Part shown: piece by piece, positions 1-64,000 of the stretch | How the letters are laid out: every line of letters starts with the position of its first letter | Position numbering within the stretch: position 1 is the stretch's first letter | Assembly: GCA_963703285.1 (NCBI GenBank) | Contig: OY969807.1 | Location: 1,408,001 to 1,472,000, forward strand | Reading direction: 5' to 3' | DNA from: an uncultured Nitrososphaerota archaeon | GTDB lineage: Archaea > Thermoproteota > Nitrososphaeria > Nitrososphaerales > Gagatemarchaeaceae | DNA length: 64,000 nucleotides | Notes under the pieces: model-generated | What the model was told of the DNA's origin: nothing | What the model saw: the letters and a program-made list of their open reading frames with translations, nothing else | Databases searched by the model: none | Made by a program: the position numbers and the translations under genes

Positions 1-2277
1 GTTCTCCCTCTGCGTGGTCAGGGCCGAGGAGGCCCGTCCGATTGTGGAGTACATCTCCTGCACGTACTCGACCGCCGGGTACCCCGCGACGAAGTCTAGC
101 CGCTCCACGCCGTCCTGTATGCGCTCGGTCTTGACGATCTTGATGAGGCCGACCTCCCCGGTCGTCCTGGTGTGGGTTCCTCCGCAGGCCTGGATGTCCC
201 AGTCCGAGATGCTGACTATCCTGAGCTTCGCCGAGGGGACGACGCCGCCCTGGAAGATCCGGAAGCCGTACGTCTCCTCGGCGACCCTCCTCGGCACGCC
301 GGTTATCGTGACCGGAAGGTTCTTCATCACAATGTCGTTGGCCACGTCCTCGATCTTCCGGACCTCCTTCTCCGTGAGGTGTGCGAAGTGGGTGATGTCG
401 AGCCTGCCGTAATCCGCCTCCTTGAACGCGGAGTGTTGCCAGACCCAGGGGCCGAGGACCTGCCGGGAGGCTCCGTTCAGGATGTGCGTCGCGGTATGGA
501 TGCGCTTGATCCTCTGCCTCCTGACAGAGTCAACCTCTCCGTGGACGTTCGAACCGACGGCCGGGAGATCCCCCGCGATCTTGTGCAGGACCACGGTTCC
601 GTACTTGATTGCGTCTTCCACTTTCATTCCGTCTATGGTTCCGTGGTCCGGTTCCTGCCCACCGCCCCGCGGGAAGAACGCGGTCTGGTCGAGCGCGACG
701 AAGCCGCCCTCGAAGGTCTTCAGAACCCGAGCATCGAACCGGAACGTGTCAGGTTCCTCGTAGTAGAGCAGGCGGGTGTCAGGGACGTCCGCGACGTCGA
801 ACCTCGGGCCCTTCTCCTCCTCCTTCTGGAGGATGTGTTTGGAGACGACGCGCTGGTAGAAATCGTCGGGGATGGCGACCTTCAGGCCCGCCTGGACGAG
901 CTGCTCCGGCGTTATGCCGTCGGAGTCGTACAGCTTCACCAGGTCGTCCGTGCCAAGCTCCCTCTTCGAGCTGGAGAGCGAGGAGATAGTCTTTGACACC
1001 CGTTCCATCGTCGAGCCGTAGCGGGCCTCTTCCACGTCCAGCACCTCCGAGACGTCGCCCCTGTGCTGCTCGAGCTCGGGGAACATCCCAGAGAGCTGGT
1101 CTATGTGCCAATTGATGACGTCGTGGAGGTCGAACTTGAAGCCGTAGCGCTGGACGAACGACTGCGCCCGCCTGAAGACGACCCGCAGGTTGTATCCGCC
1201 GCCCACGTTACTGGGCAGGAGCCCGTCGGCGATCCCGAAGAGGAGGGTCCTCGAGTGGTCCGCGATGGCGTAGAAGGCTTCTAGCGGAGCGAGTTTCTCG
1301 GTAAGGTCCGAGACCGGCACCCCGAGCTCCCTCGCTATCATTCCCCTCGCCTCCGAGAGGTTGGGGAAGTCGTCGACGTTCATCGTCCCCGCGACGCGGG
1401 AGTAGCGGAGGAAGAGGTCGTGGTCATACTCGAAGGGTGAGGCCTCCTTCATCCGCTTGAGGACGGGCGCGAACGCTACGTCGTACGAGGTCGGAGTCCC
1501 CTGCGTGATCCAGGCCAGTCTCTCGAGTCCGGAACCCATGTCGATGACCTTCTCCTTCATCTCCGTGAAGGACGACGGGCTGCCCTCGAAGGCGGTGAAG
1601 ACGGCGTTCCCCAGTTCGAGACCCCGGGCGAAGTAGTCGAGACAGTACCCGAAGGCGCCGTACCCCACCCAGACGCCCTCGATGAATGACAGTTCCTCTT
1701 CCGGTATGCCTAGCACCTTAGTCAGCAGGTCGAAATCGAGATCGATGCACCTGTCCTTCCAGTATCCCTCCTTGTTCGCCAGCGCCGTCTGCCCAATCAT
1801 GCAGAAGGACGAGTTGTGCTTCCCGTTCACCCCGACGGTCGGCAGGTCGTTGAACCTCAGGCACATCTGCGGGACGACGAGAGGGTTCGCGGGGAGCTCG
1901 AAGATGACCTTGCCCCCCTCTATCCGCTGGAAGTCGATGATCGAGGCCACGGTGAAGTAGAGGTCGGGCCTCCACCGGGCGACCACAGGATACCGGGGGA
2001 CGATGGTGTGGCCGTTGTTGCGGAAGAACTCCTCCACCTTCCTCCAGGTGCCGACGTAGTCCAGCCTGGTCTTGGTCGGTGGGCTCCCGATGAAGGTGTA
2101 GGGCGAGCAGGGCTGGTCGTCGCACCTCGTGGCCCCGGGCCTGAGCGTCCAGAAGTGCTTCCCGCAGCTTTCGCACTTCTTCCGGACGAAGCCCCTGCGC
2201 TTGAAGAGGTCCACCATGTAGTACTTCTCGTAGTCCTTCGAGAACCTCTCCTGGAGCACGGCCTTGTCGCCCGCCAT
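1..2277 (-). CDS. alaS: Alanine--tRNA ligase, archaeal type (runs off window start)
   Basis: Manual translation MAGDKAVLQERFSKDYEKYY..CESCGKHFW..VARWRPDLYFTVASIIDFQR..NPLVVPQMCLRFNDL..IDMGSGLER..HTATHIVL..QYPCGGTH; missing from the ORF track because the stop lies outside the window. Confidence 0.95.
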   Translation of the reverse strand, partial: MAGDKAVLQERFSKDYEKYYMVDLFKRRGFVRKKCESCGKHFWTLRPGATRCDDQPCSPYTFIGSPPTKTRLDYVGTWRKVEEFFRNNGHTIVPRYPVVARWRPDLYFTVASIIDFQRIEGGKVIFELPANPLVVPQMCLRFNDLPTVGVNGKHNSSFCMIGQTALANKEGYWKDRCIDLDFDLLTKVLGIPEEELSFIEGVWVGYGAFGYCLDYFARGLELGNAVFTAFEGSPSSFTEMKEKVIDMGSGLERLAWITQGTPTSYDVAFAPVLKRMKEASPFEYDHDLFLRYSRVAGTMNVDDFPNLSEARGMIARELGVPVSDLTEKLAPLEAFYAIADHSRTLLFGIADGLLPSNVGGGYNLRVVFRRAQSFVQRYGFKFDLHDVINWHIDQLSGMFPELEQHRGDVSEVLDVEEARYGSTMERVSKTISSLSSSKRELGTDDLVKLYDSDGITPEQLVQAGLKVAIPDDFYQRVVSKHILQKEEEKGPRFDVADVPDTRLLYYEEPDTFRFDARVLKTFEGGFVALDQTAFFPRGGGQEPDHGTIDGMKVEDAIKYGTVVLHKIAGDLPAVGSNVHGEVDSVRRQRIKRIHTATHILNGASRQVLGPWVWQHSAFKEADYGRLDITHFAHLTEKEVRKIEDVANDIVMKNLPVTITGVPRRVAEETYGFRIFQGGVVPSAKLRIVSISDWDIQACGGTHTRTTGEVGLIKIVKTERIQDGVERLDFVAGYPAVEYVQEMYSTIGRASSALTTQREN

Positions 2278-2430
2278 CAGAGCACCTTGCCGGTCACCCT
2301 CCCGAATCGGTAAATAAAGTAGGAGATGCTGCGTCGCGCGGAAGCCAGCTCTCTTCGGGCGCGCGCCTGGTTTTGAAGAGGAGACCTCGAAAACTATAAA
2401 AGCGGTTGGGGGATGGCGGGCTTTTGCAAA

Positions 2431-2742
2431 ATGACCGACTCTTACATGTATGCCGCTCTTCTGCTTCACAAGGCTGGCAAGCCCATTAACGAGGATAACC
2501 TGACAGGCGTGGTCAAGGCCGCTGGAGTGGAGGTCGACCAGGTGAAGGTGAAGGCCCTGGCTTCTGCCCTCAGCGAGATCAACATAGACGATGCCCTGAA
2601 GAGCGCCTCCGCGATGGCGGTGGCGGCCCCGGCGGCAGCGGCGGCACCCGCAGCTGGTGCGGTCAAGGCGGAGGAGAAGCCGAAGGAAGAGGAGAAGAAG
2701 GAAGAGGAAGCGCTGGCGGGTCTGGCTTCCCTATTCGGCTAA
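2431..2742 (+). CDS. rpl12: 50S ribosomal protein P1/L12
   Basis: [13 protein letters not shown], Ala-rich hinge, [14 protein letters not shown]-terminus. Confidence 0.97.
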
Positions 2743-2831
2743 GAACGGCACCATCGTCCAAAGACAGCGTACTGGCTCTCCATGAGGGGCGCCTCCCTAG
2801 AACTACAGAGAATGTTGTCCAGGAGCTGGGC

Positions 2832-3707
2832 CTACGCGTAGCCCTTTTCCTTGGCCTTGTCGAGGACCGCATTCGCCTCGGCCTCCGCCTTCGCAAGGAT
2901 GACGGGCGCCGTCTCCGGGGTGAGTTCTCCCACCTCGACGGCCAGCGAGAACGCCTCGCGGTACGCCCGGGCGATTATATCGGGGGCGGTGTCCGGTGTG
3001 ACGTAGCCGATGTATATGGCCAGGCCCCTTGAGGAGGCGAAGCCCGAGAGCAGGCTCTCTCTGTACTTCTCCAGGTCGATGGCGACCACGTCGGCCGCGT
3101 AGATTAGGCCGTCCTCGTAGGCGAGCGCGATGGACAGCCCCGCACGGATGGGCTTGATTCCGAGCTTCGAGAGAAGGCTCGCGAGCTTCGGGGTTATGGC
3201 GGTGCCCGCCTTCGCGGCGACGGAGTCCTTGATTATCCAGATGCTCCCGGACTCGATCTTCGTCGGGATCCCGGCCTCCCTGAACTCACTGAGCACGGGG
3301 CCGGCGGGCTGGCCGGTGTTGCCGGCTGGAACGGTGATGTCGGCGGGAGCGACGTCTCCCACCCTCGCCGCAAGGCTGACCCGGTTCTTCTCCAGGAGGA
3401 GGTATACCTTGAACGGGTCGAGGTTCGAGAAGATTAACGCGTTCTGGCCCGTTAGGTACTTGAGCAGTTCGTCGGCGTTCTTTATCCCGGCCCTCTTCAG
3501 CGCGAGCTTCGCGAGGTTGTTCTTGACCACGACTATCTCCGCGTTGCCGCGGAGGACCTTCCTCACGGCCATCAGCTGCGCAGAGCGGACCTTGGAGAGC
3601 TGGGTGACGACTATGACGGGGTACTTCTGCGATAGCTTTGCGATCTTGTCCACGGTGGAGAGCTTCTTCTCACTGTACTCCCGCTGGACCTGCGCCTGCT
3701 GGCTCAT
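2832..3707 (-). CDS. rplP0: 50S ribosomal protein L10/P0
   Basis: VVKNNLAKLAL, APADITVPAGNTGQPAGP; start at MSQQAQ. Confidence 0.95.
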   Translation of the reverse strand: MSQQAQVQREYSEKKLSTVDKIAKLSQKYPVIVVTQLSKVRSAQLMAVRKVLRGNAEIVVVKNNLAKLALKRAGIKNADELLKYLTGQNALIFSNLDPFKVYLLLEKNRVSLAARVGDVAPADITVPAGNTGQPAGPVLSEFREAGIPTKIESGSIWIIKDSVAAKAGTAITPKLASLLSKLGIKPIRAGLSIALAYEDGLIYAADVVAIDLEKYRESLLSGFASSRGLAIYIGYVTPDTAPDIIARAYREAFSLAVEVGELTPETAPVILAKAEAEANAVLDKAKEKGYA

Positions 3708-4357
3708 GCTTCGCTTACCTTGCTCCTCACGGGCTTGCCCATGGTCGTCTTCACTATCACGGCCCTGATGTTCCTGTCGCCGTTGGGCAGCTTCTTCTGG
3801 ACCGCCTGGACCATCGCAAGGATGTTGTCGGCGAGGTCGGTGTCCGAGAGCTTCCTGTCTCCCACCTTCGCGGCCACTGCGAGAGCCGCCCTGCTGCGGA
3901 CCCTCACGGCGGTCCTCGTCCGGCTTATCATCGCCTCGATGGGCGCGTTTGGCGGGACGGGGGTCGGTATCTTGCCCTTCGGGCCGAGCGAGGTGCCGAG
4001 GATCTTGCCTATCCTGGGCATCAGCGCGGTGTCTGCCAGGAAGAAGTCGTACTGCCTCGCGAGCTTCTTTGCCTCCTTCTTGTTGCCCGCGAAGTTCTCG
4101 AGCTGGGAAGGCTCGAGCGTCCCCTCGACGCCCGCGTTCTTCGCCCGGAGCAGGAGGTCTCCGGAGCCGATGAAGCATATCGTTGACTTGTGGGAGCCGG
4201 GGTGGGGCAGGTAGACGGTCTCGTTGATGTTCAGGTCCGTCTTCTTGGGATCGACGTCCTTGAAGGTGATTACGGACTCGAAAGATTCGGGGAACTTCCT
4301 CTCCTTCGACTCCTTCCCCTTCTTGACGAGCTCCGCAAGTTGAACGTTTGTAAGCAA
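3704..4357 (-). CDS. rpl1: 50S ribosomal protein L1
   Basis: RKFPESFE, LGPKGKIP, VKTTMGKPV. Confidence 0.97.
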   Translation of the reverse strand: MLTNVQLAELVKKGKESKERKFPESFESVITFKDVDPKKTDLNINETVYLPHPGSHKSTICFIGSGDLLLRAKNAGVEGTLEPSQLENFAGNKKEAKKLARQYDFFLADTALMPRIGKILGTSLGPKGKIPTPVPPNAPIEAMISRTRTAVRVRSRAALAVAAKVGDRKLSDTDLADNILAMVQAVQKKLPNGDRNIRAVIVKTTMGKPVRSKVSEA

Positions 4358-4396
4358 GTGAGTTCCCGAAAGCCAGACCGCGCCAGAGGCCAGTAA

Positions 4397-5168
4397 TTAA
4401 AAGAGTTTCGATGGCTCGGCTCCCAGGGCGCGCCCCACGGGATCCCCGACCCGGAGGACTCCCTCGCCGATGGCGGTGCACATTACCCCCAGGTTGCTGC
4501 CGTGGACCTTCTGAATCGTCTCGAGTATAAGCTGGTCCTCCTCGATCCCGGGCTGCCTCATCGTCGTCACCTTACACCGGACGTTGGGCTTCTCGACGCG
4601 AACGCGAAGGGGCCCCATCTCCAGCTCGCTGCCGACCCAGCCGTCCTCCGGGAATCCGTCCAGGTCCCGCCCGGTGTCGACCACGATGTTGGGACGGAAC
4701 CGCCTTGCCTGGAAGTCGCCTCCGGGATGGGCGTCCCGCAAGCGTCCGAGCGACGCGGTGGTGATGAGGTGCAGCGTCCTGCCCGACTTGGCGCGAGACT
4801 CCGCGAACCTGGGGTACCTCACGAGCTCCAGTTCTCCGCCGAGGGCCGCGCTGATGTGAGAGTTCACCTCAGGGTCGCTGGAGGTGCAGACCGTGCGCCC
4901 TGAACTCTCGATCGAGACCTCGTGCACTCCCTCCGGGGGGCCGGAGAATCCTCGCCGAGAGCTCGAGCATAGTCGGACGACCGAGGGACTCCCCCCAAGA
5001 GAACCGGTAGGACTTCGGGTCGAGGACCCTCTTGGACGCGACCTCGCGGATGGCGTACAGGTGGTCCCCGGATATTCCGGTGGCCAGGACCCTGCTCTCC
5101 TCAAGCCTCTCCCCCTGGAGTCCGTTTACAGGATAGCGCCAAATCTCGGCGACCCGTCCAAGGGTCAT
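4397..5168 (-). pseudogene. MOSC-domain protein with an apparent +1 frameshift near 4950
   Basis: N-terminus IWRYPVNGLQGE..GISGDHLYAI is in one frame; C-terminus LHLITTASL..RRFRPNIVV..RCKVTT..LRVGD is in another. Removing one base at AGG-A-TTC restores a single ORF. Confidence 0.8.
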
Positions 5169-5192
5169 CGCAGGGGCTCGTCGTTGTCCGGG

Positions 5193-5693
5193 CTATTTCT
5201 TCGCTTCGAACGCCGCGATGGCCTCGTCCCACTTGCCCTCTTCGATCTGCTTTGTGAACTGCCGCGGGTCCGTGTCCTCGACCTTGAGGCCCATGCTGAC
5301 GCAGCTCCCGACGACTTCCTTCACAGAGGACTTGATCGACTTGGCGTACGAGTCGTTGATCTTAATCCTGGCGATGCCGAGGACCTTGTCGAAGGAGACG
5401 TTCCCGACGAAGTCGACGTTCGGCTTTCCCGAGCCCTTGGGGATGGCGGCTTCCTTCACGAGGAGAGCGGAGGTGGTGGGGGTCCCCACGGAGACCGTGA
5501 ACTTCTTGGTCTCCTGGTCGACCTCGACCTTCACCGGGACCTTCATCCCCTTGAAGTCCGCGGTCACCCTGTTGATCTCGTTGACGACCTGCAGCACGTT
5601 GACCCCGAGCGGCCCGATTGCGGGCCCGAGGGGCGCCCCGGCGGAGGCCTCGCCGCCCGTCACCAGTACGGAGATAATCTTCTTCTCGCCCAT
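5193..5693 (-). CDS. rpl11: 50S ribosomal protein L11
   Basis: GGEASAGAPLGPAIGPLG, VVGSCVSMG. Confidence 0.97.
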   Translation of the reverse strand: MGEKKIISVLVTGGEASAGAPLGPAIGPLGVNVLQVVNEINRVTADFKGMKVPVKVEVDQETKKFTVSVGTPTTSALLVKEAAIPKGSGKPNVDFVGNVSFDKVLGIARIKINDSYAKSIKSSVKEVVGSCVSMGLKVEDTDPRQFTKQIEEGKWDEAIAAFEAKK

Positions 5694-5780
5694 AAGCAGC
5701 ACTTGTTGGAATTGGGCGCTTTCTGGCAGCGTATCTAAAGCTTTTCCGGCGGTTCCGGCGGGTGAAGGTCGGGAGGGAGG

Positions 5781-5830
5781 CTAGGCCGGCTGCTTCGCGG
5801 CCTCTGGCTTGGCCTTCTCGACAATCTTGA
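5781..5830 (-). other. Stranded copy of the spt5 3' end (..KIVEKAKPEAAKQPA*)
   Basis: Reads (c)TC AAG ATT GTC GAG AAG GCC AAG CCA GAG GCC GCG AAG CAG CCG GCC TAG and aligns with the current Spt5 tail LKIISKGTTEAKK. Confidence 0.7.
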
Positions 5831-6016
5831 CTAGCCTGTGGCAGGGTCGTACCAGCGGGCTCCCGAGTAGTACAGCCCGGTGGACTCTTCCGTCGGCTTG
5901 GTAGTGTATTCGAACGCAGCCGTCCCCGACGCGCCATATGTTGGCCCGTAGGGCCTGTAGTCCGAGCTAAACAGCGTCGACTCCGAGGAGCTCGTCACAA
6001 GCCTGACGCTCCCCAA
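5831..6016 (-). pseudogene. RHS repeat-associated core domain fragment
   Basis: LGSVRLVT..DYRPYG..FEYTTKP..STGLYYSGARWYDPATG matches the RHS core consensus; truncated at both ends. Confidence 0.85.
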
Positions 6017-6022
6017 GCGACG

Positions 6023-6532
6023 CTAATAAGTCGACGCTTCGTTCTTAATCTCTGCATTCTTTTTGGCTTCTGTCGTTCCTTTCGAAATTATTTTCAAGTA
6101 GGCGGCGTCAAGGACAACGGGCATCTGGTAGGGCGTGTCCAGGAGGATCACAGTGACCTCCTGCTTGGCCGTCTCTATCCTGACTATCTTGGCGCGCATC
6201 GTCTTGAAGGGACCTGCCACTATCTCGACGATGTCGTTGTCGGAGAGCTCGGCGACCATGGACTTCGTGACCAGGAACTTCTCGATGTCTGAGAACTGCA
6301 TCATGCCGGGGATCTTGCTGCGGACGTGCTTGAACCCCTGGATGCTCTCGTCCACGACCTGCGAGTTGGGCGCCTCGAAGAGGACGTATCCCTTCCACGT
6401 GTCGAGTGCGAGTATGGAATAGATGGGTTTCTTCTTTTGCATAGCCTTGTTCGCCACGAAGGTCGCGACCGTCCTTTCCTGTCCGCCGGTGGTCTTGACC
6501 GGATAGATGGAGCTCTGTCTCTGTTCTGACAA
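6023..6532 (-). CDS. spt5: Transcription elongation factor Spt5 (NusG family)
   Basis: VKTTGGQE, KGYVLFEA, KOW motif IVEIVAGPFK. Confidence 0.97.
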   Translation of the reverse strand: MSEQRQSSIYPVKTTGGQERTVATFVANKAMQKKKPIYSILALDTWKGYVLFEAPNSQVVDESIQGFKHVRSKIPGMMQFSDIEKFLVTKSMVAELSDNDIVEIVAGPFKTMRAKIVRIETAKQEVTVILLDTPYQMPVVLDAAYLKIISKGTTEAKKNAEIKNEASTY

Positions 6533-6547
6533 GATTGCGGGCCTCGT

Positions 6548-6724
6548 CTAGCCGAAGATGCTCGGCAGCACAGTCGAGATGAACTTGATCAGGAATCCCA
6601 TGGTCCCGACCACGGCGACGCCGAGGAGGACGAGCTTGAGGTAGAGCATGAACTGCTCCTTGTCGCTCTTCTTGGAGAGCCTGAGAACCGACCCCATGGC
6701 GGCGAGGAAATCGCGAAGTGTCAA
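6548..6724 (-). CDS. secE: Protein translocase SecE / Sec61-gamma
   Basis: VLRLSKKSDKEQF plus TM segment ..VGTMGFLIK; directly upstream of spt5. Confidence 0.9.
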   Translation of the reverse strand: MTLRDFLAAMGSVLRLSKKSDKEQFMLYLKLVLLGVAVVGTMGFLIKFISTVLPSIFG

Positions 6725-6872
6725 ACCTGTAACCTTCTCAGGACGTACCACAGGTGGCTGTTTATAAAAGTACCCAACGGTTCCCACCCTCGAAGAGTCT
6801 GGGACGGTACGACGAGCCCTTCGGTGTTCAAACGCTTTTCTCCCCACAGGACGGGCCACAGGGAGCCTGCTC

Positions 6873-7700
6873 ATGACCCCAGAGGGTTCCCCTGCGACCG
6901 TCCTGATCACGTCGACGAAGGACGAGGCCTCGGTCACCATAGCCAAGGGCCTTGTAAGGAACCATGGGTTCGAGTCGACCGAGATCGAGCTCATGGGGAG
7001 GCCGGTCCTCCAGATGGGGTCGCTCCTTCTCGTGACCATCGACACGGAGATGATCGAGCCGCCCGACCTCGATGAGTACTTCAACCCCCGGGCCTACGTC
7101 TTCCTCTCCAGGCACTACGCGGAGTCCGGGATACCATCCCTCACGGTCCACACGACGGGCAACTTCGGAGACGAGGCCGTGCTCGGAGGGAGGCCAAGGG
7201 AGGTCGGATGGGTGAACCCGGACCTGCAGAAGAATTACCTGCAGGCGCTGAGCAGGCGCAAGGGCGAGCTCGAGGGGTACGAGATAACGATAGAGGCGAC
7301 CCACCACGGGCCTACGTCTCTCAAGAGGCCCGTCCTATTCGTGGAGCTGGGCTCCTCCGAGAAGAACTGGAGGGACGAGAGGGCCGGGGCGGTCATCGGA
7401 GACGCGCTGGTGGAGGCCCTGACGGAGGGGAGGTCGTGGGAGAAGGTGGCGCTCGCGTTCGGGGGGTCCCACTACCCCGCCAAGTTCAACAGTCTCCTGC
7501 TCGAGACCGACTTCGCCCTCTCCTCCATCGTCCCGAAGCACAGCCTGGCGGGGGTCGACGAAGCCATGTTCGGCCAGATAATCCAGAAGACCACGAGGTT
7601 CCCCCGCAACGTGGCGGTCGACTGGAAGGGGCTTGGCCCAAACAAGGAGAGAATCACCTCCCTCGCCAAGCAGTTCGCGCTGGAAATCGTGAGGGTCTAG
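6873..7700 (+). CDS. dtdA: D-aminoacyl-tRNA deacylase (DTD2)
   Basis: FLSRH, LTVHTTGN, EATHHGP, FVELGS, GGSHY. Confidence 0.95.
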   Translation: MTPEGSPATVLITSTKDEASVTIAKGLVRNHGFESTEIELMGRPVLQMGSLLLVTIDTEMIEPPDLDEYFNPRAYVFLSRHYAESGIPSLTVHTTGNFGDEAVLGGRPREVGWVNPDLQKNYLQALSRRKGELEGYEITIEATHHGPTSLKRPVLFVELGSSEKNWRDERAGAVIGDALVEALTEGRSWEKVALAFGGSHYPAKFNSLLLETDFALSSIVPKHSLAGVDEAMFGQIIQKTTRFPRNVAVDWKGLGPNKERITSLAKQFALEIVRV

Positions 7701-7717
7701 GACGGCGGCGCCCGGGC

Positions 7718-8623
7718 TCAGCCCATCAGGGCGTCCACGAACGAGCCGACGTCGAACCTCTTCAGGTCCTTGTAGTCCTGCCCCACCCCGAGGTAGAGGA
7801 TGGGCCGTCCCGTCGTGTAAGCGATGGAGAGCGCGGCGCCCCCCCTCGTGTCTGCGTCCGTCTTCGTCAGTATCGCGCCGTCGAAGCCGGTGTACTTATT
7901 GAAGAGCTGGGCCTGGGAGATGGCGTCGTTGCCGGCCAGCGAGTCGCCGATGAAGATCTTGAAGTCGGGGTTGACGACCCTGACAATCTTACCCATCTCC
8001 TCCATGAGGTTCTGGTTGGTCTGCATCCTCCCTGCGGTGTCGACGAGGAGGACGTCGACGTGGTGCGCCTTGGCGTAGAGGACCCCGTCCCTCGCGACAG
8101 CGGCCGGGTCCGCCCCGTACCTCTGCGCTATCACCTTGGCGGAGACCCTGCCTGCATGCTCGGTGAGCTGCTCTATGGCCCCGGCCCTGTGGGTGTCCCC
8201 GGCGGCGACCACGACGGAGTAACCCGCCTGCTTGAGGAGATAGGCGAACTTGGCCACCGTCGTCGTCTTGCCCGTCCCGTTGATCCCGAGGAAGAGTATC
8301 GTGAAGGGCTCGCCCCTCTTCTTCTTCTCGTCGATGAGCCCGAAAAGGTCGACTGACCCCGCCTTCGCGAAGATCTCGGTAATCGACCTGCGGAGCCCCT
8401 CCTGAACGAGGGATGCCGTCTCCTTCGAGCGCTCGACGGACAGCCCGGCCATCTGGGACTTCAGGGACGCGCCGATGCTGTCGACGACCTCCTGGGCGAC
8501 GTCGCTCTCCAGGAGCGTGAGCTGGAAGCTGTAGAGCGCTTCGTCGAGTTCCTTCTCCGAGAGCTTCCTCTCGGAGATTACCTTCGTGAGGGACGAAAAG
8601 GCCTGTCTAAGCTTGTCAAACAA
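7718..8623 (-). CDS. ftsY: SRP receptor FtsY
   Basis: GINGTGKTTT, DTAGR, TKTD, GVGQ. Confidence 0.97.
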   Translation of the reverse strand: MFDKLRQAFSSLTKVISERKLSEKELDEALYSFQLTLLESDVAQEVVDSIGASLKSQMAGLSVERSKETASLVQEGLRRSITEIFAKAGSVDLFGLIDEKKKRGEPFTILFLGINGTGKTTTVAKFAYLLKQAGYSVVVAAGDTHRAGAIEQLTEHAGRVSAKVIAQRYGADPAAVARDGVLYAKAHHVDVLLVDTAGRMQTNQNLMEEMGKIVRVVNPDFKIFIGDSLAGNDAISQAQLFNKYTGFDGAILTKTDADTRGGAALSIAYTTGRPILYLGVGQDYKDLKRFDVGSFVDALMG

Positions 8624-8629
8624 CGCCGA

Positions 8630-9046
8630 CTACTGACCCTGTCTGCTCAGTATCGACTGCAGCGCTCTCCGGTCGGACTCGAGCCGCTGCGCTATCTGGT
8701 TGCGCTGCGAGGCTACGGCCCCGAGGTCCTCTTCGAGCTCACCCGTCCGGGCCTCTATGAACTTGACAGCGTCCTCCCTCGTCCTCTCGACGACGACGTT
8801 TGCGCCGATGTTCAGCAGGACCTTGTCGGTCTGAGGGGGAGTTGCGCGGAGAAGTACCCCGCCGCCCACTGGGATGAGCGCCTCCTCCGTGGGGGAGCTG
8901 AGCCCCTTGATCGTGGCGAGGGAGGATTGGCTCTCTATAAGTATCCTCTCGAGGAGGTTCTGGCGGGCAGACATGTCGTTGTAAGTGCTCTCCAGCACCC
9001 TGATCTCCGCAACCAGGTTGTTGACCATCTCCTCGTCTTTGCTCAA
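8630..9046 (-). CDS. pfdA: Prefoldin alpha subunit
   Basis: Coiled coils with LIPVGGG and VLLNIGANVVVE hairpins; conserved position before ftsY. Confidence 0.92.
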   Translation of the reverse strand: MSKDEEMVNNLVAEIRVLESTYNDMSARQNLLERILIESQSSLATIKGLSSPTEEALIPVGGGVLLRATPPQTDKVLLNIGANVVVERTREDAVKFIEARTGELEEDLGAVASQRNQIAQRLESDRRALQSILSRQGQ

Positions 9047-9098
9047 GTCGGATTCCGAGCCACAGCCCGTTCGGACCCTTTTTAATCTTGAGGGTGCG

Positions 9099-9764
9099 TC
9101 AGATGCTCAGGGCCTTTGTTAGGAACATCAGCTCCGGGCCCGTCGTGAGGTCCCCGACGATGGCGTTCGAGGAGTTGGCGACGAGGCCCGAGGTCAGGAA
9201 CGGGATCCCCCCGTTGACGGAGGCGGGGTATGCGTCAACCTTGAAGACGCTTCCCACGTCCTCGACCTGCTTCTCCGTGAGCTTGGGATAAACCGCTGCC
9301 CCGCCGTTGGTCGCCACCATCAGCGCGCCCACCTGGACGTACTCGTCGATTGTCAGGTTCTGGACCTCCACGTCGAGGACGTCCCTCACCTGCGAGACAG
9401 CCTCGTGGTCGAGAATGGGCGAGACCATGGCCCCGTGGTCGTTCGCGGAGACCAGGTTGCCCACGGCGGTGTACTTTGATTTGAACCTCTCGACCCTGAG
9501 GCCCGTCTGGGAGGCGAGCTCCCTGACCTCGTAGTCCTCTACCAGGCGGGAGAGCACGATGCCCTTGTTGTTGAGGGCCATGAGAGGCCCGAGGAGCCTG
9601 GTACCTTCGACCGAGACGAAGACCGGCGAGACGCCCAGGTTCTCGGCGAGCATCCTGGACTTCGTCGACGCGATGCCCTTCGGCGCGAAGAGAAACCTGT
9701 CGTTTGCCCTCAGAAATATCCCTATGTTCGGGCTCCTGTAGACCTCTACCAGGTAGAGACCCAT
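9099..9764 (-). CDS. eif6: Translation initiation factor 6
   Basis: SPNIGIF, AVGNLVSANDHGA, TTGPEL. Confidence 0.95.
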   Translation of the reverse strand: MGLYLVEVYRSPNIGIFLRANDRFLFAPKGIASTKSRMLAENLGVSPVFVSVEGTRLLGPLMALNNKGIVLSRLVEDYEVRELASQTGLRVERFKSKYTAVGNLVSANDHGAMVSPILDHEAVSQVRDVLDVEVQNLTIDEYVQVGALMVATNGGAAVYPKLTEKQVEDVGSVFKVDAYPASVNGGIPFLTSGLVANSSNAIVGDLTTGPELMFLTKALSI

Positions 9765-10046
9765 CTAGGATTGCACTGCTTCAGGCGCCAGACGGACGGA
9801 GACGACCCCGTCCTCGTCGCGCTCCATCTCCAGTCTAATCCTCCTCGGGGGGCTGGTGATGCCGCGGGACCAGATCCGCTCGTTCACTCCTACCTCAATC
9901 TTGACCTCGGTTGCCTTCATGTGCTTGGTCGTGAACTCCCGGATTACTCTTATGGCAACCTTGCTCCTCCTGTACCTAGGCGCCTCGAAGACCCTGCGGA
10001 GGGGCACCATGTAGGTGCGGGTGAGCGGCTCCAGATTAGACGACAT
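9765..10046 (-). CDS. rpl31e: 50S ribosomal protein L31e
   Basis: VNERIWSRGITSPPRRIR. Confidence 0.95.
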   Translation of the reverse strand: MSSNLEPLTRTYMVPLRRVFEAPRYRRSKVAIRVIREFTTKHMKATEVKIEVGVNERIWSRGITSPPRRIRLEMERDEDGVVSVRLAPEAVQS

Positions 10047-10052
10047 TCGCTA

Positions 10053-10211
10053 TCACTTCTGCCTCAGCTTCTGTCTCCGCCAGTCCCTCTGCTTGGGATT
10101 GAACCTGACGGTCCTGTTGGTCTTGATGACGACCCAGGTCGGGACGGGCGAAGCCTGCTTCTGGGCCTTCATGAGACGGTTCTTCTTCGACTTGTCCTTC
10201 ACGCTACCCAT
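10053..10211 (-). CDS. rpl39e: 50S ribosomal protein L39e
   Basis: Manual translation MGSVKDKSKKNRLMKAQKQASPVPTWVVIKTNRTVRFNPKQRDWRRQKL (52 aa, below the ORF cutoff). Confidence 0.95.
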   Translation of the reverse strand: MGSVKDKSKKNRLMKAQKQASPVPTWVVIKTNRTVRFNPKQRDWRRQKLRQK

Positions 10212-10214
10212 GGT

Positions 10215-10499
10215 TCAAATCCTCCTGATTGTGAAATCGCGCTTCTTCGTCTGCAAGGAACCGAGAATCTCCTTCAGCTGGTCGTCGTTTATCACCGTCT
10301 TCAGCTTTCCTGTCGTGGCCATCTGGATGATGTAGTCTTCGATGGTCTGGGCGACCTGTGGCTTGACCATCTTGATGTTGGCTAGACGCTGGCGGGCTTC
10401 GGAGGTCAGCGCCATGCGCATTACGTTCTCCCGGAGGGCTCTCTTCTCCCTGTCTTCCTCCTGGTCTTTTCTTGACTGACTATCCGGCTGTTCGGACAA
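10215..10499 (-). CDS. PDCD5-like DNA-binding protein
   Basis: LTSEARQRLANIKMVKP, INDDQLKEIL. Confidence 0.93.
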   Translation of the reverse strand: MSEQPDSQSRKDQEEDREKRALRENVMRMALTSEARQRLANIKMVKPQVAQTIEDYIIQMATTGKLKTVINDDQLKEILGSLQTKKRDFTIRRI

Positions 10500-10504
10500 A
10501 TCTA

Positions 10505-10960
10505 TCACCCGTATCTTGCTAGCGCAGGAATCTCCTTCGAAAGCTCCTTAAAAACGTCTTTGCTGACCTTGTCGAGCAGGGCGACGCCCTTGGGCGTCAG
10601 GACCCGGCCCTTGTTCCCCTGCTTCGTCACCAGCTCTGCCTGCTCCATGTCCTTGAGTGCGTTCCTGATGATCGAGCCGCCGGAGTCGCGGTGGTGCTTC
10701 GGGTAGTAGGACAGCGCCTTGCTCCCTCCGTACGCGGACTCGAGCTGCTGGAGTCCGACGGGCCCCTGAAGGTAGACCTTCCGGAGCAGGGACGCGGCCC
10801 TCGTGTACCACCAGTCCGCCTGCTGGGGTGGACGTTCCGCGTGGGAGCCTGTCTTGACGAAGGCGGCCCATTGCGGGGGCTCGAGTTCGGGGACCCTCTT
10901 CAGATGCTCCGCTAGGGCTTCGATTAGTCTGTCTGCAGGCACGTCGTGGACGCGGACCAT
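10505..10960 (-). CDS. rps19e: 30S ribosomal protein S19e
   Basis: WAAFVKTG, WWYTRAASLLRK, GRVLTPKG. Confidence 0.97.
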   Translation of the reverse strand: MVRVHDVPADRLIEALAEHLKRVPELEPPQWAAFVKTGSHAERPPQQADWWYTRAASLLRKVYLQGPVGLQQLESAYGGSKALSYYPKHHRDSGGSIIRNALKDMEQAELVTKQGNKGRVLTPKGVALLDKVSKDVFKELSKEIPALARYG

Positions 10961-11003
10961 CTCTTTTCCCGGAGTGAATTCGTCAGCCCGCTCGGCTGGA
11001 TAT

Positions 11004-11310
11004 TTAAGCGTGACTTGACAATTTTTTCCGGTTGACGTAGCCGCAGTCCGCGCAGGTCACCAAGAGCATCCTCGTCCGACCGAGCCTCACCCTCGCGTTG
11101 AGGCCCGGATAGAGGAGGCCCTTGCAACCGTGGCAGAAGAACCTCTTCAACCTCCAGTCGTACCTGACGTTGAACTTGAGCATCACCCGGCGGGCGAGAG
11201 AGGCCTGCGCCTTGGCGAGCTCGAGGTCTCTGGGGGCCGTCTCGACGGCTAGCTCGAATCAGCGCGGCCGCCATCTCTGCGGCCTCTCTCTTCGCCTCCT
11301 TTCTCCTCAC
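11004..11310 (-). CDS. rnp4: RNase P protein Rpp21 with an apparent +1 frameshift near 11258
   Basis: C-terminus FCHGCKGLLYPGLNARVRL..TCADCG; the N-terminus joins in frame if ATTC is read as ATC (LIELAVETAPRDLELAKAQASLARRV). Confidence 0.85.
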
Positions 11311-11364
11311 GCCCGTGCCTCGGGCAGACAAAGAATTAATCGTAGCTGGAAGCCGTCGGGCGAG

Positions 11365-12033
11365 GTGCTCAACCTAGTCATCACCGAAGCCGCCCTCGAG
11401 CTCGTGCCCGAAGAGATACGGCGGCAGGCCTCCGTGGGGAACGACGCGAGGCGGCGGGGGCTCGACCCGTCAGAGTTGCTGCTGGACAGGAGCCTCCATC
11501 ATGCGGCGATGGCCAAGCTGAAGGAGGACTACAAGCGCGGCCGCCCGGACCTCGTCCACCTTACCCTCCTGGGCGTCACGAGTACCCCCCTGTACAGGGC
11601 CGAGGGCGTGAAGGTCTACATCCACACGCGCGACGACGTCGTCCTCGAGTTCAGGGCGGGGACTAGGCCGCCCAAGAGCTACTTCAGGTTCAGGGACCTG
11701 GTGCAGAAGGTGCTGAGAGAGAAGCCGGATTCGGGGCTCATCGCCTATCGCGAGTCCTCGATCCCTCTCCTCCTGAAGAGGATAGGCGCCGACCTCTCGG
11801 TCGGACTGTCAATCCAGGGGAAGCAAATGACGCTCGAGAACCTGGCGCAGCAGCTCGCACGGGCGAGGAACCCTGCGGTGTTGATCGGAGGCTTCCCGAA
11901 GGGGCATTTCACGGTCGAGACGACGAGGGCGCTGGACCTGGTGGCGCGCGTGCACGAGGACTCGCTCGATGCGCACGTCGTGGCCGGTCGGCTGGTCTAT
12001 GAGGTCGAGAAGCTGGTCGGGACTCAACCATAA
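11365..12033 (+). CDS. nep1: 16S rRNA pseudouridine N1-methyltransferase Nep1/Emg1
   Basis: EAALELVP, LLDRSLHH, RGRPDLVH, IGGFPKGHF. Confidence 0.93.
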   Translation: MLNLVITEAALELVPEEIRRQASVGNDARRRGLDPSELLLDRSLHHAAMAKLKEDYKRGRPDLVHLTLLGVTSTPLYRAEGVKVYIHTRDDVVLEFRAGTRPPKSYFRFRDLVQKVLREKPDSGLIAYRESSIPLLLKRIGADLSVGLSIQGKQMTLENLAQQLARARNPAVLIGGFPKGHFTVETTRALDLVARVHEDSLDAHVVAGRLVYEVEKLVGTQP

Positions 12034-12063
12034 AAAGGGGGTTTCTTCTGACCGCGGTCCAAG

Positions 12064-12185
12064 GCGGTCGTCGTCCAGATCACGAAGCGAGGACAATCTG
12101 GTCTAGGACATAAGCCCTCCATTTTTCGTCTGAATCGACGAAAAGGGGCGAGCTTGTAACCTGGGTTCGAATCCCAGCGACCGCA
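12064..12185 (+). tRNA. tRNA-Gly(TCC) with two introns (12079-12096 at 15/16; 12122-12150 at 37/38)
   Basis: Acceptor GCGGTCG/CGACCGC, T-arm CTGGG-TTCGAAT-CCCAG, BHB-like motifs at both introns. Confidence 0.85.
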
Positions 12186-12311
12186 CCTCTTCACCCTCCC
12201 GGCACCGCTCCATCAGATTCATTAATCGATAGTTATGGTCGTCAATCGATGGCCGATGGCGTCTCGCCCGTCTCCGTCCTTTGATCCGAACGAATTGACA
12301 GGCGATGAAAC

Positions 12312-13226
12312 ATGATCGCGACGGAGAGCCTGACGAAGAGGTTTGGTGACACGACGGCCGTCGATGACCTTACCCTTCGAGTGGACGAGGGAGAGGTCTT
12401 CGGGTTCCTCGGGCCGAACGGGGCGGGGAAGACAACCACGGTCCGGATGCTCGCGTGCCTCATCTCGAAGACTAGCGGGCAGGCAACCATCGGCGAATAC
12501 GACACGGGGAAGGACTCGGACCTGCAACAGATACGGAAAATCATCGGGTTCCTGCCAGAGAGCGCAGGCTTCTACGACGAGCTGAGCGCCTACAGGAACC
12601 TAGACTACTACGGGAGGCTTCACGAGTGTGCGGAGGGCCAGAGGAGGGAGCGCATCGAACACTTCCTCAAGATGCTAGGCCTCTGGGAGAAGCGGGATTC
12701 GGCGGCTGGAACCTTCTCGAAGGGGATGAAGCAGAAGCTCGCCATCGCCCGCGCCCTCATCCACGACCCCCAGGTGCTCTTTCTCGACGAGCCCACCGCG
12801 AACCTCGACCCCGAGGCCTCCAAGGCGATGCGGGACTTCATCCTCGAGCTCAAGAAGGAGAAGAGGACGATCTTCCTCAACACGCACAACCTGGACGAGG
12901 CAGAGAAGGTCTGCGACAGGGTGGGGATCCTCAAGACCCGTCTCATCGCAATCGGTGCGACGAAGCAGCTGCTCGAGTCGGTCTGGGGCAGGAAGACGGT
13001 GATTCAGGTCACGAGGGTAACCGAAGCCATCCTTACAGCCGTGAAGAGGCTCGGACCGAGGAGGGTCGAGGTGGAGGGCGACCGGCTGATCATCGACGTC
13101 GTGAACCCGGCCGAGGAGAACCCGTCGCTGGTTGAAGCGGTCGTCGCCTGTGGTGGCCGGGTCCAATCGGTCAGTGAGCTTCTCCCTTCGCTGGAGGATG
13201 TCTACATGCGGAGGGTGCGGGGCTGA
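12312..13226 (+). CDS. ABC transporter ATP-binding protein
   Basis: GPNGAGKTT, FSKGMKQK, FLDEPT. Confidence 0.95.
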   Translation: MIATESLTKRFGDTTAVDDLTLRVDEGEVFGFLGPNGAGKTTTVRMLACLISKTSGQATIGEYDTGKDSDLQQIRKIIGFLPESAGFYDELSAYRNLDYYGRLHECAEGQRRERIEHFLKMLGLWEKRDSAAGTFSKGMKQKLAIARALIHDPQVLFLDEPTANLDPEASKAMRDFILELKKEKRTIFLNTHNLDEAEKVCDRVGILKTRLIAIGATKQLLESVWGRKTVIQVTRVTEAILTAVKRLGPRRVEVEGDRLIIDVVNPAEENPSLVEAVVACGGRVQSVSELLPSLEDVYMRRVRG

Positions 13227-13233
13227 GGAGAAG

Positions 13234-13968
13234 ATGAAGCTCTCCAGAGCATGGACCGTCGCCTCGAACGACTTCGGGGTATTCGCGAGGAAGAAGTACA
13301 CGCTCTACTCTCTGATCGGGCTTCCGGTGGTGTTGTCGGTAGGTCTGCCGATAGTCGTCTGGCTCAACGTCAACAAGACCTCCGTCAGCGACTCAGAGAT
13401 TGGCATCCTGCTCAACGCCTTCTCCTTCCTCTTCGCGATTATGGCGACGCTGGTTCCGACCGTGCTCGCCTCGTACAGCTTCCTCGGCGAGAAGCTCGAG
13501 AGGAGTCTGGAGCCGCTTCTCGCGACCCCTGCGTCGGACGGGGAGCTGCTGCTGGGGAAGTACCTGGCGTCCCTACTCCCTTCGCTGGCCGTGACGTACA
13601 TCGGGGCCGGAATCTTCATGGCGCTCGTTGACGAGGTGACGTACGGGCGTCTCGGGCACCTCTACTTCCCGAACGCGACGATGGAGGCCATCCTGCTGCT
13701 GGCCGTGCCGCTGGCCTGCCTCTTCAGCGTCGAGGCCAACGTCATCATCGCCTCGCTCGTGGGAGACCTCCGCGCCGCGCAGCAGCTCGGGATCCTCGCG
13801 TCCGTCCCCTTCGGGGGTGTCTTCGTACTGGCCGAGACGAACTTCGCGTCCCTCAATCAGACCACCCTGCTGACAATCTCGGTGCTCCTTCTGGCCATCG
13901 ACGTGGTAATGCTGCAGGTGTGCAGAGTCACGTTCCGGCGGGAAGAGATAGTCACAAAGTGGAAGTGA
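13234..13968 (+). CDS. ABC-2 type permease
   Basis: Six TM segments, GEKLERSLEPLLATP. Confidence 0.9.
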   Translation: MKLSRAWTVASNDFGVFARKKYTLYSLIGLPVVLSVGLPIVVWLNVNKTSVSDSEIGILLNAFSFLFAIMATLVPTVLASYSFLGEKLERSLEPLLATPASDGELLLGKYLASLLPSLAVTYIGAGIFMALVDEVTYGRLGHLYFPNATMEAILLLAVPLACLFSVEANVIIASLVGDLRAAQQLGILASVPFGGVFVLAETNFASLNQTTLLTISVLLLAIDVVMLQVCRVTFRREEIVTKWK

Positions 13969-14050
13969 ATTCCCGGGGCGTCACACGCTACAGCAGGAGT
14001 TGCAGGTGCTGATGTTCGGAGGTCAGACCCGGATAGCGTGGCTCCGAGAC

Positions 14051-15127
14051 TCAGGCAACCGTGATCGAGGTGACTTGGAGCAGATACTGGAAGGTCGTCG
14101 TCTGGCCGTCTACAACTTCGCTGCCTGCGATGTTCTCATTGGTCACGAGGGGGGCGCTCGACCCCTGAGGAGTTCCCACGGAGAACGAGAAGGCCGTGAG
14201 CGTAGTTGGTGTGCTGCCACAGTATGTTTCTGTTTCTGGTAGATTGTTGGCTGCGTAGGTGGTGACGGACACCTTGGTCGGCCCGATTGAGACCGTAGAT
14301 GTTCCGGTTGAGTGGAAGAAGTTCGCTGCCGTGTAGGCGTTGATCAAACTGTCAGCCTGGATTTGCAGTGTGAATGCGGCGAAGGCACCGACAATCGACT
14401 CCTGAGCCTCCGAACCGGTGATGTTGTATCCGGCGACGTCAATCGCCACTGCAGTCCCGTCCTTGAGGAGCCACACGGTCTCCATGAGATTCGTGCTCCC
14501 TTCGGCGAGAGTTATCGTAACCTTGTAGGTGGTGGAGCTCACGTAGTCCGTGGCGTACGATTCGACGAAACTGTAGCTCGACGGTGAAGAGGACGAAGAC
14601 CCTGAGGTTGAGCTAGTCCCGTTAGCCTGGATCGACATCGCCGAGTAGGCGCTGAGCAGCGGTATCACGTCTTCTGTTACCGATGTGGAGGTTGAGGAGG
14701 TGGAAACGGTGGAACAAGATGTGGTAGTTGTGGTGGTAGAAGAGGTGGCCGAAGTCGTTGAGGACGATGTTGTTGATGTGGTCGACGAGGTTGTGGTCGT
14801 GCTGCTCGTTGTGGTCTTGGAGCTGGTTGTTGTCGACGTCGTGCTGGTCGTCGGAGGTGCGGTGCTCGAAGTGGTAGTGCTGCTGGTCGTGGTGGGAGGC
14901 GTAGTCGAAGTCGTGCTGGTCGTCGGGGCGGCCGTCGTCGATGTGGTGCTGCTCGTACTGGCGGGCGGTGTGCTGGACGAGGAGGTCGTCGACGGGCTCG
15001 AAGTTGGAGTCGAGGAACTCGAAGACGACAGAGCGACGTATGCGGCGACCCCGCCGATTGCAACGAGAACAATGATGATCCCCGCGATAACAATAGGAGC
15101 AACGCCGCGCTTTGGCTTTATCAGCAC
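14051..15127 (-). CDS. Ser/Thr-rich surface protein with a class III (pilin/archaellin-type) signal peptide
   Basis: KPKRG|VAPIVIAGIIIVLVAIGG N-terminus, long S/T linker, globular C-terminal domain. Confidence 0.75.
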   Translation of the reverse strand: MLIKPKRGVAPIVIAGIIIVLVAIGGVAAYVALSSSSSSTPTSSPSTTSSSSTPPASTSSTTSTTAAPTTSTTSTTPPTTTSSTTTSSTAPPTTSTTSTTTSSKTTTSSTTTTSSTTSTTSSSTTSATSSTTTTTTSCSTVSTSSTSTSVTEDVIPLLSAYSAMSIQANGTSSTSGSSSSSPSSYSFVESYATDYVSSTTYKVTITLAEGSTNLMETVWLLKDGTAVAIDVAGYNITGSEAQESIVGAFAAFTLQIQADSLINAYTAANFFHSTGTSTVSIGPTKVSVTTYAANNLPETETYCGSTPTTLTAFSFSVGTPQGSSAPLVTNENIAGSEVVDGQTTTFQYLLQVTSITVA

Positions 15128-15370
15128 GACATATGGTTTATAACATAAGTATTTAATTTCGTCGGAAGAATCTTGCTCTCTTATCCGGGACGACGCAACT
15201 CTAGTCGGAAACAAATCGCTGGGCGATAAGCGCCTGCCTCGGCCCGTCTACCTACGACGGGAGATTCATGGAAGACTTGCAGGAAAGAGGCTGTGATTGT
15301 GGGACCGTTGCAACTCCAGAATCGCGGTCTACGCAAATCCTGAACAACCGAATCGCATCTCAGGCGAGGG

Positions 15371-15997
15371 CTATTCGTTCGGGCCGAGACCTGCGATTCT
15401 GGAGCTGAGAGACGTCTTGACGCTCTCCCTCCATTCTTCGTCGGTGATCGAGTACATCATGCTGTCTCCCGGGGTCCCATCCTGGCGGATCCGGTGGTTT
15501 CGCAGCCTTCCCTCGAACTTGGCGCCGAGCTTGAGGATGGCCCTCTGCGAGTGCACGTTGTTGCTGTCTGTCTTCAGCTGCACCCTCACGGCGTTCCAGT
15601 CCTCGAACGCGTGTCTCAAGAGCAGGAACTTGCATTCAGGGTTAACGACCGTCCCCCACACCCTCGAGTCGTACCACGTTCCTCCGATTTCGACTCCCCG
15701 CTGTACGGGACGGGCGTCCATGTATCGCGTGCTGCCGAGGACGCTTTGGTCGTCCTTGCTGAAGACGGTGAAAGGATACTCGGTCCCCCGTTCCTGGGCC
15801 TTGAGGGCGAGGTCGATCCACTCCCCCATGCGCTCCTGAGTCCTAGCGTCCATGGACATCCAGGTCCAGTCCGATTCCCGCGCGGCCGCCAGCAGCCGGT
15901 CTGCATGGGAGGGACTGAGAGGCTCCAGACGGACGTGCTTCCCCTCGAGGACGCATGGACCCAAGGCGAGCGGCAATGTGGCCCTCGGGGCAGGCAT
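15371..15997 (-). CDS. GNAT (RimJ/RimL-like) acetyltransferase
   Basis: VRLEPL, VEIGGTW, NVHSQRAILKLGAKFEGRLR. Confidence 0.9.
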   Translation of the reverse strand: MPAPRATLPLALGPCVLEGKHVRLEPLSPSHADRLLAAARESDWTWMSMDARTQERMGEWIDLALKAQERGTEYPFTVFSKDDQSVLGSTRYMDARPVQRGVEIGGTWYDSRVWGTVVNPECKFLLLRHAFEDWNAVRVQLKTDSNNVHSQRAILKLGAKFEGRLRNHRIRQDGTPGDSMMYSITDEEWRESVKTSLSSRIAGLGPNE

Positions 15998-16041
15998 GGC
16001 TTTGATAAATCTGTGGAGAGAGCTATCCTTGGGACGACGAG

Positions 16042-16416
16042 TCAATCCTTCTTCTCTATGAGCTCCAGCCAGATCCCGTTGGGGTCCTTGACGAAGGCGA
16101 TCCGGCTCGAACCCAGCGAGTACGGCTCCCGGGCGATCTCGACCCCCTTCTTGCGCATGGCTTCGACGGCCTCGCCGACGTCCTTGACCCCGAACGCGAT
16201 GTGATCCAGCTGGTCCCCTTCCGCATAGTCCTTCTTGTCCTTCCACCAAGTGAGCTCTATCCTGTGGTTCGTGCCCGCAATCTCGAGAAACGCTATCTCA
16301 GCGTTGTTCTGCCTGATTTCCCTGCGGCTCGCCAGGGTCATCCCGAGCTTCTCTGTGTAGAACGATATGCTCTCGTCCATGTCCTTGACCGTGATCGACG
16401 TGTGGAGGAGCTGCAT
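16042..16416 (-). CDS. VOC family / lactoylglutathione lyase-like protein
   Basis: HTSITV, IELTW, DHIAFGV, DPNGIWLELIE. Confidence 0.9.
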   Translation of the reverse strand: MQLLHTSITVKDMDESISFYTEKLGMTLASRREIRQNNAEIAFLEIAGTNHRIELTWWKDKKDYAEGDQLDHIAFGVKDVGEAVEAMRKKGVEIAREPYSLGSSRIAFVKDPNGIWLELIEKKD

Positions 16417-16554
16417 GGGGAGGAGTCCCCGCCTTGCCTCGTATAAATCCGACGGGCGGGAAGGTGTAGAGCGTCGCGCGTCCGCAAACCGGCTTCCGGA
16501 GTCGATCAGCCTGTGGCGCTTGCTAAATAGCTACCTCGCGGGACGGAGGAGCCC

Positions 16555-17724
16555 GTGAGAAACCGATATGCCGCCCTCCTAGCGGTCTCTCTCCCGTCAT
16601 TCGTGTACGGCCTTTTCAGGTTCTCGATAGGCATCGTCGTCCCTAGGATAGAGACAGCCTACGCCATCGGCGACTCTGTCATGGGCGCCATCGTCTCGGT
16701 CTCCGTGGGTGTGGTCGGGCTGGGAGTCTTCGCTTCAGGTACCTTCTCCGGCAGATTTGGAAACAAGAACACCATAGTCATCGGTCTGCTCCTCTTCTCG
16801 TTCCCCCTGGCCGCTATGGTGGCAGGCCCGGGTCTCGTCGCGTTCTCTGGCCTCTTCATGCTCGCCTCGTTCGGCTCCGGTCTGGTCATCCCGACCAGCT
16901 ACGCAGTCGTCTCCTCGTTGCTCCCCCTCAGGAGGGGGATGGGGGCCGGGCTAGTGACCTCTGCCTACAACGTGGGCGGCCTCGTAGGACCGGCCGTGGT
17001 CGGCTTCCTGCTCCTCTACCATGACTGGAACACATCCTTTCTCGTGATACCCGCGGCTGGCCTCGTAACCGTCGTCGTCTTCTCGGCCGCGATACCGCGC
17101 TCGGCAGGCTACGCCCCGGTCGGTCCTCCGGGGCAGTATAGGAGACTGTTGCGGAACAGGTCGGTGCTCGTCCTCGCGATCGGCGGCTTCATCGCCGACG
17201 CGGCCTTCCTGTCTTACCTCTCCTGGACGCCGAAGTTCCTGCTCACGTCCTTCGACGTGTCTGGCGCGACGACAGCTCTTGTCGACCTCCTCTTCGGAGT
17301 GGGGGTCGGCTTCGGCGCAATCGGTATCTTCGCCGCCGGGTACCTCTACGACAGGATCGGAGGGAAGGTCAGCGCGGTGATGGGAGGTATGGCGGCGACG
17401 GCAGCGACGGCGGGCATCTACATCTCTGATTCGCTTCTGATGGCCATCGTGCTTGTCATCGCGGGGAGCTTCTTTCTCAACTGGTTCTGGACGCTGCTCA
17501 CGGTCATGTCGCAGTCTAGCGTCTCCACTGAGGACCGTTCGTCCTCGACGAGTCTCGTCCAGACGGCGGCGTTCATGGGTGCCTTCGTTGGACCGGGGCT
17601 GGCGGGTCTGCTGGGCGGCGCCGATACCGTCGCGCTCCTCATCGCCGTGTCCGTGCCGAACGGGCTTTTCGTGCTGGTCATGGCGTTCCTCTATAGGGAG
17701 AGGCCCTTCGAGGCCAAGGCGTAA
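16555..17724 (+). CDS. MFS transporter
   Basis: About 12 TM segments, GYLYDRIG motif. Confidence 0.9.
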   Translation: MRNRYAALLAVSLPSFVYGLFRFSIGIVVPRIETAYAIGDSVMGAIVSVSVGVVGLGVFASGTFSGRFGNKNTIVIGLLLFSFPLAAMVAGPGLVAFSGLFMLASFGSGLVIPTSYAVVSSLLPLRRGMGAGLVTSAYNVGGLVGPAVVGFLLLYHDWNTSFLVIPAAGLVTVVVFSAAIPRSAGYAPVGPPGQYRRLLRNRSVLVLAIGGFIADAAFLSYLSWTPKFLLTSFDVSGATTALVDLLFGVGVGFGAIGIFAAGYLYDRIGGKVSAVMGGMAATAATAGIYISDSLLMAIVLVIAGSFFLNWFWTLLTVMSQSSVSTEDRSSSTSLVQTAAFMGAFVGPGLAGLLGGADTVALLIAVSVPNGLFVLVMAFLYRERPFEAKA

Positions 17725-18657
17725 TCAGCGCGGGAAGATGTCCCTGGGAATCATCGTCCCGACCACCCAGTTTGGCGCATCGACGATTTCGTGGACCCTG
17801 ACGTCAGCCGCGACGCTGCAGAGGACGTAAGCCTCCTCAGGCGTGAGGTCATAGGCCCTTGTCAGGTAGTTCAGCATGTTCCTGACCGAATCCTTCGTTG
17901 CCCTCATAAGGTCGGGCCCGATGCCGGTGGCTCCGACGTACCCTCTCGCGGCCTTCTCGTCACCCTTCGTGAAGAACCTTGGGTAGCTCGCTGCCGCACC
18001 CTTCTCCAGGCTCAGCTTGAGGGTCGCAGACCCTGCGCACTCGATGGCCGTACCGCACACCTCGGCGTCACCCATCGCGGCGTGGACGTCCCCGGCTGAG
18101 AAGAGTGCGCCGTCCACCCAGACGGGGATCTCGACCCGGCTTCCGGCCGTGAGGTGCCTGATGTCCATGTTGCCGCCGTGCCGTCCGGGTGGGCCGACCT
18201 CCATCTTTCCCCTGGACTTTGGCGCGACGCCCAGGACACCGCAGAAGGGGTTGAGGGGAATCCTGATCCCGTTCTCGAACGTGGCGAAGCTCTTGTCCCT
18301 AAGGTCCCACTTGTAGAGGAAGGGCTTCCTGAACTCCTCCTGCAGGAGACCGAAACCCGGAAGGATGAACGACCAGCCGAAGTCGGCTACCTTGACTTCG
18401 ACGACCTCCACGCGGAGGGCGTCGCCGAGTTTCGCGCCGCGGACCAAGACGGGCCCCGCCAGGGGGTAAACCTTGGACCAGTTCACTTTCACAACGTCGG
18501 CGTGCCTAGAGTCCTTGGTCAACTGCCAGCTCGCCACGTCGTTTATCTCGAACGTCACCGTGTCGCCGTCGTTCACCGTGAGCGCGGGCCTGTGAGACCG
18601 GGACCACTTGTAGTGGAAGGTCTTCAGGGGGACGCGGTGGTGCTGGGTCAGTGCCAT
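17725..18657 (-). CDS. Acetamidase/formamidase family protein
   Basis: PLAGPV, HGGNMD, GDVHAAMGDAEVCGTAIE. Confidence 0.93.
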   Translation of the reverse strand: MALTQHHRVPLKTFHYKWSRSHRPALTVNDGDTVTFEINDVASWQLTKDSRHADVVKVNWSKVYPLAGPVLVRGAKLGDALRVEVVEVKVADFGWSFILPGFGLLQEEFRKPFLYKWDLRDKSFATFENGIRIPLNPFCGVLGVAPKSRGKMEVGPPGRHGGNMDIRHLTAGSRVEIPVWVDGALFSAGDVHAAMGDAEVCGTAIECAGSATLKLSLEKGAAASYPRFFTKGDEKAARGYVGATGIGPDLMRATKDSVRNMLNYLTRAYDLTPEEAYVLCSVAADVRVHEIVDAPNWVVGTMIPRDIFPR

Positions 18658-18780
18658 CGCCCGGTTCCGTCGAGTCCCAGGGGCTGCAACAAGTCGGGCC
18701 GAGTAGGCGCGCGAAACCTCTTAAGGCTTCTTGGGGCGAAGAAATTCTTAAGTGCGGTGGCCCGGAGCCGGCCCCGAGGT

Positions 18781-18919
18781 GCCAGGGTAGCTCAGAAGCG
18801 GCAATCTCGCTGGGAAACCTGGGAGAGAGAACAGCCTCTAACACTCGGCTGAAGACCGAGATCAATTATCTCGTGATAATTGTCGGGAGCTGTCGTCGGT
18901 TCAAATCCGACCCCTGGCA
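18781..18919 (+). tRNA. tRNA-Phe(GAA) with three non-canonical introns (18796-18817, 18828-18841, 18861-18889)
   Basis: The spliced form GCCAGGGTAGCTCAGCCTGGGAGAGCACTCGGCTGAAGACCGAGCTGTCGTCGGTTCAAATCCGACCCCTGGCA folds into a normal cloverleaf. Confidence 0.88.
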
Positions 18920-18942
18920 TCCCCCACGATCCCAGCCTCTCC

Positions 18943-20139
18943 TCAGATTCCGGAGAGCGCCTGCGAGAGGTCTTCCTTCAGGTCCTCGACGTCCTCCAGA
19001 CCGAGGGCGAGCCTGAGCAGGTTCTCGCCTATCCCGAGATCCCTCCGGATGTTGGGAGAGAGCGTCTTGGAGGCGCTCGTGAGCGGGTAGCTGAGCAGCG
19101 ACTCGGCGCCGCCGAGGCTCGGCGATGGTTCGATCACCTGGATCTTCCTGAGGACCTCGAGCGCCTCGGTCTTCCCGCCCCTGACGTTGAAGCTCAGCAA
19201 CCCCCCGTACAGGCCTTCGCTGAAGAGGGACCTTGCCACGCTGTGGTACGGGCTCGTCTTCAGGCCGGGATAGAACACCTCCTCCACCTTGGGATGGTCC
19301 TCGAGGAACTCGGCGATAGCCAGCGCGTTCCTGCTCTGCGTCTCGAAGCGGACCTTAAGGGTGCTGATGCCCCTCAGTGCCAGGAAAGCTTCGAAGGGTC
19401 CCATTATCGACCCGAGCTTCCTCCTGAACTCCCACAGGTCCGTCAGGTCCATCGAGTCGTTGAGCGCGATAACACCTCCGACGAGGTCGTTGTGGCCGCC
19501 CATGTACTTCGTCACGCTGTGCAGCGTCACCCAGGCCCCGTCCAGAAGAGGCTTGTAGAGGACGGGGGTGGCGAAGGTGTTGTCGACGATGAGCCTCGTC
19601 CCCGTCTCCTTGCAGCGCCCCGCGATCTTCCGGACGTCGACGACGCGTGCCTTTGGATTCGTGATGGTCTCCACGAACGCCAGGGAGACTCCGGGCTTGA
19701 TCTTCTCGAGGAAGTCCTCTGTCTCGGGCCCGGCGAGGACAGTCTTGACGCCGAACTTGGCGAGGTTCAGGGCGAGCTCCTGCGTCGTCCCGTAGGACTC
19801 CTTCGTGATGACTATAGTGTCGCCCGCGCCGAGCGCCGAGAGGTAGACGGCCGCGATGCTCGCCATCCCGCTGCTGAAGGCGAGGGCGCTCTCCGCCTTC
19901 TCCAGCTTCTCGATCACCTTCTCGAAGCCCCTGACCGTGGGGTTCTCCTCCCGCGAGTACTTCTGGTCGAACCCCCTGTCCGACTTCCTTGACTCGCCCG
20001 TCCTCCTGTCCGGATGCTCGAAGATCGTCGAGAGGTAGAGGGGTACCTTGAACGTGCCCGTCTCAACGTCGAAGTAGTCGTGACCGTGAATCGATTCGGT
20101 CGAGGAGTGCGCCAACTTCCCTTCCCACAGTCCACCCAT
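18943..20139 (-). CDS. PLP-dependent trans-sulfuration enzyme (cystathionine gamma-synthase / O-acyl-homoserine sulfhydrylase family)
   Basis: YSREENPT, FSSGMASI, ETITNP, DNTFATP, SVTKYMGGH, SLGGAESL. Confidence 0.93.
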   Translation of the reverse strand: MGGLWEGKLAHSSTESIHGHDYFDVETGTFKVPLYLSTIFEHPDRRTGESRKSDRGFDQKYSREENPTVRGFEKVIEKLEKAESALAFSSGMASIAAVYLSALGAGDTIVITKESYGTTQELALNLAKFGVKTVLAGPETEDFLEKIKPGVSLAFVETITNPKARVVDVRKIAGRCKETGTRLIVDNTFATPVLYKPLLDGAWVTLHSVTKYMGGHNDLVGGVIALNDSMDLTDLWEFRRKLGSIMGPFEAFLALRGISTLKVRFETQSRNALAIAEFLEDHPKVEEVFYPGLKTSPYHSVARSLFSEGLYGGLLSFNVRGGKTEALEVLRKIQVIEPSPSLGGAESLLSYPLTSASKTLSPNIRRDLGIGENLLRLALGLEDVEDLKEDLSQALSGI

Positions 20140-20194
20140 GCTGCATGCTCATAAAGATGATGAAGTTTTAATTCCTTGGAGAATCAACGCAGCG

Positions 20195-21622
20195 TCAGTA
20201 GACGGGCATGGAGGGGTCGATCTCCTGCGTCCAGGCCTTTATGCCTCCCTTCAGGATCTTGACCTTCTTGAAACCGATCCTCTTGAGCAGGTCGGTGGCC
20301 TGCGCGCTCCGCATCCCCGTGTGGCAGTAGACGACGACCTCGTCGGCGGTGTCCAGCTCGTTGACCCGCTGTATCAGCTCTCCAATCGGGATCGACTTGG
20401 ATCCAGGGATGTGGGCGATCTGGTACTCGAACCCCTCCCTCACGTCCAGCACCACCACCTCGCTTCCGGCGTCGAGGGCCTGCTTGAGGGAAGCGGGGGT
20501 GACTTCGAGCTCGGGCCTGAACTCGTTCGTTATCCCGCAGAAGTTCTCGTAGTCGATGAGTTCCTTGACGGTGGGGTTCTCGCCGCAGACGGGACACTGG
20601 GGGTTCTTCTTCAGCTTGAGCTCGATGAACTTCAGGTCCAGGGCGTTGAAGAGGAGCAGCCTGCCGATGAGGGGCGTGCCCTTACCCAGGATCAGGTCTA
20701 TCGCCTCGGTCGCCTGGATGCTGCCCATCACGCCGGGCAGGACCCCGAGGACGCCGCCCTCGGCGCAGGACGGAACCAGGTTCGGGGGCGGGGGCTCCGG
20801 ATAGAGGCACCTGTAGCAGGGCCCCTCCTTCGAGTAGAAGACGGAGGCCTGTCCGTCGAACCTGAAGATGCTCGCGTAGACGTTCGGCTTGCCAAGGAGG
20901 ACGCAGGCGTCGTTCACGAGGTAGCCGGTCGGGAAGTTGTCCGCGCCGTCGATTATGATGTCGTAGTCCTTCATTATGTCCAGGGCGTTCGAGGAGTCGA
21001 GGCGGACCTTGTGGAGCTCGACCGAGACGTTGGGGTTCACGTAGAGCAGCCTCGCCTTTGCGACGTCCGCCTTGCTCTTGCCGATGTCCTGCTCCGAGTA
21101 GAGGACCTGTCTGTGGAGGTTGCTCTTCTCTATGGTGTCGAAGTCCACTATGCCTATCCTCCCGACCCCGGCCGCCGCGAGGTAGGTCGCAGCGGGGGTC
21201 CCCAGGGCGCCCGCGCCCACTATCAGGACGCTGGCCCTCTTGAGGGCCTTCTGACCCTCCAGGCCCACCTCCGGCATTATAAGGTGCCTGCTGTAGCGGA
21301 TGAGCTCGCTCCCGGAGAGGGAGACGCTGGCTTGGGCGCGGCTGCCCGAGCCGCCCGTTATCGAGGGGACGATCATGAGGGTGTCCCCGTCCTTGAGCGG
21401 GGTGTTCTCGCCATCGATGTAGCGGATGTCCTCCTCGTTCAGATAAACGTTGACGAAGTTGCGCAGCCTGCCGGTGTCGGAGTAGAAGTACCGCTTGAGG
21501 CCGGGGAAGCTCGTCACGAGCTCCTGCAGGGCGCCCTTGACGTCCCTCGAGTTGAGCTGGAGCTCGTCCGAGTCGTCCGTCAGCGGCCTAAGCGCCGTCG
21601 GTATGATGACACGCACTGGCAT
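20195..21622 (-). CDS. Ubiquitin-like (MoaD/ThiS/CysO)-ThiF/MoeB E1-rhodanese fusion
   Basis: N-domain VIIPTALR..FVNVYLNEEDIRY..IVPSITGG; E1 RYSRH, GAGALG, SNLHRQ, CYRC, CPVC; rhodanese YCHTGMRS. Confidence 0.92.
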   Translation of the reverse strand: MPVRVIIPTALRPLTDDSDELQLNSRDVKGALQELVTSFPGLKRYFYSDTGRLRNFVNVYLNEEDIRYIDGENTPLKDGDTLMIVPSITGGSGSRAQASVSLSGSELIRYSRHLIMPEVGLEGQKALKRASVLIVGAGALGTPAATYLAAAGVGRIGIVDFDTIEKSNLHRQVLYSEQDIGKSKADVAKARLLYVNPNVSVELHKVRLDSSNALDIMKDYDIIIDGADNFPTGYLVNDACVLLGKPNVYASIFRFDGQASVFYSKEGPCYRCLYPEPPPPNLVPSCAEGGVLGVLPGVMGSIQATEAIDLILGKGTPLIGRLLLFNALDLKFIELKLKKNPQCPVCGENPTVKELIDYENFCGITNEFRPELEVTPASLKQALDAGSEVVVLDVREGFEYQIAHIPGSKSIPIGELIQRVNELDTADEVVVYCHTGMRSAQATDLLKRIGFKKVKILKGGIKAWTQEIDPSMPVY

Positions 21623-21627
21623 GCCAG

Positions 21628-22038
21628 TCACGCGTCCACCTCTATCCCGTCCTCGGAAGCCGTCTTGCGGTCCTCCGCGGGGGTCCACGACCTCGTGTCC
21701 GCAGCCTTCCCCTTCTGCACCGAGACGACGATGTAGGTGTACCAGGGGAACGAGTGCTCGAGGTCGAAGGCGGAGAGCGAGGCGGGGTAGTCGGGGTGAG
21801 AGTGGTAGACCCCTGCGATGCTCAGACCTCTGTGCGAGACGGCCCTGTCCGCCTTGAAGAGTTCGAGGGGGTCGATGTCGTACCTGTCGTGCTTGGGTCC
21901 CGGATAGGTGTTCGTCATCCTCGTCGACTCGATTATTCTCTTGTCCCTGTCGGCGATGAGGAGACCACAGCACTCGTCAGGGTATGTGGATTCCGCGTGG
22001 GCATGAACCTCATCGATGACCCGTTTTGCAATTCTCAT
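21628..22038 (-). CDS. JAMM/MPN+ (Mec+, M67) metalloprotease
   Basis: YPDECCG and YHSHPDYPASLSAFD (E..HxH..S..D). Confidence 0.93.
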   Translation of the reverse strand: MRIAKRVIDEVHAHAESTYPDECCGLLIADRDKRIIESTRMTNTYPGPKHDRYDIDPLELFKADRAVSHRGLSIAGVYHSHPDYPASLSAFDLEHSFPWYTYIVVSVQKGKAADTRSWTPAEDRKTASEDGIEVDA

Positions 22039-22180
22039 GGTCAACCCTGATGGCGTCGGCACGTGTAATGCCCGGAGGCACGGTGGACAACCTCTTTACC
22101 GTCCTTGCGGGGCGGTCAGCTCTTCATAAAGTTGACGGAAAAGATATTCGTGGTGGAATAAATGTGGGATCAGGGTGGCC

Positions 22181-23812
22181 TTACATGCCACCCATTCCGC
22201 CCATGCCGCCCGGCCCTCCCGCTCCCGCCGGGGGTTCCTTCGACTTGGTCGAGGCTATCACGTCGTCGATGCGGAGTATCATGCAGGCCGACTCCGTGGC
22301 TGCCTTGAGTATCTGCAACTTGACGGCTGCGGGCTCCACGACTGCCCTCGTCCACATGTTCGCGACCTTTCCGGAGAGCGCGTCCACCCCCGCCCACTTC
22401 TCTCCCTTGCCGTGCCTAGCCCTTAGGTCGACCTGGGTGTCGATGGGGTCCATCCCTGCGTTCTCCGCGAGTATCGTCGCTATCGTCTCGATGGCCTCGG
22501 CGTACCTGAGCGCCGCGAGCTGCTCCCTGCCTGTGAGCTTCTGGGCCCATGCCCTGACCTGGCTTGCGACCTCGACCTCCGGCGCGCCCCCTCCTGCGAC
22601 TATGGACGGCATCTCGACGACGTCCTTCGTCACCATCAGCGCGTCGTGGAGGGCCCTCTCGGCCTCGTCGACCACCCTCTGGGATCCGCCCCTCACCAGG
22701 ATGGTGACGGCCTTCGGGTTCTTGCACCCCTCTATGAACACCCACTTGTCCTCCTCAATCTTCTTCTCCTCGGCGAGCTTGGCCTGCCCGAGGTCCTTCG
22801 AGCTCAGGTCGTCCAGGTTCGTGACGATCCTCGCGCCCGTAGCCTTGGCGAGCTTGCTCATGTCGCTCTCCTTGACGCGTCTTATCGCCATGATCCCCGC
22901 CCTTGCGAGGTAGTGCTGGGCGACGTCGTCGATGCCCTTCTGGCAAATGACGAGGTTGGCTCCGGACTGCTGAATCTTGTCCACCATCCCCTTGAGGATG
23001 CTGTTCTCTTCGTCGAGGAACTTCTGCATCTGGTCGGGGTCGTTGATCCTAATCTCCGCGCTGAACTCCGTCTTCTCTATCTCCAGCGGCGAGTTGATGA
23101 GGGCGATCTTGGCGCCATCGACCCTCTTAGGCATCGCCGAGTGGACCACTTCCTTGTCGAGCGCGATGCCCGATATGAGCTTGGTGTCGACCAACGAACC
23201 GCCGGCTTTCTTCTCCACCTTGACGTTGTCGATGTCCACCTTGAATCCCGTCTCTGTCTTCTCGGCGACCTGCAACATCGCGTCGACCACGAGGCCCGCT
23301 AGGTGGGGGGCGTCGTCGGAGACTAGCTTGGTCATCATGCTGGTCGTCGCGATCTTTAGGAGGTCTTCCCTTGAAGTGGGGTCGACCTTCACTGCGATGC
23401 TCTCCAGGACCTGCTGCGCCTTCTCCAGCGCCTTCATGTAACCGTCGACGACCACTGTAGGGTGGACGTCCTTGCTGATGAGCTCCTCCGCCTTCTCCAG
23501 GAGCGCTCCCGCGAGTATCACCGCGGAGGTGGTGCCGTCGCCGACCTCGTTGTCGGTCGCCTTGGAGACCTCGACGAGCATCTTCGCCGCCGGGTGCTGG
23601 ACGTCGATCTCCTTGAGCATGGTCGCGCCGTCGTTGGTGATGGTGACGTCGCCGAGCGAGTCGACGAGCATCTTGTCCATACCGCGGGGACCGAGAGACG
23701 TCCTCACGATCTCCGAGATTAGCTTCGCGGCCTGGATGTTGTTCCTCTGAGCCTCCCTTCCCTTCGATTCTGCCGTCCCTTCCTTGAGTATGATGTACTG
23801 GGGACTGCTCAT
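22181..23812 (-). CDS. ths: Thermosome (group II chaperonin) subunit
   Basis: LGPRGMDKM, TNDGATML, GDGTTSA, GGM tail. Confidence 0.97.
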   Translation of the reverse strand: MSSPQYIILKEGTAESKGREAQRNNIQAAKLISEIVRTSLGPRGMDKMLVDSLGDVTITNDGATMLKEIDVQHPAAKMLVEVSKATDNEVGDGTTSAVILAGALLEKAEELISKDVHPTVVVDGYMKALEKAQQVLESIAVKVDPTSREDLLKIATTSMMTKLVSDDAPHLAGLVVDAMLQVAEKTETGFKVDIDNVKVEKKAGGSLVDTKLISGIALDKEVVHSAMPKRVDGAKIALINSPLEIEKTEFSAEIRINDPDQMQKFLDEENSILKGMVDKIQQSGANLVICQKGIDDVAQHYLARAGIMAIRRVKESDMSKLAKATGARIVTNLDDLSSKDLGQAKLAEEKKIEEDKWVFIEGCKNPKAVTILVRGGSQRVVDEAERALHDALMVTKDVVEMPSIVAGGGAPEVEVASQVRAWAQKLTGREQLAALRYAEAIETIATILAENAGMDPIDTQVDLRARHGKGEKWAGVDALSGKVANMWTRAVVEPAAVKLQILKAATESACMILRIDDVIASTKSKEPPAGAGGPGGMGGMGGM

Positions 23813-23929
23813 GTATAATTCGCGTCAACTATACAACTTCGAGTTGTATATATGATTTTTGTTCATTTGAGTGGAGGAGAAGCGGACCAGCGGGCAGATT
23901 ATATGCCCCGTTTCTCTGATTGGTGATTC

Positions 23930-24856
23930 TTGGATTTCATAAAGGACTGCGGGTTGATGGTCGAGCCGCAGGAGGGGATGACCATCGACGAACTGCTCGA
24001 CGTCGCCTCGTTCGCGGAGAAGAAGGGGTTCGGATACTTCTTCCGCTCGGACCACCTCCTTCCGACCTCGCGCAAGAAGGGTCTCGACTCGCCCGAGTGC
24101 TGGGTCACGCTCGGCGCCATCGCCGCGCGCACGAGGAGGATCAGGTTCGGACCCATGGTCTCGCCGGTGGGGTTCAGGAACCCCTCTCTCCTGGCCCGGA
24201 TGGCGCAGACCGTCGACGCGATGTCCCGCGGCAGGCTCTGTCTCGGGGTGGGCGCGGGCTGGTACGAGGACGAGTACAAGGCCCACGGAATCGAGTTCCC
24301 GGACCTGGAGACGCGCAAGCGCCAGTTCACGGAGGCCCTGGAGATAATCAGGCCGCTCACACAGGTCGGGAGGGTGGACTTTCGCGGGAGGTTCTTCTCG
24401 GCCCATCTCGGCAGCCAGCCGAAGCTCAGGGACAGGATTTACCTCATCGTCGGAGGTAGGGCGCGCTCCATCGTCAGACAGACGGCCAACTTCGGCGACG
24501 AGTGGAACTTCTTCGGGGCGATCCCCGAGGGGTTCGAGAGCGTCAAGAGCACCTTCGACCGTTGCGGCAGGCGCATAGAGATCTCAAGGATGGGTCCCTT
24601 CATGCTCGCTGAGACCGCCGGCCAGCTCAGGGCGAAGCTGCGCAGGGACATGCGCAAGAGGGGAGTGAGCAGGGGCGAGGACGCGCACGCCCGGGCGCTC
24701 AGGAAGAGCGGCTGGATCATAGGCACCGCAGGGGACTTCCCGGAGGACGTAGGCAGGTACCGCGATCTGGGCGTGGGCCGGTTCTACTTCCAGGTCTGGG
24801 AGACGGAAAAGAGGGACGAGATCGAACTGCTCGCCGAAGTTCTAAAGCGGATGTAG
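23930..24856 (+). CDS. LLM-class (luciferase-like, possibly F420-dependent) oxidoreductase
   Basis: FRSDHL, RNPSLLARMAQTVD, LGVGAGWYEDE. Confidence 0.9.
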   Translation: MDFIKDCGLMVEPQEGMTIDELLDVASFAEKKGFGYFFRSDHLLPTSRKKGLDSPECWVTLGAIAARTRRIRFGPMVSPVGFRNPSLLARMAQTVDAMSRGRLCLGVGAGWYEDEYKAHGIEFPDLETRKRQFTEALEIIRPLTQVGRVDFRGRFFSAHLGSQPKLRDRIYLIVGGRARSIVRQTANFGDEWNFFGAIPEGFESVKSTFDRCGRRIEISRMGPFMLAETAGQLRAKLRRDMRKRGVSRGEDAHARALRKSGWIIGTAGDFPEDVGRYRDLGVGRFYFQVWETEKRDEIELLAEVLKRM

Positions 24857-24904
24857 AATCCATCTGAACGCTTTAAAATAACTTGGCCGAGCTGAACCCT
24901 CGAG

Positions 24905-25372
24905 ATGCTACCAATGGGATCGAAGGCCGAGGCGTTCATCCTCTACGACGCGGATAAGAAGGAGAGGAGCCTATCCGAGTTCCTCGTAAGGGGTAGGAGG
25001 ACGATCCTTGCATTCTACCCGGGGGCGTTCACCGGCGTGTGCACCCAGGAACTGTGCACCTTCAGGGACATGTTCCCCGACCTGCAGAAGCTCAACGCGA
25101 ACCTGGTCGGGATCTCGGTCGACGCGCCCTTCGCCCAGAAGGCCTTCGCCGAGAAGTACAGCCTCAACTTCCCCCTGCTCTGCGACTTCAAGCGGGAGGT
25201 CGTCGCGAAGTATGGCCTTGTGTGGAAGGACCTGAGCGGTGTGATGGGCTACGACACTTCAAACAGGGCGATCTTAGTTCTGGACGACGGTGCGAAGATC
25301 GTGTATTCGTGGGTCGCGCCCAGCCCAGGCGTCTTGCCGGACTTCGAAGAGATAAAGAAGAACCTGGCCTGA
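24905..25372 (+). CDS. Peroxiredoxin (BCP/AhpE-like)
   Basis: FYPGAFTGVCTQELC. Confidence 0.93.
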   Translation: MLPMGSKAEAFILYDADKKERSLSEFLVRGRRTILAFYPGAFTGVCTQELCTFRDMFPDLQKLNANLVGISVDAPFAQKAFAEKYSLNFPLLCDFKREVVAKYGLVWKDLSGVMGYDTSNRAILVLDDGAKIVYSWVAPSPGVLPDFEEIKKNLA

Positions 25373-25378
25373 TGCCCG

Positions 25379-25846
25379 TCAGGATTCCTCGGGCTTCGCT
25401 TCAGGCTGCTTCTTTCGTGCCGAGCTGAGCACGAACCTCAGGAGCGGCTCGCTGATGCTCATGGCGTCGCGCATGGATATCATTCCCAGGGGGATTCCCT
25501 CCTTGCTGACCACGGGGAGGTGCCGGACGTTCGCCTTCGTCATGCGGTCCACCGCTGTGACTATGTTCTCATTCGGGCTGGCCTTCAGGGATGTCTTGGA
25601 CATGACGCTGGTCACCGGGATGCCCTTCCCCGTCAGCGACTTGGTCACGGCGAAGAGCACATCGCGCTCCGTCAGGATCCCAAGCATGACGCCCGCCTTG
25701 TCGACCACTATCACGCTCCCTATGTTGCCCTCCCACATCGCCGAAGCGGCTTCGTCTATCGTGAAGTCTTCGGGGACGACCGTGGGCGGAACCTCCATCA
25801 GGTCCTTCGTCCTCATGCTCACCTGACTCGGTTTTGGCCTCGGCAA
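25379..25846 (-). CDS. CBS-domain protein
   Basis: GILTERD, VRHLPVV, GMISMRD. Confidence 0.9.
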   Translation of the reverse strand: MPRPKPSQVSMRTKDLMEVPPTVVPEDFTIDEAASAMWEGNIGSVIVVDKAGVMLGILTERDVLFAVTKSLTGKGIPVTSVMSKTSLKASPNENIVTAVDRMTKANVRHLPVVSKEGIPLGMISMRDAMSISEPLLRFVLSSARKKQPEAKPEES

Positions 25847-25940
25847 GGTTTTCGATGGCGTGCCCTGTGCACCACCTATTAATCATTCGGGAGCCGTCCG
25901 GAGGGGTCGGAGCCAGCAGGCGGAGGGCTGTTACTCCGCT

Positions 25941-26270
25941 CTATCGCCTGATGTTCGTCACGAGCAGCTTGAACTGCAGGGTCTTGCCTGACATGGGATG
26001 CCTGCCTGTCTTCCCGTAGGCCTTCTCCGGCGGGATGGTGACCTCCTTGGTCTCGTTCACCTTCATCCCCACGAGCGCCTCCTCGAACCCAGTTATCACC
26101 TGGTGCGCGCCCAGGACGACCAGCAGGGGCTTGTAGTCGCGCGCCGGACTGAGCAGTCCGGCCTTCTCGGCCTCCGACCTCATGCCGGTGTCGAAGACCT
26201 TGCCGCCGGGGAACCTACCCACGTAATGGACCGAGACCGTGTCTCCATTCTGCGCCACTAGTTCGCTCAT
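25941..26270 (-). CDS. Short FKBP-type peptidyl-prolyl isomerase
   Basis: VSVHYVG, VFDT, VITGFEEAL, IPPEKAYG, HPMSGKTL. Confidence 0.9.
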   Translation of the reverse strand: MSELVAQNGDTVSVHYVGRFPGGKVFDTGMRSEAEKAGLLSPARDYKPLLVVLGAHQVITGFEEALVGMKVNETKEVTIPPEKAYGKTGRHPMSGKTLQFKLLVTNIRR

Positions 26271-26456
26271 TTTGAAGCTCGGGGGTCACCACGACTTCGG
26301 CTCTTTAACGATTTTGCCCCGTGGTAGCCGGTGCAAACGACGCCGATTGGTTGGTTCCACGTGAAAAACAGCTGTTGATCTGCTCGGGCTCGAAGGGTGG
26401 GGTTCGGAGAGTTAGTTCAAATACGAAAGCGGGCAATCGCTGGTGCCGGTCCCGGC

Positions 26457-26999
26457 ATGGAAGAGCTCGCCCTAGGTTCCGTCGTCTCCCTCTGGCTACT
26501 GTTCGGGCTGAGCACCGGAATAATACTCGCCTTCATCGTCCTGGTGGCGGTTCTGTTCTCACGAGACCTGAACCGCGGCGTCACGACGATGATCAGCGAG
26601 TCAATCCTTCCGGACCTGGGCGGAAGGAAGGACCTCTTCCTAGGAAACCTGGAGAAGGAACTCAAGAGGAGGGGGCTGATACCTCGCGTTCCGCTCGACA
26701 AGGAGAGCGACCTGGTCTACCGGGACTTCTTCAACGAGGTGAAGGTCAACGTTGCCGAGGAGGGCCCCAACCTGAGGTTTGGGTATCGTATCTCCGCGGC
26801 GACCGCCGCGGTGACTCTTGGGGTGATTCTCCTGATACCCTTCGTCGTTGGATCCGTCGTGCTCTTCGCTCTCGCGCTGCTCAGGCGGAACAACATCCAA
26901 CTGACCCTCAACGAGGCGGGGCAGTCCGCCCGGATACTCACAGCAGGCGAGCTCGCCCGGGGCGGAGCCGGCTCTTCCACGCAGGCTAACTCGGCCTAG
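26457..26999 (+). CDS. Hypothetical membrane protein
   Basis: Several hydrophobic segments, host-like codon usage. Confidence 0.6.
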   Translation: MEELALGSVVSLWLLFGLSTGIILAFIVLVAVLFSRDLNRGVTTMISESILPDLGGRKDLFLGNLEKELKRRGLIPRVPLDKESDLVYRDFFNEVKVNVAEEGPNLRFGYRISAATAAVTLGVILLIPFVVGSVVLFALALLRRNNIQLTLNEAGQSARILTAGELARGGAGSSTQANSA

Positions 27000-27376
27000 G
27001 TCTGCGACCTTCCGCAGCTTGGGCAGTAGGTCTTGCTGCCCTTCAGGTCAGCGCCGCAGAACTTGCACGACCCGGGCGGTCGAACCGGGGCATCCGGCTT
27101 GGGGGCCTCCGGCTTATTGGTGACCTTTGCCCTCCCGCCCCCTCCGATCGCGACGAGGAGGATTCCGACCGCTATCAGCACCAGTCCGAGCGCCAGATAC
27201 CACGACTCGGTGGAGACCTGGTCGATCAGGCCGGGAAGAAGGGGCACCACGTGCACCGCGCTGTTGATGTCCCCCAGCGCCAACCTCAGGGACGCCTGCG
27301 TCCCCGAATAGTATCCAATCAAGTAGCCGCCCGCCAGGCACAGTACCCCACCCAGTAGGCGCCTCGTCAGGGACAT
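26996..27376 (-). CDS. Membrane protein with C-terminal zinc ribbon
   Basis: Two TM segments plus CKFCG..YCPSCG. Confidence 0.75.
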   Translation of the reverse strand: MSLTRRLLGGVLCLAGGYLIGYYSGTQASLRLALGDINSAVHVVPLLPGLIDQVSTESWYLALGLVLIAVGILLVAIGGGGRAKVTNKPEAPKPDAPVRPPGSCKFCGADLKGSKTYCPSCGRSQT

Positions 27377-27555
27377 GACAGGACGGCCCCCCAAGGCCAT
27401 GTCTATTTACACGCGACGTTGCGCTGCGCGTTCGGACACGACCCATGGCCGGAGCGCGGACCGCCGGGCCTTCGGTTGCGTCGCAAGATTCCGACAAAAC
27501 GGCTTTTAACGCACCGGAGGCTCTGGCGTATTGAGAAGACTTGGAAACAGGCGCC

Positions 27556-28671
27556 ATGCAGGAGGGCGATCTTGTGCGTGACAGACAGGACTATCTCAGG
27601 GCCGTCATCGCCAGGGATGCCTCCTTCGACGGCGCCTTCGTCTTCGGCGTTAGGTCAACCGGAATCTACTGCCGGCCCTCGTGCCCCACGCGGAGACCTA
27701 GGGAGGACAGGATACTCCTGTTCCCGAGCGTCCAGTCGGCGGAGGGGCAAGGACTTCGCGAATGCCGGCGGTGTAGGCCCAAGACGGCCTCCCAGCGCGC
27801 CGAGCTGGTCGGAAGGGTCTGCGAGTACATCCAGGGCAACCCCGCCGGAGACCTCGGGCTCGCGGCCCTCGGTGAGAGGTTCTCGGTCAGCCCGTACCAC
27901 CTGCAGAGGGTCTTCAAGGACGTAGTAGGGATGTCTCCTCGCAGATACACCGAAGAGTGCCGCATCAGCCAGCTGAAGGTTCACCTCGGGCAGGGGCATT
28001 CGGTGACCAACGCGCTTCGGAGGGTGGGATACAGATCACAGAGCTGGCTTTACGATGACTCGACGGTCAAGTTGGGCATGACCCCCGGCGTCTACCGCAG
28101 GGGCGGGATAGGCATGAGTATAGTGTACCAGACGGGAGCGTCCCCGCTGGGTAGGCTCCTCGTCGCGGCGACGGAGCACGGGATCTGCATGGTGGACCTC
28201 GGCGAGAGCGACAAGGAGCTGGTGGCGGCGCTGCACAATGAGTACCCCAGGGCGGTCATATCGCGATCAGAAGAGGCGAGGAGCCACTTCGAAGCGGTCC
28301 TTGGTTACTTCGATGGCAGGCAGGGGAAGCTGCCGCTTGACCTGCGGGGCACTGACTTCCAGAGGAAGGTCTGGGCCGCGCTGCAGACGATCCCCGAAGG
28401 CGGGGTCTGCTCCTACAGCGATGTCGCCGCGATGATAGGCGAGCCGAGGGCAGTGAGGGCCGTCGCGAACGCCTGCGGCAAGAACCCCGTTCCTCTGATA
28501 GTCCCGTGCCACAGGGTGGTCAGGAAGGACGGCGGACTGGGCGGCTACGGCATGGGGCTGTGGAGGAAGAAGGCGCTGCTCGCGGAGGAGAAGAGACGGA
28601 CGCAGGACGCCGGCAAGACTCCGAGGGGGGAGAGCGCGGGATACCAACATCGAAGGGACTCCGGCCGCTGA
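27556..28671 (+). CDS. ada: Bifunctional Ada regulator / O6-methylguanine-DNA methyltransferase
   Basis: STGIYCRPSC, CRRC, AraC HTH, IVPCHRVV. Confidence 0.95.
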   Translation: MQEGDLVRDRQDYLRAVIARDASFDGAFVFGVRSTGIYCRPSCPTRRPREDRILLFPSVQSAEGQGLRECRRCRPKTASQRAELVGRVCEYIQGNPAGDLGLAALGERFSVSPYHLQRVFKDVVGMSPRRYTEECRISQLKVHLGQGHSVTNALRRVGYRSQSWLYDDSTVKLGMTPGVYRRGGIGMSIVYQTGASPLGRLLVAATEHGICMVDLGESDKELVAALHNEYPRAVISRSEEARSHFEAVLGYFDGRQGKLPLDLRGTDFQRKVWAALQTIPEGGVCSYSDVAAMIGEPRAVRAVANACGKNPVPLIVPCHRVVRKDGGLGGYGMGLWRKKALLAEEKRRTQDAGKTPRGESAGYQHRRDSGR

Positions 28672-28704
28672 CTGGAGAACGCCCCCTCTGCTGCGTCTCG
28701 GAAG

Positions 28705-29139
28705 CTACGGCAGGGATGGGCGTCGGTCCTTCAGCCTGATGACGAACCTAAGCCCCGACCAGGTCTCGTCCACCGAACATATCTTGACGTCTACCAGTCC
28801 GCACTTCAGACCGGTCGCCCTGACGAGGTCCTCGGTCACGTCTGTCTGCATCTTCGACGAGCGCTTGGGCCAAGAAATCCAGATCATGCCGCTCTTCCTG
28901 ATCCTCCCCCGGAGGTGGGGAAGCTGCCTATCCAGGACCGCCCGGTCCTTCACGAACATCTGGACCAGGTCGAGCTCCCCGGCAGACGCCTCGACGATGG
29001 ACGCGCCTTCCGGCATCCTCCCCAGACCGGCTACATACCCCTCGGGCGGGTCGATGAACGCCAGTCTCTGACCGCGGGTGATTCCCAGCTTCTTGGCGAG
29101 TGGCTTTCCGGAGTATCCTGCGGGCACGGACACGGGCAT
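28705..29139 (-). CDS. DUF3052-like protein
   Basis: AGYSGKPLAKKLGI, WISWPK, GLVDVKICSVDETWSGL. Confidence 0.85.
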   Translation of the reverse strand: MPVSVPAGYSGKPLAKKLGITRGQRLAFIDPPEGYVAGLGRMPEGASIVEASAGELDLVQMFVKDRAVLDRQLPHLRGRIRKSGMIWISWPKRSSKMQTDVTEDLVRATGLKCGLVDVKICSVDETWSGLRFVIRLKDRRPSLP

Positions 29140-29225
29140 ATCCTGTCGAATAGTTAACCTTGGGGCGGGATACGCAGGGCTAGGGCCCCTGAGAGGCTTA
29201 AATCGCCGGGCGCCCTCGTCCCGCC

Positions 29226-29615
29226 ATGCAGACAATCAAGAGCTACGTGTCCGTAAGAGGCGCGCAGCTGTTTACCGAGACGATGGGGGAAGGGGAGCCC
29301 CTCCTGCTGCTTCACGGAGGGTTCGGGACCAACGAGGACTTCGCGTCGGTCACGCCGGAGCTGGCCAAGCACTTCAGAGTCGTCGCGTTCGAGAGGCCGG
29401 TGGCGATAGTCTGCTTCAAGCAGGGAAGGACGGCGAGCGAGGACGAGCTTAAGGCCCACCTCGCGAGGTACGTCGACGAGGGCAAGATCGCGAAGTTCTG
29501 GCTTCCTGAGAGGATTGTGGTGAGCGGTGAACCCCTGCCGAAGACGAGCACCGGGAAGCTGGACAAGAAGCCGCTCCGTGAGAAGTACTCGTCCGTCCTG
29601 GCTGCGGGTGGTTAG
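29226..29615 (+). pseudogene. Chimera: alpha/beta-hydrolase N-terminus fused to an acyl-CoA ligase C-terminus
   Basis: GEPLLLLHGG..FRVVAFERP joined to ERPVAIV..IAKFWLPE..LPKTSTGKLDKKPLR. Confidence 0.8.
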
Positions 29616-29620
29616 GGCGT

Positions 29621-30511
29621 ATGAGCGCCCCGGATGTGGCCAAGCTGCGGGAGGAGTTCAAGGAGCCGCACGAGCTGGTCAAGATGTCCGACGGGAAGAC
29701 CATCTTCGTGAGGCACTGGGTCGGCTCCTCTGAAGATGGTTTGGCCATCCTGATATTCCACGGGATAACCGGGTACAGCGAGCCCTACGGGAAGATGCTC
29801 GCCGAGGAGCTCTCGGCGGCGGGTTTCGAGGTCTTCGGGATGGACCTGAGGGGGCACGGGAGGTCCGATGGGGTGAGGGGGGACTATCCGAGCGCCGATA
29901 GGCTGTCGAAGGACCTCTGCGAGACGGTATCGTTCCTGAAGGGCAAGTTCTCGAAGGTGGTCGTGCTCGGCCACAGCGAAGGGGCCCTGCGCGCCGTGAT
30001 AGTGGCGAACAGCTGCCCCGCGGACGTCGACGGGCTGATTCTTCTCAGCGTCGGGAAGTCATTCAGACCCGGCGCCTATGACAAACCCCCTGCGAGCGTC
30101 GCTCTGAAGTCCCTCCTCGGGGTCACCCTCTTTCCGGGAAGCCGGTTGATAGAGTATCGTCGCCGAGGGATGCTCGGCAAGGACGACCCTCTGTTCAATT
30201 TCCAGTACACAGCACGGTTCTACTCGTACGTCTACGGGATGAGCGCCCTCTCTGTCGTCAGGATGCGCGGGAGGAACGTTATCGAGTCTCCGAACATGAC
30301 CATCTCGGCGAGGCGGGACATCCCCGTGCTGGTCGGCGTCGGTGACCAGGACGAGTTGTTCTCGGTGGATTCGGCGAGGGCGTTCTTCGAGAGCATCGGG
30401 TCTGGCCCGAAGGAGTTCATGGTGATACCGCGCGGACATCATGCGGCGTTTCCACCGGGGTCCTGGTCCCAGCTCACAGCGTGGCTCAGGAAGAGCTACC
30501 TTGGGAAGTGA
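29621..30511 (+). CDS. Alpha/beta hydrolase (lysophospholipase-like)
   Basis: IFHG, DLRGHGRS, GHSEG, GDQD, GHH. Confidence 0.9.
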   Translation: MSAPDVAKLREEFKEPHELVKMSDGKTIFVRHWVGSSEDGLAILIFHGITGYSEPYGKMLAEELSAAGFEVFGMDLRGHGRSDGVRGDYPSADRLSKDLCETVSFLKGKFSKVVVLGHSEGALRAVIVANSCPADVDGLILLSVGKSFRPGAYDKPPASVALKSLLGVTLFPGSRLIEYRRRGMLGKDDPLFNFQYTARFYSYVYGMSALSVVRMRGRNVIESPNMTISARRDIPVLVGVGDQDELFSVDSARAFFESIGSGPKEFMVIPRGHHAAFPPGSWSQLTAWLRKSYLGK

Positions 30512-30576
30512 TGGTTAGAAGCCCCGCTTTAGCGAGGTCGTGGTCGAACCTCCCAGAATCTCGCCGAGAGAACTCG

Positions 30577-31296
30577 CTAACTCTTCTTGAGCTTGACGAA
30601 TTCCACGAGTCCGTCCCTGAACCTGATGCTCGCGTGGCTCCCGTTGCAGAAAGGTTTGTTGGAGGACGCCCCGCATCGGCAGAGCGTCATCCGATTTCGT
30701 ATCTCGTAGGGAGTCCCATCCTCTGACTCCACCCTGATTCCACCCTGTACGTAGAGCGGTCCGCTGCAACCCAGGGCGGGATCCTCGACCACGCCTATGG
30801 AGGGCTTGAGCTTTGGTTCAATTTCCTGCCCCGTCTTCTTGTCTTGCAAGACCAGCCTCCCCGAGGGGCAGTGGCCCTCCTCTCGGACTGCCAGCTTGCG
30901 CGCCTCAGGGTCGTCCGTCGCTTCCATCAGCCCCCAGATCTTGCCCCCGGGATCGCAAAAGCGGGCGAAAGCGCAGAGCCCTTCTGCGTCGCTCAGTGTC
31001 ATCGTCGCTCCATCAAATATGTCGGCCTGCCTTGCGTATGGCTGTCGCGTCGCAGTCTCGGTTCCGTTGAAGTGGGTGCTCGCGTGCGAGCTGTCGCAGA
31101 ATGGTTTGGTCTTTGAGCGTCCACAGCGGCACAGCTTGTACTCTCCCTTGGTCTCGAAGGTCTTCGCCCTCTTCCAGTCCCAGGAAAGGCCCTCCTCGTT
31201 GGGTGTGATGAGCTCCATGGTGAGCGGGATGCCCGCCGAGACGACGTAGGGTCCGTCCTTGGAGACGACAATCTTCCTCTCGGAGGGTTCCGCCAT
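30577..31296 (-). CDS. CDGSH iron-sulfur domain protein (two CDGSH motifs plus a central Cys domain)
   Basis: LCRCGRSKTKPFCDSSH, LCRCGASSNKPFCNGSH, CPSGRL. Confidence 0.9.
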   Translation of the reverse strand: MAEPSERKIVVSKDGPYVVSAGIPLTMELITPNEEGLSWDWKRAKTFETKGEYKLCRCGRSKTKPFCDSSHASTHFNGTETATRQPYARQADIFDGATMTLSDAEGLCAFARFCDPGGKIWGLMEATDDPEARKLAVREEGHCPSGRLVLQDKKTGQEIEPKLKPSIGVVEDPALGCSGPLYVQGGIRVESEDGTPYEIRNRMTLCRCGASSNKPFCNGSHASIRFRDGLVEFVKLKKS

Positions 31297-31397
31297 CGAT
31301 GTTCGAATCCTCGGTCCAAAAATGTGCGGTGGGTGATTAATAAACCTCCACGCGTCCAAGAGGTAATCATACATACGCGGTTGACGTGGCCGCGGTC

Positions 31398-32372
31398 ATG
31401 ACCATCCCTGGAGAGCGAGGAGGTCCGCGGGTTGTCCCGCAATCCGTGGTGGCCCCGCTGACCCGCGCTGCGATTTTTCTGGTGGTGACGGTCAACCCGG
31501 GCGCAGCGGATGCTGCGACGGTCAGGTCGCTGTGCGGGGACATCGCCGGACTCGTCCGGTCTGTTGGGGTCCGCGTCCCCGAAGCGAGCCTTTCGTGCAT
31601 AATGGCGTTCGGGTCGGTGGTATGGGACAGAGTCTTCGGCGAGTCGCGGCCTGCGGAGCTGCACAGCTTCCGGGAGATCGTCGCCGGGGAGAGACGCGCC
31701 GTCTCCACTCCCGGCGACATCCTATTCCACATAAGGGCACAGCGGATGGACCTGTGCTTCGAGCTGTCGGCCCAGATAATGAGCAGGCTCGGGTCGGCAG
31801 TCTCCATCGTAGACGAGGTGGACGGGTTCCGTTACTTCGACAGCAGGGACCTGATAGGCTTCGTAGATGGGACCGAGAACCCGAAGGGGCAGGCGGCGGT
31901 CGACGCCACCCTCGTGGGCGAGGAGGACCCCACCTTCAGCGCAGGGAGCTACGTGATTGTGCAGAAGTATCTCCACGACCTGAAGGGATGGAACGCCCTC
32001 CCCGTGAAGGAGCAGGAGGGCATCGTCGGCAGGACGAAGCTAGACGACATCGAGCTGGAGGACTCTGTGAAGCCGAGCTTCGCCCACAACGCGCTGGCGA
32101 AGGTGGTGAGGGATGGGGAGCAGGTTGACATACTCCGGGACAACATGGCCTTCGGCCAAGCGGGGTTCGGCGAGTTCGGGACGTACTTCATCGGCTACAG
32201 CAGGTCACCTGGCACGACGGAGGAGATGCTCCAGAACATGTTCGTCGGCAAGCCTCCCGGCAACTACGACAGGCTGCTGGACTTCAGCCGAGCCGTCACG
32301 GGCAGCCTCTTCTTCGCGCCCTCGGCCACCTTCTTGGAGAGGGCCTCCAAGGTCGAACGTAGGACGGCCTGA
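31398..32372 (+). CDS. Dyp-type peroxidase
   Basis: GFVDGTENP, VQKYLHD, FAHN, ILRDNM. Confidence 0.93.
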   Translation: MTIPGERGGPRVVPQSVVAPLTRAAIFLVVTVNPGAADAATVRSLCGDIAGLVRSVGVRVPEASLSCIMAFGSVVWDRVFGESRPAELHSFREIVAGERRAVSTPGDILFHIRAQRMDLCFELSAQIMSRLGSAVSIVDEVDGFRYFDSRDLIGFVDGTENPKGQAAVDATLVGEEDPTFSAGSYVIVQKYLHDLKGWNALPVKEQEGIVGRTKLDDIELEDSVKPSFAHNALAKVVRDGEQVDILRDNMAFGQAGFGEFGTYFIGYSRSPGTTEEMLQNMFVGKPPGNYDRLLDFSRAVTGSLFFAPSATFLERASKVERRTA

Positions 32373-32497
32373 TTCGCACCGGGGTTTGCCTGACTGTGTC
32401 TGCTCGAGCGGGTTCTGTCGCCTGAAATGGTCGATTTGCAATCCAAGGTCACGGGCGTCACGGAAGAATAGCGCGACCGTCTCGCAATCTCGAGCTC

Positions 32498-34552
32498 TCA
32501 GGAGGTCGCCTGCTGGCGTCGGACATTCCTGCGCCCCTTCCTCCTTCTCACTGCCAAGAACCCCGAGACCACCCCGAGACCCGCAATCCCTCCGACCGCC
32601 GCGGCCTGAGGGAACGAGGTCGTCAGATGTTCGGCGACGCTCACAACGTCGCTGAGTGGGGCGAGGACTGGTTTCATGTAGCTGTCCACCACGTTGACCG
32701 CATCAGAGAGTGGGGCCGTCACAGGAGCGACGTACTGGTCAACGGCTTTGACGACATCGGAGAGCGTCGCCACAGCAGGAGCGACGTACTGGTCAACGGC
32801 TTTGACGACATCGGAGAGCGTCGCCACAGCAGGAGCGACGTAGGCGTCGCCTATGCTAACGGAATCTGTCAAGGGTGAGTTCACGGGAGGGGTGACTACA
32901 TCTGCCGCAGCCACCGTATCCTGAAGAGTGGCTGTTACCGTCACGCCTTGGGGATAGACCGTGAGCGTAAAGACGCCCGCGCACGGCGAGGATATGTAGG
33001 GGTAGCAGGAGGTCCCGCCGTACAGGAGAGCCTCTCCGACCATTATCGTGTAGACTCCTGGCGACACAGAGGCTGAGGCCGTTATGGCCAGCCCGAACTC
33101 CCCGAGCGGCGGGGCTCCGGACTCCTCGAAGGGGTAGAACGTCAACGAAATCCCTGGCACCGGAGGAGACACCGAGTAGGCATAGACGGCCGTCGCGGGG
33201 GCTTCGCCGATGATCGTCCCGGTGACGAGAACGGGGAAGGAGTTGCCGATTCCGGCGAAGGCGGTCCCTGAATTCGGCGTCAGGGATACCAACTCCACCA
33301 CGTCTGCAACGGGCTCGACGGTGAGCTGGTATGTCGGTCGGACGCAAGAGCCCGAGCAGTCGGTCCCCGCGACAAAGAGCTCGTCATCAACTGTGATAGT
33401 GTAGATTCCAGCTGGAGCCGCTGGAGTAACTGTGATGACCATCGTGAAGATGGTGGAGGGTGGCGATCCAACGTCGTATCCAGGGTTGAAGGAGACGGAG
33501 ACGCCCGCCGGGTCCCCGCTGACGCTGGCCAGGGGAACTTCGCCGTCGACGTAGCCTCCGCTGACCTTGGGAGTCAGTGTCGAGTAGAGTGTGCCGCCGA
33601 TGCCCCCCGTGACCTCGCCCGACGTCGCGCTGAGGGTCAGGCTCGTCACCACGTCGTTGGACTGGAGGACGATTGTGGTCGAGGTTGAGGATGAGGAGGA
33701 TGAGGAGGAAGAGGAGGAAGAGGAGGAAGAGGAGGAAGAGGAGGAAGAGGAGGAAGAGGAGGAAGAGGAGGAAGAGGAGGAAGAGGAGGAAGAGGAGGAA
33801 GAGGACACTCCGGATGGCTCCAGTGCGATTCCTACTTCGGCCCAAGTGACCGATGAATCCATCGGAAGGGTCGCCGGGAATTCCGTGGGATTGGCTGCGC
33901 CACCATTGGAGTACTCCGCTACACCCGACTCTGCGGCGTCGTTCAACGGGGTCGAGAACGTGAACCCGGTCGCCGCGGTCGGACTAGACAATTCTTGCGT
34001 CCCAATCATGCCTAGAAGAAAGGCGCCGCTCTGGAACGATACAAGTCCGGGGTATGTCACAATCGAGGAGCCCGCCCCGATGCCGGTTGCAACCCCGATT
34101 CCCGAAGAGGTAACTCCCGAAATTTCGTAGATATAGAGGGCTGACTGTATGCTTGCGTAGGGGTTACTCCAAGTTATCATGACTTCATCAGAGCCGCCAC
34201 TTGTGAGAGCGGCGTAGTATACGTAGGTGCACACAGGATCGTTGCACGTTGACCCGGCTAGAGAGTATGACGATCCCAAAGTGTCGGTCACGGAGGTAAC
34301 GGAATCACCGTAGGTTGCCACGCCTACCACGACGATGTCTCCGCTGGCCACGCCGTCAGTGAATGTCGCCGACAGAGCGCACGACATCGACTCCCCGCAA
34401 CCGCTACTGGTCTGCTGGACGAGCGACGAATCGGCTCTAACCAGTGGGGCGTTAGCCAGCACCGAGACAAGAAAGATCAAGAAGACGACCAGGACTGCGA
34501 GCGCGGGGAACCTGAATCCTACAGGTTTTCGCGGCTTATTTGACTGGGTCAT
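32498..34552 (-). CDS. Secreted, C-terminally anchored surface protein with a poly-Ser linker and 18-aa DxxxxxD repeats
   Basis: Signal peptide, beta-rich domains, poly-Ser, ATLSDVVKAVDQYV repeats, C-terminal TM plus RRRK. Confidence 0.8.
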   Translation of the reverse strand: MTQSNKPRKPVGFRFPALAVLVVFLIFLVSVLANAPLVRADSSLVQQTSSGCGESMSCALSATFTDGVASGDIVVVGVATYGDSVTSVTDTLGSSYSLAGSTCNDPVCTYVYYAALTSGGSDEVMITWSNPYASIQSALYIYEISGVTSSGIGVATGIGAGSSIVTYPGLVSFQSGAFLLGMIGTQELSSPTAATGFTFSTPLNDAAESGVAEYSNGGAANPTEFPATLPMDSSVTWAEVGIALEPSGVSSSSSSSSSSSSSSSSSSSSSSSSSSSSSSSSSSSSSSSSTSTTIVLQSNDVVTSLTLSATSGEVTGGIGGTLYSTLTPKVSGGYVDGEVPLASVSGDPAGVSVSFNPGYDVGSPPSTIFTMVITVTPAAPAGIYTITVDDELFVAGTDCSGSCVRPTYQLTVEPVADVVELVSLTPNSGTAFAGIGNSFPVLVTGTIIGEAPATAVYAYSVSPPVPGISLTFYPFEESGAPPLGEFGLAITASASVSPGVYTIMVGEALLYGGTSCYPYISSPCAGVFTLTVYPQGVTVTATLQDTVAAADVVTPPVNSPLTDSVSIGDAYVAPAVATLSDVVKAVDQYVAPAVATLSDVVKAVDQYVAPVTAPLSDAVNVVDSYMKPVLAPLSDVVSVAEHLTTSFPQAAAVGGIAGLGVVSGFLAVRRRKGRRNVRRQQATS
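32722..32842. repeat. 54-bp tandem repeat (about 2.2 exact copies) within the surface protein gene
   Basis: CAGGAGCGACGTACTGGTCAACGGCTTTGACGACATCGGAGAGCGTCGCCACAG at 32722 and 32776. Confidence 0.9.
33702..33800. repeat. (GAGGAGGAA)11 microsatellite encoding poly-Ser
   Basis: Eleven perfect 9-bp units. Confidence 0.95.
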
Positions 34553-34704
34553 GGTGTCACTTCCGGCCAGCCCAGAGCGACAGGAAACATTATGGCGCCA
34601 TCGGTGGCGAAGGTGAACAGCTCGGCCGCGCAGGCTAAGGCTCGGTCCGTCGCCAGCAAACTAATGCAGGAGACTCCAAGCCAGCCCGTCTCACTCAACT
34701 CATC

Positions 34705-35472
34705 TCAGGATACCGTGAACTGGATCGTGACGAGCATCGAGTCTCCGGCGGCGACCGAGATGGGAGTCGGGACGGTGAGAATGTCGAATGCAGCGTTACC
34801 TATACCATAGCTCGGGTTCGCCATTTGCGAGAGAGGTCCAGCGCCGGCCTCCAGGACCGCACATGGAGTTTGCGATATGTCGTAGATGCAGTTAGTCGCT
34901 GTGAATGTCGTCGGGCCGAATGTCGCCTGGGTTATCCAGCCACTACAGAGGGGTCCCGTGGGGGCCGGGGTGCCAGCGTTCGGGTCACACCCCAGCGGTG
35001 TGAGGATATTCGTTGCCGCAGCGTTAGCCTGACATCCGGTGACGCTGAAACCGTTTTCCGTTTCCGCTCCGGCGTTCTCTGAACAAGTTCCGCCTATGAA
35101 GGGGTAGCTCGCCGGAGCGAAGACAATCGCGACGCCGTTGATGAACGAGGAACAGGAGCCGTTAGCAGGCGTCGAAGCTGGTCCTACGGGGTCGGTGCTG
35201 CCTCCAACAGACCCCGGTATGCACGCAGCGATTGCGTTGACCGCGATGTTGGTCAAGGGGTCCGGACCGGTCCACGTGGATACCACCTTGCCGTCCGGCG
35301 CCACGACCTTGATCGTCTCCGTGCCGCTGAGGTACAGACCGTCAGTCACTTTTCCGCTTGTATTCGTATTGAGAACGTTCGACAACACGGTCGAACCGAG
35401 AAGGACACCGATAGCTAGACTTCCGACAACGACAAGCGAGACCTTCGCCTTGGACGAAAGCTGCAAATGCAA
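34705..35472 (-). CDS. Secreted/anchored Cys-containing beta protein, partner of the adjacent surface protein
   Basis: N-terminal hydrophobic segment; GTETIKVVAPDGKVV..LTN..TF..LEAG..ISVAAGDSMLVTIQFTVS. Confidence 0.7.
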   Translation of the reverse strand: MHLQLSSKAKVSLVVVGSLAIGVLLGSTVLSNVLNTNTSGKVTDGLYLSGTETIKVVAPDGKVVSTWTGPDPLTNIAVNAIAACIPGSVGGSTDPVGPASTPANGSCSSFINGVAIVFAPASYPFIGGTCSENAGAETENGFSVTGCQANAAATNILTPLGCDPNAGTPAPTGPLCSGWITQATFGPTTFTATNCIYDISQTPCAVLEAGAGPLSQMANPSYGIGNAAFDILTVPTPISVAAGDSMLVTIQFTVS

Positions 35473-35537
35473 CTAAGCGCATATAACTTATGACATAAAA
35501 GTCTTCTGGAACATGAATACGAATGTTTCCTTTCGCT

Positions 35538-35680
35538 GAGGTGTGTCGAATAACTGGAAGTTTAGTCGCACTTGAATTAAATCCGCCAGAAAGAAAGCGC
35601 AGAATTGACACCCTTGTACCAATCGGTCGACCTGAAATAGTCCGAGTTCACGGTAAACGGCGAGTTATTCGACACACCTC
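35538..35680. mobile_element. 143-bp MITE (non-autonomous IS derivative)
   Basis: Perfect 18-bp TIR GAGGTGTGTCGAATAACT / AGTTATTCGACACACCTC flanked by direct repeat TTTCGCT (35531-35537, 35681-35687). Confidence 0.88.
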
Positions 35681-36022
35681 TTTCGCTGTGAAGAGAAGGC
35701 TTCCGCCAATTCGTAGGTGTGACGGATTCGAACTCGAGAACCCCCTGAAAGTTCCGTTATGTGTCAGGAGATTCTCGCTGGATTCGATTCTTGCTGACCG
35801 CCAATGCTCCTCCACCATCGTGATAGGAGTTCCGAGTTCCATCGAGAACTCGCGTGAGTTGTGAATATTGTAAAGGCTCAAATGTGGTTCAAAGAGCCTC
35901 CTTGGTAACGTACAGGGCGATGAACAAGAACGAGTAGTCTCTAAGCGTCATCGAGCGGTATGGACCGTCCTCGCAACGTTTTTCTAACATATGCCAACCA
36001 CGACGCGACAACCGCCTTGGTA

Positions 36023-36553
36023 ATGGTCTTCCAGGTAGCCGCGCCGGCGGGACTGGCTGACGCTGTCTATGGGGTGGTCGCGGCGCTGCTCATCACGGGC
36101 GCCGTGATTGCCTTGCTCTCATTGAGGGCTGGGAAGGAGAAGAGGGTGAAGCTACTCGTCGTCGGCGTTGTGGTGCTCGTGGCTGGCGGGGGCGTCTTCT
36201 TCGTCTCCAACCCCACCCATCAGGACTCGATAAGAGTCGGATCAGGTTCCGTCCAGGTCTCCACTTCTTTCTTCAACGTCAACGTCACCTCGAACCAGAT
36301 ATCCCGAGCCTTCGTCGTCAACTTCTCCAACTGGAATGTCTCGATAACCTCGAGGACCGACGGGTCGGCGTTCGGCTCGTTTCACTCCGGGTTCTTCTCG
36401 CTTTCCAACGGGGCCAAGGCCGAAGTGCTTACCACCGAAGACACCAACTTGGTAGTGGTGCTCGACAGCGGCACCTATCTCATCCTCGGCCCGTCAGACT
36501 TTCAGTCGTTTCTGAACTCGTTCAGCCAGTCAGTGATGCAGGTCTCCGGTTGA
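36023..36553 (+). CDS. Membrane protein with a bacterial PH-like domain
   Basis: Two TM segments then RTDGSAFGSFHSGFFSLSNG. Confidence 0.7.
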   Translation: MVFQVAAPAGLADAVYGVVAALLITGAVIALLSLRAGKEKRVKLLVVGVVVLVAGGGVFFVSNPTHQDSIRVGSGSVQVSTSFFNVNVTSNQISRAFVVNFSNWNVSITSRTDGSAFGSFHSGFFSLSNGAKAEVLTTEDTNLVVVLDSGTYLILGPSDFQSFLNSFSQSVMQVSG

Positions 36554-36763
36554 CTCACAGTTCAGCCGTCCCGGCTAGTCTCATCAACCCGAGCTGAAGC
36601 GTGGTGTCCGGACGAATTTTCGTTTGCCACGGATTCCTGCGAGAACCCCAATCGCCACAGCGGTTCTGCAATTCCTGATTCTGCGAATTCCGGTTTCTAG
36701 CCCTTTCAAACGGGGTAAGCATCATGCTCAAACCAGGTGCAAACCGTGACTTGCGAGTTTGTA

Positions 36764-36804
36764 TGGTGCGGGGGGTGGGATTCCAGCCCTAATTTGCTGG
36801 TAAA
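36764..36804 (-). repeat. att-like copy of the tRNA-Leu 3' end
   Basis: TGGTGCGGGGGGTGGGATTC is identical (20 bp) to 39621-39640. Confidence 0.85.
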
Positions 36805-36920
36805 TAGTAAACCGATAAGAATCGTTTGTAGTCTGGTGAGCTCGACCAGTATACTTTCGTCTGATAGATTTGAATCATAATTAGGAATAGACCAGGTTTC
36901 GGGGAGGAGTGTCCACAATC

Positions 36921-37349
36921 CTACCTCAAATCCCCTTTGAAGATCCACTGGACGCCATACTTATCATAGAACTGCCCATACATTCCGAATGGCATTTCGT
37001 GCAACTCCTGGAACCGCGATTTTTCTGCTCTTGCCGCAAGTTTGTCAAAGACTCTTTTCAGCTCCTCGTATGCTCCACCGATAACAAATACAGCGTATGA
37101 ATTCCCCTGTTTCCACTCAAGTGCAGGGGAAGCCATCCAGTCTGTTGCAGAAATTTCTAAATCACCGCTTTTCAATTGAGCATTTATGATTCTGTCGTGC
37201 TTTTCTTTTGGGAACTGGGCTTTCATGGGGGTATCGCCAACCTTCGTGAGCTTCAGGTCTCCGCCAAGACATTCGTGGTAAAATGTCAGGACTTCTGCAC
37301 AATTTCCGTCAAACAGAAGGAATGGCGTGCAACGCAACATGTTGTTCAC
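36921..37349 (-). CDS. VOC/PhnB family protein (AT-rich)
   Basis: PFLLFDGNCAE..FY, MPFGMYGQFYDKYGVQW. Confidence 0.9.
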   Translation of the reverse strand: MNNMLRCTPFLLFDGNCAEVLTFYHECLGGDLKLTKVGDTPMKAQFPKEKHDRIINAQLKSGDLEISATDWMASPALEWKQGNSYAVFVIGGAYEELKRVFDKLAARAEKSRFQELHEMPFGMYGQFYDKYGVQWIFKGDLR

Positions 37350-37975
37350 CTTAGTCCTTTGGCATTGTCCATATTAATGATATCATGTTTTGGACCAAAA
37401 TCAGTGGGGCCGGTGAGATTCGAAAAGTAGCAGGCAGTAATGGGAGTCAAGCAGTGACTTGCTTCGGCTTCGTCGTGAACAGCCTCCTCTCCTCGTCGCT
37501 GAGAAAGTTATAGCAAGGATACGAGCACCGACACCGAACGAGGAGTACTTCCTGATGACCTTCTTCGGGTTCCTCGTTATCGGCCTTTATTTCATGGGGA
37601 AAATCACCAAGCGAACTCGGACCTAAAGGAAGTCGAAAAGTCGGCGGGGCTGGTGAGCTTCGACCAGTATGCTTTCGTTTTTTGGATTTGGATTAACCCT
37701 CAGACGAGGCTAAAACTTGCGTGACAAAATGGATGAGCCCATGAGCAATCAGCTTTGATGTAGTGGTTAACCGCTCCTTATACTTCGATACCTGAGTAAA
37801 GGTATAACGAACCCAATCTGTAAAGTACCTCATCTGTATTCTGCCCGTTCGAAATGGAGTGAGGGAAAGAAAACAATTGGGCCATTCCGAGGAAAAGGGA
37901 TTGCTTTGGAGATTTAGTCTATCGAGGGGTTTAATAGATATCCAAAAGATCAGGATAGATACTCGACGAGATGGG

Positions 37976-39199
37976 CTACCTGGTCAGGGGTTTATTCCTC
38001 TTTCTTCCCAGAGGTGAGCGCGCCACCGCAAGAATCACTCCGATCTGGACGAGCACTAGCACTATGTAGGAGACCGGGAGTGATGTGCTAGAAGCTGCGC
38101 TTGTTGTAGTAGACGTAGCAGAGGTGACCTCAGTGGCCGTCGAGGAGGCAACTGAGCCGGAGACCACAAAGACCTTGCTGGAGCCATCACTCACGAACAG
38201 CTCGCCCTTGCCCGAGTCGTAAGCCACGCCATCCGCACCGCCCGTACCGTATACGCCGCCTAGGGTCAGGTTCCCTACGACCGCGTTTGTAGAGTCGGAT
38301 ATCATGTAGACGACGGCGCCTACGCCAGTGGTCGCGAGGACATCTCCGCTGGCAGGGTCGTATGCCATGTTGTAGAGAGCAGGCCCCAAGACCAGGTTAG
38401 CCACCACTGTGTTCGTGGCGTCCGAAATCACTGTGACGTTGTTTGGAGCGGCACCGCCGTAGTTTGTGCCGACAAACATCTCGTCTCTAGCCGCGTCATA
38501 CGCCACGGTTGAAGGCCATTCCCCTACAGTCACGTTCGCAACGACCTTATTGTCGCTGTCAGAGATTACCGATACCGTATTGGACGATATCGGGCAATAA
38601 CCTGTGCAGGAGTCGGAATCGGCTACGTACAACTCTCCCTTGGTTGGATCGTACGCGATACCGTTAGGCCCGCTTCCCCCTGTCCCACTGCTCGCTATCG
38701 TAACGTTTGTGACTACGGTGTTCGTGCTATCCGAGATCACGGACACGGTGTTTGAGCCGTGGTTGGATACGAAGATCTCGCCCTTGGCTGAGTCATACGC
38801 TAGACCGGCAGGCCCGCTCCCCACCTTAACGGTTGCGACTACAGCGTTGGTACTGTCCGAAATCACGGACACGGTGTTTGAGCCGTAGTTTGATGCGAAG
38901 ACCTCGCCCTTGCTCGAATCATACGCCACCTGGACGGGGTCGCTCCCCGCGCTCACGTTCGCCACCACTGAGTTGGTGGCGTCGGATATTACGGCTACAG
39001 AGTTCGCGCCATATGCAGAGTCGGCGACGAAGACCTCGCCCTTCGCTGAATCGTATGCTAGGCCTCCGGGCCCGCCATGGACCGTCACGCTCGCAACCAC
39101 AGTCATGCTCGCTGCACTGGCCAACGGGACCTCAGCCGAAGCAAAGACCAGAAGTAGGAGGACTGTCAGGACGACCGCTGCGCGACCTGCGAAACGCAC
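37976..39199 (-). CDS. YVTN/YncE beta-propeller surface protein
   Basis: Signal peptide, repeated AYDSAKGEVFVSN..NTVSVISD, C-terminal TM plus basic tail. Confidence 0.9.
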   Translation of the reverse strand: MRFAGRAAVVLTVLLLLVFASAEVPLASAASMTVVASVTVHGGPGGLAYDSAKGEVFVADSAYGANSVAVISDATNSVVANVSAGSDPVQVAYDSSKGEVFASNYGSNTVSVISDSTNAVVATVKVGSGPAGLAYDSAKGEIFVSNHGSNTVSVISDSTNTVVTNVTIASSGTGGSGPNGIAYDPTKGELYVADSDSCTGYCPISSNTVSVISDSDNKVVANVTVGEWPSTVAYDAARDEMFVGTNYGGAAPNNVTVISDATNTVVANLVLGPALYNMAYDPASGDVLATTGVGAVVYMISDSTNAVVGNLTLGGVYGTGGADGVAYDSGKGELFVSDGSSKVFVVSGSVASSTATEVTSATSTTTSAASSTSLPVSYIVLVLVQIGVILAVARSPLGRKRNKPLTR

Positions 39200-39532
39200 C
39201 TACCGTCGTGCCAGACCCGAGTTATTATCGTTTTAGGGTACTTGCCGCTGCCGCCGAATTTGACCTCGTTGCTTCCTTCTTTAGCGCGGATGCCCCCTAT
39301 CAATTCCGCAGGGCCAGAGCTCTCAGTTTTTTGGTGCGTTAGAGAAACCCCACGGGCTAGAAGCCCGTGGTCCGCAAGCTTGTCACGTGATTCTTCCAAG
39401 GTTTCCGCGGGGCCCTCACTGGCCCTCTGTGCGCACAGGAGGGGTTGGTTCTGCCGTCGCTTGGGCCTGGCTCAATAGGCCGATGGGATTGCGTGTTTGG
39501 CCTAATAAAGACGCGGATTTGAATAGTATACT

Positions 39533-39573
39533 TGGTGCGGCCGGTGAGATTTGAGCCACAATTTACTAGTAAA
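39533..39573 (-). repeat. Degenerate tRNA-3'-like att fragment
   Basis: 32/41 ungapped identity to 36764-36804; ends in palindrome TTTACTAGTAAA. Confidence 0.7.
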
Positions 39574-39620
39574 GTCGGGTGGAAATAAATCCACATTATC
39601 GAGCAATGAGACGCGAATTT

Positions 39621-39708
39621 TGGTGCGGGGGGTGGGATTCGAACCCACGAACCCCTAAGGGATTGGAGCCTCAGTCCAACGCCGTTGGCCATGCTGGGCG
39701 ACCCCCGC
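39621..39708 (-). tRNA. tRNA-Leu(GAG), CCA encoded, no intron
   Basis: GCGGGGG..TTGGA-CTGAGGC-TCCAA, long variable arm, GTGGGTTCGAATCCCAC. Confidence 0.95.
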
Positions 39709-39769
39709 GCGCTTGCCGCCTTGATTCCTGCGAATCTAAAACTCTTCCGAGTTACGGTCAGCGTCTAGA

Positions 39770-39777
39770 TTTTAAAA
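39770..39777 (+). promoter_or_regulatory. TATA box for tRNA-Thr
   Basis: TTTTAAAA about 26 nt upstream of the tRNA start. Confidence 0.55.
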
Positions 39778-39803
39778 GCGCGCCGGAGGGGGCGATGGGA
39801 CGT

Positions 39804-39899
39804 GCCGGCGTAGCTCAGTTGGTAGAGCGTGCGCCTCGTAAGCGCAAGGTCGAGGGATCGACACGGCTGGGAGCCGCGATAAACCCTCCGCCGGCTCCA
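39804..39899 (+). tRNA. tRNA-Thr(CGT) with a T-loop intron (39863-39882, position 59/60)
   Basis: TGCGC-CTCGTAA-GCGCA; perfect BHB GAGGG-ATCG-ACA-CGGC..GCCG-CGAT-AAA-CCCTC; CCA encoded. Confidence 0.92.
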
Positions 39900-39928
39900 T
39901 ATTCACAGCGCATGAATGACTATCCAGT

Positions 39929-41029
39929 CTAGGGTCTAGGTACCTCGAGCAGGAGAGTTCTAATCACTTCGTCGTAGTCTACAAAAGAGAGAATTGCGTA
40001 GCCGCGAGCCATCCAAGGATTGTACTTGAAATCCTGTCGCAGCTTTCGGGTGAGTTTAAGGAGTTCTTCCTGAATGCAGAGTCCAAAGTCACGTCTTCTC
40101 CTAGTTGATATCATCCTCGTTTGAATTGCGACTTGAGCGTCTGTCGAGTAGAGGTCCTTACCACCCCTTGAAGGTTCTTCGATGACCAACTTTCGCAGGC
40201 CTAGATACTTCGCCCCGCACAGGTACGCTATCTCGGAACCTATTCGACCTTGGTCATAGACAGAACCTTCACGGAGCATCGTGCCTTCTAACTCTCTGTG
40301 CAGAATGACCGAGTCAACAATCATCGCATACGAACACTTTCCCTGAACCAAGTTGAGGTGCCTTCCCGAGTAACTGCGAGGCTGGACCAACCCGTAGAGT
40401 TCCTCAGAAGGAGGTTTGGCATAGCAGGTTGATACCGCGCTTTGCCGGCCATAATGAACCCTCAACCTGAATCCATCGAAGGAGAGCAGACTAACCGATT
40501 CACATCCAGCTCCACGATCGATTTGAATCTGTGGTGGATTCAATCCATCGTGTCGAATTCTCATCTTCCACACCCTCCCGATGTAATCGGCGAGTTTGAA
40601 CTGTAGGTAAACTCCTCCGTGTTGGTTGCTAACTCCTGGATATGCGTCGATAATGCCAGTCATTGTGAAGTAAGATAGGTTAGCTAGTGGATGGTCCTGA
40701 ACGACTTCTATCCGAATCTTATCATCAGCTATTGCGAATGATTCGAGTACGACCCGGTCCGCCGCCCATCTCACATTGCGGCGGTTCTCAAGCTCGAAGC
40801 TTGGGATGCCTGAGACAAACGATTCCCTCGACAACTGTTCGAGGGAGATTATGACGTCTTCTCCTGGAGCCGATCGGTCTCTCGGAAGCACAGGTCTGAA
40901 CTCGTTTCCTCCTTTGTACGTGTGATAGCTGAAGAACGAGCCTCCAGAATCGTGTACCTCAATCTTGACTGCGATTTGGTCATGATTGGACGAGGTGGAG
41001 GTTTCACGTACAATTCTCGAGTTTGACAT
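39929..41029 (-). CDS. Hypothetical low-GC protein with a possible restriction-endonuclease-like C-terminus
   Basis: Long ORF with atypical composition; GRIGSEIAY..EEPSRGGKDL..VAIQTR. Confidence 0.55.
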   Translation of the reverse strand: MSNSRIVRETSTSSNHDQIAVKIEVHDSGGSFFSYHTYKGGNEFRPVLPRDRSAPGEDVIISLEQLSRESFVSGIPSFELENRRNVRWAADRVVLESFAIADDKIRIEVVQDHPLANLSYFTMTGIIDAYPGVSNQHGGVYLQFKLADYIGRVWKMRIRHDGLNPPQIQIDRGAGCESVSLLSFDGFRLRVHYGRQSAVSTCYAKPPSEELYGLVQPRSYSGRHLNLVQGKCSYAMIVDSVILHRELEGTMLREGSVYDQGRIGSEIAYLCGAKYLGLRKLVIEEPSRGGKDLYSTDAQVAIQTRMISTRRRRDFGLCIQEELLKLTRKLRQDFKYNPWMARGYAILSFVDYDEVIRTLLLEVPRP

Positions 41030-41363
41030 ACTGTCAAGCCGGCGTGCAGAGATGAATATCCTACCGTCACGCCCGATTTTGAAAGAATGAATTGTGTGAT
41101 TTGTCTGTTCTCTGAGTTGAGCTGAATCGGGTCGGAGATTCGGAAGCGTACGAAGGTACTCGCCCCAGAAATAAAAGCACCCATACGCTGCGTATAGAGC
41201 AGCAATCCTGCCTGTTCGGACAAAACTATTAATCACAAAAATCCTGAATTCCGCCCGTGAAGTAGGTGGAATTTTCGGCAAAAAGCCCTGAGCTTGGCGA
41301 CACGGAGGATTCTATCCAAGGGGATTTCGGGTCGATTCCGCTAGTCGAGAACGAACATACCCC

Positions 41364-42863
41364 ATGACGGAATCGATCCTGCGGCGCATCCCCCGACCGG
41401 AGGTCACGGCCGGGCTGGCTGTCTTCGCGTCGGCGTTCCTGATCTATCTGTTCACGGTGAACTCCGTCTGGGCGACCGACCACGCCACGAGCTTCCTCCA
41501 GCTCGACTGGGCGATATGGGTCCACCACTCCTTCGCGCTGGGCAGCGCCGGCAGCTTCCAGCCCAACTCCGTCGACGACTTCGTCTTCAAGGGGAACTAC
41601 TACAGCGCCCTCGCCCCGGGGACGGCGATACTCGCCCTCCCATTCGTGGGGGTGGGCTTCGCCCTGGACGGGCACTTCACCGTCTTCGGGTACGCGCTGA
41701 TGTCGTCCGAGGTCTTCGTCGCCCTGGTCAACTCCATAGCCGCCTACCTCGTCTACGCGCTCGCGAGGCTTTACTTCAGCAAGAAGACCGCGGTCTTCCT
41801 GGCGTTCGCCTACGCCTTCTCGACGGTCAGCTGGCCGTTCGCGGTCTACTTCTTCCAGAGCGACGTCACGGCCATGTTCGACCTTCTCGCGGTCTACTTC
41901 ACCATCAGGGTCACCCGCGACACAGTCGGCAACCACTCCCGCTACATACTCGTCGCGGGCATCTCAGCAGCCGCCGCCCTCACCACGGACTACGTCAGCG
42001 CGATACTGATACCGATAATAGCGGGGTACCTGGTCTTCTCGTTCCGCCGGAGACCGCGGGTTCTCGCAGGGCTCCTCACCGCCTTCCTCCTCTACTCGAT
42101 CGTTGGGATCGTGCTCATAGGGCTGTACAACGAGGCCGTCTTCGGCACCGCCTTCCACACTACCGAGCAGGTCTACCTCAGCAGCTCCACGCCGTTCGGG
42201 GAGTTCTCGACGCCGATCTACGAGGGCCTCTACCTAAACCTGTTCTCCCCGCTGAGGGGGCTGTTCGTCTACTCCATCTTCCTCGTCCTCGGGGTCTTCG
42301 GGCTGGCCGGGATGCTGAGGGAGAGGCTGCACAGGGAGGAGGCGGCCCTCATGCTGGCGTGCTTCCTAGGGATCCTCCTCCCCTATTCGGCGTGGTACGA
42401 CCCCGTGGGAGGGGCCGCGTTCGGCCCGCGCTTCCTCGTCGCGGCGGTCCCGTTCCTGCTCGTTCCGGCGGGGCTGGTCATTGAGGAAGGAACCCGAAAC
42501 ACCCGCATGGTCGCGTTCATCCTCTACGCGGTCGGGGTCGTCATCAGCGGAATCGCAGGTGTGACGGAGGGGATCGCGCCGACGATCAACTGGGGGCTGT
42601 CGCCCCTGCTCAGCTTCACGCTCCCCAACTTCTTGCGAGGAGAGCTCGACGACTGGTGGGTGAAGTTCGTCGGGCAGTACTGGCCCATCCCAGCCGCGCT
42701 TCTGATAGCCACGGCGGTCGCGCTTCCCATAGTCTCGAATCGTCTCCTGTCGAGGGATGAGAAGGAGGGCGACGTCGCTGGACCTCCGCAGGCCGGAGAA
42801 TCCGGAGGCGCGTCACCTAGTAGCCTATCTCCGAGCTCGGTCGGAGGTGACGCATCGACTTGA
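41364..42863 (+). CDS. Polytopic membrane protein, GT-C (ArnT/PMT-like) glycosyltransferase family
   Basis: Many TM segments, YYSALAPG, LFSPLRGLFVYS, GGAAFGPRFL. Confidence 0.75.
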   Translation: MTESILRRIPRPEVTAGLAVFASAFLIYLFTVNSVWATDHATSFLQLDWAIWVHHSFALGSAGSFQPNSVDDFVFKGNYYSALAPGTAILALPFVGVGFALDGHFTVFGYALMSSEVFVALVNSIAAYLVYALARLYFSKKTAVFLAFAYAFSTVSWPFAVYFFQSDVTAMFDLLAVYFTIRVTRDTVGNHSRYILVAGISAAAALTTDYVSAILIPIIAGYLVFSFRRRPRVLAGLLTAFLLYSIVGIVLIGLYNEAVFGTAFHTTEQVYLSSSTPFGEFSTPIYEGLYLNLFSPLRGLFVYSIFLVLGVFGLAGMLRERLHREEAALMLACFLGILLPYSAWYDPVGGAAFGPRFLVAAVPFLLVPAGLVIEEGTRNTRMVAFILYAVGVVISGIAGVTEGIAPTINWGLSPLLSFTLPNFLRGELDDWWVKFVGQYWPIPAALLIATAVALPIVSNRLLSRDEKEGDVAGPPQAGESGGASPSSLSPSSVGGDAST

Positions 42864-42984
42864 CGCGGCCGCACCTCTTGCACTTGTACTCGCCCCTTCC
42901 CCGCGGGTTGTACCTCCTTGTGTCCACTACGAGCTCGTGCTCCGTCCTCATCATGCACTTCTCGCAGTACCTGTACTCGACCAA
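42817..42984 (-). CDS. Small zinc-ribbon protein (55 aa)
   Basis: Manual translation MVEYRYCEKCMMRTEHELVVDTRRYNPRGRGEYKCKRCGRVKSM..; TTTAAA upstream. Confidence 0.65.
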   Translation of the reverse strand: MVEYRYCEKCMMRTEHELVVDTRRYNPRGRGEYKCKRCGRVKSMRHLRPSSEIGY

Positions 42985-43047
42985 CTCGGACTTCCCGCAA
43001 AGTGCTCTTCATCGTATTTAAAGCACCTCTCGTCTGGAATCGTCGCG

Positions 43048-43320
43048 ATGTCGGACCTGGGGCTCCTGGGTGTCGGTGTCTTCTTGGCCGGGGTGCTTGT
43101 CCTCATTCTGGCGACGGTCCTCTCGTCGCGCCCGAGGGAGAGGAGCGAGCGCGCGGGTGAAGGAGACGGGGAGAAGACCGGGGTGAAGGGGGGCAGCGTC
43201 GTCATGATAGGTCCGATACCGATCATCTTCGGGACGGATGCGAAGTGGACCGTGATAGCGATACTGCTCGCGATCGTACTCATCGTCCTGAGCATACTCC
43301 TCTCTGGTGGACTGAGATGA
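43048..43320 (+). CDS. DUF131 (TIGR00304) membrane protein
   Basis: GGSVVMIGPIPIIFGTD. Confidence 0.88.
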   Translation: MSDLGLLGVGVFLAGVLVLILATVLSSRPRERSERAGEGDGEKTGVKGGSVVMIGPIPIIFGTDAKWTVIAILLAIVLIVLSILLSGGLR

Positions 43321-43574
43321 TGAACCCCTCGAGGCTTTACGCCCTCGGTCTTTTGCTTGTCTTCGCCGGGATAGCGCTGGTGGCTCTGGGGGGCCTCGGC
43401 ACGGGCTCGGCCTCCTTTGGCGGGGTGGTCTTTATCGGGCCCTTTCCAATCGTCTTCGGGAGCGGTCCCGGTTCCGGGCTGCTGGCGCTCACCACCCTGG
43501 TGATTGGCGCGGTCATGGTGGTCACGTTCTACCTGTTCGTCCTGCTCAGACGGAGACCAAGTGGGGAGCCCTAG
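43317..43574 (+). CDS. DUF131 membrane protein (second copy)
   Basis: GGVVFIGPFPIVFGSG. Confidence 0.85.
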   Translation: MMNPSRLYALGLLLVFAGIALVALGGLGTGSASFGGVVFIGPFPIVFGSGPGSGLLALTTLVIGAVMVVTFYLFVLLRRRPSGEP

Positions 43575-43675
43575 GAGACCCCTCCTGTGCCCTGCGGTAT
43601 CCTAGAGCCTGCGACGGAACCGGCAGAACAATTTCAAATAAGACATAAATACCAAGTCCGGATTCCTTACCGTCT

Positions 43676-44023
43676 ATGCAGAAAGTAGTACCGATTGTGC
43701 AGTTCAGCGCTCCCGCGAGAGAGAAGCTGATGGAGGCTCTCAAGGGGGAGACCGGGGCCAACGCATTCCTGAGAATCGACGTTTACGCTTCGGGCGGCTG
43801 CGCCTGCAGCGGAGGTTACAAGTACGGAATGGGCCTGGAAGAGAAGGCAAGGCCCGATGACATCGTAGAGGAGATAGAGGACATCAAGGTCGTGACGGAC
43901 AAGAACAACGTTGACATCCTGAGGGGCTCCAAGATCGACTACAGCGAGACAGTCCAGCGGAGGGGCTTCAAGATAATCAACCCCAACGTCCAGGCGGGCG
44001 GCTGCGGCTGCGGCGGGCACTGA
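43676..44023 (+). CDS. IscA/HesB Fe-S carrier protein
   Basis: GGCACSG, GSKIDY, NPN..CGCG. Confidence 0.92.
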   Translation: MQKVVPIVQFSAPAREKLMEALKGETGANAFLRIDVYASGGCACSGGYKYGMGLEEKARPDDIVEEIEDIKVVTDKNNVDILRGSKIDYSETVQRRGFKIINPNVQAGGCGCGGH

Positions 44024-44056
44024 AACGACGCGCTAGCTCCACCGAAGGCGGCCTAC

Positions 44057-45376
44057 TCAGCGGTCCTTTGACCTAGGGCCGACCATCTTCCTCAAGTCCA
44101 GGATGCGGTTGATCTCCCTCTGGGTGTAGCCCATCTCCTTGAGGGCGTCCCTTATCGAGTGGCCGCGCGATAGTTTCTTTCCAAGGGCGGACGCCTTGTC
44201 GTAGCCTATCGTCGGTGACAGAATCGTCACGAGGGACGGGCTGCTCTCGGCAAAGGCCCTCAGCCGCGCCTTGTCGGCCACTACGTGGTCCAAGACAAGC
44301 GAGGAGACCTTCCTGAGGGCCTCGGACAGCAGCTTGAGCTGGAGGTTTACGTTGTAGCCGATGAGGGGGACCCCCATGCTTAGCTCGAACTCGCCGAGAG
44401 TGCCCGCGACCTGGTTCGCCTGGTCGAAGCCGAAGATCTGGGAGGAGACGAGGAGTGCGGCCTCGACCGTCACGGGGTTGGTCTTCCCAGGCATCATGCT
44501 GCTCCCCGCGACCTCGGCCTGCCTCGGGAGGTCAATCTCACCCAAGCCCGTCAGGGGCCCGGAGAACATGAGCCGGAGGTCCTGGCAGAGCCTGAAGAGG
44601 TCGAGCGCGGTGACCTTGAGCGCGGAGCTCAGCGCGACCAGGTCGGAGACGAGCCTCATCGCCCGGAACCTGTCGCCCGCCTCTGAGAACCTGAGCCCCG
44701 TGGCCCTGTTGAGCCCCCCGACGATGATGCGCCCGAAGTCGGCGCTCGTGTTGATCCCCGTCCCCACCGCCGTCCCGCCGATGGGGAGCTCCCTGACGTA
44801 CCTCAGGGCGTCGAAGACGAGGCGCCTGTCGTGGGCGAACGCGTCGGAGTAGGCGCCGAACTCCTGCCCCATGGTCACGGGCAGCGCATCACGTAGGTGT
44901 GTCCTTCCGGACTTGTACACCGAGGACGTCCTCGCGGCGAGGCTCCCAAGGCTCTTCGAGGTCTCCGCCAGGCTCGGAAGCAGCACCCTGCTCGCGAGGA
45001 GTGCTGCCGCGACTCGAATCGCGGTCGGCACGACGTCGTTGGAGGACTGGCCCATGTTGACTTGGTCGTTGGCGTGGACCTTCCTCCCCGAGATCTCCGA
45101 CGCCCTCTCGGCGATGACCTCGTTGACGTTCATGTTGATCCCTGTCCCGGACCCCGTCTGGAAGACGTCGACCGTTATTCTGCCGTCGTGCTTTCCCTCC
45201 ATCACCTCGCCTGAGGCCGAGACTATCGCGCGGTAGGTCTCTGTGTCGAGCTTGCCGAGGGAGTGGTTCGCGCCGGCGGAGAGCTGCTTGATCAGGGCCA
45301 CCGACCAGATTATCTCTTTGGGGAATGTCGTGCCCGTGCTCATGAAGAGCTTGTTGGCGCCCTCCACGTACTTCAT
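44057..45376 (-). CDS. fumC: Class II fumarate hydratase / aspartase family
   Basis: FQTGSGT, GQSSND, GRTHLRDA, GSSMMPGKTNP. Confidence 0.85.
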   Translation of the reverse strand: MKYVEGANKLFMSTGTTFPKEIIWSVALIKQLSAGANHSLGKLDTETYRAIVSASGEVMEGKHDGRITVDVFQTGSGTGINMNVNEVIAERASEISGRKVHANDQVNMGQSSNDVVPTAIRVAAALLASRVLLPSLAETSKSLGSLAARTSSVYKSGRTHLRDALPVTMGQEFGAYSDAFAHDRRLVFDALRYVRELPIGGTAVGTGINTSADFGRIIVGGLNRATGLRFSEAGDRFRAMRLVSDLVALSSALKVTALDLFRLCQDLRLMFSGPLTGLGEIDLPRQAEVAGSSMMPGKTNPVTVEAALLVSSQIFGFDQANQVAGTLGEFELSMGVPLIGYNVNLQLKLLSEALRKVSSLVLDHVVADKARLRAFAESSPSLVTILSPTIGYDKASALGKKLSRGHSIRDALKEMGYTQREINRILDLRKMVGPRSKDR

Positions 45377-45422
45377 GCCGGCGTCGGCGGGGCGGGCCTT
45401 TCTTAAGGCTTGGGAGGCCGGG

Positions 45423-45908
45423 TCAGCGCCTCTGTCTGACGCCTATCTTCTCGATGAGGCGCCCCAGCTCCGAGTCGTCGACGGCGTCGACGCGAAGGTA
45501 CTTGAGAATCTCGTCCTCGCTCATCTGGAGCCTCTTTGCTTCGTCTATGGTGTAGCGGTAGGCCTCTATCTCAGTCGGCCTGTCCACGTACTCGAAGGTC
45601 TGGTCGTAAAGGTCCCGGCCGTCGAGGAACTGCTTAACGTGGACGAGGACGTGAATCACGTCGAGGTACAGGCAGTTTATCCTGGCCGAGGTGAGGTACT
45701 TGCAGCCGATGCAGACGGATCCGGTGTTGTGGTCGAGCCAGATCCCCCAGTCCGAGTCTACGACGGCCAGCTTGAGGTGGTGGATTATCTTCAGCATCCC
45801 CCGCGGCGAACCGAAGAGCCTAAGAAGGGTTGGCGAGTTCTCGACGCCGATGAATATCTGGGTGAACTTGTACTCTCCCAGACCGACGTTTCTCTTCGCC
45901 TTGAACAC
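45423..45908 (-). CDS. Conserved hypothetical protein with a degenerate HExxH-like motif
   Basis: LYLDVIHVLVHVKQ..YVDRPTEIEAY; start position uncertain. Confidence 0.65.
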   Translation of the reverse strand: MFKAKRNVGLGEYKFTQIFIGVENSPTLLRLFGSPRGMLKIIHHLKLAVVDSDWGIWLDHNTGSVCIGCKYLTSARINCLYLDVIHVLVHVKQFLDGRDLYDQTFEYVDRPTEIEAYRYTIDEAKRLQMSEDEILKYLRVDAVDDSELGRLIEKIGVRQRR

Positions 45909-46012
45909 TTTGGGGGGCAACCTAATGGAAGAGGCCCCGTTCGCAATCAAAAGACAGGAACTCAAAACCTCTTCACTCCTTGCCGGCGAAATAATGACAG
46001 GGTGCTCGACGA

Positions 46013-47314
46013 GTGACAGTGGCGACCATTAGCGGGATACGCGGGATCTTCAACGTGGACCTCGAGCCCGCGGACGTCGTCTCCTACGCGCAGGGCTTCG
46101 CGTCGGTGGCGGCTTCGCCGGAGGTCCTGGTCGGGAGGGACACTCGCCACACCGGCGAGCTGGTGGAGAGGCTCGTCAAGAGCGCCCTTCTCGACGCGGG
46201 GAGGGAGGTCGTCGACTACGGCGTGATCTCGACGCCCGCGCTCTTCCGCGAGAGCAGGACGAAGGAGAGGCCGGCCGTGATGGTCACCGCCTCGCACAAC
46301 GAGCCCGAGTGGAACGGGCTCAAGTTCGTCCTCAGCGGGAGGGGGCCGGACCAGGCGGAGTTCGACAGCGTCCTCAAGGCACGCAGGAAGGCGCCACGCG
46401 CCGGACTGGGCGGACAGGCGCGACCGGGACCGAGGCCGTCCTACGTCCGGGAGCTGGTGGCCATGGCGGGCGAGGGGTCGTGCGAAGGCGTTAGGGTCGC
46501 CGCCGACCTCAACGGGGGCGCCGCCGTCGCCCACGCGCCAGCGATCTTCCAGGGGCTGGGGTGCGAGCTGACCGTAATTGGGGGGACGCCGGGCGTCTTC
46601 AGCAGGACCATCGACCCGACCAACGACGCCCTGGAGCTCCTGACCAAGACGGTGAAGGAGAAGGGCTGTGACGTCGGGTTCGCGTTCGACTGCGATGGCG
46701 ACAGGCTCGTCGTCGTCGACCCGGCGGGCAGGAGCAGGTCGGGAGACTTTATGCTGACCATGGTGATGAAGGAGATCCTCCCCTCGCTCACGGACCGGTC
46801 GGTGGTCGTCTCCGTCGATACGACCCAGGCGATTGACGATGTGGTCTCGGAGCTGGGCGGACGGGTCCACAGGTCGAAGGTGGGCGAGGCGAACGTCATC
46901 GCAGAGATGCTCCGGGACCACGTCGACATCGGGGGCGAGGGGAGCAGCGGGGGTCTGATCGACGGCCGGTACAACCTCTGCAGGGACTCGATGCTCGCCG
47001 CGATAACGATCGTGAAGGCGATAAAGAAGAAGGGGACGAAGGTCTTCGACCAGGTCCCATCCTACCACCAGGTGAGGCTGAGGCTCCCGCTCGAGAGGAA
47101 GAAGGCGCTCTCGGCCATCGGGAGGCTCGAGAAGCAGAACCCCGGCGCCGAGACGCTTGACGGGATCAAAATCAACGCCTCGAAAAGGTCGTGGGTCCTG
47201 GTCAGGCCCTCGGGGACGGAGGACATCGTGAGGGTGTCGAGCGAGTCCACCTCCGCGAAGGACGCCCGCGAGCTCGCAGAGACCTACATGGAGAGGCTGA
47301 GGAGGCCCTCCTAG
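46013..47314 (+). CDS. Phosphohexomutase (PMM/PGM family)
   Basis: TASHNEPEWNGLK, DCDGDR, RPSGTE. Confidence 0.92.
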   Translation: MTVATISGIRGIFNVDLEPADVVSYAQGFASVAASPEVLVGRDTRHTGELVERLVKSALLDAGREVVDYGVISTPALFRESRTKERPAVMVTASHNEPEWNGLKFVLSGRGPDQAEFDSVLKARRKAPRAGLGGQARPGPRPSYVRELVAMAGEGSCEGVRVAADLNGGAAVAHAPAIFQGLGCELTVIGGTPGVFSRTIDPTNDALELLTKTVKEKGCDVGFAFDCDGDRLVVVDPAGRSRSGDFMLTMVMKEILPSLTDRSVVVSVDTTQAIDDVVSELGGRVHRSKVGEANVIAEMLRDHVDIGGEGSSGGLIDGRYNLCRDSMLAAITIVKAIKKKGTKVFDQVPSYHQVRLRLPLERKKALSAIGRLEKQNPGAETLDGIKINASKRSWVLVRPSGTEDIVRVSSESTSAKDARELAETYMERLRRPS

Positions 47315-47315
47315 G

Positions 47316-48260
47316 TTGAACGAGTACGACATCATAGAGCTTCTCACGAGGATGGCGGGAAGGCTTCCTGAGGGATACTCTCCGCTGGGCGACGACGTCG
47401 CGACCCTGCCGAGCCCGCCCGGCCGGCTGGTGCTCAAGTCGGACATGCTGGTCGGGAGGACCGACGTGCCGCCGGGCATGACCTGGAGGCAGGCCGGGAG
47501 GAAGGCCGTGGCGATGTGCGTCAGCGACTTCGCCGCCAAGGGCGTCTCCCCCCGGGTCATGCTGGTCTCGCTCGGGATCCCCCGCAGCCTGGATGACGCC
47601 GGCATACGCGCGCTCGCAAAGGGCCTCCGCGACGGGATGGACGAGTGGGGGCCCCGCCTTCTCGGGGGGGACACGAACGAGGCTGGTGACGTGGTGATTG
47701 ACTGCATCCTCGCGGGCTTCACGGACCGAGTCGTCGGAAGGGCCGGAGCGGGAGCTGGCCAGCTCGTCGTCGTCACGGGCGAGTTCGGAACGACCTCCGC
47801 GGGGCTGAAGATTCTCCTCGAGGGAGCGCGCGCACCACCCGGCTTCAGGAGGGTGGCGGTGGAGAACGTCTACATGCCCTCCCCGAGGCTGAAGGCCGGA
47901 CTCGCGCTCCGTGGGTACCTCTCGTCGGCCATGGACTCGAGCGACGGCCTCGCCATCTGCCTCCACGAGCTAGCAGAGGCGAGCGGCGTGGGGATGCGAA
48001 TCGACCTCCTGCCGCACGACCGGTCCCTCGAGGGGTTCGCCGAGAGGAACCGATACCAGCTGAAGGACCTCGTCCTGTACGGGGGCGAGGAGTACGAGAT
48101 AGTAGGGACCGTCTCAAAGAAGAAGCTCGCAGGGGCGGTCGCCGCAGCCAGGGCCGCGGGGTCCGACCTCATCGTGATAGGCGAGACGACGAGGCACGGG
48201 GGGATTATCTCGGCGGACGGCTCGGCGATAGAGAAGAGGGGCTGGATTCAGCTCAGCTAG
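47316..48260 (+). CDS. thiL: Thiamine-monophosphate kinase
   Basis: GDDVA, SDFAAKG, GGDT, MDSSDGL, GGEEYE. Confidence 0.93.
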   Translation: MNEYDIIELLTRMAGRLPEGYSPLGDDVATLPSPPGRLVLKSDMLVGRTDVPPGMTWRQAGRKAVAMCVSDFAAKGVSPRVMLVSLGIPRSLDDAGIRALAKGLRDGMDEWGPRLLGGDTNEAGDVVIDCILAGFTDRVVGRAGAGAGQLVVVTGEFGTTSAGLKILLEGARAPPGFRRVAVENVYMPSPRLKAGLALRGYLSSAMDSSDGLAICLHELAEASGVGMRIDLLPHDRSLEGFAERNRYQLKDLVLYGGEEYEIVGTVSKKKLAGAVAAARAAGSDLIVIGETTRHGGIISADGSAIEKRGWIQLS

Positions 48261-49623
48261 CCTGGGCGGACTTCACCAGTTTGAGGAACTTCTTGAAGGC
48301 CGAGTTCAGCTTCTCCTCGGTGTCGGACTCGGCGAAGACCCTTATGATCGGCTCCGTCCCGCTCGGCCTGACCAGGACCCAGGTCCTGTCGTCGGTCCAT
48401 ATCTTCAGGCCGTCGACCTTCTCGACGCGGTCGCCCCCCTGGCGCTCGACCCTCCGCATGGTCTCCTTCACATCCTCGTGGTCGAGGCGGACCTTCGTCT
48501 TCGCCTGGAAGAGGCGCGGGAGCGCGTTGGCCACCGCCTTCGAGAAGGGGAGGCCGCGGGCCGCGAGGCATTCGAGCATGAGCGCCGTGGCCATGCCCCC
48601 GTCCCTGACGGCGATGTGCGCGGGATAGATGCACCCCCCGTTCTCCTCGAAGCCGAACAAGGCGCCACGCTCGATCATCGTCCTCGAGACGTCCACGCTG
48701 CCCACTCTCGTGCGGATCACCTTCCCCCTTCGCCTGGCGGCGACGGCCTCGATGGCCTGTGAGGAACTTATCGGCGTGACGACGGTGCCTCCGGGGGCCC
48801 TCTCGAGGAGGTAGTCGGCGAGTAGCGAACCGGTCTGGTCGCCCCAGAACACTCTGCCCGTCTCGTCGCAGAAGATGGCCCTGTCCCCATCCCCGTCGTA
48901 GCCCACGCCGAGGTCGGCTCCCACTGCCCTCACTGCCGCGCTGAGGTCGCCCAGCGTCTCGGGCGTCGGCTCGGGTCCCCTCCCGGGGAAGCGGCCGTCC
49001 ACTATCGAGTGTATCGTGACGATCTTGCATCCCAGCGCGTCGAGGAGGTTCGGCGCCGCGAGGCACTGGGCTCCGTTGCCGGGGTCGACGACGATCGAGA
49101 ACTTCCTCGCGGATATCAGCCTCGTGTTGACTTTCGAGAGGATTCCGCTCAGGTAGGTCCGGATGACCGAGGGCTCGGACCTCGCGGTCCCGACCTCCCT
49201 CCAGTCCGCCCTCCTGAACGAACCGTCTCGGAAGATCTTCTCGACCTTCTGCTCGTCGAGCCTGTTGATCTCGACGCCGTCGGGCCCGACGACCTTGAGG
49301 CCGTTGTACTCCGGCGGATTGTGCGAGGCGGTCGCCATCACGCCACCCCTGTATCCCAGGGCCCTCGTCGCGTACTGCAGCGCGGGCGTCGGGACGAGGC
49401 CGGCCTCGGCCACCGGCCTTCCGGAGCTCATCAGGCCGGAGGTGGTCGCGAGCAGCATGGCTTCGCCTGAGAGCCTCCCATCCCTCCCGACCAGGACCTC
49501 GCCCTCGGAGAAGTAGGTGCCGACGCACTCGGAGAACTTGATGACGAACTCGAGGTCGGCGGTAACGCCCGGGATGAAGCGCACCCCGTTGGTCCCGAAG
49601 AGCCTTCCATGGGGGGAGACCAT
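48253..49623 (-). CDS. glmM: Phosphoglucosamine mutase / phosphohexomutase
   Basis: LFGTNGVR, ASHNPPEYNGLK, DGDGDR, RPSGTEP. Confidence 0.85.
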   Translation of the reverse strand: MVSPHGRLFGTNGVRFIPGVTADLEFVIKFSECVGTYFSEGEVLVGRDGRLSGEAMLLATTSGLMSSGRPVAEAGLVPTPALQYATRALGYRGGVMATASHNPPEYNGLKVVGPDGVEINRLDEQKVEKIFRDGSFRRADWREVGTARSEPSVIRTYLSGILSKVNTRLISARKFSIVVDPGNGAQCLAAPNLLDALGCKIVTIHSIVDGRFPGRGPEPTPETLGDLSAAVRAVGADLGVGYDGDGDRAIFCDETGRVFWGDQTGSLLADYLLERAPGGTVVTPISSSQAIEAVAARRRGKVIRTRVGSVDVSRTMIERGALFGFEENGGCIYPAHIAVRDGGMATALMLECLAARGLPFSKAVANALPRLFQAKTKVRLDHEDVKETMRRVERQGGDRVEKVDGLKIWTDDRTWVLVRPSGTEPIIRVFAESDTEEKLNSAFKKFLKLVKSAQAS

Positions 49624-49746
49624 GGGGGTATGTCCGCTCGCTCGCATTAAAAAGCTTCAAACGGGGAGCTGGCTGGTCTCGGGTCTGCCGGCGGGGCGGG
49701 CCGCGGTCCAAACGCTTAATTCGAGAGGGAAGGGGCGTTCGTCGAA

Positions 49747-49840
49747 GGGCCCGTAGCTCAGTACGGATAGAGCGCTAGCCTTCTAACCCCGCAAGGGCAA
49801 AGTCAGCTAGAAGTCGTGGGTTCAAATCCTGCCGGGCCCG
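49747..49840 (+). tRNA. tRNA-Arg(TCT) with a canonical 37/38 intron (49786-49804)
   Basis: GGGCCCG/CGGGCCC, CTAGC-CTTCTA..A-GCTAG, TTCAAAT T-loop. Confidence 0.9.
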
Positions 49841-49936
49841 CTGACGTCTCCGGGCCCTGGGAACGAACTCCGAAGATCAGGTTCAACGCAACTCATTTAA
49901 CCCTCCGTGCAAACAATTGCAAAGCAGTGTAGACCC

Positions 49937-50545
49937 GTGGTCGCGAGAGGCAGGACGTCAAAGAGGCAGGGTGGAAACGACTTTGTAAACAAGACCTTCA
50001 GGCTGAAGAACGAACAGGTCAGGAAGCTGGAGGCAGACGCCATCCGGGCGGGCATCTCCACGAACGGGCTAATCACGTCGATAATCCAGCGTTTCATCGA
50101 GTGGGACAGGTACGCGAACGAGGTCAACTTCATCAGCCTCCCCCCGAGCATGCTCTCCGGCATCCTTTCGGAGGTGAGCGAGGAGACGATGGCAAAGGCA
50201 GGAACGTACGTCGCCGAGAAGTCGTGCTTCAAGGACATCTGCATCCATTTCTTCCAGGGATACGACCTCGCACTCTTCACGAAGGTCATCCTCCTGTTCG
50301 ACAGATACGCGAACAACTACAAGGTGCAGGGCGAGAGGGACAAAGACGGGAACGGGGGGACTGTCATCTCCTTCTATCACGACCTGGGAAGGAAGTGGTC
50401 CGTCTTCATCGCCAACCTGCTTCACGGGGAGCTGCTGAGGCTTGGCGTCGAGGACCACACCTTCGAGGTGAGCGAGAACGCTGTCGTCTTCTCCTTCCCG
50501 AAGGTTCTCCCCCTTCCCTCGGACCACCTCCTCGAGAAGAGCTAG
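49937..50545 (+). CDS. Hypothetical protein with an N-terminal ribbon-helix-helix-like motif
   Basis: NKTFRL..GISTNGLITSIIQRFIEWD, HDLGRKWS. Confidence 0.65.
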   Translation: MVARGRTSKRQGGNDFVNKTFRLKNEQVRKLEADAIRAGISTNGLITSIIQRFIEWDRYANEVNFISLPPSMLSGILSEVSEETMAKAGTYVAEKSCFKDICIHFFQGYDLALFTKVILLFDRYANNYKVQGERDKDGNGGTVISFYHDLGRKWSVFIANLLHGELLRLGVEDHTFEVSENAVVFSFPKVLPLPSDHLLEKS

Positions 50546-50608
50546 GCCGGCTCGGGAGCGGGTCGCCTCAGAATCCAGTGGACATTTAAGCAGTGGAAAG
50601 CCGGTGAG

Positions 50609-51113
50609 ATGAGCATGCAGGAGGGGGAAGGAGAACTGCTCATCCAGCGGCTCGGCGAGGTCAGCGGCCCGGAGAACGTGATGATTGCTGGCCCTGCCAT
50701 GGAGGACTATGGTCACGATATGGCCGACTTCGAGGCCGCCCCTGCTGTCGTGGTCAGACCGAGGTCCGAGCACGAGGTGGTCGAGATCATCAACCTGGCG
50801 AGGGAGGCCCACATGCCGATCCTGCCGAGGGGGGCAGGCAGCAGCCTGACCGGGGCGGCGGTCCTGAAGGGGGCCATCGTGCTCGACATGCGTGGGATGG
50901 ACCGCGTCCGCCCCATACCCAGACCCGGAGGAGGGCGGGAGGTGGTCGGTGGTCGATGTCGAGCCGGTCAGGAAGCTCGGGCGGCCCGTCGCGCTCGCAG
51001 AGATGAGGGGGAACGCCCGCTTCGAAGGGTTCGACCTGCTGAGGATCCCGAGGCTGTCGGTGATGCCCGTTCCGGAGGCAGTCTGGGACGAGATAATGAG
51101 GCTGGGAAGCTGA
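50609..51113 (+). pseudogene. Chimera: FAD-linked oxidase N-terminus joined out of frame to an EVE-domain C-terminus
   Basis: PAVVVRP..PRGAGSSLTGAA..LDMRGMDRV then PYPDP..VDV..PVALAEMR..RLSVMPVPEAVWDEI. Confidence 0.75.
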
Positions 51114-51116
51114 GGG

Positions 51117-52250
51117 TCAGAGACCCTTCCGCATCCTGCGTACGGCCTCCTCGAGGGTCGCCTCCTTCTTCGTGAACGTGAAGCGGACCCTGGACCGCCC
51201 GGCGCCCCTCCTGGCGTAGAAGCTCGAGGCGGGGACGGCGGCTACGCCCACCTCGCGCGCGAGGTGTTCCGCGAACGCAAAGTCGTCTAGCCTGCTTATC
51301 CCCGAGAAATCTGCGAAGATGTAGAAGGCGCCTTCGGGCCTGAGGCAGGAAAATCCTAGTTCCTGAAGTGACTTCATCAAGAAGAGCCTCTTCTTGTCGT
51401 ACGTCGCCGCGAGGCCGCGGTAGTAGGAGTCGGGGAGGGCGAGCGCGACCACCGCGGCTCGCTGCAGCGGCGTCGGCGCGCAGACCGTGAGATAGTCGTG
51501 GACCGTCCTGAGAGCCCTGGTGAGGCGCTTCTCGGCAACGGCGTAACCTAGCCGCCAGCCCGTTATGCTGAACGTCTTCGAGAACCCCGAGACGGTGACG
51601 GTCCTCTCGTACATGTCGCCCATCGACGCCAGGCTCACGTGACGGTTGCCGTCGTAGACCAGGTGCTCGTAGATCTCGTCCGTGATCGCCACGACGTCGT
51701 GGTCTTCGCAAAGGTCCGCGACGACCTTGAGCTCCCTGGTCGTGAAGACCCTTCCCGTCGGGTTGTTGGGTGTGTTCAGTAGGATGGCCTTCGGCCCCCT
51801 GCTGAAGGCCACCTTGAGTGCCTCCTCAGGGAGAGCGAAACCCGGCTCGCTGAGCCTAAAGTGGATAGCTCTCGCTCCGGAGATGATTGTGGCCGGGATG
51901 TAGCTCTCGTAGAAGGGTTCGGGCACGACCACGCGGTCCCCCGGACCGGTGAGGGAGATCATCGCCGCTGTGATCGCCTCGGTGGAGCCGCAGGTCACGG
52001 TGACCTCGTCGTCGGGGTCGGGGCTGATTCCGTTGAACCTCTCCATCTTCGCGGCTATCGCCTCCCTTAGCTGCTGGGAGCCCATCGTCAGCTCGTACTG
52101 GTTGCGGTCTTCCCTCACCGCCGCCGACGCCGCGCGCTTGACGGGGGCGGGAGCGGGAAAGTCTGGCGACCCCTGTGCGAGGTTTACTGCGCCGACCTTC
52201 TCGGCGAGCATCGACATGTCACGGATGGCTGACTCGGTGAAGAGCGCCAT
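51117..52250 (-). CDS. Class I/II PLP aminotransferase
   Basis: NLAQGSPD, NTPNNPTG, DEIYE, SKTFSITGWRLG. Confidence 0.95.
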   Translation of the reverse strand: MALFTESAIRDMSMLAEKVGAVNLAQGSPDFPAPAPVKRAASAAVREDRNQYELTMGSQQLREAIAAKMERFNGISPDPDDEVTVTCGSTEAITAAMISLTGPGDRVVVPEPFYESYIPATIISGARAIHFRLSEPGFALPEEALKVAFSRGPKAILLNTPNNPTGRVFTTRELKVVADLCEDHDVVAITDEIYEHLVYDGNRHVSLASMGDMYERTVTVSGFSKTFSITGWRLGYAVAEKRLTRALRTVHDYLTVCAPTPLQRAAVVALALPDSYYRGLAATYDKKRLFLMKSLQELGFSCLRPEGAFYIFADFSGISRLDDFAFAEHLAREVGVAAVPASSFYARRGAGRSRVRFTFTKKEATLEEAVRRMRKGL

Positions 52251-52364
52251 CCTGCGAGAGGCGAACTCGGGCTTCTGTTTTCCCTTCAAGAGACCCCGGC
52301 GTAGCCGCGGCCGCTTATTTAACGTGGGAGACGGGCGTGTTCTAATTGATAAGCTCCGGCTTGG

Positions 52365-53498
52365 ATGGAGTGGGTGCGCTTGCAAGCCGGCTTCGCGACT
52401 GTCGAGGGGACGACCGCGTACAGAGATGGCGCCGTCGAGAAGGGAATCGTGCCCGCCCATTTCCGGTCCGTCCTTTCGCTATCCCTCTCGTCGCTCGGGA
52501 TCGGGACCTACCTCGGGGACACAGACTCGCTGACCGACGGGTTAGTCGAGGATGCCATCTACGAATCGGTGGCCTCGGGCGCGGTCAACGTCATCGACAC
52601 CGCGATAAACTACAGGATGCAGAAGGCCGAGCGGTCGGTCGGGAGGGCCCTGGAGCGCCTCAGGACCGAAGGAGCGACGGGCAGGGACCACCTCTTCGTT
52701 GCCACCAAGAACGGCTACCTGGCCTCGGACGGGGACGTCACCAAGGACTTCTGGAGGTACGTCCAGGAGGAGTACATCAGGCCGGGGAAGCTGAAGGTGG
52801 ACGAGATAGCCGGCGAGGTCCACTCGATGTCTCCGAAGTTCCTCCTCGACCAGCTAGGAAGGTCCCTGAAGAACCTCGGGCTGGGATGTGTCGACCTGGT
52901 CTACCTCCACAACGCGGCAGAGTCCTGGCTGCAGGAGATAGGGTACAGGAGGTTCCTTGAGCGCGTCGCCGACGTCTTCTCGCTCTACGAGAGGGAGAGG
53001 CAGGCGGGGAGGCTCAGGTACTATGGCCTCGCGTCGTGGAACTGCTTCAGGGTCCCGCGGGGTGACCCGGAGTACGCGAGCCTCGACGACCTGGTCGAGG
53101 TCGCCAAGAACGCGGGCGGGGACGATCACGGTTTCAGGTTCGTGCAGCTGCCCTTCAACCCCGGGATGAGCGAGGCGCTCTCGGCCAAGAACCAGAGGAT
53201 CGCCGACGAGCCGCTCACGACCTTCGAGGCCGCCCAGAAGCTCGGGCTTGGCGTCTTCACCAGCGCTCCCCTCGCCGAGGGGAGGCTGCTGAGCCACAAG
53301 AGGGTGCCCGAGCTCGAGGGATCGAGGGCCCTCTCGCTCCTCCAGTTCGCGCGGTCGGCGCATCCCGCGGTCGTGGCTCCCCTCGTGGGGCAGAAGGACC
53401 CCGCCCACGTCCGCGAGAACCTCAGAATCGGTAGGGTCCCACCCCTCGACGAGAGAGAGTTCGCCGAGAGGTACGGAGCCCTCCTCGAAAAACACTAA
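52365..53498 (+). CDS. Aldo/keto reductase
   Basis: LGIGTY, IDTAINY, ATK, DLVYLHN, VQLPFN. Confidence 0.93.
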   Translation: MEWVRLQAGFATVEGTTAYRDGAVEKGIVPAHFRSVLSLSLSSLGIGTYLGDTDSLTDGLVEDAIYESVASGAVNVIDTAINYRMQKAERSVGRALERLRTEGATGRDHLFVATKNGYLASDGDVTKDFWRYVQEEYIRPGKLKVDEIAGEVHSMSPKFLLDQLGRSLKNLGLGCVDLVYLHNAAESWLQEIGYRRFLERVADVFSLYERERQAGRLRYYGLASWNCFRVPRGDPEYASLDDLVEVAKNAGGDDHGFRFVQLPFNPGMSEALSAKNQRIADEPLTTFEAAQKLGLGVFTSAPLAEGRLLSHKRVPELEGSRALSLLQFARSAHPAVVAPLVGQKDPAHVRENLRIGRVPPLDEREFAERYGALLEKH

Positions 53499-53524
53499 AT
53501 CGGTCCGCATCGTGCTTCGAGGGG

Positions 53525-53734
53525 TTGAAGCCTGTACCAGTCCTCCTGATTGTCCTTGGCGTGGTCCTCGCCCTCGCTGGCGTCGTCTTCTCGCTGCAGG
53601 GAATGGGGACGGTCGGCCCCAGCAGCTCGTTCATGTACCAGAACCCGTCCTGGACGTTTCAGGGCGCCATCGTCGCCGTGATAGGAATCGCGACTCTCGC
53701 CGGGGGGCTCTGGATCTCACGGAGGGGCGGGTAG
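53525..53734 (+). CDS. Small 2-TM membrane protein
   Basis: LQGMG..SSFM..W between two hydrophobic helices. Confidence 0.7.
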   Translation: MKPVPVLLIVLGVVLALAGVVFSLQGMGTVGPSSSFMYQNPSWTFQGAIVAVIGIATLAGGLWISRRGG

Positions 53735-53795
53735 CGCTTTCCGCCCTGATGAACGGGGTGTTAGAAAGAACCGATGGTGAGGCCCGGGGTGGGTC

Positions 53796-54758
53796 TCACC
53801 TTCGCCTCGCGAGCAGCGGCGCGGGCGTCTCGGCTAGGCGTAGGTCAGCGTCGTAGGTCGAGCCCGTCCTGACGAAGCTCACGGTCACGCGGTCTCCGAT
53901 GCCGAACTTCGAGAGAGCCGTGACGAGCGCCTTCATGTGCTCGACCTTGTTCCCGCCTATGCTCACGATGATGTCCCCCTCGCGGAGCCCGGCCGTGTGC
54001 GCGGGGCCGTCCCTAAGGACCTCTGCGAGCAGGACACCCGACTCGACCGAGAGTCCGTAGCGCCTCGCTATCGAGGGGTTGACGTCCATCCCGGAGATTC
54101 CCAGCCACGGCCTCACAACCCTCCCGTGTTTGGAGATCTGCTCGATGGTCCTCTTGATGGTGTCCGATGGGATTGCGAAGCCGACGCCCTGGGCGAACGG
54201 AATCATCGCGGTGTTGAGCCCGATGACCCTGCCTTCGAGGTCGGCCAGCGGACCCCCGCTGTTGCCCGGGTTGATCGCTGCGTCCGTCTGCACGAGCCCC
54301 TCGAGGACGAAGTCGGTACCAGGGAGCGGTCGGCCGATGGCGCTTATGACGCCCATGGAGACGGTCGGGGCGCCCGGCAGGCCGAGGGCGTTGCCTATCG
54401 CCAAAACGAACTGGCCCACCTTGAGGGAATCGGAGTCGCCGAGGCTGGCGGAGGGGAGGTTCTCGGCGTTGACCTTGATGAGCGCGACGTCGGTCGCCGG
54501 GTCAGACCCGACCACCTCGCCGACCAGCGACCTCCCGTCCTTCAGGTGGACGAGGACCTTGGAGGCGTCGTCGATCACGTGGTGGTTCGTGACTATCGTG
54601 CCCTGGGGGTCGATGATTACCCCGGACCCCTGCCCTTCGATGGGCACGAGCCCGTACCTATAGTCGCGAGTGAGCTTCGTGCTGTCAATCCCCACGACGC
54701 TCTCGCTGAGCTTCTCGATAGCCCCGGTAATCTGCGACTCTAGAGCTGTCAGCGGCAT
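53796..54758 (-). CDS. HtrA/DegP-like serine protease with PDZ domain, no signal peptide
   Basis: TNHHV, DVALI, AAINPGNSGGPL, PDZ. Confidence 0.95.
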   Translation of the reverse strand: MPLTALESQITGAIEKLSESVVGIDSTKLTRDYRYGLVPIEGQGSGVIIDPQGTIVTNHHVIDDASKVLVHLKDGRSLVGEVVGSDPATDVALIKVNAENLPSASLGDSDSLKVGQFVLAIGNALGLPGAPTVSMGVISAIGRPLPGTDFVLEGLVQTDAAINPGNSGGPLADLEGRVIGLNTAMIPFAQGVGFAIPSDTIKRTIEQISKHGRVVRPWLGISGMDVNPSIARRYGLSVESGVLLAEVLRDGPAHTAGLREGDIIVSIGGNKVEHMKALVTALSKFGIGDRVTVSFVRTGSTYDADLRLAETPAPLLARRR

Positions 54759-54841
54759 CTTCTCACCATGGGGGCCGCACTGGCGGTCCTGGTTCGGGAA
54801 TCGACGGGCCGGGGCCCGGAGGGCCTCTCGGATCGTCCATC

Positions 54842-55762
54842 CTACTCGCTCTCCGGCGCAGCCCCCGGCGTTACCGAGAGCTCCTCGACCTTCCCTGCGC
54901 GCAGGACCTTCGCCTTGAGGGTCTTCCCGATTTTTTCCTCGGTCAGGACCCGCGTCAGGTCGCGGAACCCGCTGACCTGGTTCCCGTCGAGGGCCAGGAG
55001 GACATCGCCGAACGCGATCCCCGCGGCCTTCGCCGCGCTCCCTGGCTCGACCGAGAGCACGATGAGGCCCTGGTCCTGGCCGACCGACTGGCTCTTGGCC
55101 AGGTCGTCGGGCAGCGGGATCGGGTTGGTGATTATCCCCAGATAGGCGCGCCCGACCGTCTTGCCCGAGGCGAGCCTCTCCACCGAAGCCGAGACCTTCT
55201 GGATTGGGACGGCGATTCCCCTGGACGACATGTAGGCGACGTTCATGGCCACCATCCTCCCGGAGGCGTCCACGAGCGGTCCTCCAGAGTAGCCGGGGTT
55301 CAGCCGTGCGTCGGTGACGACCGCGTCCTCGATGCCCACGCCCCACCAGCCACCGATGCTGCGCTTCACGCTGGTGACTATACCGGACGTGGCGCTCGCC
55401 TTCGTCGCGTAGGGGTTCGCGAGGGCGAGGACGAACTGTCCCACCCTCAGGGACTCTGAGTCGCCCCTTGCTATGGGCTTCAGCCCTGGCTCCACCTTCA
55501 GCAGGGCGATGTCAGAGGTCTTGTCCCGTCCCAGGACCTTCGCCGTGAAGGTCTGTCCCGAGTTCGTGCCGACCTCCACCTCCTCGAGGCCGTGGACCAC
55601 GTGGTACGCGGTCACGACGTGCCCCTGGTCGTCCCAGACGACCCCCGTACCGTTCCTCCCGTCGGAGCTGACGCTCACGACGGAAGGGCTTACTCTCTCG
55701 GCGACCTCTTCGATGGCGCTGGAGAACGTCTCTAGTATTCCGACCGTGCTTGTATTGCTCAT
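54842..55762 (-). CDS. Second HtrA-like serine protease with PDZ domain, no signal peptide
   Basis: TAYHVV, DIALL, LNPGYSGGPL, PDZ. Confidence 0.92.
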   Translation of the reverse strand: MSNTSTVGILETFSSAIEEVAERVSPSVVSVSSDGRNGTGVVWDDQGHVVTAYHVVHGLEEVEVGTNSGQTFTAKVLGRDKTSDIALLKVEPGLKPIARGDSESLRVGQFVLALANPYATKASATSGIVTSVKRSIGGWWGVGIEDAVVTDARLNPGYSGGPLVDASGRMVAMNVAYMSSRGIAVPIQKVSASVERLASGKTVGRAYLGIITNPIPLPDDLAKSQSVGQDQGLIVLSVEPGSAAKAAGIAFGDVLLALDGNQVSGFRDLTRVLTEEKIGKTLKAKVLRAGKVEELSVTPGAAPESE

Positions 55763-55832
55763 TTTTCGAGTCACTGGAGGTACAGAGAATGGGCGTGTAC
55801 TTGTTGACTGGGATTGACGGAACCCGGTCACA

Positions 55833-56444
55833 CTAGTTGGAGAACGTGGATCCGCCCACGGTGTAGTAGGCGAACCTCCTGTTAGGGGTCGCCGGATAGA
55901 CCTTGGAGATGTACCCGACGAGCTGGTGGGAGGCCTTTATCGCGTCCGTGAGATCCTTTCCCTCCTTGATGCGCCCCTCGATCGTCAGCTCTCCGCCGGA
56001 GAAGATGGCGTCCACCTGGATGCTGCCGTCTTCGGTAATCCACTTCATGTTGGTCCCCCTCTCATCCTCGGAGAACCCCAGCCATCTGAGCGGTCCGAAC
56101 CAGCGGCCCCTCAGGTTGGAGACCGCCTCGGTGGGGTTGTCGACGCGGGGTAGCAGCGTCCGCAGCAGAGTCAGCCTCGGCTCCGAGGCAGAGAGCTGCC
56201 GGAGGCTCGTCACCTCGCGCCCCCTCTCGGTCACCTGGTATCCCTGTCCCGTCTTCTCCAGGATCCTCTGCTCCTCCAGGCGGTCGAGTATCCTCGAGAG
56301 GGTCTCGGAGTGGGCACCGAGCCTCCTCTTCAAACCTTCAAAGGTGAAACCCATCAGCCCCTCTTCGCCTATGAAGCGGAGGACCTCCATGTCCCTGGGA
56401 CCGATGTCCAGATCCTGAAGGCTCTCCCGCTGGGCTCCTCGCAT
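55833..56444 (-). CDS. Winged-helix domain protein
   Basis: FTFEGLKRRLGAHSETLSRILDRL..GYQVT; L.GRWFG.LRW. Confidence 0.75.
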   Translation of the reverse strand: MRGAQRESLQDLDIGPRDMEVLRFIGEEGLMGFTFEGLKRRLGAHSETLSRILDRLEEQRILEKTGQGYQVTERGREVTSLRQLSASEPRLTLLRTLLPRVDNPTEAVSNLRGRWFGPLRWLGFSEDERGTNMKWITEDGSIQVDAIFSGGELTIEGRIKEGKDLTDAIKASHQLVGYISKVYPATPNRRFAYYTVGGSTFSN

Positions 56445-56522
56445 CTGGGTCACAGTCTTGAGAAGGGCGTAGTCGTATTTATATATGTAGTAGTCATTGG
56501 AATGTAAGTAGGTAATCCTGAC

Positions 56523-56879
56523 TTGAGCAAGTCCGTCCAGATAGACCAGGAGGTCCTCGACTCGTGCAAAGTGATCCACGCGTCGTGGAACGAGCTGACC
56601 AAGGTGTGGACACTGCCCGTGATCCACGCGCTGGGGCTGCAGGAACCGGCCAGGTTCAACGAGCTGAAGCGTAGGATAGAGGGGATAAGCGCCACCAGCC
56701 TCGCGGAGAGGCTGGGCACGCTCGAGAAGCAGGGGGTCGTCGCGCGAAAGGTCTTCCCCGAGAGCCCTCCTCGGGTGGAGTACACGCTGACCGCCAAGGG
56801 GCTCGAGCTGAAGGAGATACTGAGGCAGCTTGGCGACTGGGCCATCAAGTGGTCGAAGGAAAAGGCCGCGACCCAATGA
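56523..56879 (+). CDS. HxlR-family transcriptional regulator
   Basis: RFNELKR..GIS..LAERL..PPRVEYTLT. Confidence 0.92.
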   Translation: MSKSVQIDQEVLDSCKVIHASWNELTKVWTLPVIHALGLQEPARFNELKRRIEGISATSLAERLGTLEKQGVVARKVFPESPPRVEYTLTAKGLELKEILRQLGDWAIKWSKEKAATQ

Positions 56880-56935
56880 GAGCGGGTCGCCTGGTTCCGA
56901 AACGTTTGTAAGAGAATAGCGCTAACTCGCGCTCC

Positions 56936-57454
56936 ATGGGAAGCGCGGGCAACGGGGCGAAGGCGGGCCTTGTGGCCGGCATCGTCTACGGGGTGATCCT
57001 CGCCATCGTGTCCTACTTCACGCTCGTCGCGGACAAGAGCACGATCATCGCAGACATCACGAAGAGCATGCCCGCGAGCGAGACGACCTTCACCCCGGAC
57101 CAGATCTACAGCATCGCGCTTGTCGCAGCCCCGATCGTCGTGGTGGTCCTGGGAGTCCTTGGCGGACTCGTATTGGGCGCTATCTACGGTAAGGTCTTCG
57201 AGAGGGTTCCCGGAATGACGTCCCTGGTCAAGGGGATCATCTTCGGCGTGGTCCTCTGGCTGCTCATCAGCGTCCTGGGAGACCTCGGCGACTACGGCAC
57301 CTATGGGGCGCTGTACTACCTCTCGGAGGTCGGCACCGGACTGGTCGGAGCGCTGATCTTCGGCGCGGTGCTCGGTTACTTCTACAGCAGGTTCAACAGG
57401 ACCAAAGAAACCTACCAGCTGAAGGAGGACGTCGGCGCTCTGAAGGTCAGCTGA
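56936..57454 (+). CDS. 4-TM membrane protein
   Basis: AGLVAGIVYG, KGIIFGVVLW. Confidence 0.75.
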   Translation: MGSAGNGAKAGLVAGIVYGVILAIVSYFTLVADKSTIIADITKSMPASETTFTPDQIYSIALVAAPIVVVVLGVLGGLVLGAIYGKVFERVPGMTSLVKGIIFGVVLWLLISVLGDLGDYGTYGALYYLSEVGTGLVGALIFGAVLGYFYSRFNRTKETYQLKEDVGALKVS

Positions 57455-57476
57455 GATAGCGGCCGGTGTCCCTGCG

Positions 57477-57873
57477 CTAGTCCGGCTCGCGGGGAGATTT
57501 GGCCAGCAGCCGTTCCGCCACCCTCCGGTAGGCCTGGATGAAGTCGAGGGCGAACCTGTCGGCGTACTTCTCGGTGCCCCTGTGCTCGCCGGCGAAGTAG
57601 CGGAGGTGATGGTAGAACTCGTGGAGTATGGTGAAGGGGTCGTAGAGGTATTCGCGCTTCGCCGCCAGGATCTCCTTCCTCTTGGCGGTGTAGACGGCGA
57701 GGACGCCCTTCGACCGCCCGCTGACGACACCCACGCCCAGCTTGGGCCTCTCCACCCTGTAGTGCTCGCAGAGCAGGTCGAGCGCCCGCTCAGGGTTCGT
57801 GTCGAGTATCGTCGCGACGACGAGGGCCTTGAATTCGTCCTCGGAGCGGTTGGGTTCCGGCGTCGTCTCTCAT
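57477..57873 (-). CDS. Small HExxH (ImmA/IrrE-like) protein with an apparent +1 frameshift right after ATG
   Basis: ILHEFYHH..TEKYADRFA; open frame extends to 57869, with the ATG one base out of frame. Confidence 0.6.
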
Positions 57874-57879
57874 CAGCCG

Positions 57880-58158
57880 TCAGGCTTCGTCCATCGTGAA
57901 GGTGAAGCGCGCGCCCGCGAACTCCCCCGTGCCCGTCTTCTCCCACGCGACCCTGTAGGTCTTGGTCAGCTGCTTGCCGATGACGCTGACCTGCGTGGGG
58001 AGCTGGGCGAAGAGGCCCTCGACCTTCGCCGGGTCCTTCGTGGAGAGGAGGCTCCTCCGCCTCTTCATCAGGTACTTGACGGCGACGTTCTTGTGCTCGT
58101 GTCCCTCCACCTCGATCTTCTCACTGCCCGTGTCAATCGTGAAGGCCCGCTTGGTCAA
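57880..58158 (-). CDS. Conserved hypothetical protein
   Basis: FTIDTG..GHEHKNVAVKYLMKRRRSLL..EFAGARFTF; host codon usage. Confidence 0.7.
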   Translation of the reverse strand: MTKRAFTIDTGSEKIEVEGHEHKNVAVKYLMKRRRSLLSTKDPAKVEGLFAQLPTQVSVIGKQLTKTYRVAWEKTGTGEFAGARFTFTMDEA

Positions 58159-58241
58159 TGGGGCCGACCGACGCGGTCTTCGATTAATGGGTTTTGCTGC
58201 GCTCGAAGCGTTTTTGGATGGACAGGAGAGGGAGGAGGCCA

Positions 58242-59231
58242 TTGAAGGCGAAGCTTCTGCTGGGCTCCGACTTCCCTGAGGAGGCGTTAGGAGATGTCCC
58301 GCGCTACGCTGAGGTCTACCGCCTCGGCGAGCTCGGGGAGAGTGAGCTGGACGCGGTCCTGCCCTCGATGGACTGCCTGCTCGTCGCCTTCTGGCCGGAG
58401 AGGCTGGGTCGGGAGAGGCTGTCAAGGATGGCGAGGCTCTCGATGGTCCAGTCGGTGCTCGCGGGCGTCAACCAGGTGCCGTTCGGGGACCTCCCGCCGA
58501 AGGCCGTCGTCTGCAGCAACGCCGGCGGCTACTCCGTCGAGGTGGGCGAGTTCGCGTGGGGGTTGCTGCTATCGGCCGCGAAGAGGATCGTGAAGCTCGA
58601 CTACGAGGTGAGGAAGCCGGGTTACACCCCTCCCCGGCCGCTGGAGCTGGGAAGGGAGATCGTGGTCCTCAGGGGGAAGGTACTGGGGATACTTGGATAC
58701 GGCGGGATAGGCAGGGTGGTGGCGGAGTTCGGGAAGGCGTTCGGGATGGAAGTCGAGGCCTTCTCCCGGAGGGACGTGAAGGACGAGGGCGTGGCCTCGA
58801 TCCAGGGGAGGGCCGGCCTTGAGGCGGTGCTCCGGACGTCGGACGCGCTGGTGGTGGCGCTGCCGTACTCCAGGTCGACGGAGAAGATGATCGGAAGGGC
58901 GGAGCTCTCCATGATGAAGCGGGACGCCATCCTCGTGAACGTCTCGAGGGCGGAGGTAGTCGACCAGGACGCCATCTACGAGCACCTCACGAGAAACAGG
59001 TCCTTCGTCTACGCCACGGACGTCTGGTGGACGGAGGGCGGCCGGGAGTCGTACTCTCCGCGCCTGCCCCTCCTGAAGCTCGAGAACTTCATCGGGACGC
59101 CCCACGCGTCGGGTCCGAGCGCCTCGGTTGGGGGAGCGCCTCTGAGGAGGGCGGTGGCGAACCTGCTACGATTCCTCAAGGGAGAGGAGCCCCTGAACGT
59201 GGTGGATAGGAGAGAGTACGAGCCGCCCTAG
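58242..59231 (+). CDS. D-2-hydroxyacid dehydrogenase
   Basis: GYGGIG, LVNVSRA, TDVW, TPH. Confidence 0.92.
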   Translation: MKAKLLLGSDFPEEALGDVPRYAEVYRLGELGESELDAVLPSMDCLLVAFWPERLGRERLSRMARLSMVQSVLAGVNQVPFGDLPPKAVVCSNAGGYSVEVGEFAWGLLLSAAKRIVKLDYEVRKPGYTPPRPLELGREIVVLRGKVLGILGYGGIGRVVAEFGKAFGMEVEAFSRRDVKDEGVASIQGRAGLEAVLRTSDALVVALPYSRSTEKMIGRAELSMMKRDAILVNVSRAEVVDQDAIYEHLTRNRSFVYATDVWWTEGGRESYSPRLPLLKLENFIGTPHASGPSASVGGAPLRRAVANLLRFLKGEEPLNVVDRREYEPP

Positions 59232-59255
59232 GTGGATGCCTTCCCGCGCCGCAGG

Positions 59256-59411
59256 TCAGAGGCCCACGGCCGCCCAGACGTCGTCGTCGCTGTCGAGCTG
59301 GGTGTAGCCGCACCTCTCGCACTTCCTGCCGATCAGCGTGGTCTCCTTCGGGCCCGACCCTACCTTCCTCTCGTACTCGATCATCTGACCGGCGTGGCAG
59401 CGCTCGCACAT
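59256..59411 (-). CDS. Small zinc-ribbon protein (51 aa)
   Basis: Manual translation MCERCHAGQMIEYERKVGSGPKETTLIGRKCERCGYTQLDSDDDVWAAVGL. Confidence 0.7.
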   Translation of the reverse strand: MCERCHAGQMIEYERKVGSGPKETTLIGRKCERCGYTQLDSDDDVWAAVGL

Positions 59412-59503
59412 CAAGGGCGTTCGCCGCGGTAGGGAGACCGCATTTGAACGTTTAAGTTAGAGAAGGTGGAGCTCGCCCAAGGGCACGTGGAGAACGGAAG
59501 AGC

Positions 59504-60601
59504 TTGGGCATACCTGAGAAGATCAAGAAGATAGAGGATGACCTGCACAGGACGCAGGTCAACAAGAAGACCGAGCACCACGTGGGACTTCTCAGGGGAA
59601 AGCTCGCGAAGCTGAGGAAGGAGCAGGAGGAGCAGCAGTCCAGGCGCTCTGGCTCTGCTATAGGCTTCGACGTGAAGAAGTCCGGGGACGGGACGGTCGT
59701 TCTCGTCGGGCTCCCCAGCGTCGGGAAATCGACGTTGCTCAACGGGCTTACCAACGCCAAGTCGAAGGTGGCGGCCTACGCGTTCACGACGCTCGATGTC
59801 GTCCCGGGGGTGATGGACTACAAGGGGGCCAGGATACAGATCCTCGACCTCCCGGGGATAATCCAGGGCGCGTCATCGGGGAGGGGGCTGGGGAAGAGGG
59901 TCCTCGCCGTGGCGAGGAACGCCGACCTCGTCCTCTTCATCGTCGACGTCTTCCAGCCCGAGGCGAGGGGCCTCCTCGAGAAGGAGCTCAAGAACACGGG
60001 CGTCAGGGTCGACACGCAGCCGCCCAACGTCGTGATTGAGCCCACCACGACCGGAGGCATCTCCGTCACGGCCACGGTGAAGCTGACCAAGATCAGCGAG
60101 CAGCTTGTCAAGGAGATGCTCAGGGTCTACGAGTACAACAGCGCGAGGGTCGTGATCAGGGAGGACATAAGCGACGAGCAGCTGATCGACGTCCTCCTCG
60201 GCAACAGGATCTACGTACCGTCGCTGACCGTCATGAACAAGATAGACCTGGTCAACGCGGGCTTCACGAACGAGCTGGCGTCGAAGCTGCAGTACGACTT
60301 CGTCCCCGTCTCCGCCGAGGGTGGGGTCAACATAGCGGCGCTGAAGGAGGAGATATACAAGAAGCTGGACTTCGTCAGGATCTACATGCGCAGGAGGTCG
60401 GGGGAGACCGACTACAAGGAGCCCATGATCGTAAGGAACGGGTCGAGCGTCCTGGAGGTCTGCAACAAGGTCCACAGGAACATAAAGGACGAGTTCCGCT
60501 ACGCGCTGATCTGGGGCAAGTCCGTCAAGTTCGGCGGCCAGAGGGTGGGGATAAACCACAGGCTCATGGACGAGGACGTCCTCACCCTCGTCACGAAGTG
60601 A
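59504..60601 (+). CDS. DRG/OBG-family GTPase with TGS domain
   Basis: GLPSVGKST, FTT, DLPG, NKID, WGKSVKF. Confidence 0.96.
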   Translation: MGIPEKIKKIEDDLHRTQVNKKTEHHVGLLRGKLAKLRKEQEEQQSRRSGSAIGFDVKKSGDGTVVLVGLPSVGKSTLLNGLTNAKSKVAAYAFTTLDVVPGVMDYKGARIQILDLPGIIQGASSGRGLGKRVLAVARNADLVLFIVDVFQPEARGLLEKELKNTGVRVDTQPPNVVIEPTTTGGISVTATVKLTKISEQLVKEMLRVYEYNSARVVIREDISDEQLIDVLLGNRIYVPSLTVMNKIDLVNAGFTNELASKLQYDFVPVSAEGGVNIAALKEEIYKKLDFVRIYMRRRSGETDYKEPMIVRNGSSVLEVCNKVHRNIKDEFRYALIWGKSVKFGGQRVGINHRLMDEDVLTLVTK

Positions 60602-60642
60602 CGGGATAGAGATATAATCGGAGCCGTCTCCTCCGGGGCACG

Positions 60643-61077
60643 ATGACAGTCGCCACAATCTCTCCCGACGAGGTGATGAGAACGCGCAGCGTCATAGCGG
60701 TCGTCGGAGCCTCGAAGAGCCCCAAGAAGGAGGCGCACAGGGTGCCCCTCTACCTCAGGGAGCACGGCTACCGGGTCATCCCGATCAACCCTTCGGCGGA
60801 CCAGATATTCGGGGAGAGGGCGTATCCCTCCCTAGAATCGATGCCCGAGGAGGTGGCGAGGGAGGTCGAGGTGGTGGAGGTCTTCAGGCCGAGCGAGGAG
60901 CTCCCCCAGGTGGCGCGGCAGGTGGTCGAGCTCTCGAGGAAGCACGCCAGACCCTACGTCTTCTGGGCACAGCTCGGGCTGCAGAGCGAGGAGGCGAAGG
61001 AGATTCTTACCAAGGGCGGGCTCCCCTTCGTCATGGACTCGTGCATGCGCGTGGTCCACGCTTCGATGAAGGCTTGA
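60643..61077 (+). CDS. CoA-binding protein (YccU-like)
   Basis: IAVVGAS, IPINP, VFRPS, WAQLG. Confidence 0.92.
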   Translation: MTVATISPDEVMRTRSVIAVVGASKSPKKEAHRVPLYLREHGYRVIPINPSADQIFGERAYPSLESMPEEVAREVEVVEVFRPSEELPQVARQVVELSRKHARPYVFWAQLGLQSEEAKEILTKGGLPFVMDSCMRVVHASMKA

Positions 61078-61088
61078 CGATAGGGGGC

Positions 61089-61673
61089 CTAGGCCATGGT
61101 CGGAGGGTCGGCCAAGACTTCTCTCCCCTTCTCGATTCCCACGTACCTCTGGTAGAGCCGGACGTTCCTGCCCGTAAGCAGTCCCGAGCCGAACGCGAGC
61201 AGCGCGTCGGTCGCAATCTCTGCCGCGATAGCGGTGGGCCCGAGCGACAGCGACGTGAAGCTGAACGAGAGCGCGGAAGGGACATAGATGAAGTCGATGG
61301 CCAGCCTTACGACCAGCCCCAACACGTAGATCATGTAGATGATCGTGCCGCCCTTGGCCCAGATTGAGCCGTCGGCTCCCCTCCAGAAGACGAGCCTGCT
61401 GTCGATCGCTCTGTGGGCTGCGAACAAGGCAGCGACGTAGATGGCCGCGTCGATACCGGCATAGTAAACCGAGACGCCGGTCAGGAAGGAACTGGAGATG
61501 AGCAGTCCGGCGAACACCACATACCAGACCGAGTAGACGAGTGATCGCAGTTTGCTTATCCTTGTGCCGTAGATTATCCTTCTGATGCGGATTGCGATGA
61601 GTATGAAGATGATCGCATAGACGTCCCCGAACGATACTCCAGAACCGCCAGAGCCAGACACCGACCTTCCCAT
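61089..61673 (-). CDS. Membrane protein (DUF1453-like)
   Basis: Multiple TM segments, GLLTGRN. Confidence 0.65.
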   Translation of the reverse strand: MGRSVSGSGGSGVSFGDVYAIIFILIAIRIRRIIYGTRISKLRSLVYSVWYVVFAGLLISSSFLTGVSVYYAGIDAAIYVAALFAAHRAIDSRLVFWRGADGSIWAKGGTIIYMIYVLGLVVRLAIDFIYVPSALSFSFTSLSLGPTAIAAEIATDALLAFGSGLLTGRNVRLYQRYVGIEKGREVLADPPTMA

Positions 61674-61760
61674 CGACGATTCCTTCTTTAAGGCTTAGGG
61701 CTGCAGGTGGATTGTAGCACGACTCGATTCACGGACAGCGTCTCGCTGGACCTGGGAGCT

Positions 61761-61919
61761 TCACTGCTTGAGCATTTCGTAGAGCCTGTACCGCGCTTCC
61801 TCGCCGGGCGTGAGCGTGTAGCCGCACGTGACGCACGACACGCTCTGGTCCCGCCTCTTGAGGCCGTACCTCTTGCAGCCGGGACAGTGCATCTCCGAGT
61901 CCTTCTTCTCGTAGGACAT
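61761..61919 (-). CDS. Small zinc-ribbon protein (52 aa)
   Basis: Manual translation MSYEKKDSEMHCPGCKRYGLKRRDQSVSCVTCGYTLTPGEEARYRLYEMLKQ. Confidence 0.7.
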   Translation of the reverse strand: MSYEKKDSEMHCPGCKRYGLKRRDQSVSCVTCGYTLTPGEEARYRLYEMLKQ

Positions 61920-61956
61920 TGGCAGCTATTTATCGCTGGGGTTCTTATCTTCTAGG

Positions 61957-62223
61957 GTGGGCCGCTCGTGGGAGGTTTACATCGTCAGGTGCAGGACGGG
62001 TGAGATGTACACCGGCTGCACCACCGACCTGAAACGCAGAGTGGAGCAGCACAACAGCGGCTCGGGCTCCAAGTTCACTAGGAGCCGCAGGCCGGTCGTC
62101 CTGGTCTACCACGAAACGTGCGCGGACAGGTCCTCGGCCCTGAAGAGGGAGAACCAGATAAAGCGGCTCTCCCGCGCGGAGAAATCGCGCCTGGCTCACA
62201 CGGCCTCGGCGACGAGCGCGTAG
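61957..62223 (+). CDS. GIY-YIG nuclease (UPF0213/YhbQ-like)
   Basis: VYIVRC..YTGCTTDLKRRVEQHNSG..ALKRE. Confidence 0.92.
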   Translation: MGRSWEVYIVRCRTGEMYTGCTTDLKRRVEQHNSGSGSKFTRSRRPVVLVYHETCADRSSALKRENQIKRLSRAEKSRLAHTASATSA

Positions 62224-62972
62224 CTCGGATTCTCCGCGCTGAAGGGACCGCGGGTCAGGAGGGAGTCGTAGAGGCCGCTGAGGCTCCAGCCCGTCCTCGT
62301 GAGCATCGAGACGACCTCGTGAGGCGAGTAGACCCTGATGTCCGTGGGGAACTCCCCGGCGTACTTCATGGCCCTCCCGACCCTGAGGAAGAACCGCCAG
62401 GACCCCTTCTCGCGCGACGTAACCAGATCGAAGGTGTAGCGGTCGAGCACCAGCAGCCTCTCGCTCTCCTCGAAGACGTTCTGGGCCCCGTGCCTGACGA
62501 TGTAGTCCCTGTTCCTGAGCCCCGAGATCACGAACAGACCCCCGGTCCTCACCACGGACCTCAGCTGCCCGAAGAAGGCCTCGTCGTCCTCCTCGGTGCC
62601 GTACCCGATGCTGGTGAAGACGTTGATGGTGGAGTCGAAGGAGCCCTTCGCGAAGGAGCCGAGGTCCGACATCGACCCCGTGACGAAGGACGCGCTCCCG
62701 GTAAGGCCGAACCTCCTCGCCTTGGCGACCGCGACAGAGACTAGGTGGGGAGAGAAGTCGACCCCCGTAATCCTGTACCCTAGCTGGGCGAGGGGTATGC
62801 CCACTCTCCCGATCCCGCAGGGCACGTCGAGGACGCTGCACCCGCCCATCCCCCTCTCCTGGAGGAGGCTGGATATGGCGAGGGCGTCCTCCTCTCCGCG
62901 CTTCCACATCCCCTCCAGCACGAGCTCGTACAGCTTCGCGTTCCTAATGAAGACGTTCTTCGCCCAGTTCAC
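62196..62972 (-). CDS. Class I SAM-dependent methyltransferase
   Basis: VLDVPCGIGR, GVDFS, FTSIGY. Confidence 0.9.
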   Translation of the reverse strand: MNWAKNVFIRNAKLYELVLEGMWKRGEEDALAISSLLQERGMGGCSVLDVPCGIGRVGIPLAQLGYRITGVDFSPHLVSVAVAKARRFGLTGSASFVTGSMSDLGSFAKGSFDSTINVFTSIGYGTEEDDEAFFGQLRSVVRTGGLFVISGLRNRDYIVRHGAQNVFEESERLLVLDRYTFDLVTSREKGSWRFFLRVGRAMKYAGEFPTDIRVYSPHEVVSMLTRTGWSLSGLYDSLLTRGPFSAENPSYALVAEAV

Positions 62973-63063
62973 GCACGCGACGCGGCGTCCCGGGTAGAAA
63001 AGCTTGGACGGGTGGGGGCGAGCGAATATATACGAACAACCCGGTTCGCCCTGCGAAGAGCCG

Positions 63064-63726
63064 ATGGCCGCGGATGCCGCTGAGGTCAGGAGGCTGACGG
63101 ACGAGTTCAAGGGTTCTCTCGGGTTCAGGGTTCACGGCGAGATGAACAACAACAGGAGGAGCCTGAGGATCCTCTCGAGGAACGAGGACGAGCTCATCCA
63201 GGCCGTGGCCGCCGTCAGGCGGGCGGCCGGCGAAAGCGAATCTCCCTCGGAGGCTCTCGCCAGGGAGGAGCTTGCGCGCAGGCTCGAGAACTTCCTCTCC
63301 TCGGCGTTCGACCTCATCGACCACACGAGGAGGTACTGCCGCGGGCAGTACGAGAAGACCGACTATGCGAGGGAGATACAGTCGGAGATTGATAGGCGGT
63401 TCATCTTCGAGCGCGACTTCAAGCTGGCCCAGGGACTCCGGTCCATATCAGCCCACGTCGATTCGCTGGCGAAGGACAGGCTGCAGGTCAAGCAGCTGCT
63501 GGCGTGGGACGAATGGAACGACAACCAGAGGGCGATCCTCGGAGCGATGAAGGTCGACATCGAAGTGCAGGAGTTCTCGGAGGCTTACCTCGCGAGGATA
63601 CAGGACTTCTACTCGTGGCTCTGGAAGAGGCAGAGCGAAATCCACTCCAAGGACCTCGCAGAGGCCGAGCAGATGAGGGTGCGCGCGAAGGAGGCCTACG
63701 ACAGAATGTTCCCACCGTCCGCCTAG
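63064..63726 (+). CDS. Hypothetical helical protein (HEPN-like Rx4H possible)
   Basis: NFLSSAFDLIDHTR, LRSISAH; host codon usage. Confidence 0.6.
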   Translation: MAADAAEVRRLTDEFKGSLGFRVHGEMNNNRRSLRILSRNEDELIQAVAAVRRAAGESESPSEALAREELARRLENFLSSAFDLIDHTRRYCRGQYEKTDYAREIQSEIDRRFIFERDFKLAQGLRSISAHVDSLAKDRLQVKQLLAWDEWNDNQRAILGAMKVDIEVQEFSEAYLARIQDFYSWLWKRQSEIHSKDLAEAEQMRVRAKEAYDRMFPPSA

Positions 63727-63821
63727 GCGGCGGGGCCTTCGGCGTGTTCGGATGCTGTCGCCGGTGATGAGGGTTGGGGCGGCCCGCCACGATTTTATCC
63801 TACGCTGAGGGCCAGAGCGAT

Positions 63822-64000
63822 ATGCCGGGTTCGAGCGGCTGCAGGCTCGGTGTTTCCTTCGGCGAGGAGTCGGAGCTCTACTCGTTCCCGTACCCGCATC
63901 CCATGAACAGGTCGAGGATCGAGCTCTTTGGCGAGTGGCTGAGGTCGGCCGAAGGGTTCGAGGTCTTCAAGCCGGTCAGGGCGGCGCGGGATGGCCTCCT
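63822..64000 (+). CDS. Histone deacetylase / AcuC family protein (5' part, runs off window end)
   Basis: YSFPYPHPMNRSR N-terminal motif. Confidence 0.65.
   Translation, partial: MPGSSGCRLGVSFGEESELYSFPYPHPMNRSRIELFGEWLRSAEGFEVFKPVRAARDGL

Follow-up and report, generated by a model that had tools for sequence, protein, structure and literature searches.

How does an archaeal spt5 gene come to end in one C-terminus while a second Spt5 end, attached to no gene, lies downstream of it with a piece of an RHS gene between the two? The question arises in a window of 64,000 nucleotides, the whole stretch of DNA analysed here, from a soil Nitrososphaerales archaeon whose genome is a single 2.25-Mb contig with 60.6% GC. 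The minus strand carries secE, spt5, a 320-nt interval and rpl11, in that order, and the features of this region are given below with the evidence for each in parentheses.

6532..6023, minus strand: whole spt5 open reading frame, 169 amino acids, stop at 6025..6023.
6098..6532, minus strand: native part of spt5, codons 1-145, with NGN and KOW domains and the end ...VVLDAAY (TIGR00405, Pfam, 91% identity to P0018).
6023..6097, minus strand: replacement Spt5 end LKIISKGTTEAKKNAEIKNEASTY with a TAG stop, of foreign origin (frames, GC, tail profile, alignment A2).
6017..6022, minus strand: joint of the replacement tail and the RHS piece, CGTCGC (read directly from the sequence).
5834..6016, minus strand: RHS gene fragment, last repeat and core model positions 1-43 of 76 (TIGR03696, RHS protein matches).
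5831..5833, minus strand: right junction; a TAG ends the RHS frame here, and the host sequence continues from 5830 (frames, A2, contigs).
5782..5831, minus strand: stranded ancestral Spt5 end VKIVEKAKPEAAKQPA with its stop, attached to no gene (live ends of relatives, tail profile).
5703..5781, minus strand: spacer upstream of rpl11, containing the conserved TATA-like box TTTAGATA (minus strand, ~5732-5739) (alignment A2).
5193..5702, minus strand: rpl11 (ribosomal protein L11), next gene of the conserved secE-spt5-rpl11 cluster (76-96% identity to the genes that follow spt5 in relatives).

The live gene encodes an archaeal Spt5 of the NusG family with NGN and KOW domains. Its product is an equivalog match to TIGR00405 over residues 10-151 (E 1.9e-35, 122 bits, cut-off 69.95), and both Spt5-NGN (PF03439) and KOW (PF00467) are matched in Pfam. 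Frame 0 of the minus strand reads ...DAAYLKIISKGTTEAKKNAEIKNEASTY up to the stop at 6025..6023 and goes on in the same frame as RRLGSVRLVTSSSESTLFSSDYRPYGPTYGASGTAAFEYTTKPTEESTGLYYSGARWYDPATG and a further stop; past the spt5 stop this frame is open for 63 codons (RRLGSVRLV...GLYYSGARWYDPATG) and is closed by a TAG, one base after which another frame reads VKIVEKAKPEAAKQPA and a stop. This second minus-strand frame (...HRLVKIVEKAKPEAAKQPA and its stop) ends at 5782. Read-through or frameshifting linking spt5 to the RHS frame was considered and dropped, there being no evidence to support it. A sequence-only reading of the window had remarked that the spt5 frame turns AT-rich after DAAY, and composition agrees: GC is 0.43 at 6020-6109 and 0.55-0.67 on the flanks, and third-position GC (GC3) is 0.44 over the 24 codons of the new tail against 0.85 in the spt5 body, with values of 0.80 in the RHS piece, 0.88 in the stranded tail and 0.92 in rpl11. 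Since the tails of GC-rich relatives (GC3 0.54-0.86) are also below their own gene bodies, this contrast is suggestive rather than decisive.

The spacer upstream of rpl11 is intact after the insertion, and its TATA-like block shows no change across the window and four relatives (alignment A2); rpl11 probably retains its own predicted promoter. A perfect tandem pair, TTCCGGCGG TTCCGGCGG, lies at 5744-5761 between the stranded tail and the TATA-like box. On the other side of rpl11, between it and rpl1, a MOSC-domain gene (4397-5168, minus strand) is broken into two frames that overlap, 4869-5168 holding MOSC_N and 4397-5104 holding MOSC, as the result of either a frameshift in the gene or an indel error in the assembly. 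A tRNA scan of window positions 1-20000 found none, and an Rfam search of positions 5000-7000 gave no meaningful match.

The state of the gene before the event was sought in a comparison set of 119 Spt5 relatives. The nearest Spt5 in databases, P0018 (91% identity over 159 residues), also has the unusual YQMPVVLDAAY and ends in LKIVEKAKPEAAKHPA (...KIVEKAKPEAAKHPA); the taxon labels of the nearest relatives are Nitrososphaerales or Thaumarchaeota. Live Spt5 ends of relatives read YLKIVEKAKPEAAK(KE/HPA). In two members of the genus (L016, L017) and two metagenome loci (L064, L066) Spt5 ends in ...KIVEKAKPEAAKKE, and the gene is followed by a 77-nt spacer, which includes the invariant TATA-like block, and then by rpl11. 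In alignment A2 the DNA of four relatives runs unbroken from GACGCCGCCTATC into TCAAGATAGT at the point where the window has 267 extra nucleotides. Because the relatives are uninterrupted here, the insertion site can be placed within 1 nt: the insert occupies 6097..5831 on the minus strand, between Tyr145 and the original Leu146, with one host nucleotide replaced. Inspection of the spt5-rpl11 intervals of close relatives had been suggested as a check, and it did yield empty sites running straight across the insertion point.

The sequence-only reading had also pointed to a GC-rich homologous tail, without a gene, beyond the spt5 stop. Such a tail is present at 5831..5782 and matches the ends of relatives, scoring 26.3 bits against a profile built from 88 distinct relatives' tails; its start, as then read, does not hold, since it is V-K-I-V (GTC AAG ATT GTC) with the original Leu codon altered. 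The tail is intact and almost identical to the live tails of relatives, which suggests that it was displaced recently, and it is the ancestral Spt5 end. At window position 5823, within this tail, the window has A and the contigs of three soil runs have G (plus strand), a difference at what was formerly the third position of an Ile codon. Elsewhere in the genus, one clade (P0002-P0024, L010, L011, L058-L060, L063) has a longer, different Spt5 tail (LKIVQKATGESK...KNKS, 21-22 residues), with spacers of 67-271 nt after spt5 and no detectable stranded tail in them; this form could be due to plain divergence or to a much older tail replacement.

The first 75 nt of the insert complete spt5 and include the last six or so residues of the conserved domain. 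Solved Spt5 chains align with the spt5 product through residue 152-155, and the P. furiosus chain (end ...YVRLISKL) has the motif ISK in common with it; since the alignments to TIGR00405 and the P. furiosus protein extend through residues 151-155, the junction must lie about six residues inside the conserved domain, so that those residues had to be supplied by the incoming DNA. In codon register from the junction, the new and stranded tails are identical at 25 of 48 nt (nine at first, 11 at second and five at third codon positions), a level reached by three of 100,000 shuffles and by 2,559 of ~4.5 million genomic 48-mers; the distribution over codon positions points to diverged coding homologues and not to microhomology. 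Against the tail profile the new tail scores 13.6 bits, which none of 20,000 random and none of 5,000 shuffled peptides reached. Deprived of its first three residues (LKI) it scores only 4.8 bits, reached by ten of the random and 154 of the shuffled peptides (20,000 and 5,000 again). The C-terminal 36 residues had one outside match in 1.84 billion representatives, P0139, a partial Spt5 ending in LKIIQKATSESRTNAEAKKAS, with 65% identity over query residues 1-31 of 36, a span that includes 12 residues upstream of the junction. By these comparisons the new end is a true but diverged Spt5 tail of foreign origin, and the chimeric spt5 presumably works. The proposal that the Spt5 C-terminus had been rewritten is thereby sustained, the live end being a replacement according to the empty sites, the tail profile and the codon register, and no relative ends in LKIISKGTTE.

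Searches for a donor of this tail covered DNA and protein collections. In the DNA of the host genome itself the best non-self match had an E value of 0.185. Of the 401 genomes of the order, 13 (the window's own among them) gave DNA matches at E 0.01 or better; the non-self matches, none of them in an spt5 locus, were 66-67% matches to RHS sequence (G012, G270) or 18-30-nt words in AT-rich genomes. A back-translated pattern of the tail had no match in 185,579 species genomes or in IMG/VR, and with three mismatches allowed it had one non-self match in the 401 genomes (G400), which lies outside spt5, antisense to an ORF for a membrane protein. A protein search restricted to the tail, over 5.8 billion protein clusters, returned only the window's own protein and P0018. 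The new tail was thus carried by no other protein, genome or contig searched.

Beyond the new stop, the RHS-core fragment that the sequence-only reading had placed between the two tails was recovered as ~183 nt at 6016..5834, through TIGR03696 and RHS protein matches. The match to NCBIfam TIGR03696 (E 7e-7) reaches 29.6 bits, below the cut-off of 32.5, and covers model positions 1-43 of 76 only, so that the complete RHS repeat-associated core domain is absent; a Pfam search of the piece gave no family match. The piece has 73-77% identity to three RHS proteins, one of which falls in a cluster that includes a Nitrososphaerales MAG protein of 3,277 aa. At the DNA level its likeness to the RHS gene of this MAG protein (L138) extends from ~6017 to ~5834 and ends at both limits, and RHS relatives of 269, 333, 1325 and 3277 aa (some of them partial or truncated) continue on both sides of it. 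Its reading frame, open from beyond the spt5 stop as far as DPATG, contains no YD-repeat shell; having no start, no C-terminal toxin domain and no immunity gene, it is a pseudogene piece, and both it and the old Spt5 tail are presumably dead relics. No copy that might have served as a template was found elsewhere in the host genome, and neither spt5 nor rpl11 was found near any of 27 RHS loci inspected with up to 10 kb of flank. Several bacterial RHS loci contain this core region repeatedly, at intervals of 2.7-3.3 kb, a pattern that orphan cassettes would be expected to give. The genome has only one other RHS sequence, outside the window and 242 kb off (G000:C1:1656263-1658378), which corresponds to the last ~680 residues of the 3,277-aa relative only, lies in two frames that change near 1657205 and looks like a second RHS relic; the RHS piece is 52-53% identical to it.

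At its outer limits the insert splits the host sequence cleanly, with no overlap and no duplicated core. No direct repeat (att core) was found to flank the 267 nt, and the outer junctions have only CTA in common. The inner joint between tail and RHS piece is marked by the 7-nt word AGCGTCG, which occurs twice within 21 nt, and is bracketed by a 10-nt perfect inverted repeat (6029-6038 / 5973-5982). Confirmation by sequences spanning the junctions, also suggested beforehand, was obtained for one side: the right junction is crossed at 99% identity or more by contigs of runs X1, X2 and X4, which are soil runs of one study and possibly the source sample of the assembly, and the left junction is covered by none, as no contig of the four runs covers 6046-6120. 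The X4 contig links the stranded tail, the RHS piece and the new tail as far as 6045, which is 23-29 nt past the inner joint; a bridge was counted only if a contig extended 31 nt past a joint, and no weight is given to these gaps in coverage.

The boundary between spt5 and rpl11 is variable among relatives. Over 19 species of the genus the distance is -3 nt in three, 51-263 nt in nine, 0.95-1.36 kb in four and 2.4-3.5 kb in three. A like spread is seen in 80 metagenome loci, where the gap is zero or negative in 20, 1-300 nt in 28 and 0.5-2.6 kb in eight, a further nine having no rpl11 within 1-3 kb and 15 a gap that is not resolvable. Of ten loci from other genera, five have the two genes overlapping or abutting, and the rest have gaps of 21, 98, 628 and 649 nt and ~2.2 kb. 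On this evidence the spt5/rpl11 junction is a rearrangement hot spot in this Nitrososphaerales genus. Two genomes (G006, L042:12400-14900, and G017, L043:470-2900) carry a ~1.2-kb tandem duplication with units 72-86% identical, each unit starting 65 to >100 nt inside the end of spt5 and including a gene for a ~370-aa surface protein without a Pfam match. Because the unit begins inside spt5, a second, stranded Spt5 end lies between the copies, ~1.2 kb downstream (KILEKAKQ and a stop in G017, KIVEKVKRPQVENS and a stop in G006). This duplication is old and clearly endogenous; taken with the insert of the window, it shows that breakpoints in the last spt5 codons arose at least twice in the genus, by different routes. 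A scan of 40,172 nt from the 80 metagenome loci gave no convincing stranded tail.

The interval is a 267-nt insertion scar of foreign DNA in the last spt5 codons, apparently recent; the locus is a dead scar in which no mobile element remains. As to its origin, we favour a homology-anchored patch insertion, at a probability of roughly 0.45. In such an event DNA with an spt5 3' end, from another archaeon or an element, would pair with the resident spt5; the left side would be resolved or primed through spt5 homology, at or beside a break, and the right side would be joined illegitimately, leaving a short two-piece patch by the same logic as the displacement of rhs C-terminal tips, at a junction that is rearrangement-prone throughout the genus. 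Such a patch would account for a host sequence that is cleanly split, for an insert that is short and composite and for the word AGCGTCG occurring twice at the inner joint: the target is split at one point with no duplication, and two pieces are found, of 75 and ~183 nt. The empty site with its exact junctions, the homologous tail in exact register, the still intact stranded tail, the differing GC3 of the two pieces, the variable spt5/rpl11 boundary and the lack of an integrase at or near the site also speak for it. The patch, however, needs a foreign spt5-end template in the cell, and no donor was found in the collections searched (own genome, 401 genomes, 185,579 species genomes, IMG/VR and protein sets); the genome holds no other copy of the RHS piece as a template, the microhomology of the outer junctions (CTA) is weak and the left junction lacks independent contig support. 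An incoming replacement end is, moreover, the hallmark of integrase-borne elements, for which the 3' ends of protein genes are common targets in this phylum; this counts against a patch and towards a close rival that we rate somewhat lower: an integrase-borne element with an attP mimicking the spt5 3' end and with RHS cargo, later deleted to 267 nt. The insert does regenerate the gene end and displace the original, as elements that integrate site-specifically at the 3' end of a gene classically do, and the mimic tail would be explained naturally. There are thaumarchaeal precedents, as described in the text of PMC6563490, where 14 of 68 integrated elements occupy the 3'-distal part of a protein gene, att sites as short as 8 bp are known and, in the case of NitEve-E2 in a Zn-finger protein gene, the stop region is replaced by the element's own sequence (Krupovic et al., 2019). 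The GC content of the tail is also below that of the host, like that of the genome's islands, including a tRNA-linked one with an integrase. Against this, no ORF for a recombinase, casposase or other element gene is found inside the 267 nt, and the single PF00589 match of the genome (G000:1627840) is 214 kb from the insert; there is no repeated core, the would-be attL and attR sharing only the CTA noted above in a host sequence split without overlap. At least two deletions would be needed, one starting 6 nt past the new stop and one ending within 1 nt of the displaced tail. With a GC3 of 0.80 the RHS piece is host-like and not island-like, and in view of the 0.44 of the tail the two need not derive from one element. 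Neither the RHS piece nor the new tail matches any spt5 locus in the 19 species of the genus, ten of other genera or the 80 metagenome loci, none of 36 ORFs from the larger inserts is an integrase, and IMG/VR, searched both with one Spt5 protein and with alignment A4, contained no contig encoding an Spt5 relative. The sequence-only reading had held that an RHS-carrying integrative element used spt5 as attB and had predicted sites occupied by an integrase and RHS genes; empty sites were seen, and none occupied by an integrase or RHS gene was found in the 29 genome and 80 metagenome loci (15 of the 80 unresolvable and nine ending before rpl11); for lack of an integrase, a flanking repeat or an occupied relative this claim was not supported.

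A wider version of the integrase model, in which the spt5 3' end is the attachment site of an undescribed family of Nitrososphaerales integrative elements with an Spt5-tail mimic and host-derived cargo (for example, RHS toxin cassettes), the window holding the worn remains of one and the varied spt5/rpl11 inserts of the genus representing older traffic, seems unlikely to us. An ancient tandem duplication spanning the 3' end of spt5 and the downstream gene, with the upstream copy diverged and most of the unit deleted, has its model in G006 and G017, which carry just such an arrangement with a stranded spt5 end ~1.2 kb downstream. We nevertheless consider it very improbable: at the DNA level the tails agree at only 52% of positions and align locally no better than shuffled sequences do, the stranded copy is almost the same as the live tails of relatives, as expected of a recent displacement, the live copy has a different codon composition and the RHS piece has no second copy. 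Least credible of all is an assembly artefact, either a chimeric join or a patch of foreign reads in the single-contig assembly. The uncovered stretch at 6046-6120 and the apparent frameshifts in two other genes (MOSC, 4397-5168, and the RHS relic), which may be indel errors, would fit it, but the right junction is spanned by the X1, X2 and X4 contigs with at least 99% identity, and a random chimera would not keep the frame and give Spt5 a homologous end again.

One analogy is with rhs genes. In the displacement of rhs tips, incoming DNA that is homologous only upstream replaces the 3' end of a gene and the old end is left downstream as an 'orphan'. The window resembles this in that a 3' end is swapped, the old end lies downstream and the RHS piece is the core region that such cassettes retain; it differs in that the displaced gene is spt5 and the RHS piece comes without a variable toxin part or immunity gene. 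Recombination of rhs C-terminal tips with stand-alone cassettes is mentioned in PMC3482391. The thaumarchaeal elements, as far as the text of PMC6563490 describes them (NitEve-E2 in particular), share with the window the phylum, the last codons of a protein gene as target, the in-frame replacement of end and stop, and an empty site visible in relatives; they are whole elements that encode an integrase or casposase and are flanked by att or TSD repeats at least 8 bp long, whereas the window has 267 nt only, no recombinase and no repeat. In genomic islands of tRNA and tmRNA genes, as outlined for Islander (PMC4383910), the island regenerates its target and a displaced fragment marks the far end. 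The window has the same architecture of a regenerated end followed by a displaced end, but the target is a protein gene, the ends are 52% identical and not near-identical, and no island lies between them. The duplication in G006 and G017 matches the window in locus, in a breakpoint in the last spt5 codons and in a stranded tail upstream of rpl11; its units are 72-86% identical, ~1.2 kb long and endogenous, unlike the barely similar tails and short foreign insert of the window.

Replacement of a gene end by incoming DNA is thus a known kind of event, for which spt5, an essential gene, is a previously unlisted target. The sequence-only reading knew of no description of spt5 or nusG as an archaeal attachment site. 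This agrees with literature searches for either gene in that role, which found nothing; spt5 is absent from the targets named in the text of PMC6563490 (all 68 are in its Table S2), and neither Spt5 nor NusG occurs in the passages of PMC8371274 that were consulted. The locus shows that foreign DNA can replace the 3' end even of a gene for an essential and highly conserved transcription factor if the last conserved residues are restored, and it marks the spt5/rpl11 boundary as a rearrangement hot spot in an uncultured soil archaeal lineage. As a dead scar with no active system, it is of value mainly as a well-resolved example of gene-end replacement; were a complete element to be found at the site, spt5 would join the archaeal protein-gene attachment sites.

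Some minor observations concern mobile DNA elsewhere in this genome and at this boundary in relatives. The PF00589 locus (G000:C1:1627138-1636000, outside the window) contains an open frame of 487 codons whose start lies in tRNA-like sequence and which is followed by low-GC DNA (0.44-0.50 at 1631-1635 kb); the locus is probably an integrated element that targets a tRNA gene. The 36 ORFs scanned from the larger spt5-rpl11 inserts include MarR-type regulators, methyltransferases, a redoxin, a TnpB-like protein, a DDE transposase, ChrB, a luciferase-like oxidoreductase and surface proteins without assignment. This cargo differs by lineage (L019-L028, L041, L069-L113), with MarR-type regulators and FkbM and other methyltransferases, and by locus, with the redoxin and TnpB-like genes in L085, the DDE transposase in L024, and ChrB and the luciferase-like oxidoreductase in L096. 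In G022 the interval is occupied by a 2.3-kb stretch of low GC (0.49-0.55) containing ORFs without an assigned function.

Follow-up and report, generated by a model that had tools for sequence, protein, structure and literature searches.

A predicted membrane-tethered relative of the phage bead-and-rope fibre encoded by two adjacent genes of a Nitrososphaerales archaeon

Two adjacent genes of an uncultured Nitrososphaerota archaeon, here called A and B, raise the question of whether a structural gene pair of tailed phages can be put to use at a cell surface. A preliminary description had interpreted them as a secreted, domesticated phage pair, in which repeats in B serve as docking strands for many copies of A and the number of repeats sets the length of a surface fibre. 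Our analyses partly support this interpretation. We consider it fairly probable that A and B are the cellular, surface-borne counterpart of the phage rope-and-dimer fibre and build a short, stiff stalk, in whose formation a precursor of A may be cleaved.

The locus and its two gene products

The window, by which we mean the whole stretch of 64,000 nucleotides that was analysed, belongs to a genome consisting of a 2.25-Mb single contig. Genes A and B are both intact ORFs on the minus strand, separated by 152 bp, and each is present in one copy in the genome. Their coordinates, the export/anchor segment of A, and the signal peptide, six 18-aa units and C-terminal hydrophobic segment with RRRK of B agree with the preliminary description. 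The features are as follows.

34705..35472, minus strand: gene A, encoding 255 aa, or 253 if translation starts at the second TTG, with 8 Cys; predicted fibre "bead" of the gp8/gp105/gp118/whisker/gp80 fold
35380..35442, minus strand: A residues 11-31, hydrophobic export/anchor segment of 21 uncharged residues, without a clear signal-peptidase site
35263..35340, minus strand: A residues 45-70, beta-hairpin and candidate pro-region, matching about the first 33 residues of A1002 gp41, which have no virion density (AlphaFold model and profile alignment)
35257..35262, minus strand: A Asp71-Pro72, candidate self-cleavage site (column conservation)
34708..35262, minus strand: A residues 71-255, core, aligning with gp118, gp105 and the Bas63/Sf14 neck chains from their residue 0-3 (structure comparison)
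32498..34552, minus strand: gene B, encoding 684 aa; a "rope" protein that carries head domains and is predicted to be anchored in the membrane (ORF and repeats)
34433..34552, minus strand: B residues 1-40, signal peptide predicted to be cleaved at PLVRA/D, with similar ones among the homologues (from sequence)
33809..34432, minus strand: B residues 41-248, N-terminal beta-rich head domain, without a match in family searches
33686..33805, minus strand: B residues 250-289, linker of 40 serines encoded by a 9-bp tandem array (from sequence)
32948..33676, minus strand: B residues 293-535, two related beta domains of ~120 aa, missing from several homologues (homologue comparison)
32621..32944, minus strand: B residues 537-644, six 18-aa units, predicted docking strands (consensus P-V-x-A-x-L-x-D-x-V-x-V-x-D-x-Y)
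32501..32605, minus strand: B residues 650-684, hydrophobic segment followed by the basic tail RRRK (from sequence)

The motif set noted earlier for A (GTETIKVVAPDG, LTN, TF, EAG and ISVAAGDSMLVTIQFTVS) is present, with EAG not conserved among close relatives. Direct searches with A gave no match in Pfam, PHROGs, NCBIfam or PDB sequences, and its 64-row family showed no consistent match to family databases. Relatives of A numbered 53 among 1.84 billion representative sequences, and the close homologues in public records came from Nitrososphaerales/Nitrososphaerota archaea, including Ca. Gagatemarchaeum stordalenia. The sequencing runs containing the locus DNA were soil metagenomes of a single study, with no RNA datasets listed among them, and a promoter/terminator scan at the locus gave signals at chance level.

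In B, the leucines of the units (L543, 561, 579, 597, 615 and 633) have an exact 18-residue spacing, and the last unit ends in E, not D. None of 2000 shuffles of B contained a chain of more than three units, and B was the sole ORF among the 6073 of the genome with at least four equally spaced motifs; as a homologue query, the repeat region found one match. The single-sequence fold of B residues 41-537 had a pLDDT of 39 and was excluded from the fold search. Across eight homologues the head domain had no PHROG match, and a likeness to the N-terminal parts of two rope proteins that lack signals was rejected because the profile matches were weak (0.2% and 14.8%). Two known types of archaeal surface protein were also rejected: an archaeal type IV filament (pilin/archaellin), for which neither A nor its 64 relatives had a Pfam or NCBIfam match and no ATPase/platform genes were seen among the neighbouring ORFs, and an archaeosortase (PGF-CTERM) substrate, for which the PGF-type motif was absent and NCBIfam gave no match.

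The surroundings of the pair bear on whether it could be a leftover provirus tail module without a cellular role. Such an origin would be in keeping with the patchy distribution of the pair (8 of the 23 genomes of the genus), with a drop in GC to 0.50-0.57 across 34-42 kb, close to a tRNA gene, and with the finding that the window's immediate neighbour genes were absent beside the pair in 14 other loci, except for propeller paralogues in two. However, the pair is set among ordinary cellular genes, none of 24 neighbours matched a capsid, portal, terminase, tail or integrase PHROG, and viral contigs, scanned once with A1 patterns and once with a provirus-like bead, gave no confirmed relative. 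In addition, both genes carry membrane/export segments, which are absent from phage and provirus-like beads, A has its 8 Cys, and intact A-B pairs persist at 30-68% identity, making a provirus remnant extremely improbable in our judgement. Given the lack of shared flanks across loci, the pair is a movable two-gene cassette.

Pairing of the bead and rope genes

We examined 21 loci of the A subfamily, counting the duplicates L014/L084 and L078/L079 once each and excluding five (L013, L017, L076, L080 and L082) in which the contig breaks off within the partner gene or ahead of it. A repeat gene adjoined A in 15 of the 16 complete loci, with 3-7 (usually 4-7) D/E-x-h-x-h-x-D/E units at a spacing of 16-22, these loci being kin, not independent, and some being near-copies (e.g. 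L081/L083); in the remaining one, L036, the adjacent gene had only one unit. The partner genes encode 242-1225 aa, and the number of units stays small while the rest of the gene and the flanks vary; for example, the head domains appeared by eye to be propeller-like, PKD-like or Ig-like. The family was represented by 97 genomes: 10 contained A, and six of these 10 also matched the repeat profile, against none of the 87 A-less ones, the profile having been built from five of the six genomes matched and many of the 97 being incomplete and related. A bead was also paired with a repeat gene in two of three phage loci inspected: phage CV-1-33 has a signal-less bead beside a 581-aa ORF with eight units, and BcepGomr has, inside its tail module, gp17 with five units followed by the signal-less bead gp18, the D/E repeats of both phages being 18-21 residues long. 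In BUCT-ZZ01, no repeats were seen by eye in the gene downstream of the bead, and the record ends on the upstream side. The pairing of A with a repeat gene, which the preliminary description had named as a check, is conserved.

Across 48 distinct units, A, L, D, V, V, D and Y were conserved on alternate positions, like one face of a strand, the conservation of L and D being partly fixed by the search pattern. Eighteen residues are also one turn of a three-sided beta-helix, so that the repeats of B might fold on themselves as a stalk, with A binding elsewhere or acting once as a cap or chaperone. The period of exactly 18 in most close homologues, and units readable as three hexads, would suit such a fold, but periods of 16, 17, 20 and 22 occur elsewhere in homologues, a conserved Pro opens the unit at its border in 36 of the 48, and repeats were not found in the 87 genomes without A. 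There was, moreover, no hexapeptide Pfam match, and a hexapeptide left-handed beta-helix was rejected on this ground and on the range of periods. We therefore hold self-folding repeats to be improbable and favour units that would serve as docking strands for A.

Fold of A and its kinship with phage beads

In the AlphaFold model of A (pLDDT 77.7, pTM 0.71), an N-terminal helix (residues 7-34) is followed by a hairpin modelled with confidence (51-70), a further helix (75-84) and a beta core. The bead fold, defined by an N-terminal helix, small sheet and incomplete sandwich, is assigned to A from the structure matches that follow. In an unbiased search against 48,161 PDB representative chains, four chains had a Z of at least 5, every one a virion tail or neck part. 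A second structure comparison gave eight PDB entries with Z 5.3-7.7, all from phage or virus tails or necks and most of them, as judged on the model, members of the bead family, the next Z being 3.5. The highest was HFTV1 9h4p (Z 7.7, rmsd 3.3, 137 aa), a match that includes the hairpin region; its 954-aa chain is described as the baseplate hub (bioRxiv 2024.12.09.627619). It was followed by the phage 812 arm segment (9fko, Z 7.6, rmsd 3.7, 126 aa; 9euj, Z 7.2), A511 gp105 (Z 6.9, rmsd 3.9, 127 aa), T4 gp8 (Z 6.1, rmsd 4.3, 139 aa), the Bas63 neck protein (Z 5.9, rmsd 2.9, 96 aa), Sf14 (Z 5.7) and KP1 (Z 5.3). All these Z values were computed on a predicted model and are below 8, a range that the search tool rates as common. 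GP4 gp80 gave Z 3.7 against the model, and the A1002 chains were absent from the fold-search results, which still leaves room for both. Foldseek of the model gave no significant E-values. With each Z middling, the weight of the fold evidence comes from the top rows being all of one kind.

A sequence connection was found through an intermediate. Profile A2, which represents A, matched the bridge profile A7, made up of 31 rows of archaeal, provirus-like and phage beads, over 70 N-terminal columns (HHalign 97.2%, E 4e-11). A7 in turn matched the HFTV1 hub and the 171-aa chain of PDB 26la/44nx (E 4.6e-6), taken as A1002 gp41 on account of its length and entry code; Pfam Gp80 (PF23140) was matched by 13 of the 31 A7 members. 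It is via A7 only that A is connected with Gp80 or phrog_5417: A by itself had no match to either, and the full-length A1-A3 profile match was weak (34%). When 56 genomes from a different family were searched with the A profile, 10 of them yielded weaker relatives; of 10 such A-like proteins, six matched phrog_5417 (1e-8 to 1e-14 for five) and three matched a "tail fiber" PHROG as well. Language-model neighbours reached via the homologue P0017 fell in a Uroviricota-rich cluster (0.94) with Gp80 (0.86, on 18% of members). Using tblastn against GenBank phages, an archaeal bead as query found 0 records and two other queries found 2 and 5.

Viral homologues of A, which the preliminary description had expected, are hence indicated by fold and by a two-step profile bridge. 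In the comparison with PHROGs and PDB that it had suggested, the fold matches at Z above 5 are all virion parts; there was no direct sequence match and no significance in Foldseek. Low Z values and the missing direct match to phage families would also be compatible with a convergent fold, A being an unrelated secreted beta-protein, but structure, profile bridge, language-model neighbours and gene pairing all indicate one family, and convergence seems to us very improbable.

Within the order, 301 genomes were sampled and 72 of them had genes resembling phrog_5417. These genes, some of them provirus-like, fell into two classes, one signal-less and in a virus-like context and the other signal-bearing and often beside large repeat proteins. 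The related beads apparently include those of ammonia oxidisers, and the ropes of the relatives have 14-40 or more units. In a quick LG+G4 tree over 148 columns, for which 60 beads were kept out of 88 after removal of 28 near-relatives, the A subfamily, a group defined by the A2 profile, formed a separate side (29 rows, SH-aLRT 99). Because this tree is unrooted, it does not give the direction of transfer; the module was likely domesticated from a virus, the direction from virus to cell being inferred from the wide viral versus narrow cellular spread.

Proposed assembly and candidate self-cleavage site

Phage structures offer a direct precedent for the docking geometry, from which the assembly of A on B may be inferred by analogy. 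In phage 812, six arm-segment dimers are reported to reinforce the arm scaffold, with linkers filling the gaps between the C-terminal strands of neighbouring dimers, and the arm-segment fold is described as resembling T4 gp8 and A511 gp105 (PMC13433997). The collar rope of Bas63 is said to be wrapped by whisker dimers "such as beads on a string" (PMC12609058), and according to the account of A1002, a rope of roughly 300 Å bears 11 dimers and a separate rope protein of GP4 bears five (PMC13730344).

The nearest systems are A1002 (rope gp39 with gp40/gp41 dimers; PMC13730344, PDB 44NX) and GP4 fibre I (gp80, PF23140, PDB 8JOU). As in these, the rope is a separate gene, and A is tied to their bead family by the profile bridge, including the N-terminal hairpin; in the description of A1002, each of 11 dimers takes up ~20 residues of the rope (docking on residues 243-468 and short extra segments), compared with 18 in B. 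Unlike these virion parts, described without signal or membrane segments, A and B both have export/anchor segments and cellular neighbours, A being 255 aa with 8 Cys and the rope having six units. The 812 arm (gp118 dimers on gp117 linkers), A511 gp105 and T4 gp8 are among the best fold matches (Z 6.1-7.6), but they share 6-9% identity with A, begin at the equivalent of its residue ~70 and are contractile-baseplate parts. The collar-whisker system of Bas63/Sf14 (Z 5.7-5.9) also has dimers that wrap a rope, but its phage-neck bead is reported to have 107 aa, with two dimers per collar (PMC12609058). Within other Nitrososphaerales, the signal-bearing phrog_5417-like proteins with giant ropes of 18-20-aa units have the same architecture of an exported bead and a DxxxxxD-repeat surface protein, whereas the A subfamily is undetected by phrog_5417, rich in Cys and paired with short ropes, and its candidate site reads Asp-Pro. 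Like phage fibres, the pair includes an adjoining rope gene with tandem strand-like units, whose 18 residues fall in the range of ~18-22 expected for such ropes; having hydrophobic segments and no virion genes among 24 neighbours, in place of a head-tail module without export signals, it likely works like a phage fibre and not as a member of a virion. Searches of the open-access literature found no paper on a cellular version of the chain-like phage fibre.

In the stalk that we favour, B would be exported, cut after PLVRA and retained in the membrane through its C-terminal segment. The six 18-residue strands would each be gripped by about one dimer of A, giving 5-6 dimers and a stalk of roughly 15-35 nm (our arithmetic, from the A1002 average spacing to full extension) that holds the swappable head domains of B away from the membrane. 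Six repeats would thus make a short stalk and no long appendage. The gene pair, the repeats with their conserved pairing, and the lack of synteny and of viral neighbours are observations; the fold of A in this stalk is a model prediction, and dimer formation, strand augmentation and the ratio of about one dimer per repeat are suggested by analogy with phage fibres. The weakest parts are that A may be exported as a membrane-tethered precursor and freed by a cut at Asp71-Pro72, which would remove the anchor and hairpin, and that the stalk may serve in adhesion or display.

The hydrophobic segment of A, without a clear peptidase site, poses a problem for a standing stalk, and release of A from it is a point that the preliminary description leaves aside. 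In the A family the segment has a median of 21 uncharged residues, with a strict [AV]xA site in 7 of 59 rows and a spacer of 8-32 residues to the first strand, and from its sequence it looks like an uncleaved anchor. If A kept this anchor, the rope might lie flat against the membrane, its tethered dimers forming a rail that acts as an envelope scaffold or clamp for B; this would also fit the position of the repeats, ending 41-54 residues before the C-terminus of B in 10 of 15 loci. Set against this, a loose small-x-small site is found in 49 of 59 rows, the ropes of 14-40 or more units in relatives would be hard to lay flat, as would the N-terminal repeats of L018 and L035, and A1002 gp41 is reported as modelled from residue 34, its N-terminus being without density, "suggesting" proteolysis (PMC13730344). 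We regard a flat rail as unlikely, if deserving of some weight. The N-terminal repeats of L018 and L035 also indicate that a membrane-adjacent stalk is not universal.

For a standing stalk with freed beads, several alignments point to residue 71. When A is superposed on gp118, gp105 or the neck chains, the match begins at A residue 68-72, which corresponds to their residue 0-3, and profile alignments place the hairpin of A on the part of gp41 lacking density. Column 71 holds Asn or Asp in all 62 non-gap rows, with Pro next in 28 of 28 rows with Asp and 0 of 34 with Asn, and of the 31 bridge rows, 30 have one of these two residues in the equivalent column. That such a conserved Asn/Asp-Pro site coincides with the point where modelled gp41 begins suggests that self-cleavage at residue 71 may free the bead. 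Against this, the conservation could equally be structural, the Asp-Pro rows are probably one clade and so represent one event, and the HFTV1 structure match takes in the hairpin as well. Asn-directed self-cleavage is known from inteins and FlhB. Autocatalytic Asp-Pro cleavage is described for VWD domains (PMC10880436).

A fuller reading, which we put forward tentatively and with more doubt than belief, is that Nitrososphaerales derived a display stalk from a phage fibre, with a self-cutting, membrane-tethered bead precursor that carries a chaperone hairpin and, once cut, forms dimers that dock on the rope, a unit number that determines length, and interchangeable adhesin heads. If so, rope length would be set by unit number, 4-7 here and tens in ammonia oxidisers, and the same self-cleavage would account for the missing N-terminus of A1002 gp41. 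New here are the short-rope, Cys-rich subfamily and, as a lead that extends to phage fibres, the cleavage site; with six units and a 185-aa core, this short form is of a size that allows reconstitution, unlike the giant ropes. Archaea would then have a surface structure built by templated strand docking, its length ruled by repeat count, in common with virus particles, and the occurrence of related beads in the order, apparently including ammonia oxidisers, would bear on how these abundant cells attach.

Genomic surroundings of the A and B genes

The GC content of window positions 34000-42000 was 0.50-0.57 versus approximately 0.62, and this stretch contains the gene for A (the predicted fibre bead protein), as well as genes for a PH-like membrane protein, a VOC protein and a secreted NHL propeller, and an orphan ORF. 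Features located near A and B (B being the neighbouring predicted rope protein with 18-aa units) were as follows.

Features of the window
30577-32372, divergent pair directly downstream of B: DyP peroxidase and a CDGSH-like iron-sulfur protein, the latter assigned from a motif recognised by eye
39804-39899, + strand: tRNA-Thr(CGT) candidate
39929-41281, in the lower-GC stretch: orphan ORF of 450 aa, with no Pfam or PHROG match

The tRNA-Thr(CGT) candidate, arranged head to head with tRNA-Leu (39621-39708), was not detected by ARAGORN or Rfam; its sequence folds into a cloverleaf and is likely to represent such a tRNA, with about 20 additional bases in the T-loop that are probably a non-canonical intron.

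Beads and repeat proteins in related loci

Among the homologous loci, large secreted repeat proteins (860-3800 aa) adjoin the signal-bearing beads in L037, L041-L044 and L087-L096, several of these genomes having two beads, often in divergent arrangement. The Asp pattern has been lost from the repeats of L041, and in L038 and L040 a bead is present with no rope found within the 20 kb examined. An apparent frameshift divides the B homologue of L012 (5894-7647) into two ORFs, reflecting either sequencing error or decay.

Rope-like ORF of phage CV-1-33 (L085, MT192033.1)
5455-7200, immediately 3' of the bead gene: 581 aa

Only the last 147 codons of this ORF are annotated in MT192033.1, together with two opposite-strand ORFs. 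A second unannotated ORF, of 137 aa, occupies positions 4505-4918 of this phage.

Possible bead folds in other viral proteins

The bridge profile, a 31-row alignment of archaeal, provirus-like and phage beads, matched residues 403-508 and, more weakly, 517-578 of the HFTV1 baseplate hub (PDB 9h4p, chain BD). Based on these profile matches, domains of the bead fold appear to be fused within the hub, a feature that the passages on HFTV1 in bioRxiv 2024.12.09.627619 do not mention. Several of the top BFVD matches, though weak, were archaeal filamentous virus proteins (SIFV, AFV1 and AFV2 relatives), hinting that the terminal structures of these viruses share the bead fold.

Follow-up and report, generated by a model that had tools for sequence, protein, structure and literature searches.

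Attachment sites copied from tRNA 3′ ends probably delimit small integrase-less units in an uncultured Gagatemarchaeaceae archaeon

Tandem accretion of integrative elements together with integrase-less cis-mobilizable elements (CIMEs) is known from Streptococcus, and tandem islands at ssrA are known from Dehalococcoides. In Group I.1c-type Thaumarchaeota, which are uncultured and abundant in acidic soils and peat, very little has been learned of the means by which genes are exchanged. We have analysed a 64,000-nt window from one uncultured Nitrososphaerota archaeon (Gagatemarchaeaceae; contig OY969807.1, positions 1,408,001 to 1,472,000), in which a 2.86-kb insert (36764–39620) adjoins tRNA-Leu(GAG); the insert, the tRNA and the fragments and genes described within the insert are all on the minus strand. 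Similarly to the CIME and ssrA arrays, the units found here and in related genomes have as their boundaries att sites that stem from the end of a tRNA-like gene, some of them lack an integrase, they may stand head to tail with integrase-bearing elements of the same core, and one target is reused. In contrast to those arrays the host is archaeal, the rows have up to 11–12 sites with units of merely 0.7–2.7 kb, the P arm of the sites is highly conserved, Pro and Leu cores are combined in one compound site, and the units are known from assembled sequence alone. Within the same phylum, tRNA-targeting iMGEs of Thaumarchaeota, as well as cryptic integrated elements, were described by Krupovic et al. 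(2019; PMC6563490), who noted that such elements may form arrays through site reuse. Those iMGEs likewise target the 3′ part of tRNA genes, intron-bearing ones included, and use tyrosine recombinases, and their att repeats have a median length of 17 bp compared to 17–20 nt here. However, the elements surveyed there are multigene and in most cases encode an integrase themselves, unlike the units discussed below, and the portion of it drawn on here describes neither rows of integrase-less 1–3-gene units nor a conserved site family of ~50–130 nt. We consider it likely (probability roughly 0.7) that the fragments in the window belong, as att sites, to a family of integrative elements that is specific to this lineage and uses tyrosine recombinases, and that the insert is one integrase-less unit.

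The integration target, tRNA-Leu(GAG) (39621–39708), was identified by ARAGORN, by Rfam (49.8 bits) and in a repeat search. Its final 20 nt, including CCA (39621–39640), form the left copy of a direct repeat, and the right copy (36764–36783), an attR-type Leu core, matches it exactly, as a preliminary description of this DNA had noticed; no third exact copy exists in the whole 2.25-Mb genome. The insert has a GC content of 0.525 compared to 0.606 for the genome, and the target site is empty in a sister species (G005:C39), where the insert is missing and the flank (36616–36732) lies 37 nt from the tRNA. In another sister species (G014) the same tRNA is occupied by an element that has an integrase of its own (L036:16880–18214) and a far-end site at G014:C8:1333445. 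The insert itself carries att sites at both ends and no recombination or transfer genes. A Phage_integrase (PF00589) search of the window gave zero matches, in agreement with the preliminary description, leaving the insert without its own integrase beside the att site, and the window contains no integrase-bearing element in tandem with the insert and sharing its att core. Int(N)/Int(C) fragments of the SSV type were also sought, and the ORFs that overlap the two att copies (36706–36948 and 39357–39692) have no Pfam match. A 450-aa ORF at 39929–41281 was considered as a hidden recombinase and rejected, as Pfam, PHROGs and Atlas all gave no signal. A search near 41200–41300 for a repeat of the neighbouring tRNA’s 3′ end found none.

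What are the fragments inside the insert then? Their likeness to tRNA 3′ ends, pointed out in the preliminary description, is real, but the inner ones do not derive from tRNA-Leu as had been supposed: judged by their sequence, they are copies of the tRNA-Pro(GGG) 3′ end. The Pro-type core that stands alone at 37404–37424 (a partial match to the site model R1 introduced below, E 0.0017) agrees with the genome’s own tRNA-Pro(GGG) 3′ end at 19 of 20 positions. Closer to the tRNA-Leu, the core at 39533–39554 is Pro-like with CCA and one Leu-like position, matches R1 weakly, and together with its P′ arm (39448–39532) is 75% identical over 107 nt (39448–39554) to the tRNA-Pro(GGG) 3′ end and downstream flank of this genome (G000). 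The P′ arm aligns with full junction sites of contig C6 of genome G021; the piece at 39478, previously listed as a tRNA fragment in its own right, is part of this ~85-nt arm. Two families of fragments had been proposed and both are borne out. Members of family A, 36764–36804 and 39533–39573, are identical at 32 of 41 positions with a local alignment score of 46, reached in 0 of 2000 shuffles, and each is the sole match of the other genome-wide when as many as 10 mismatches are allowed. One family-A arm, with a spacer (36784–36828), is directly 5′ of the Leu core, and the second (39555–39573) is directly 5′ of the 39533 core. Family B is a conserved unit of ~50 nt, consisting of a P arm and a Pro-type core, with two sites in the window spaced by 0.8 kb: site 1 (36829–36876), in which the core is truncated, lies 3′ of the VOC gene and site 2 (37644–37694) downstream of the YVTN gene. 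Their shared extension had been described from 36833 and 37650. The sequence model R1, made from 8 copies, gives sites 1 and 2 scores of 51.3 bits (E 2e-14) and 58.4 bits (E 1e-16), which are not independent because both sites went into building it; independent support for family B comes from the 33 of 35 R1 matches that lie in loci of other genomes and from 35 metagenome loci. The arm that comes after the tRNA-Leu core on the attL side (39574–39620) was also compared with the P′ arm, and the 11/12 match between them is not significant alone, being equalled in 97 of 2000 shuffles.

The motif recurs at other loci, for which the preliminary description had suggested a profile scan of this and sister genomes: R1 matches are found in 12 of the 23 genomes of the genus and, beyond it, in 1 of 119 sampled genomes of the order, in the same scan that scored G000 and one genus member again. 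A site is built of a P arm (...ATTCAAATCC-ATCGAACGAAAGTATACTG), a core and a P′ arm, with the P′ arm varying more, and the core reproduces tRNA-Pro(GGG) or tRNA-Leu from the T-loop to the 3′ end. The P arm shows a mean of 84% conservation between species amid unrelated flanks. Full P-core-P′ junctions exist at 6 places in 3 genomes. In the 35 sites aligned, as in 35 loci from metagenomes, the similarity ends just past CTCAC or past the core, and this shared end is a fixed breakpoint. The longest rows discussed here, 11 sites in G021:C6 and 12 in G021:C3, are all on the plus strand, with sites spaced by 0.7–2.7 kb in the dense parts and 1–3 cargo genes between them, although the relatives are mostly metagenome-assembled genomes, in which repeated sites of 50–130 nt may cause misassembly of rows. 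The G021:C3 row lies downstream of tRNA-Pro, in the orientation of the tRNA. Genes in the rows face either way relative to the sites and so, with 1–3 genes per unit, the units are better described as small islands than as uniform cassettes.

The genes that the preliminary description had placed between the sites of the window were recovered as a VOC gene, a YVTN gene and a gene fragment. The VOC/glyoxalase-family gene (36921–37349; 142 aa; Pfam PF06983 and PF00903) has an 88% identical copy in G021:C6 with B sites on either side, and the NHL/YVTN beta-propeller gene (37976–39199; 407 aa; Pfam NHL, 2.6e-17) is found at 96% identity in G003:C85 and at 91% in G014:C1, in differing contexts. Where the two genes recur at 88% and 96% identity, the bounding sites are the same and the neighbours differ; overall, cargo is common to different species at 88–96% identity within site boundaries. 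The fragment (37447–37545), by its translation, is the C-terminal 32 aa of a TraG/AAA_10-like ATPase gene, 72% identical across 32 aa to the terminal part of the L012:4578–5861 ATPase, and belongs to a repeated module of ~225 nt (37404–37631) with copies in other genomes.

Two explanations had been offered earlier for the locus, either many stacked and decayed integrations or integron-like cassettes with a recombinase acting in trans, and we find traces of both. If decay were everything, full-size elements, each with its own integrase, would have integrated serially and shrunk by deletion, leaving dead sites as passive scars and no movement of cassettes. Some decay is indeed present at the locus, in the form of the 32-aa ATPase stub and truncated sites. 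TraG-like ATPase stubs always retain the C-terminus beside the core (32 aa in the window, 33 in L035, 58 and 34 in L044, 157 in L039) and show that larger elements also decayed here; truncated or degenerate sites include the 36829 core and G003:C85 2738–2762, and G000 lacks a cognate recombinase, all as scars would predict. However, two integrases and seven further proteins of the elements, used as tblastn queries against the G021 rows, recovered one ATPase stub and no other remnant, and PF00589 has no match within these rows, which are same-strand rows with 1–3 cargo genes between sites, as the cassette alternative would have it. The cargo consists of intact ORFs, the P arm is conserved where the flanks are unrelated, complete junctions are still present, and the two ends of the island are joined in a metagenome contig (L107, below). 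We therefore regard scars as an unlikely account of the whole, and att sites of an integrative-element family as the better one.

It is very improbable that the fragments, instead of being recombination sites, are functional pieces of RNA (exons of split or intron-bearing tRNAs, tRNA-like 3′ UTRs or terminators). The genome does have many intron-bearing tRNAs that detectors miss, and the B sites of the window are 3′ of genes, but there is no tRNA call at any fragment, a conserved structure is absent, the genes of the rows run in both orientations relative to the sites, and the sites coincide with homology breakpoints and with the ends of an integrase-bearing island. When five full junctions were folded as single-stranded DNA, the sole stem came from GTATAC palindromes, with z-scores of −1.5 to −3.5.

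The resemblance to integrons and CALINs (attC clusters without an integrase) lies in a row of same-orientation sites with varied accessory genes between them and, in many cases, without an integrase in the vicinity, and archaeal MAGs from nine phyla are reported to carry integrons (PMC9668308). One criterion for integrons asks for two or more sites in the same orientation, less than 4 kb from one to the next and with cassettes in between, and sites so arranged are seen in both G021:C6 and G021:C3. Yet integron attC sites are imperfect inverted repeats (R''-L''...L'-R') conserved in structure rather than in sequence, while the site here mimics a tRNA, is conserved in sequence and has arms, the rows lack IntI and attI, and the units have their own promoters and mixed gene orientations. 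A canonical integron or CALIN is hardly credible and already fails on the defining features tested: RNAalifold predicted 0 pairs over the 35 aligned sites, so that sequence and not pairing is conserved and an attC-type hairpin is missing, a tRNA 3′ end serves as the core, IntI is absent from the window and the G021 rows, genes face both ways, and the main text of PMC9668308 mentions neither tRNA nor Thaumarchaeota nor Nitrososphaer. The row family is best read as integron-like in outcome, yet not as an integron.

A search for a tyrosine recombinase, as also suggested in the preliminary description, gave candidates outside the window. In G001:C109 a 9.8-kb island at tRNA-Pro(GGG), for which a B site is the far-end attachment site, encodes a divergent tyrosine recombinase of ~440 aa, whose gene begins ~130 nt from the tRNA if the ORF is taken and ~55 nt from it if the protein match is followed. 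The same Pro-type recombinase recurs in G014:C11, ~60 nt away from tRNA-Pro, and in G021:C3, where it follows directly after the first B site and a cargo unit precedes the recombinase-bearing unit. A full-length alignment pairs this protein with an integrase that Pfam recognises (E 4e-21), the K, R, G and Y positions are conserved in it, and its match to XerA (4a8e) is weak (E 3.3e-4). In G000 no ortholog was found, the best paralog being 38% identical, and because of this absence the Pro-type sites of G000 are probably inactive. Integrase-bearing relatives of the insert are those in G014:C8 and G001:C109, and in G000 at tRNA-Leu(CAG).

Metagenome contig L107 contains the two ends of the window’s island joined, twice, beside an integrase-type far-end arm. 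The composite of family-A arm and Leu core seen at 36764–36828 is contiguous at L107 1579–1631, and at 286–328 the arrangement matches the 39555–39573 arm with the 39533 core. The 39574–39620 arm is contiguous with a Leu core and an A arm at 224–321 (local alignment score 106). The integrase-type far-end arm with its Leu core is followed directly by an integrase-less unit.

Given the anatomy of the sites, the empty site and the joined form elsewhere, the insert 36764–39620 appears to have entered the tRNA-Leu(GAG) 3′ end as a single unit by site-specific recombination, a P-core-P′ site recombining with the tRNA and 20 nt being duplicated in the process. Pro-type sites within the insert delimit a YVTN module, a VOC module and the stub of a bigger ATPase-bearing element. 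We infer that cargo units without a recombinase may insert side by side, either at a tRNA or at the core of a unit already in place, and that serial insertion would produce head-to-tail rows in which every junction is again P-core-P′. Such movement would require a recombinase in trans, from a resident or incoming element, the candidates being the ~440-aa Pro-type and the 412-aa Leu-type enzymes. A bolder and more tentative possibility is that the soil archaea of the genus have a gene-capture system by tRNA mimicry, an independently arisen functional analogue of integrons, in which integrase-less units of 1–3 genes with modular sites of swappable cores and arms would be inserted serially at tRNAs by ~440-aa recombinases, unrecognised by Pfam, acting in trans, and compound sites would retarget units between tRNAs. 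A compound site of this kind may be seen in L107 and at the island ends, with a Leu-type site between two halves of a Pro-type core.

The conserved site of ~50 nt is easily searched and can serve as a marker for the ends of mobile cargo, which comprises surface beta-propellers, glyoxalase-type enzymes, metal/ion transporters, redox and sulfur-carrier genes, and regulators. It would permit direct mapping in metagenomes of the accessory gene pool and of its flow between species. If the units move in trans, they would represent a second, independently evolved path to integron-like gene rows, and a new recombinase/site pair with a defined and retargetable tRNA specificity.

Parts of the analysed stretch are contained in metagenome contigs of 13 runs, four of which were examined. 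Contigs of the G000 strain in two runs are pieces of at most 852 nt, none of which spans the insert or has its ends joined, and the assembled contigs examined gave neither a circular junction nor an excision product. The joints 37424>37757 and 37694>37757 are few, with sides of just 22–32 nt, and occur in contigs of other organisms. A search of IMG/VR with a 20-nt core pattern gave one match, within a coding region with unrelated flanks in a record without an integrase, and was treated as chance. As for the Leu-type integrase family, the resemblance between its P arm and that of the B sites was judged by eye alone. TTTACTAG, present in the far-end arm of the integrase element of G000, was considered as a homolog of the family-A arm, and the link is weak since it is missing from three other far-end arms of this family. 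Among 20 Leu-type integrase neighbourhoods inspected, none has a Pro(GGG) core and seven have no T-loop-type motif; three have a Leu core, one the core of a third tRNA, four that of a fourth and one that of another tRNA, and four are at the end of a protein gene.

The segment at 36764-39620 (minus strand), beside tRNA-Leu(GAG) (39621-39708, minus), is an insertion, since in a related genome (G005:C39) the homolog of the flank at 36616-36732 sits 37 nt from the same tRNA. The last 20 nt of the tRNA, CCA included, are repeated exactly at 36764-36783 (minus-strand sense), and a genome-wide search of the closed source genome (2.25 Mb, GC 60.6%) found only these two exact copies. The GC content of the island is 0.525, falling to 0.457 in its VOC half. 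Its cargo is as the preliminary description had it, an NHL/YVTN beta-propeller, a VOC protein and a gene fragment, which proved to be a stub holding the C-terminal 32 aa of a TraG-like ATPase. In the relative G014 the position directly after the same tRNA-Leu is taken by an ORF of 444 aa that has a Phage_integrase domain, and the far-end site of this integrase-bearing element lies 6.7 kb away. The host belongs to the non-ammonia-oxidising soil/peat thaumarchaea treated in PMC10640624, and many of its tRNA genes contain introns. CCA is encoded by tRNA-Leu(GAG) (39621-39623) and in the site cores (36764-36766), and is not encoded in the other Leu tRNAs or in tRNA-Pro(GGG) of this genome.

The reported repeats are real, the exact 20-nt copy as well as two families of longer sites. 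Family A (36764-36804 against 39533-39573) matches at 32/41 positions, an alignment score reached by 0/2000 shuffles, and has no further match in the source genome at ≤10 mismatches. Family B (36829-36876 and 37644-37694) is likewise confirmed as a repeat. The inner fragments come from tRNA-Pro(GGG) and not from tRNA-Leu: its T-loop-to-3'-end is copied in the core at 37404, in that at 39533 and in the 3' portion of family B. In gene orientation the family-B (B) site reads AATTCAAATCC-ATCGAACGAAAGTATACTG-GTCGAAGCTCACCGGCCCCA(CCA), with an additional conserved stretch, CTATTCCnAATGAAT, upstream, and in complete junctions it is followed by the P' arm, AGTATACTATTCAAATCC-GCGTCTTTAT...; such junctions occur at six places in three genomes and in 8/35 metagenome loci. 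The P' arm of the window (39448-39532) takes in the fragment at 39478, which is not a separate tRNA piece. Arm and adjoining core taken together (39448-39554) share 75% identity across 107 nt with the tRNA-Pro 3' end and its native flank. Similarity among sites has a fixed limit: it stops immediately behind CTCAC or behind the core (35 aligned sites, 35 metagenome loci), as it should if strands are exchanged within the core. Conserved pairing is absent from the 35 aligned sites. In four loci, L033 (16537-16700), L044 (5386-5460), L034 (2205-2280) and L030 (11790-11870), the stretch after the B-site core is GGATTTGAACTGG(C)AGCTTCGAATCGG and looks like another core, inverted, and in L033 a complete core and P' arm come ~90 nt further on. 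These may be inversions or empty units.

Family-B sites are recombination sites, and the search for a tyrosine recombinase acting on them yielded candidates next to tRNA-Pro or B sites in relatives. A 9.8-kb island in G001:C109 runs from tRNA-Pro to a terminal B site and carries, in order, a recombinase beside the tRNA, a P-type ATPase, a CDF transporter, a PIN protein and a catalase-peroxidase. This Pro-type recombinase has orthologs, 86-91% identical, in G014:C11, ~60 nt from tRNA-Pro, and in G021:C3, where the first B site immediately precedes the gene. Pfam gives no match to the protein; it keeps the conserved K, R, G and Y positions, matches archaeal XerA weakly and aligns end to end (E 4e-21) with the Pfam-positive integrase of metagenome locus L127, itself 330 nt from a B site. 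A stronger profile match was obtained with an underlying alignment that also contained Pfam-positive members. The source genome has no ortholog but two distant paralogs (2148947-2150242 and 176555-177421 on G000:C1); with L130:6571-7881 and L035:6822-8132 these exemplify a ~440-aa tyrosine-recombinase-like family that 21/23 genomes of the genus carry, each in several copies. Since Pfam misses this family, PF00589 counts understate integrases in these archaea. A Pfam-positive integrase of the source genome (412 aa, C-terminal zinc ribbon) lies beside tRNA-Leu(CAG) in a 7.7-kb integrated element (G000:C1:1627269-1635071) bounded by the same Leu core, together with a topoisomerase-like protein (PHROG 6247) and a 642-aa AAA ATPase.

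A profile scan of the sister genomes, as had been suggested, was productive: R1, a sequence model that we built for the B site, matches in 12/23 genomes of the genus. An order-wide sample of 121 genomes, searched with stricter filters and including the source genome and the genus member G007, gave besides the source genome one matching genome, a sister-genus member (1/119 outside the genus), and no match in G007 under these filters. Of the 26 matches in G021, contig C6 holds 11 and C3 holds 12; every site on these two contigs is on the plus strand, and the spacing in dense parts is 0.7-2.7 kb. The sites on C3 are downstream of tRNA-Pro(GGG), in the orientation of the tRNA. Between sites in such rows there are 1-3 intact ORFs in either orientation, whose products include VOC, TetR with SDR, HxlR, NHL propeller, Pyr_redox-TusA-DsrE and hydrolase proteins, a cation-efflux (CDF) transporter, GtrA, a methyltransferase, TrkA-CLC-P-type ATPase and regulators. 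When two integrases and seven further element proteins were used as tblastn queries against the rows, one ATPase stub was the sole hit.

The cargo of the island recurs in other species. The VOC module recurs at 88% identity in G021:C6 with B sites on both sides and different neighbours, and the YVTN module at 96% in G003:C85 and 91% in G014:C1, in contrast to the conserved flanks, which are 75-87% identical to those of other species. In the orientation of the tRNA, metagenome contig L107 carries an integrase-type far-end arm and a Leu core, followed by an arm like 39620-39574 (which follows tRNA-Leu in the window), an A arm with a Pro core that resemble 39573-39533, and 1.2 kb of cargo. Beyond the cargo come a B site, a spacer and an A arm that resemble 36876-36784, then a Leu-like core, after which the first arms are repeated. 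From this order, the two ends of the window island are contiguous elsewhere, the arrangement that its attP, or a junction of two tandem units, should have.

Two explanations had been offered, stacked and decayed integrations or a cassette array served by a recombinase in trans. The first holds in part: ATPase stubs of 32-157 aa, each with its C-terminus kept beside a core, and truncated sites show that larger elements also eroded here. The second, a cassette array with a putative recombinase acting in trans, describes the family better. Accretion involving integrase-less elements is known in bacteria. Integration at the 3' ends of tRNA genes, with short repeats, has been described in Thaumarchaeota, as have arrays that arise when a site is reused (PMC6563490), and archaeal integrons use attC sites (PMC9668308). 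Our literature search, supplements being outside its scope, turned up no account of archaeal rows in which the units lack an integrase and the sites mimic a tRNA. Judged from its sequence, we regard the system as site-specific accretion in a new form, with putative mobility.

Next to the island, a probable tRNA-Thr(CGU) (39804-39900, plus) has a ~20-nt insert in its T-loop; it was missed by ARAGORN and scores 28.9 bits in Rfam against a cut-off of 29, its anticodon and intron being read from the sequence. Directly downstream, a 450-aa ORF (39929-41281, minus; GC 0.49) has no Pfam, PHROGs or Atlas signal, is absent from G005 and is present in G012 and G014 at ~68% identity. It may be a second insertion; a repeat of the end of the tRNA-Thr candidate was not found. 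Two relatives' contigs (G010:C16:1-598 and G002:C49:1-497) end inside the homolog of the gene at 35960-36553, just short of the tRNA-Leu island, which fits a repeat-rich or variable region breaking assemblies. Elsewhere in the source genome a second pair of Leu-type 3' ends, one with CCA, lies 1.6 kb apart (G000:C1:597295-597342 and 598923-598950) and may mark a further small insert, located at an intron-containing tRNA that lacks annotation.
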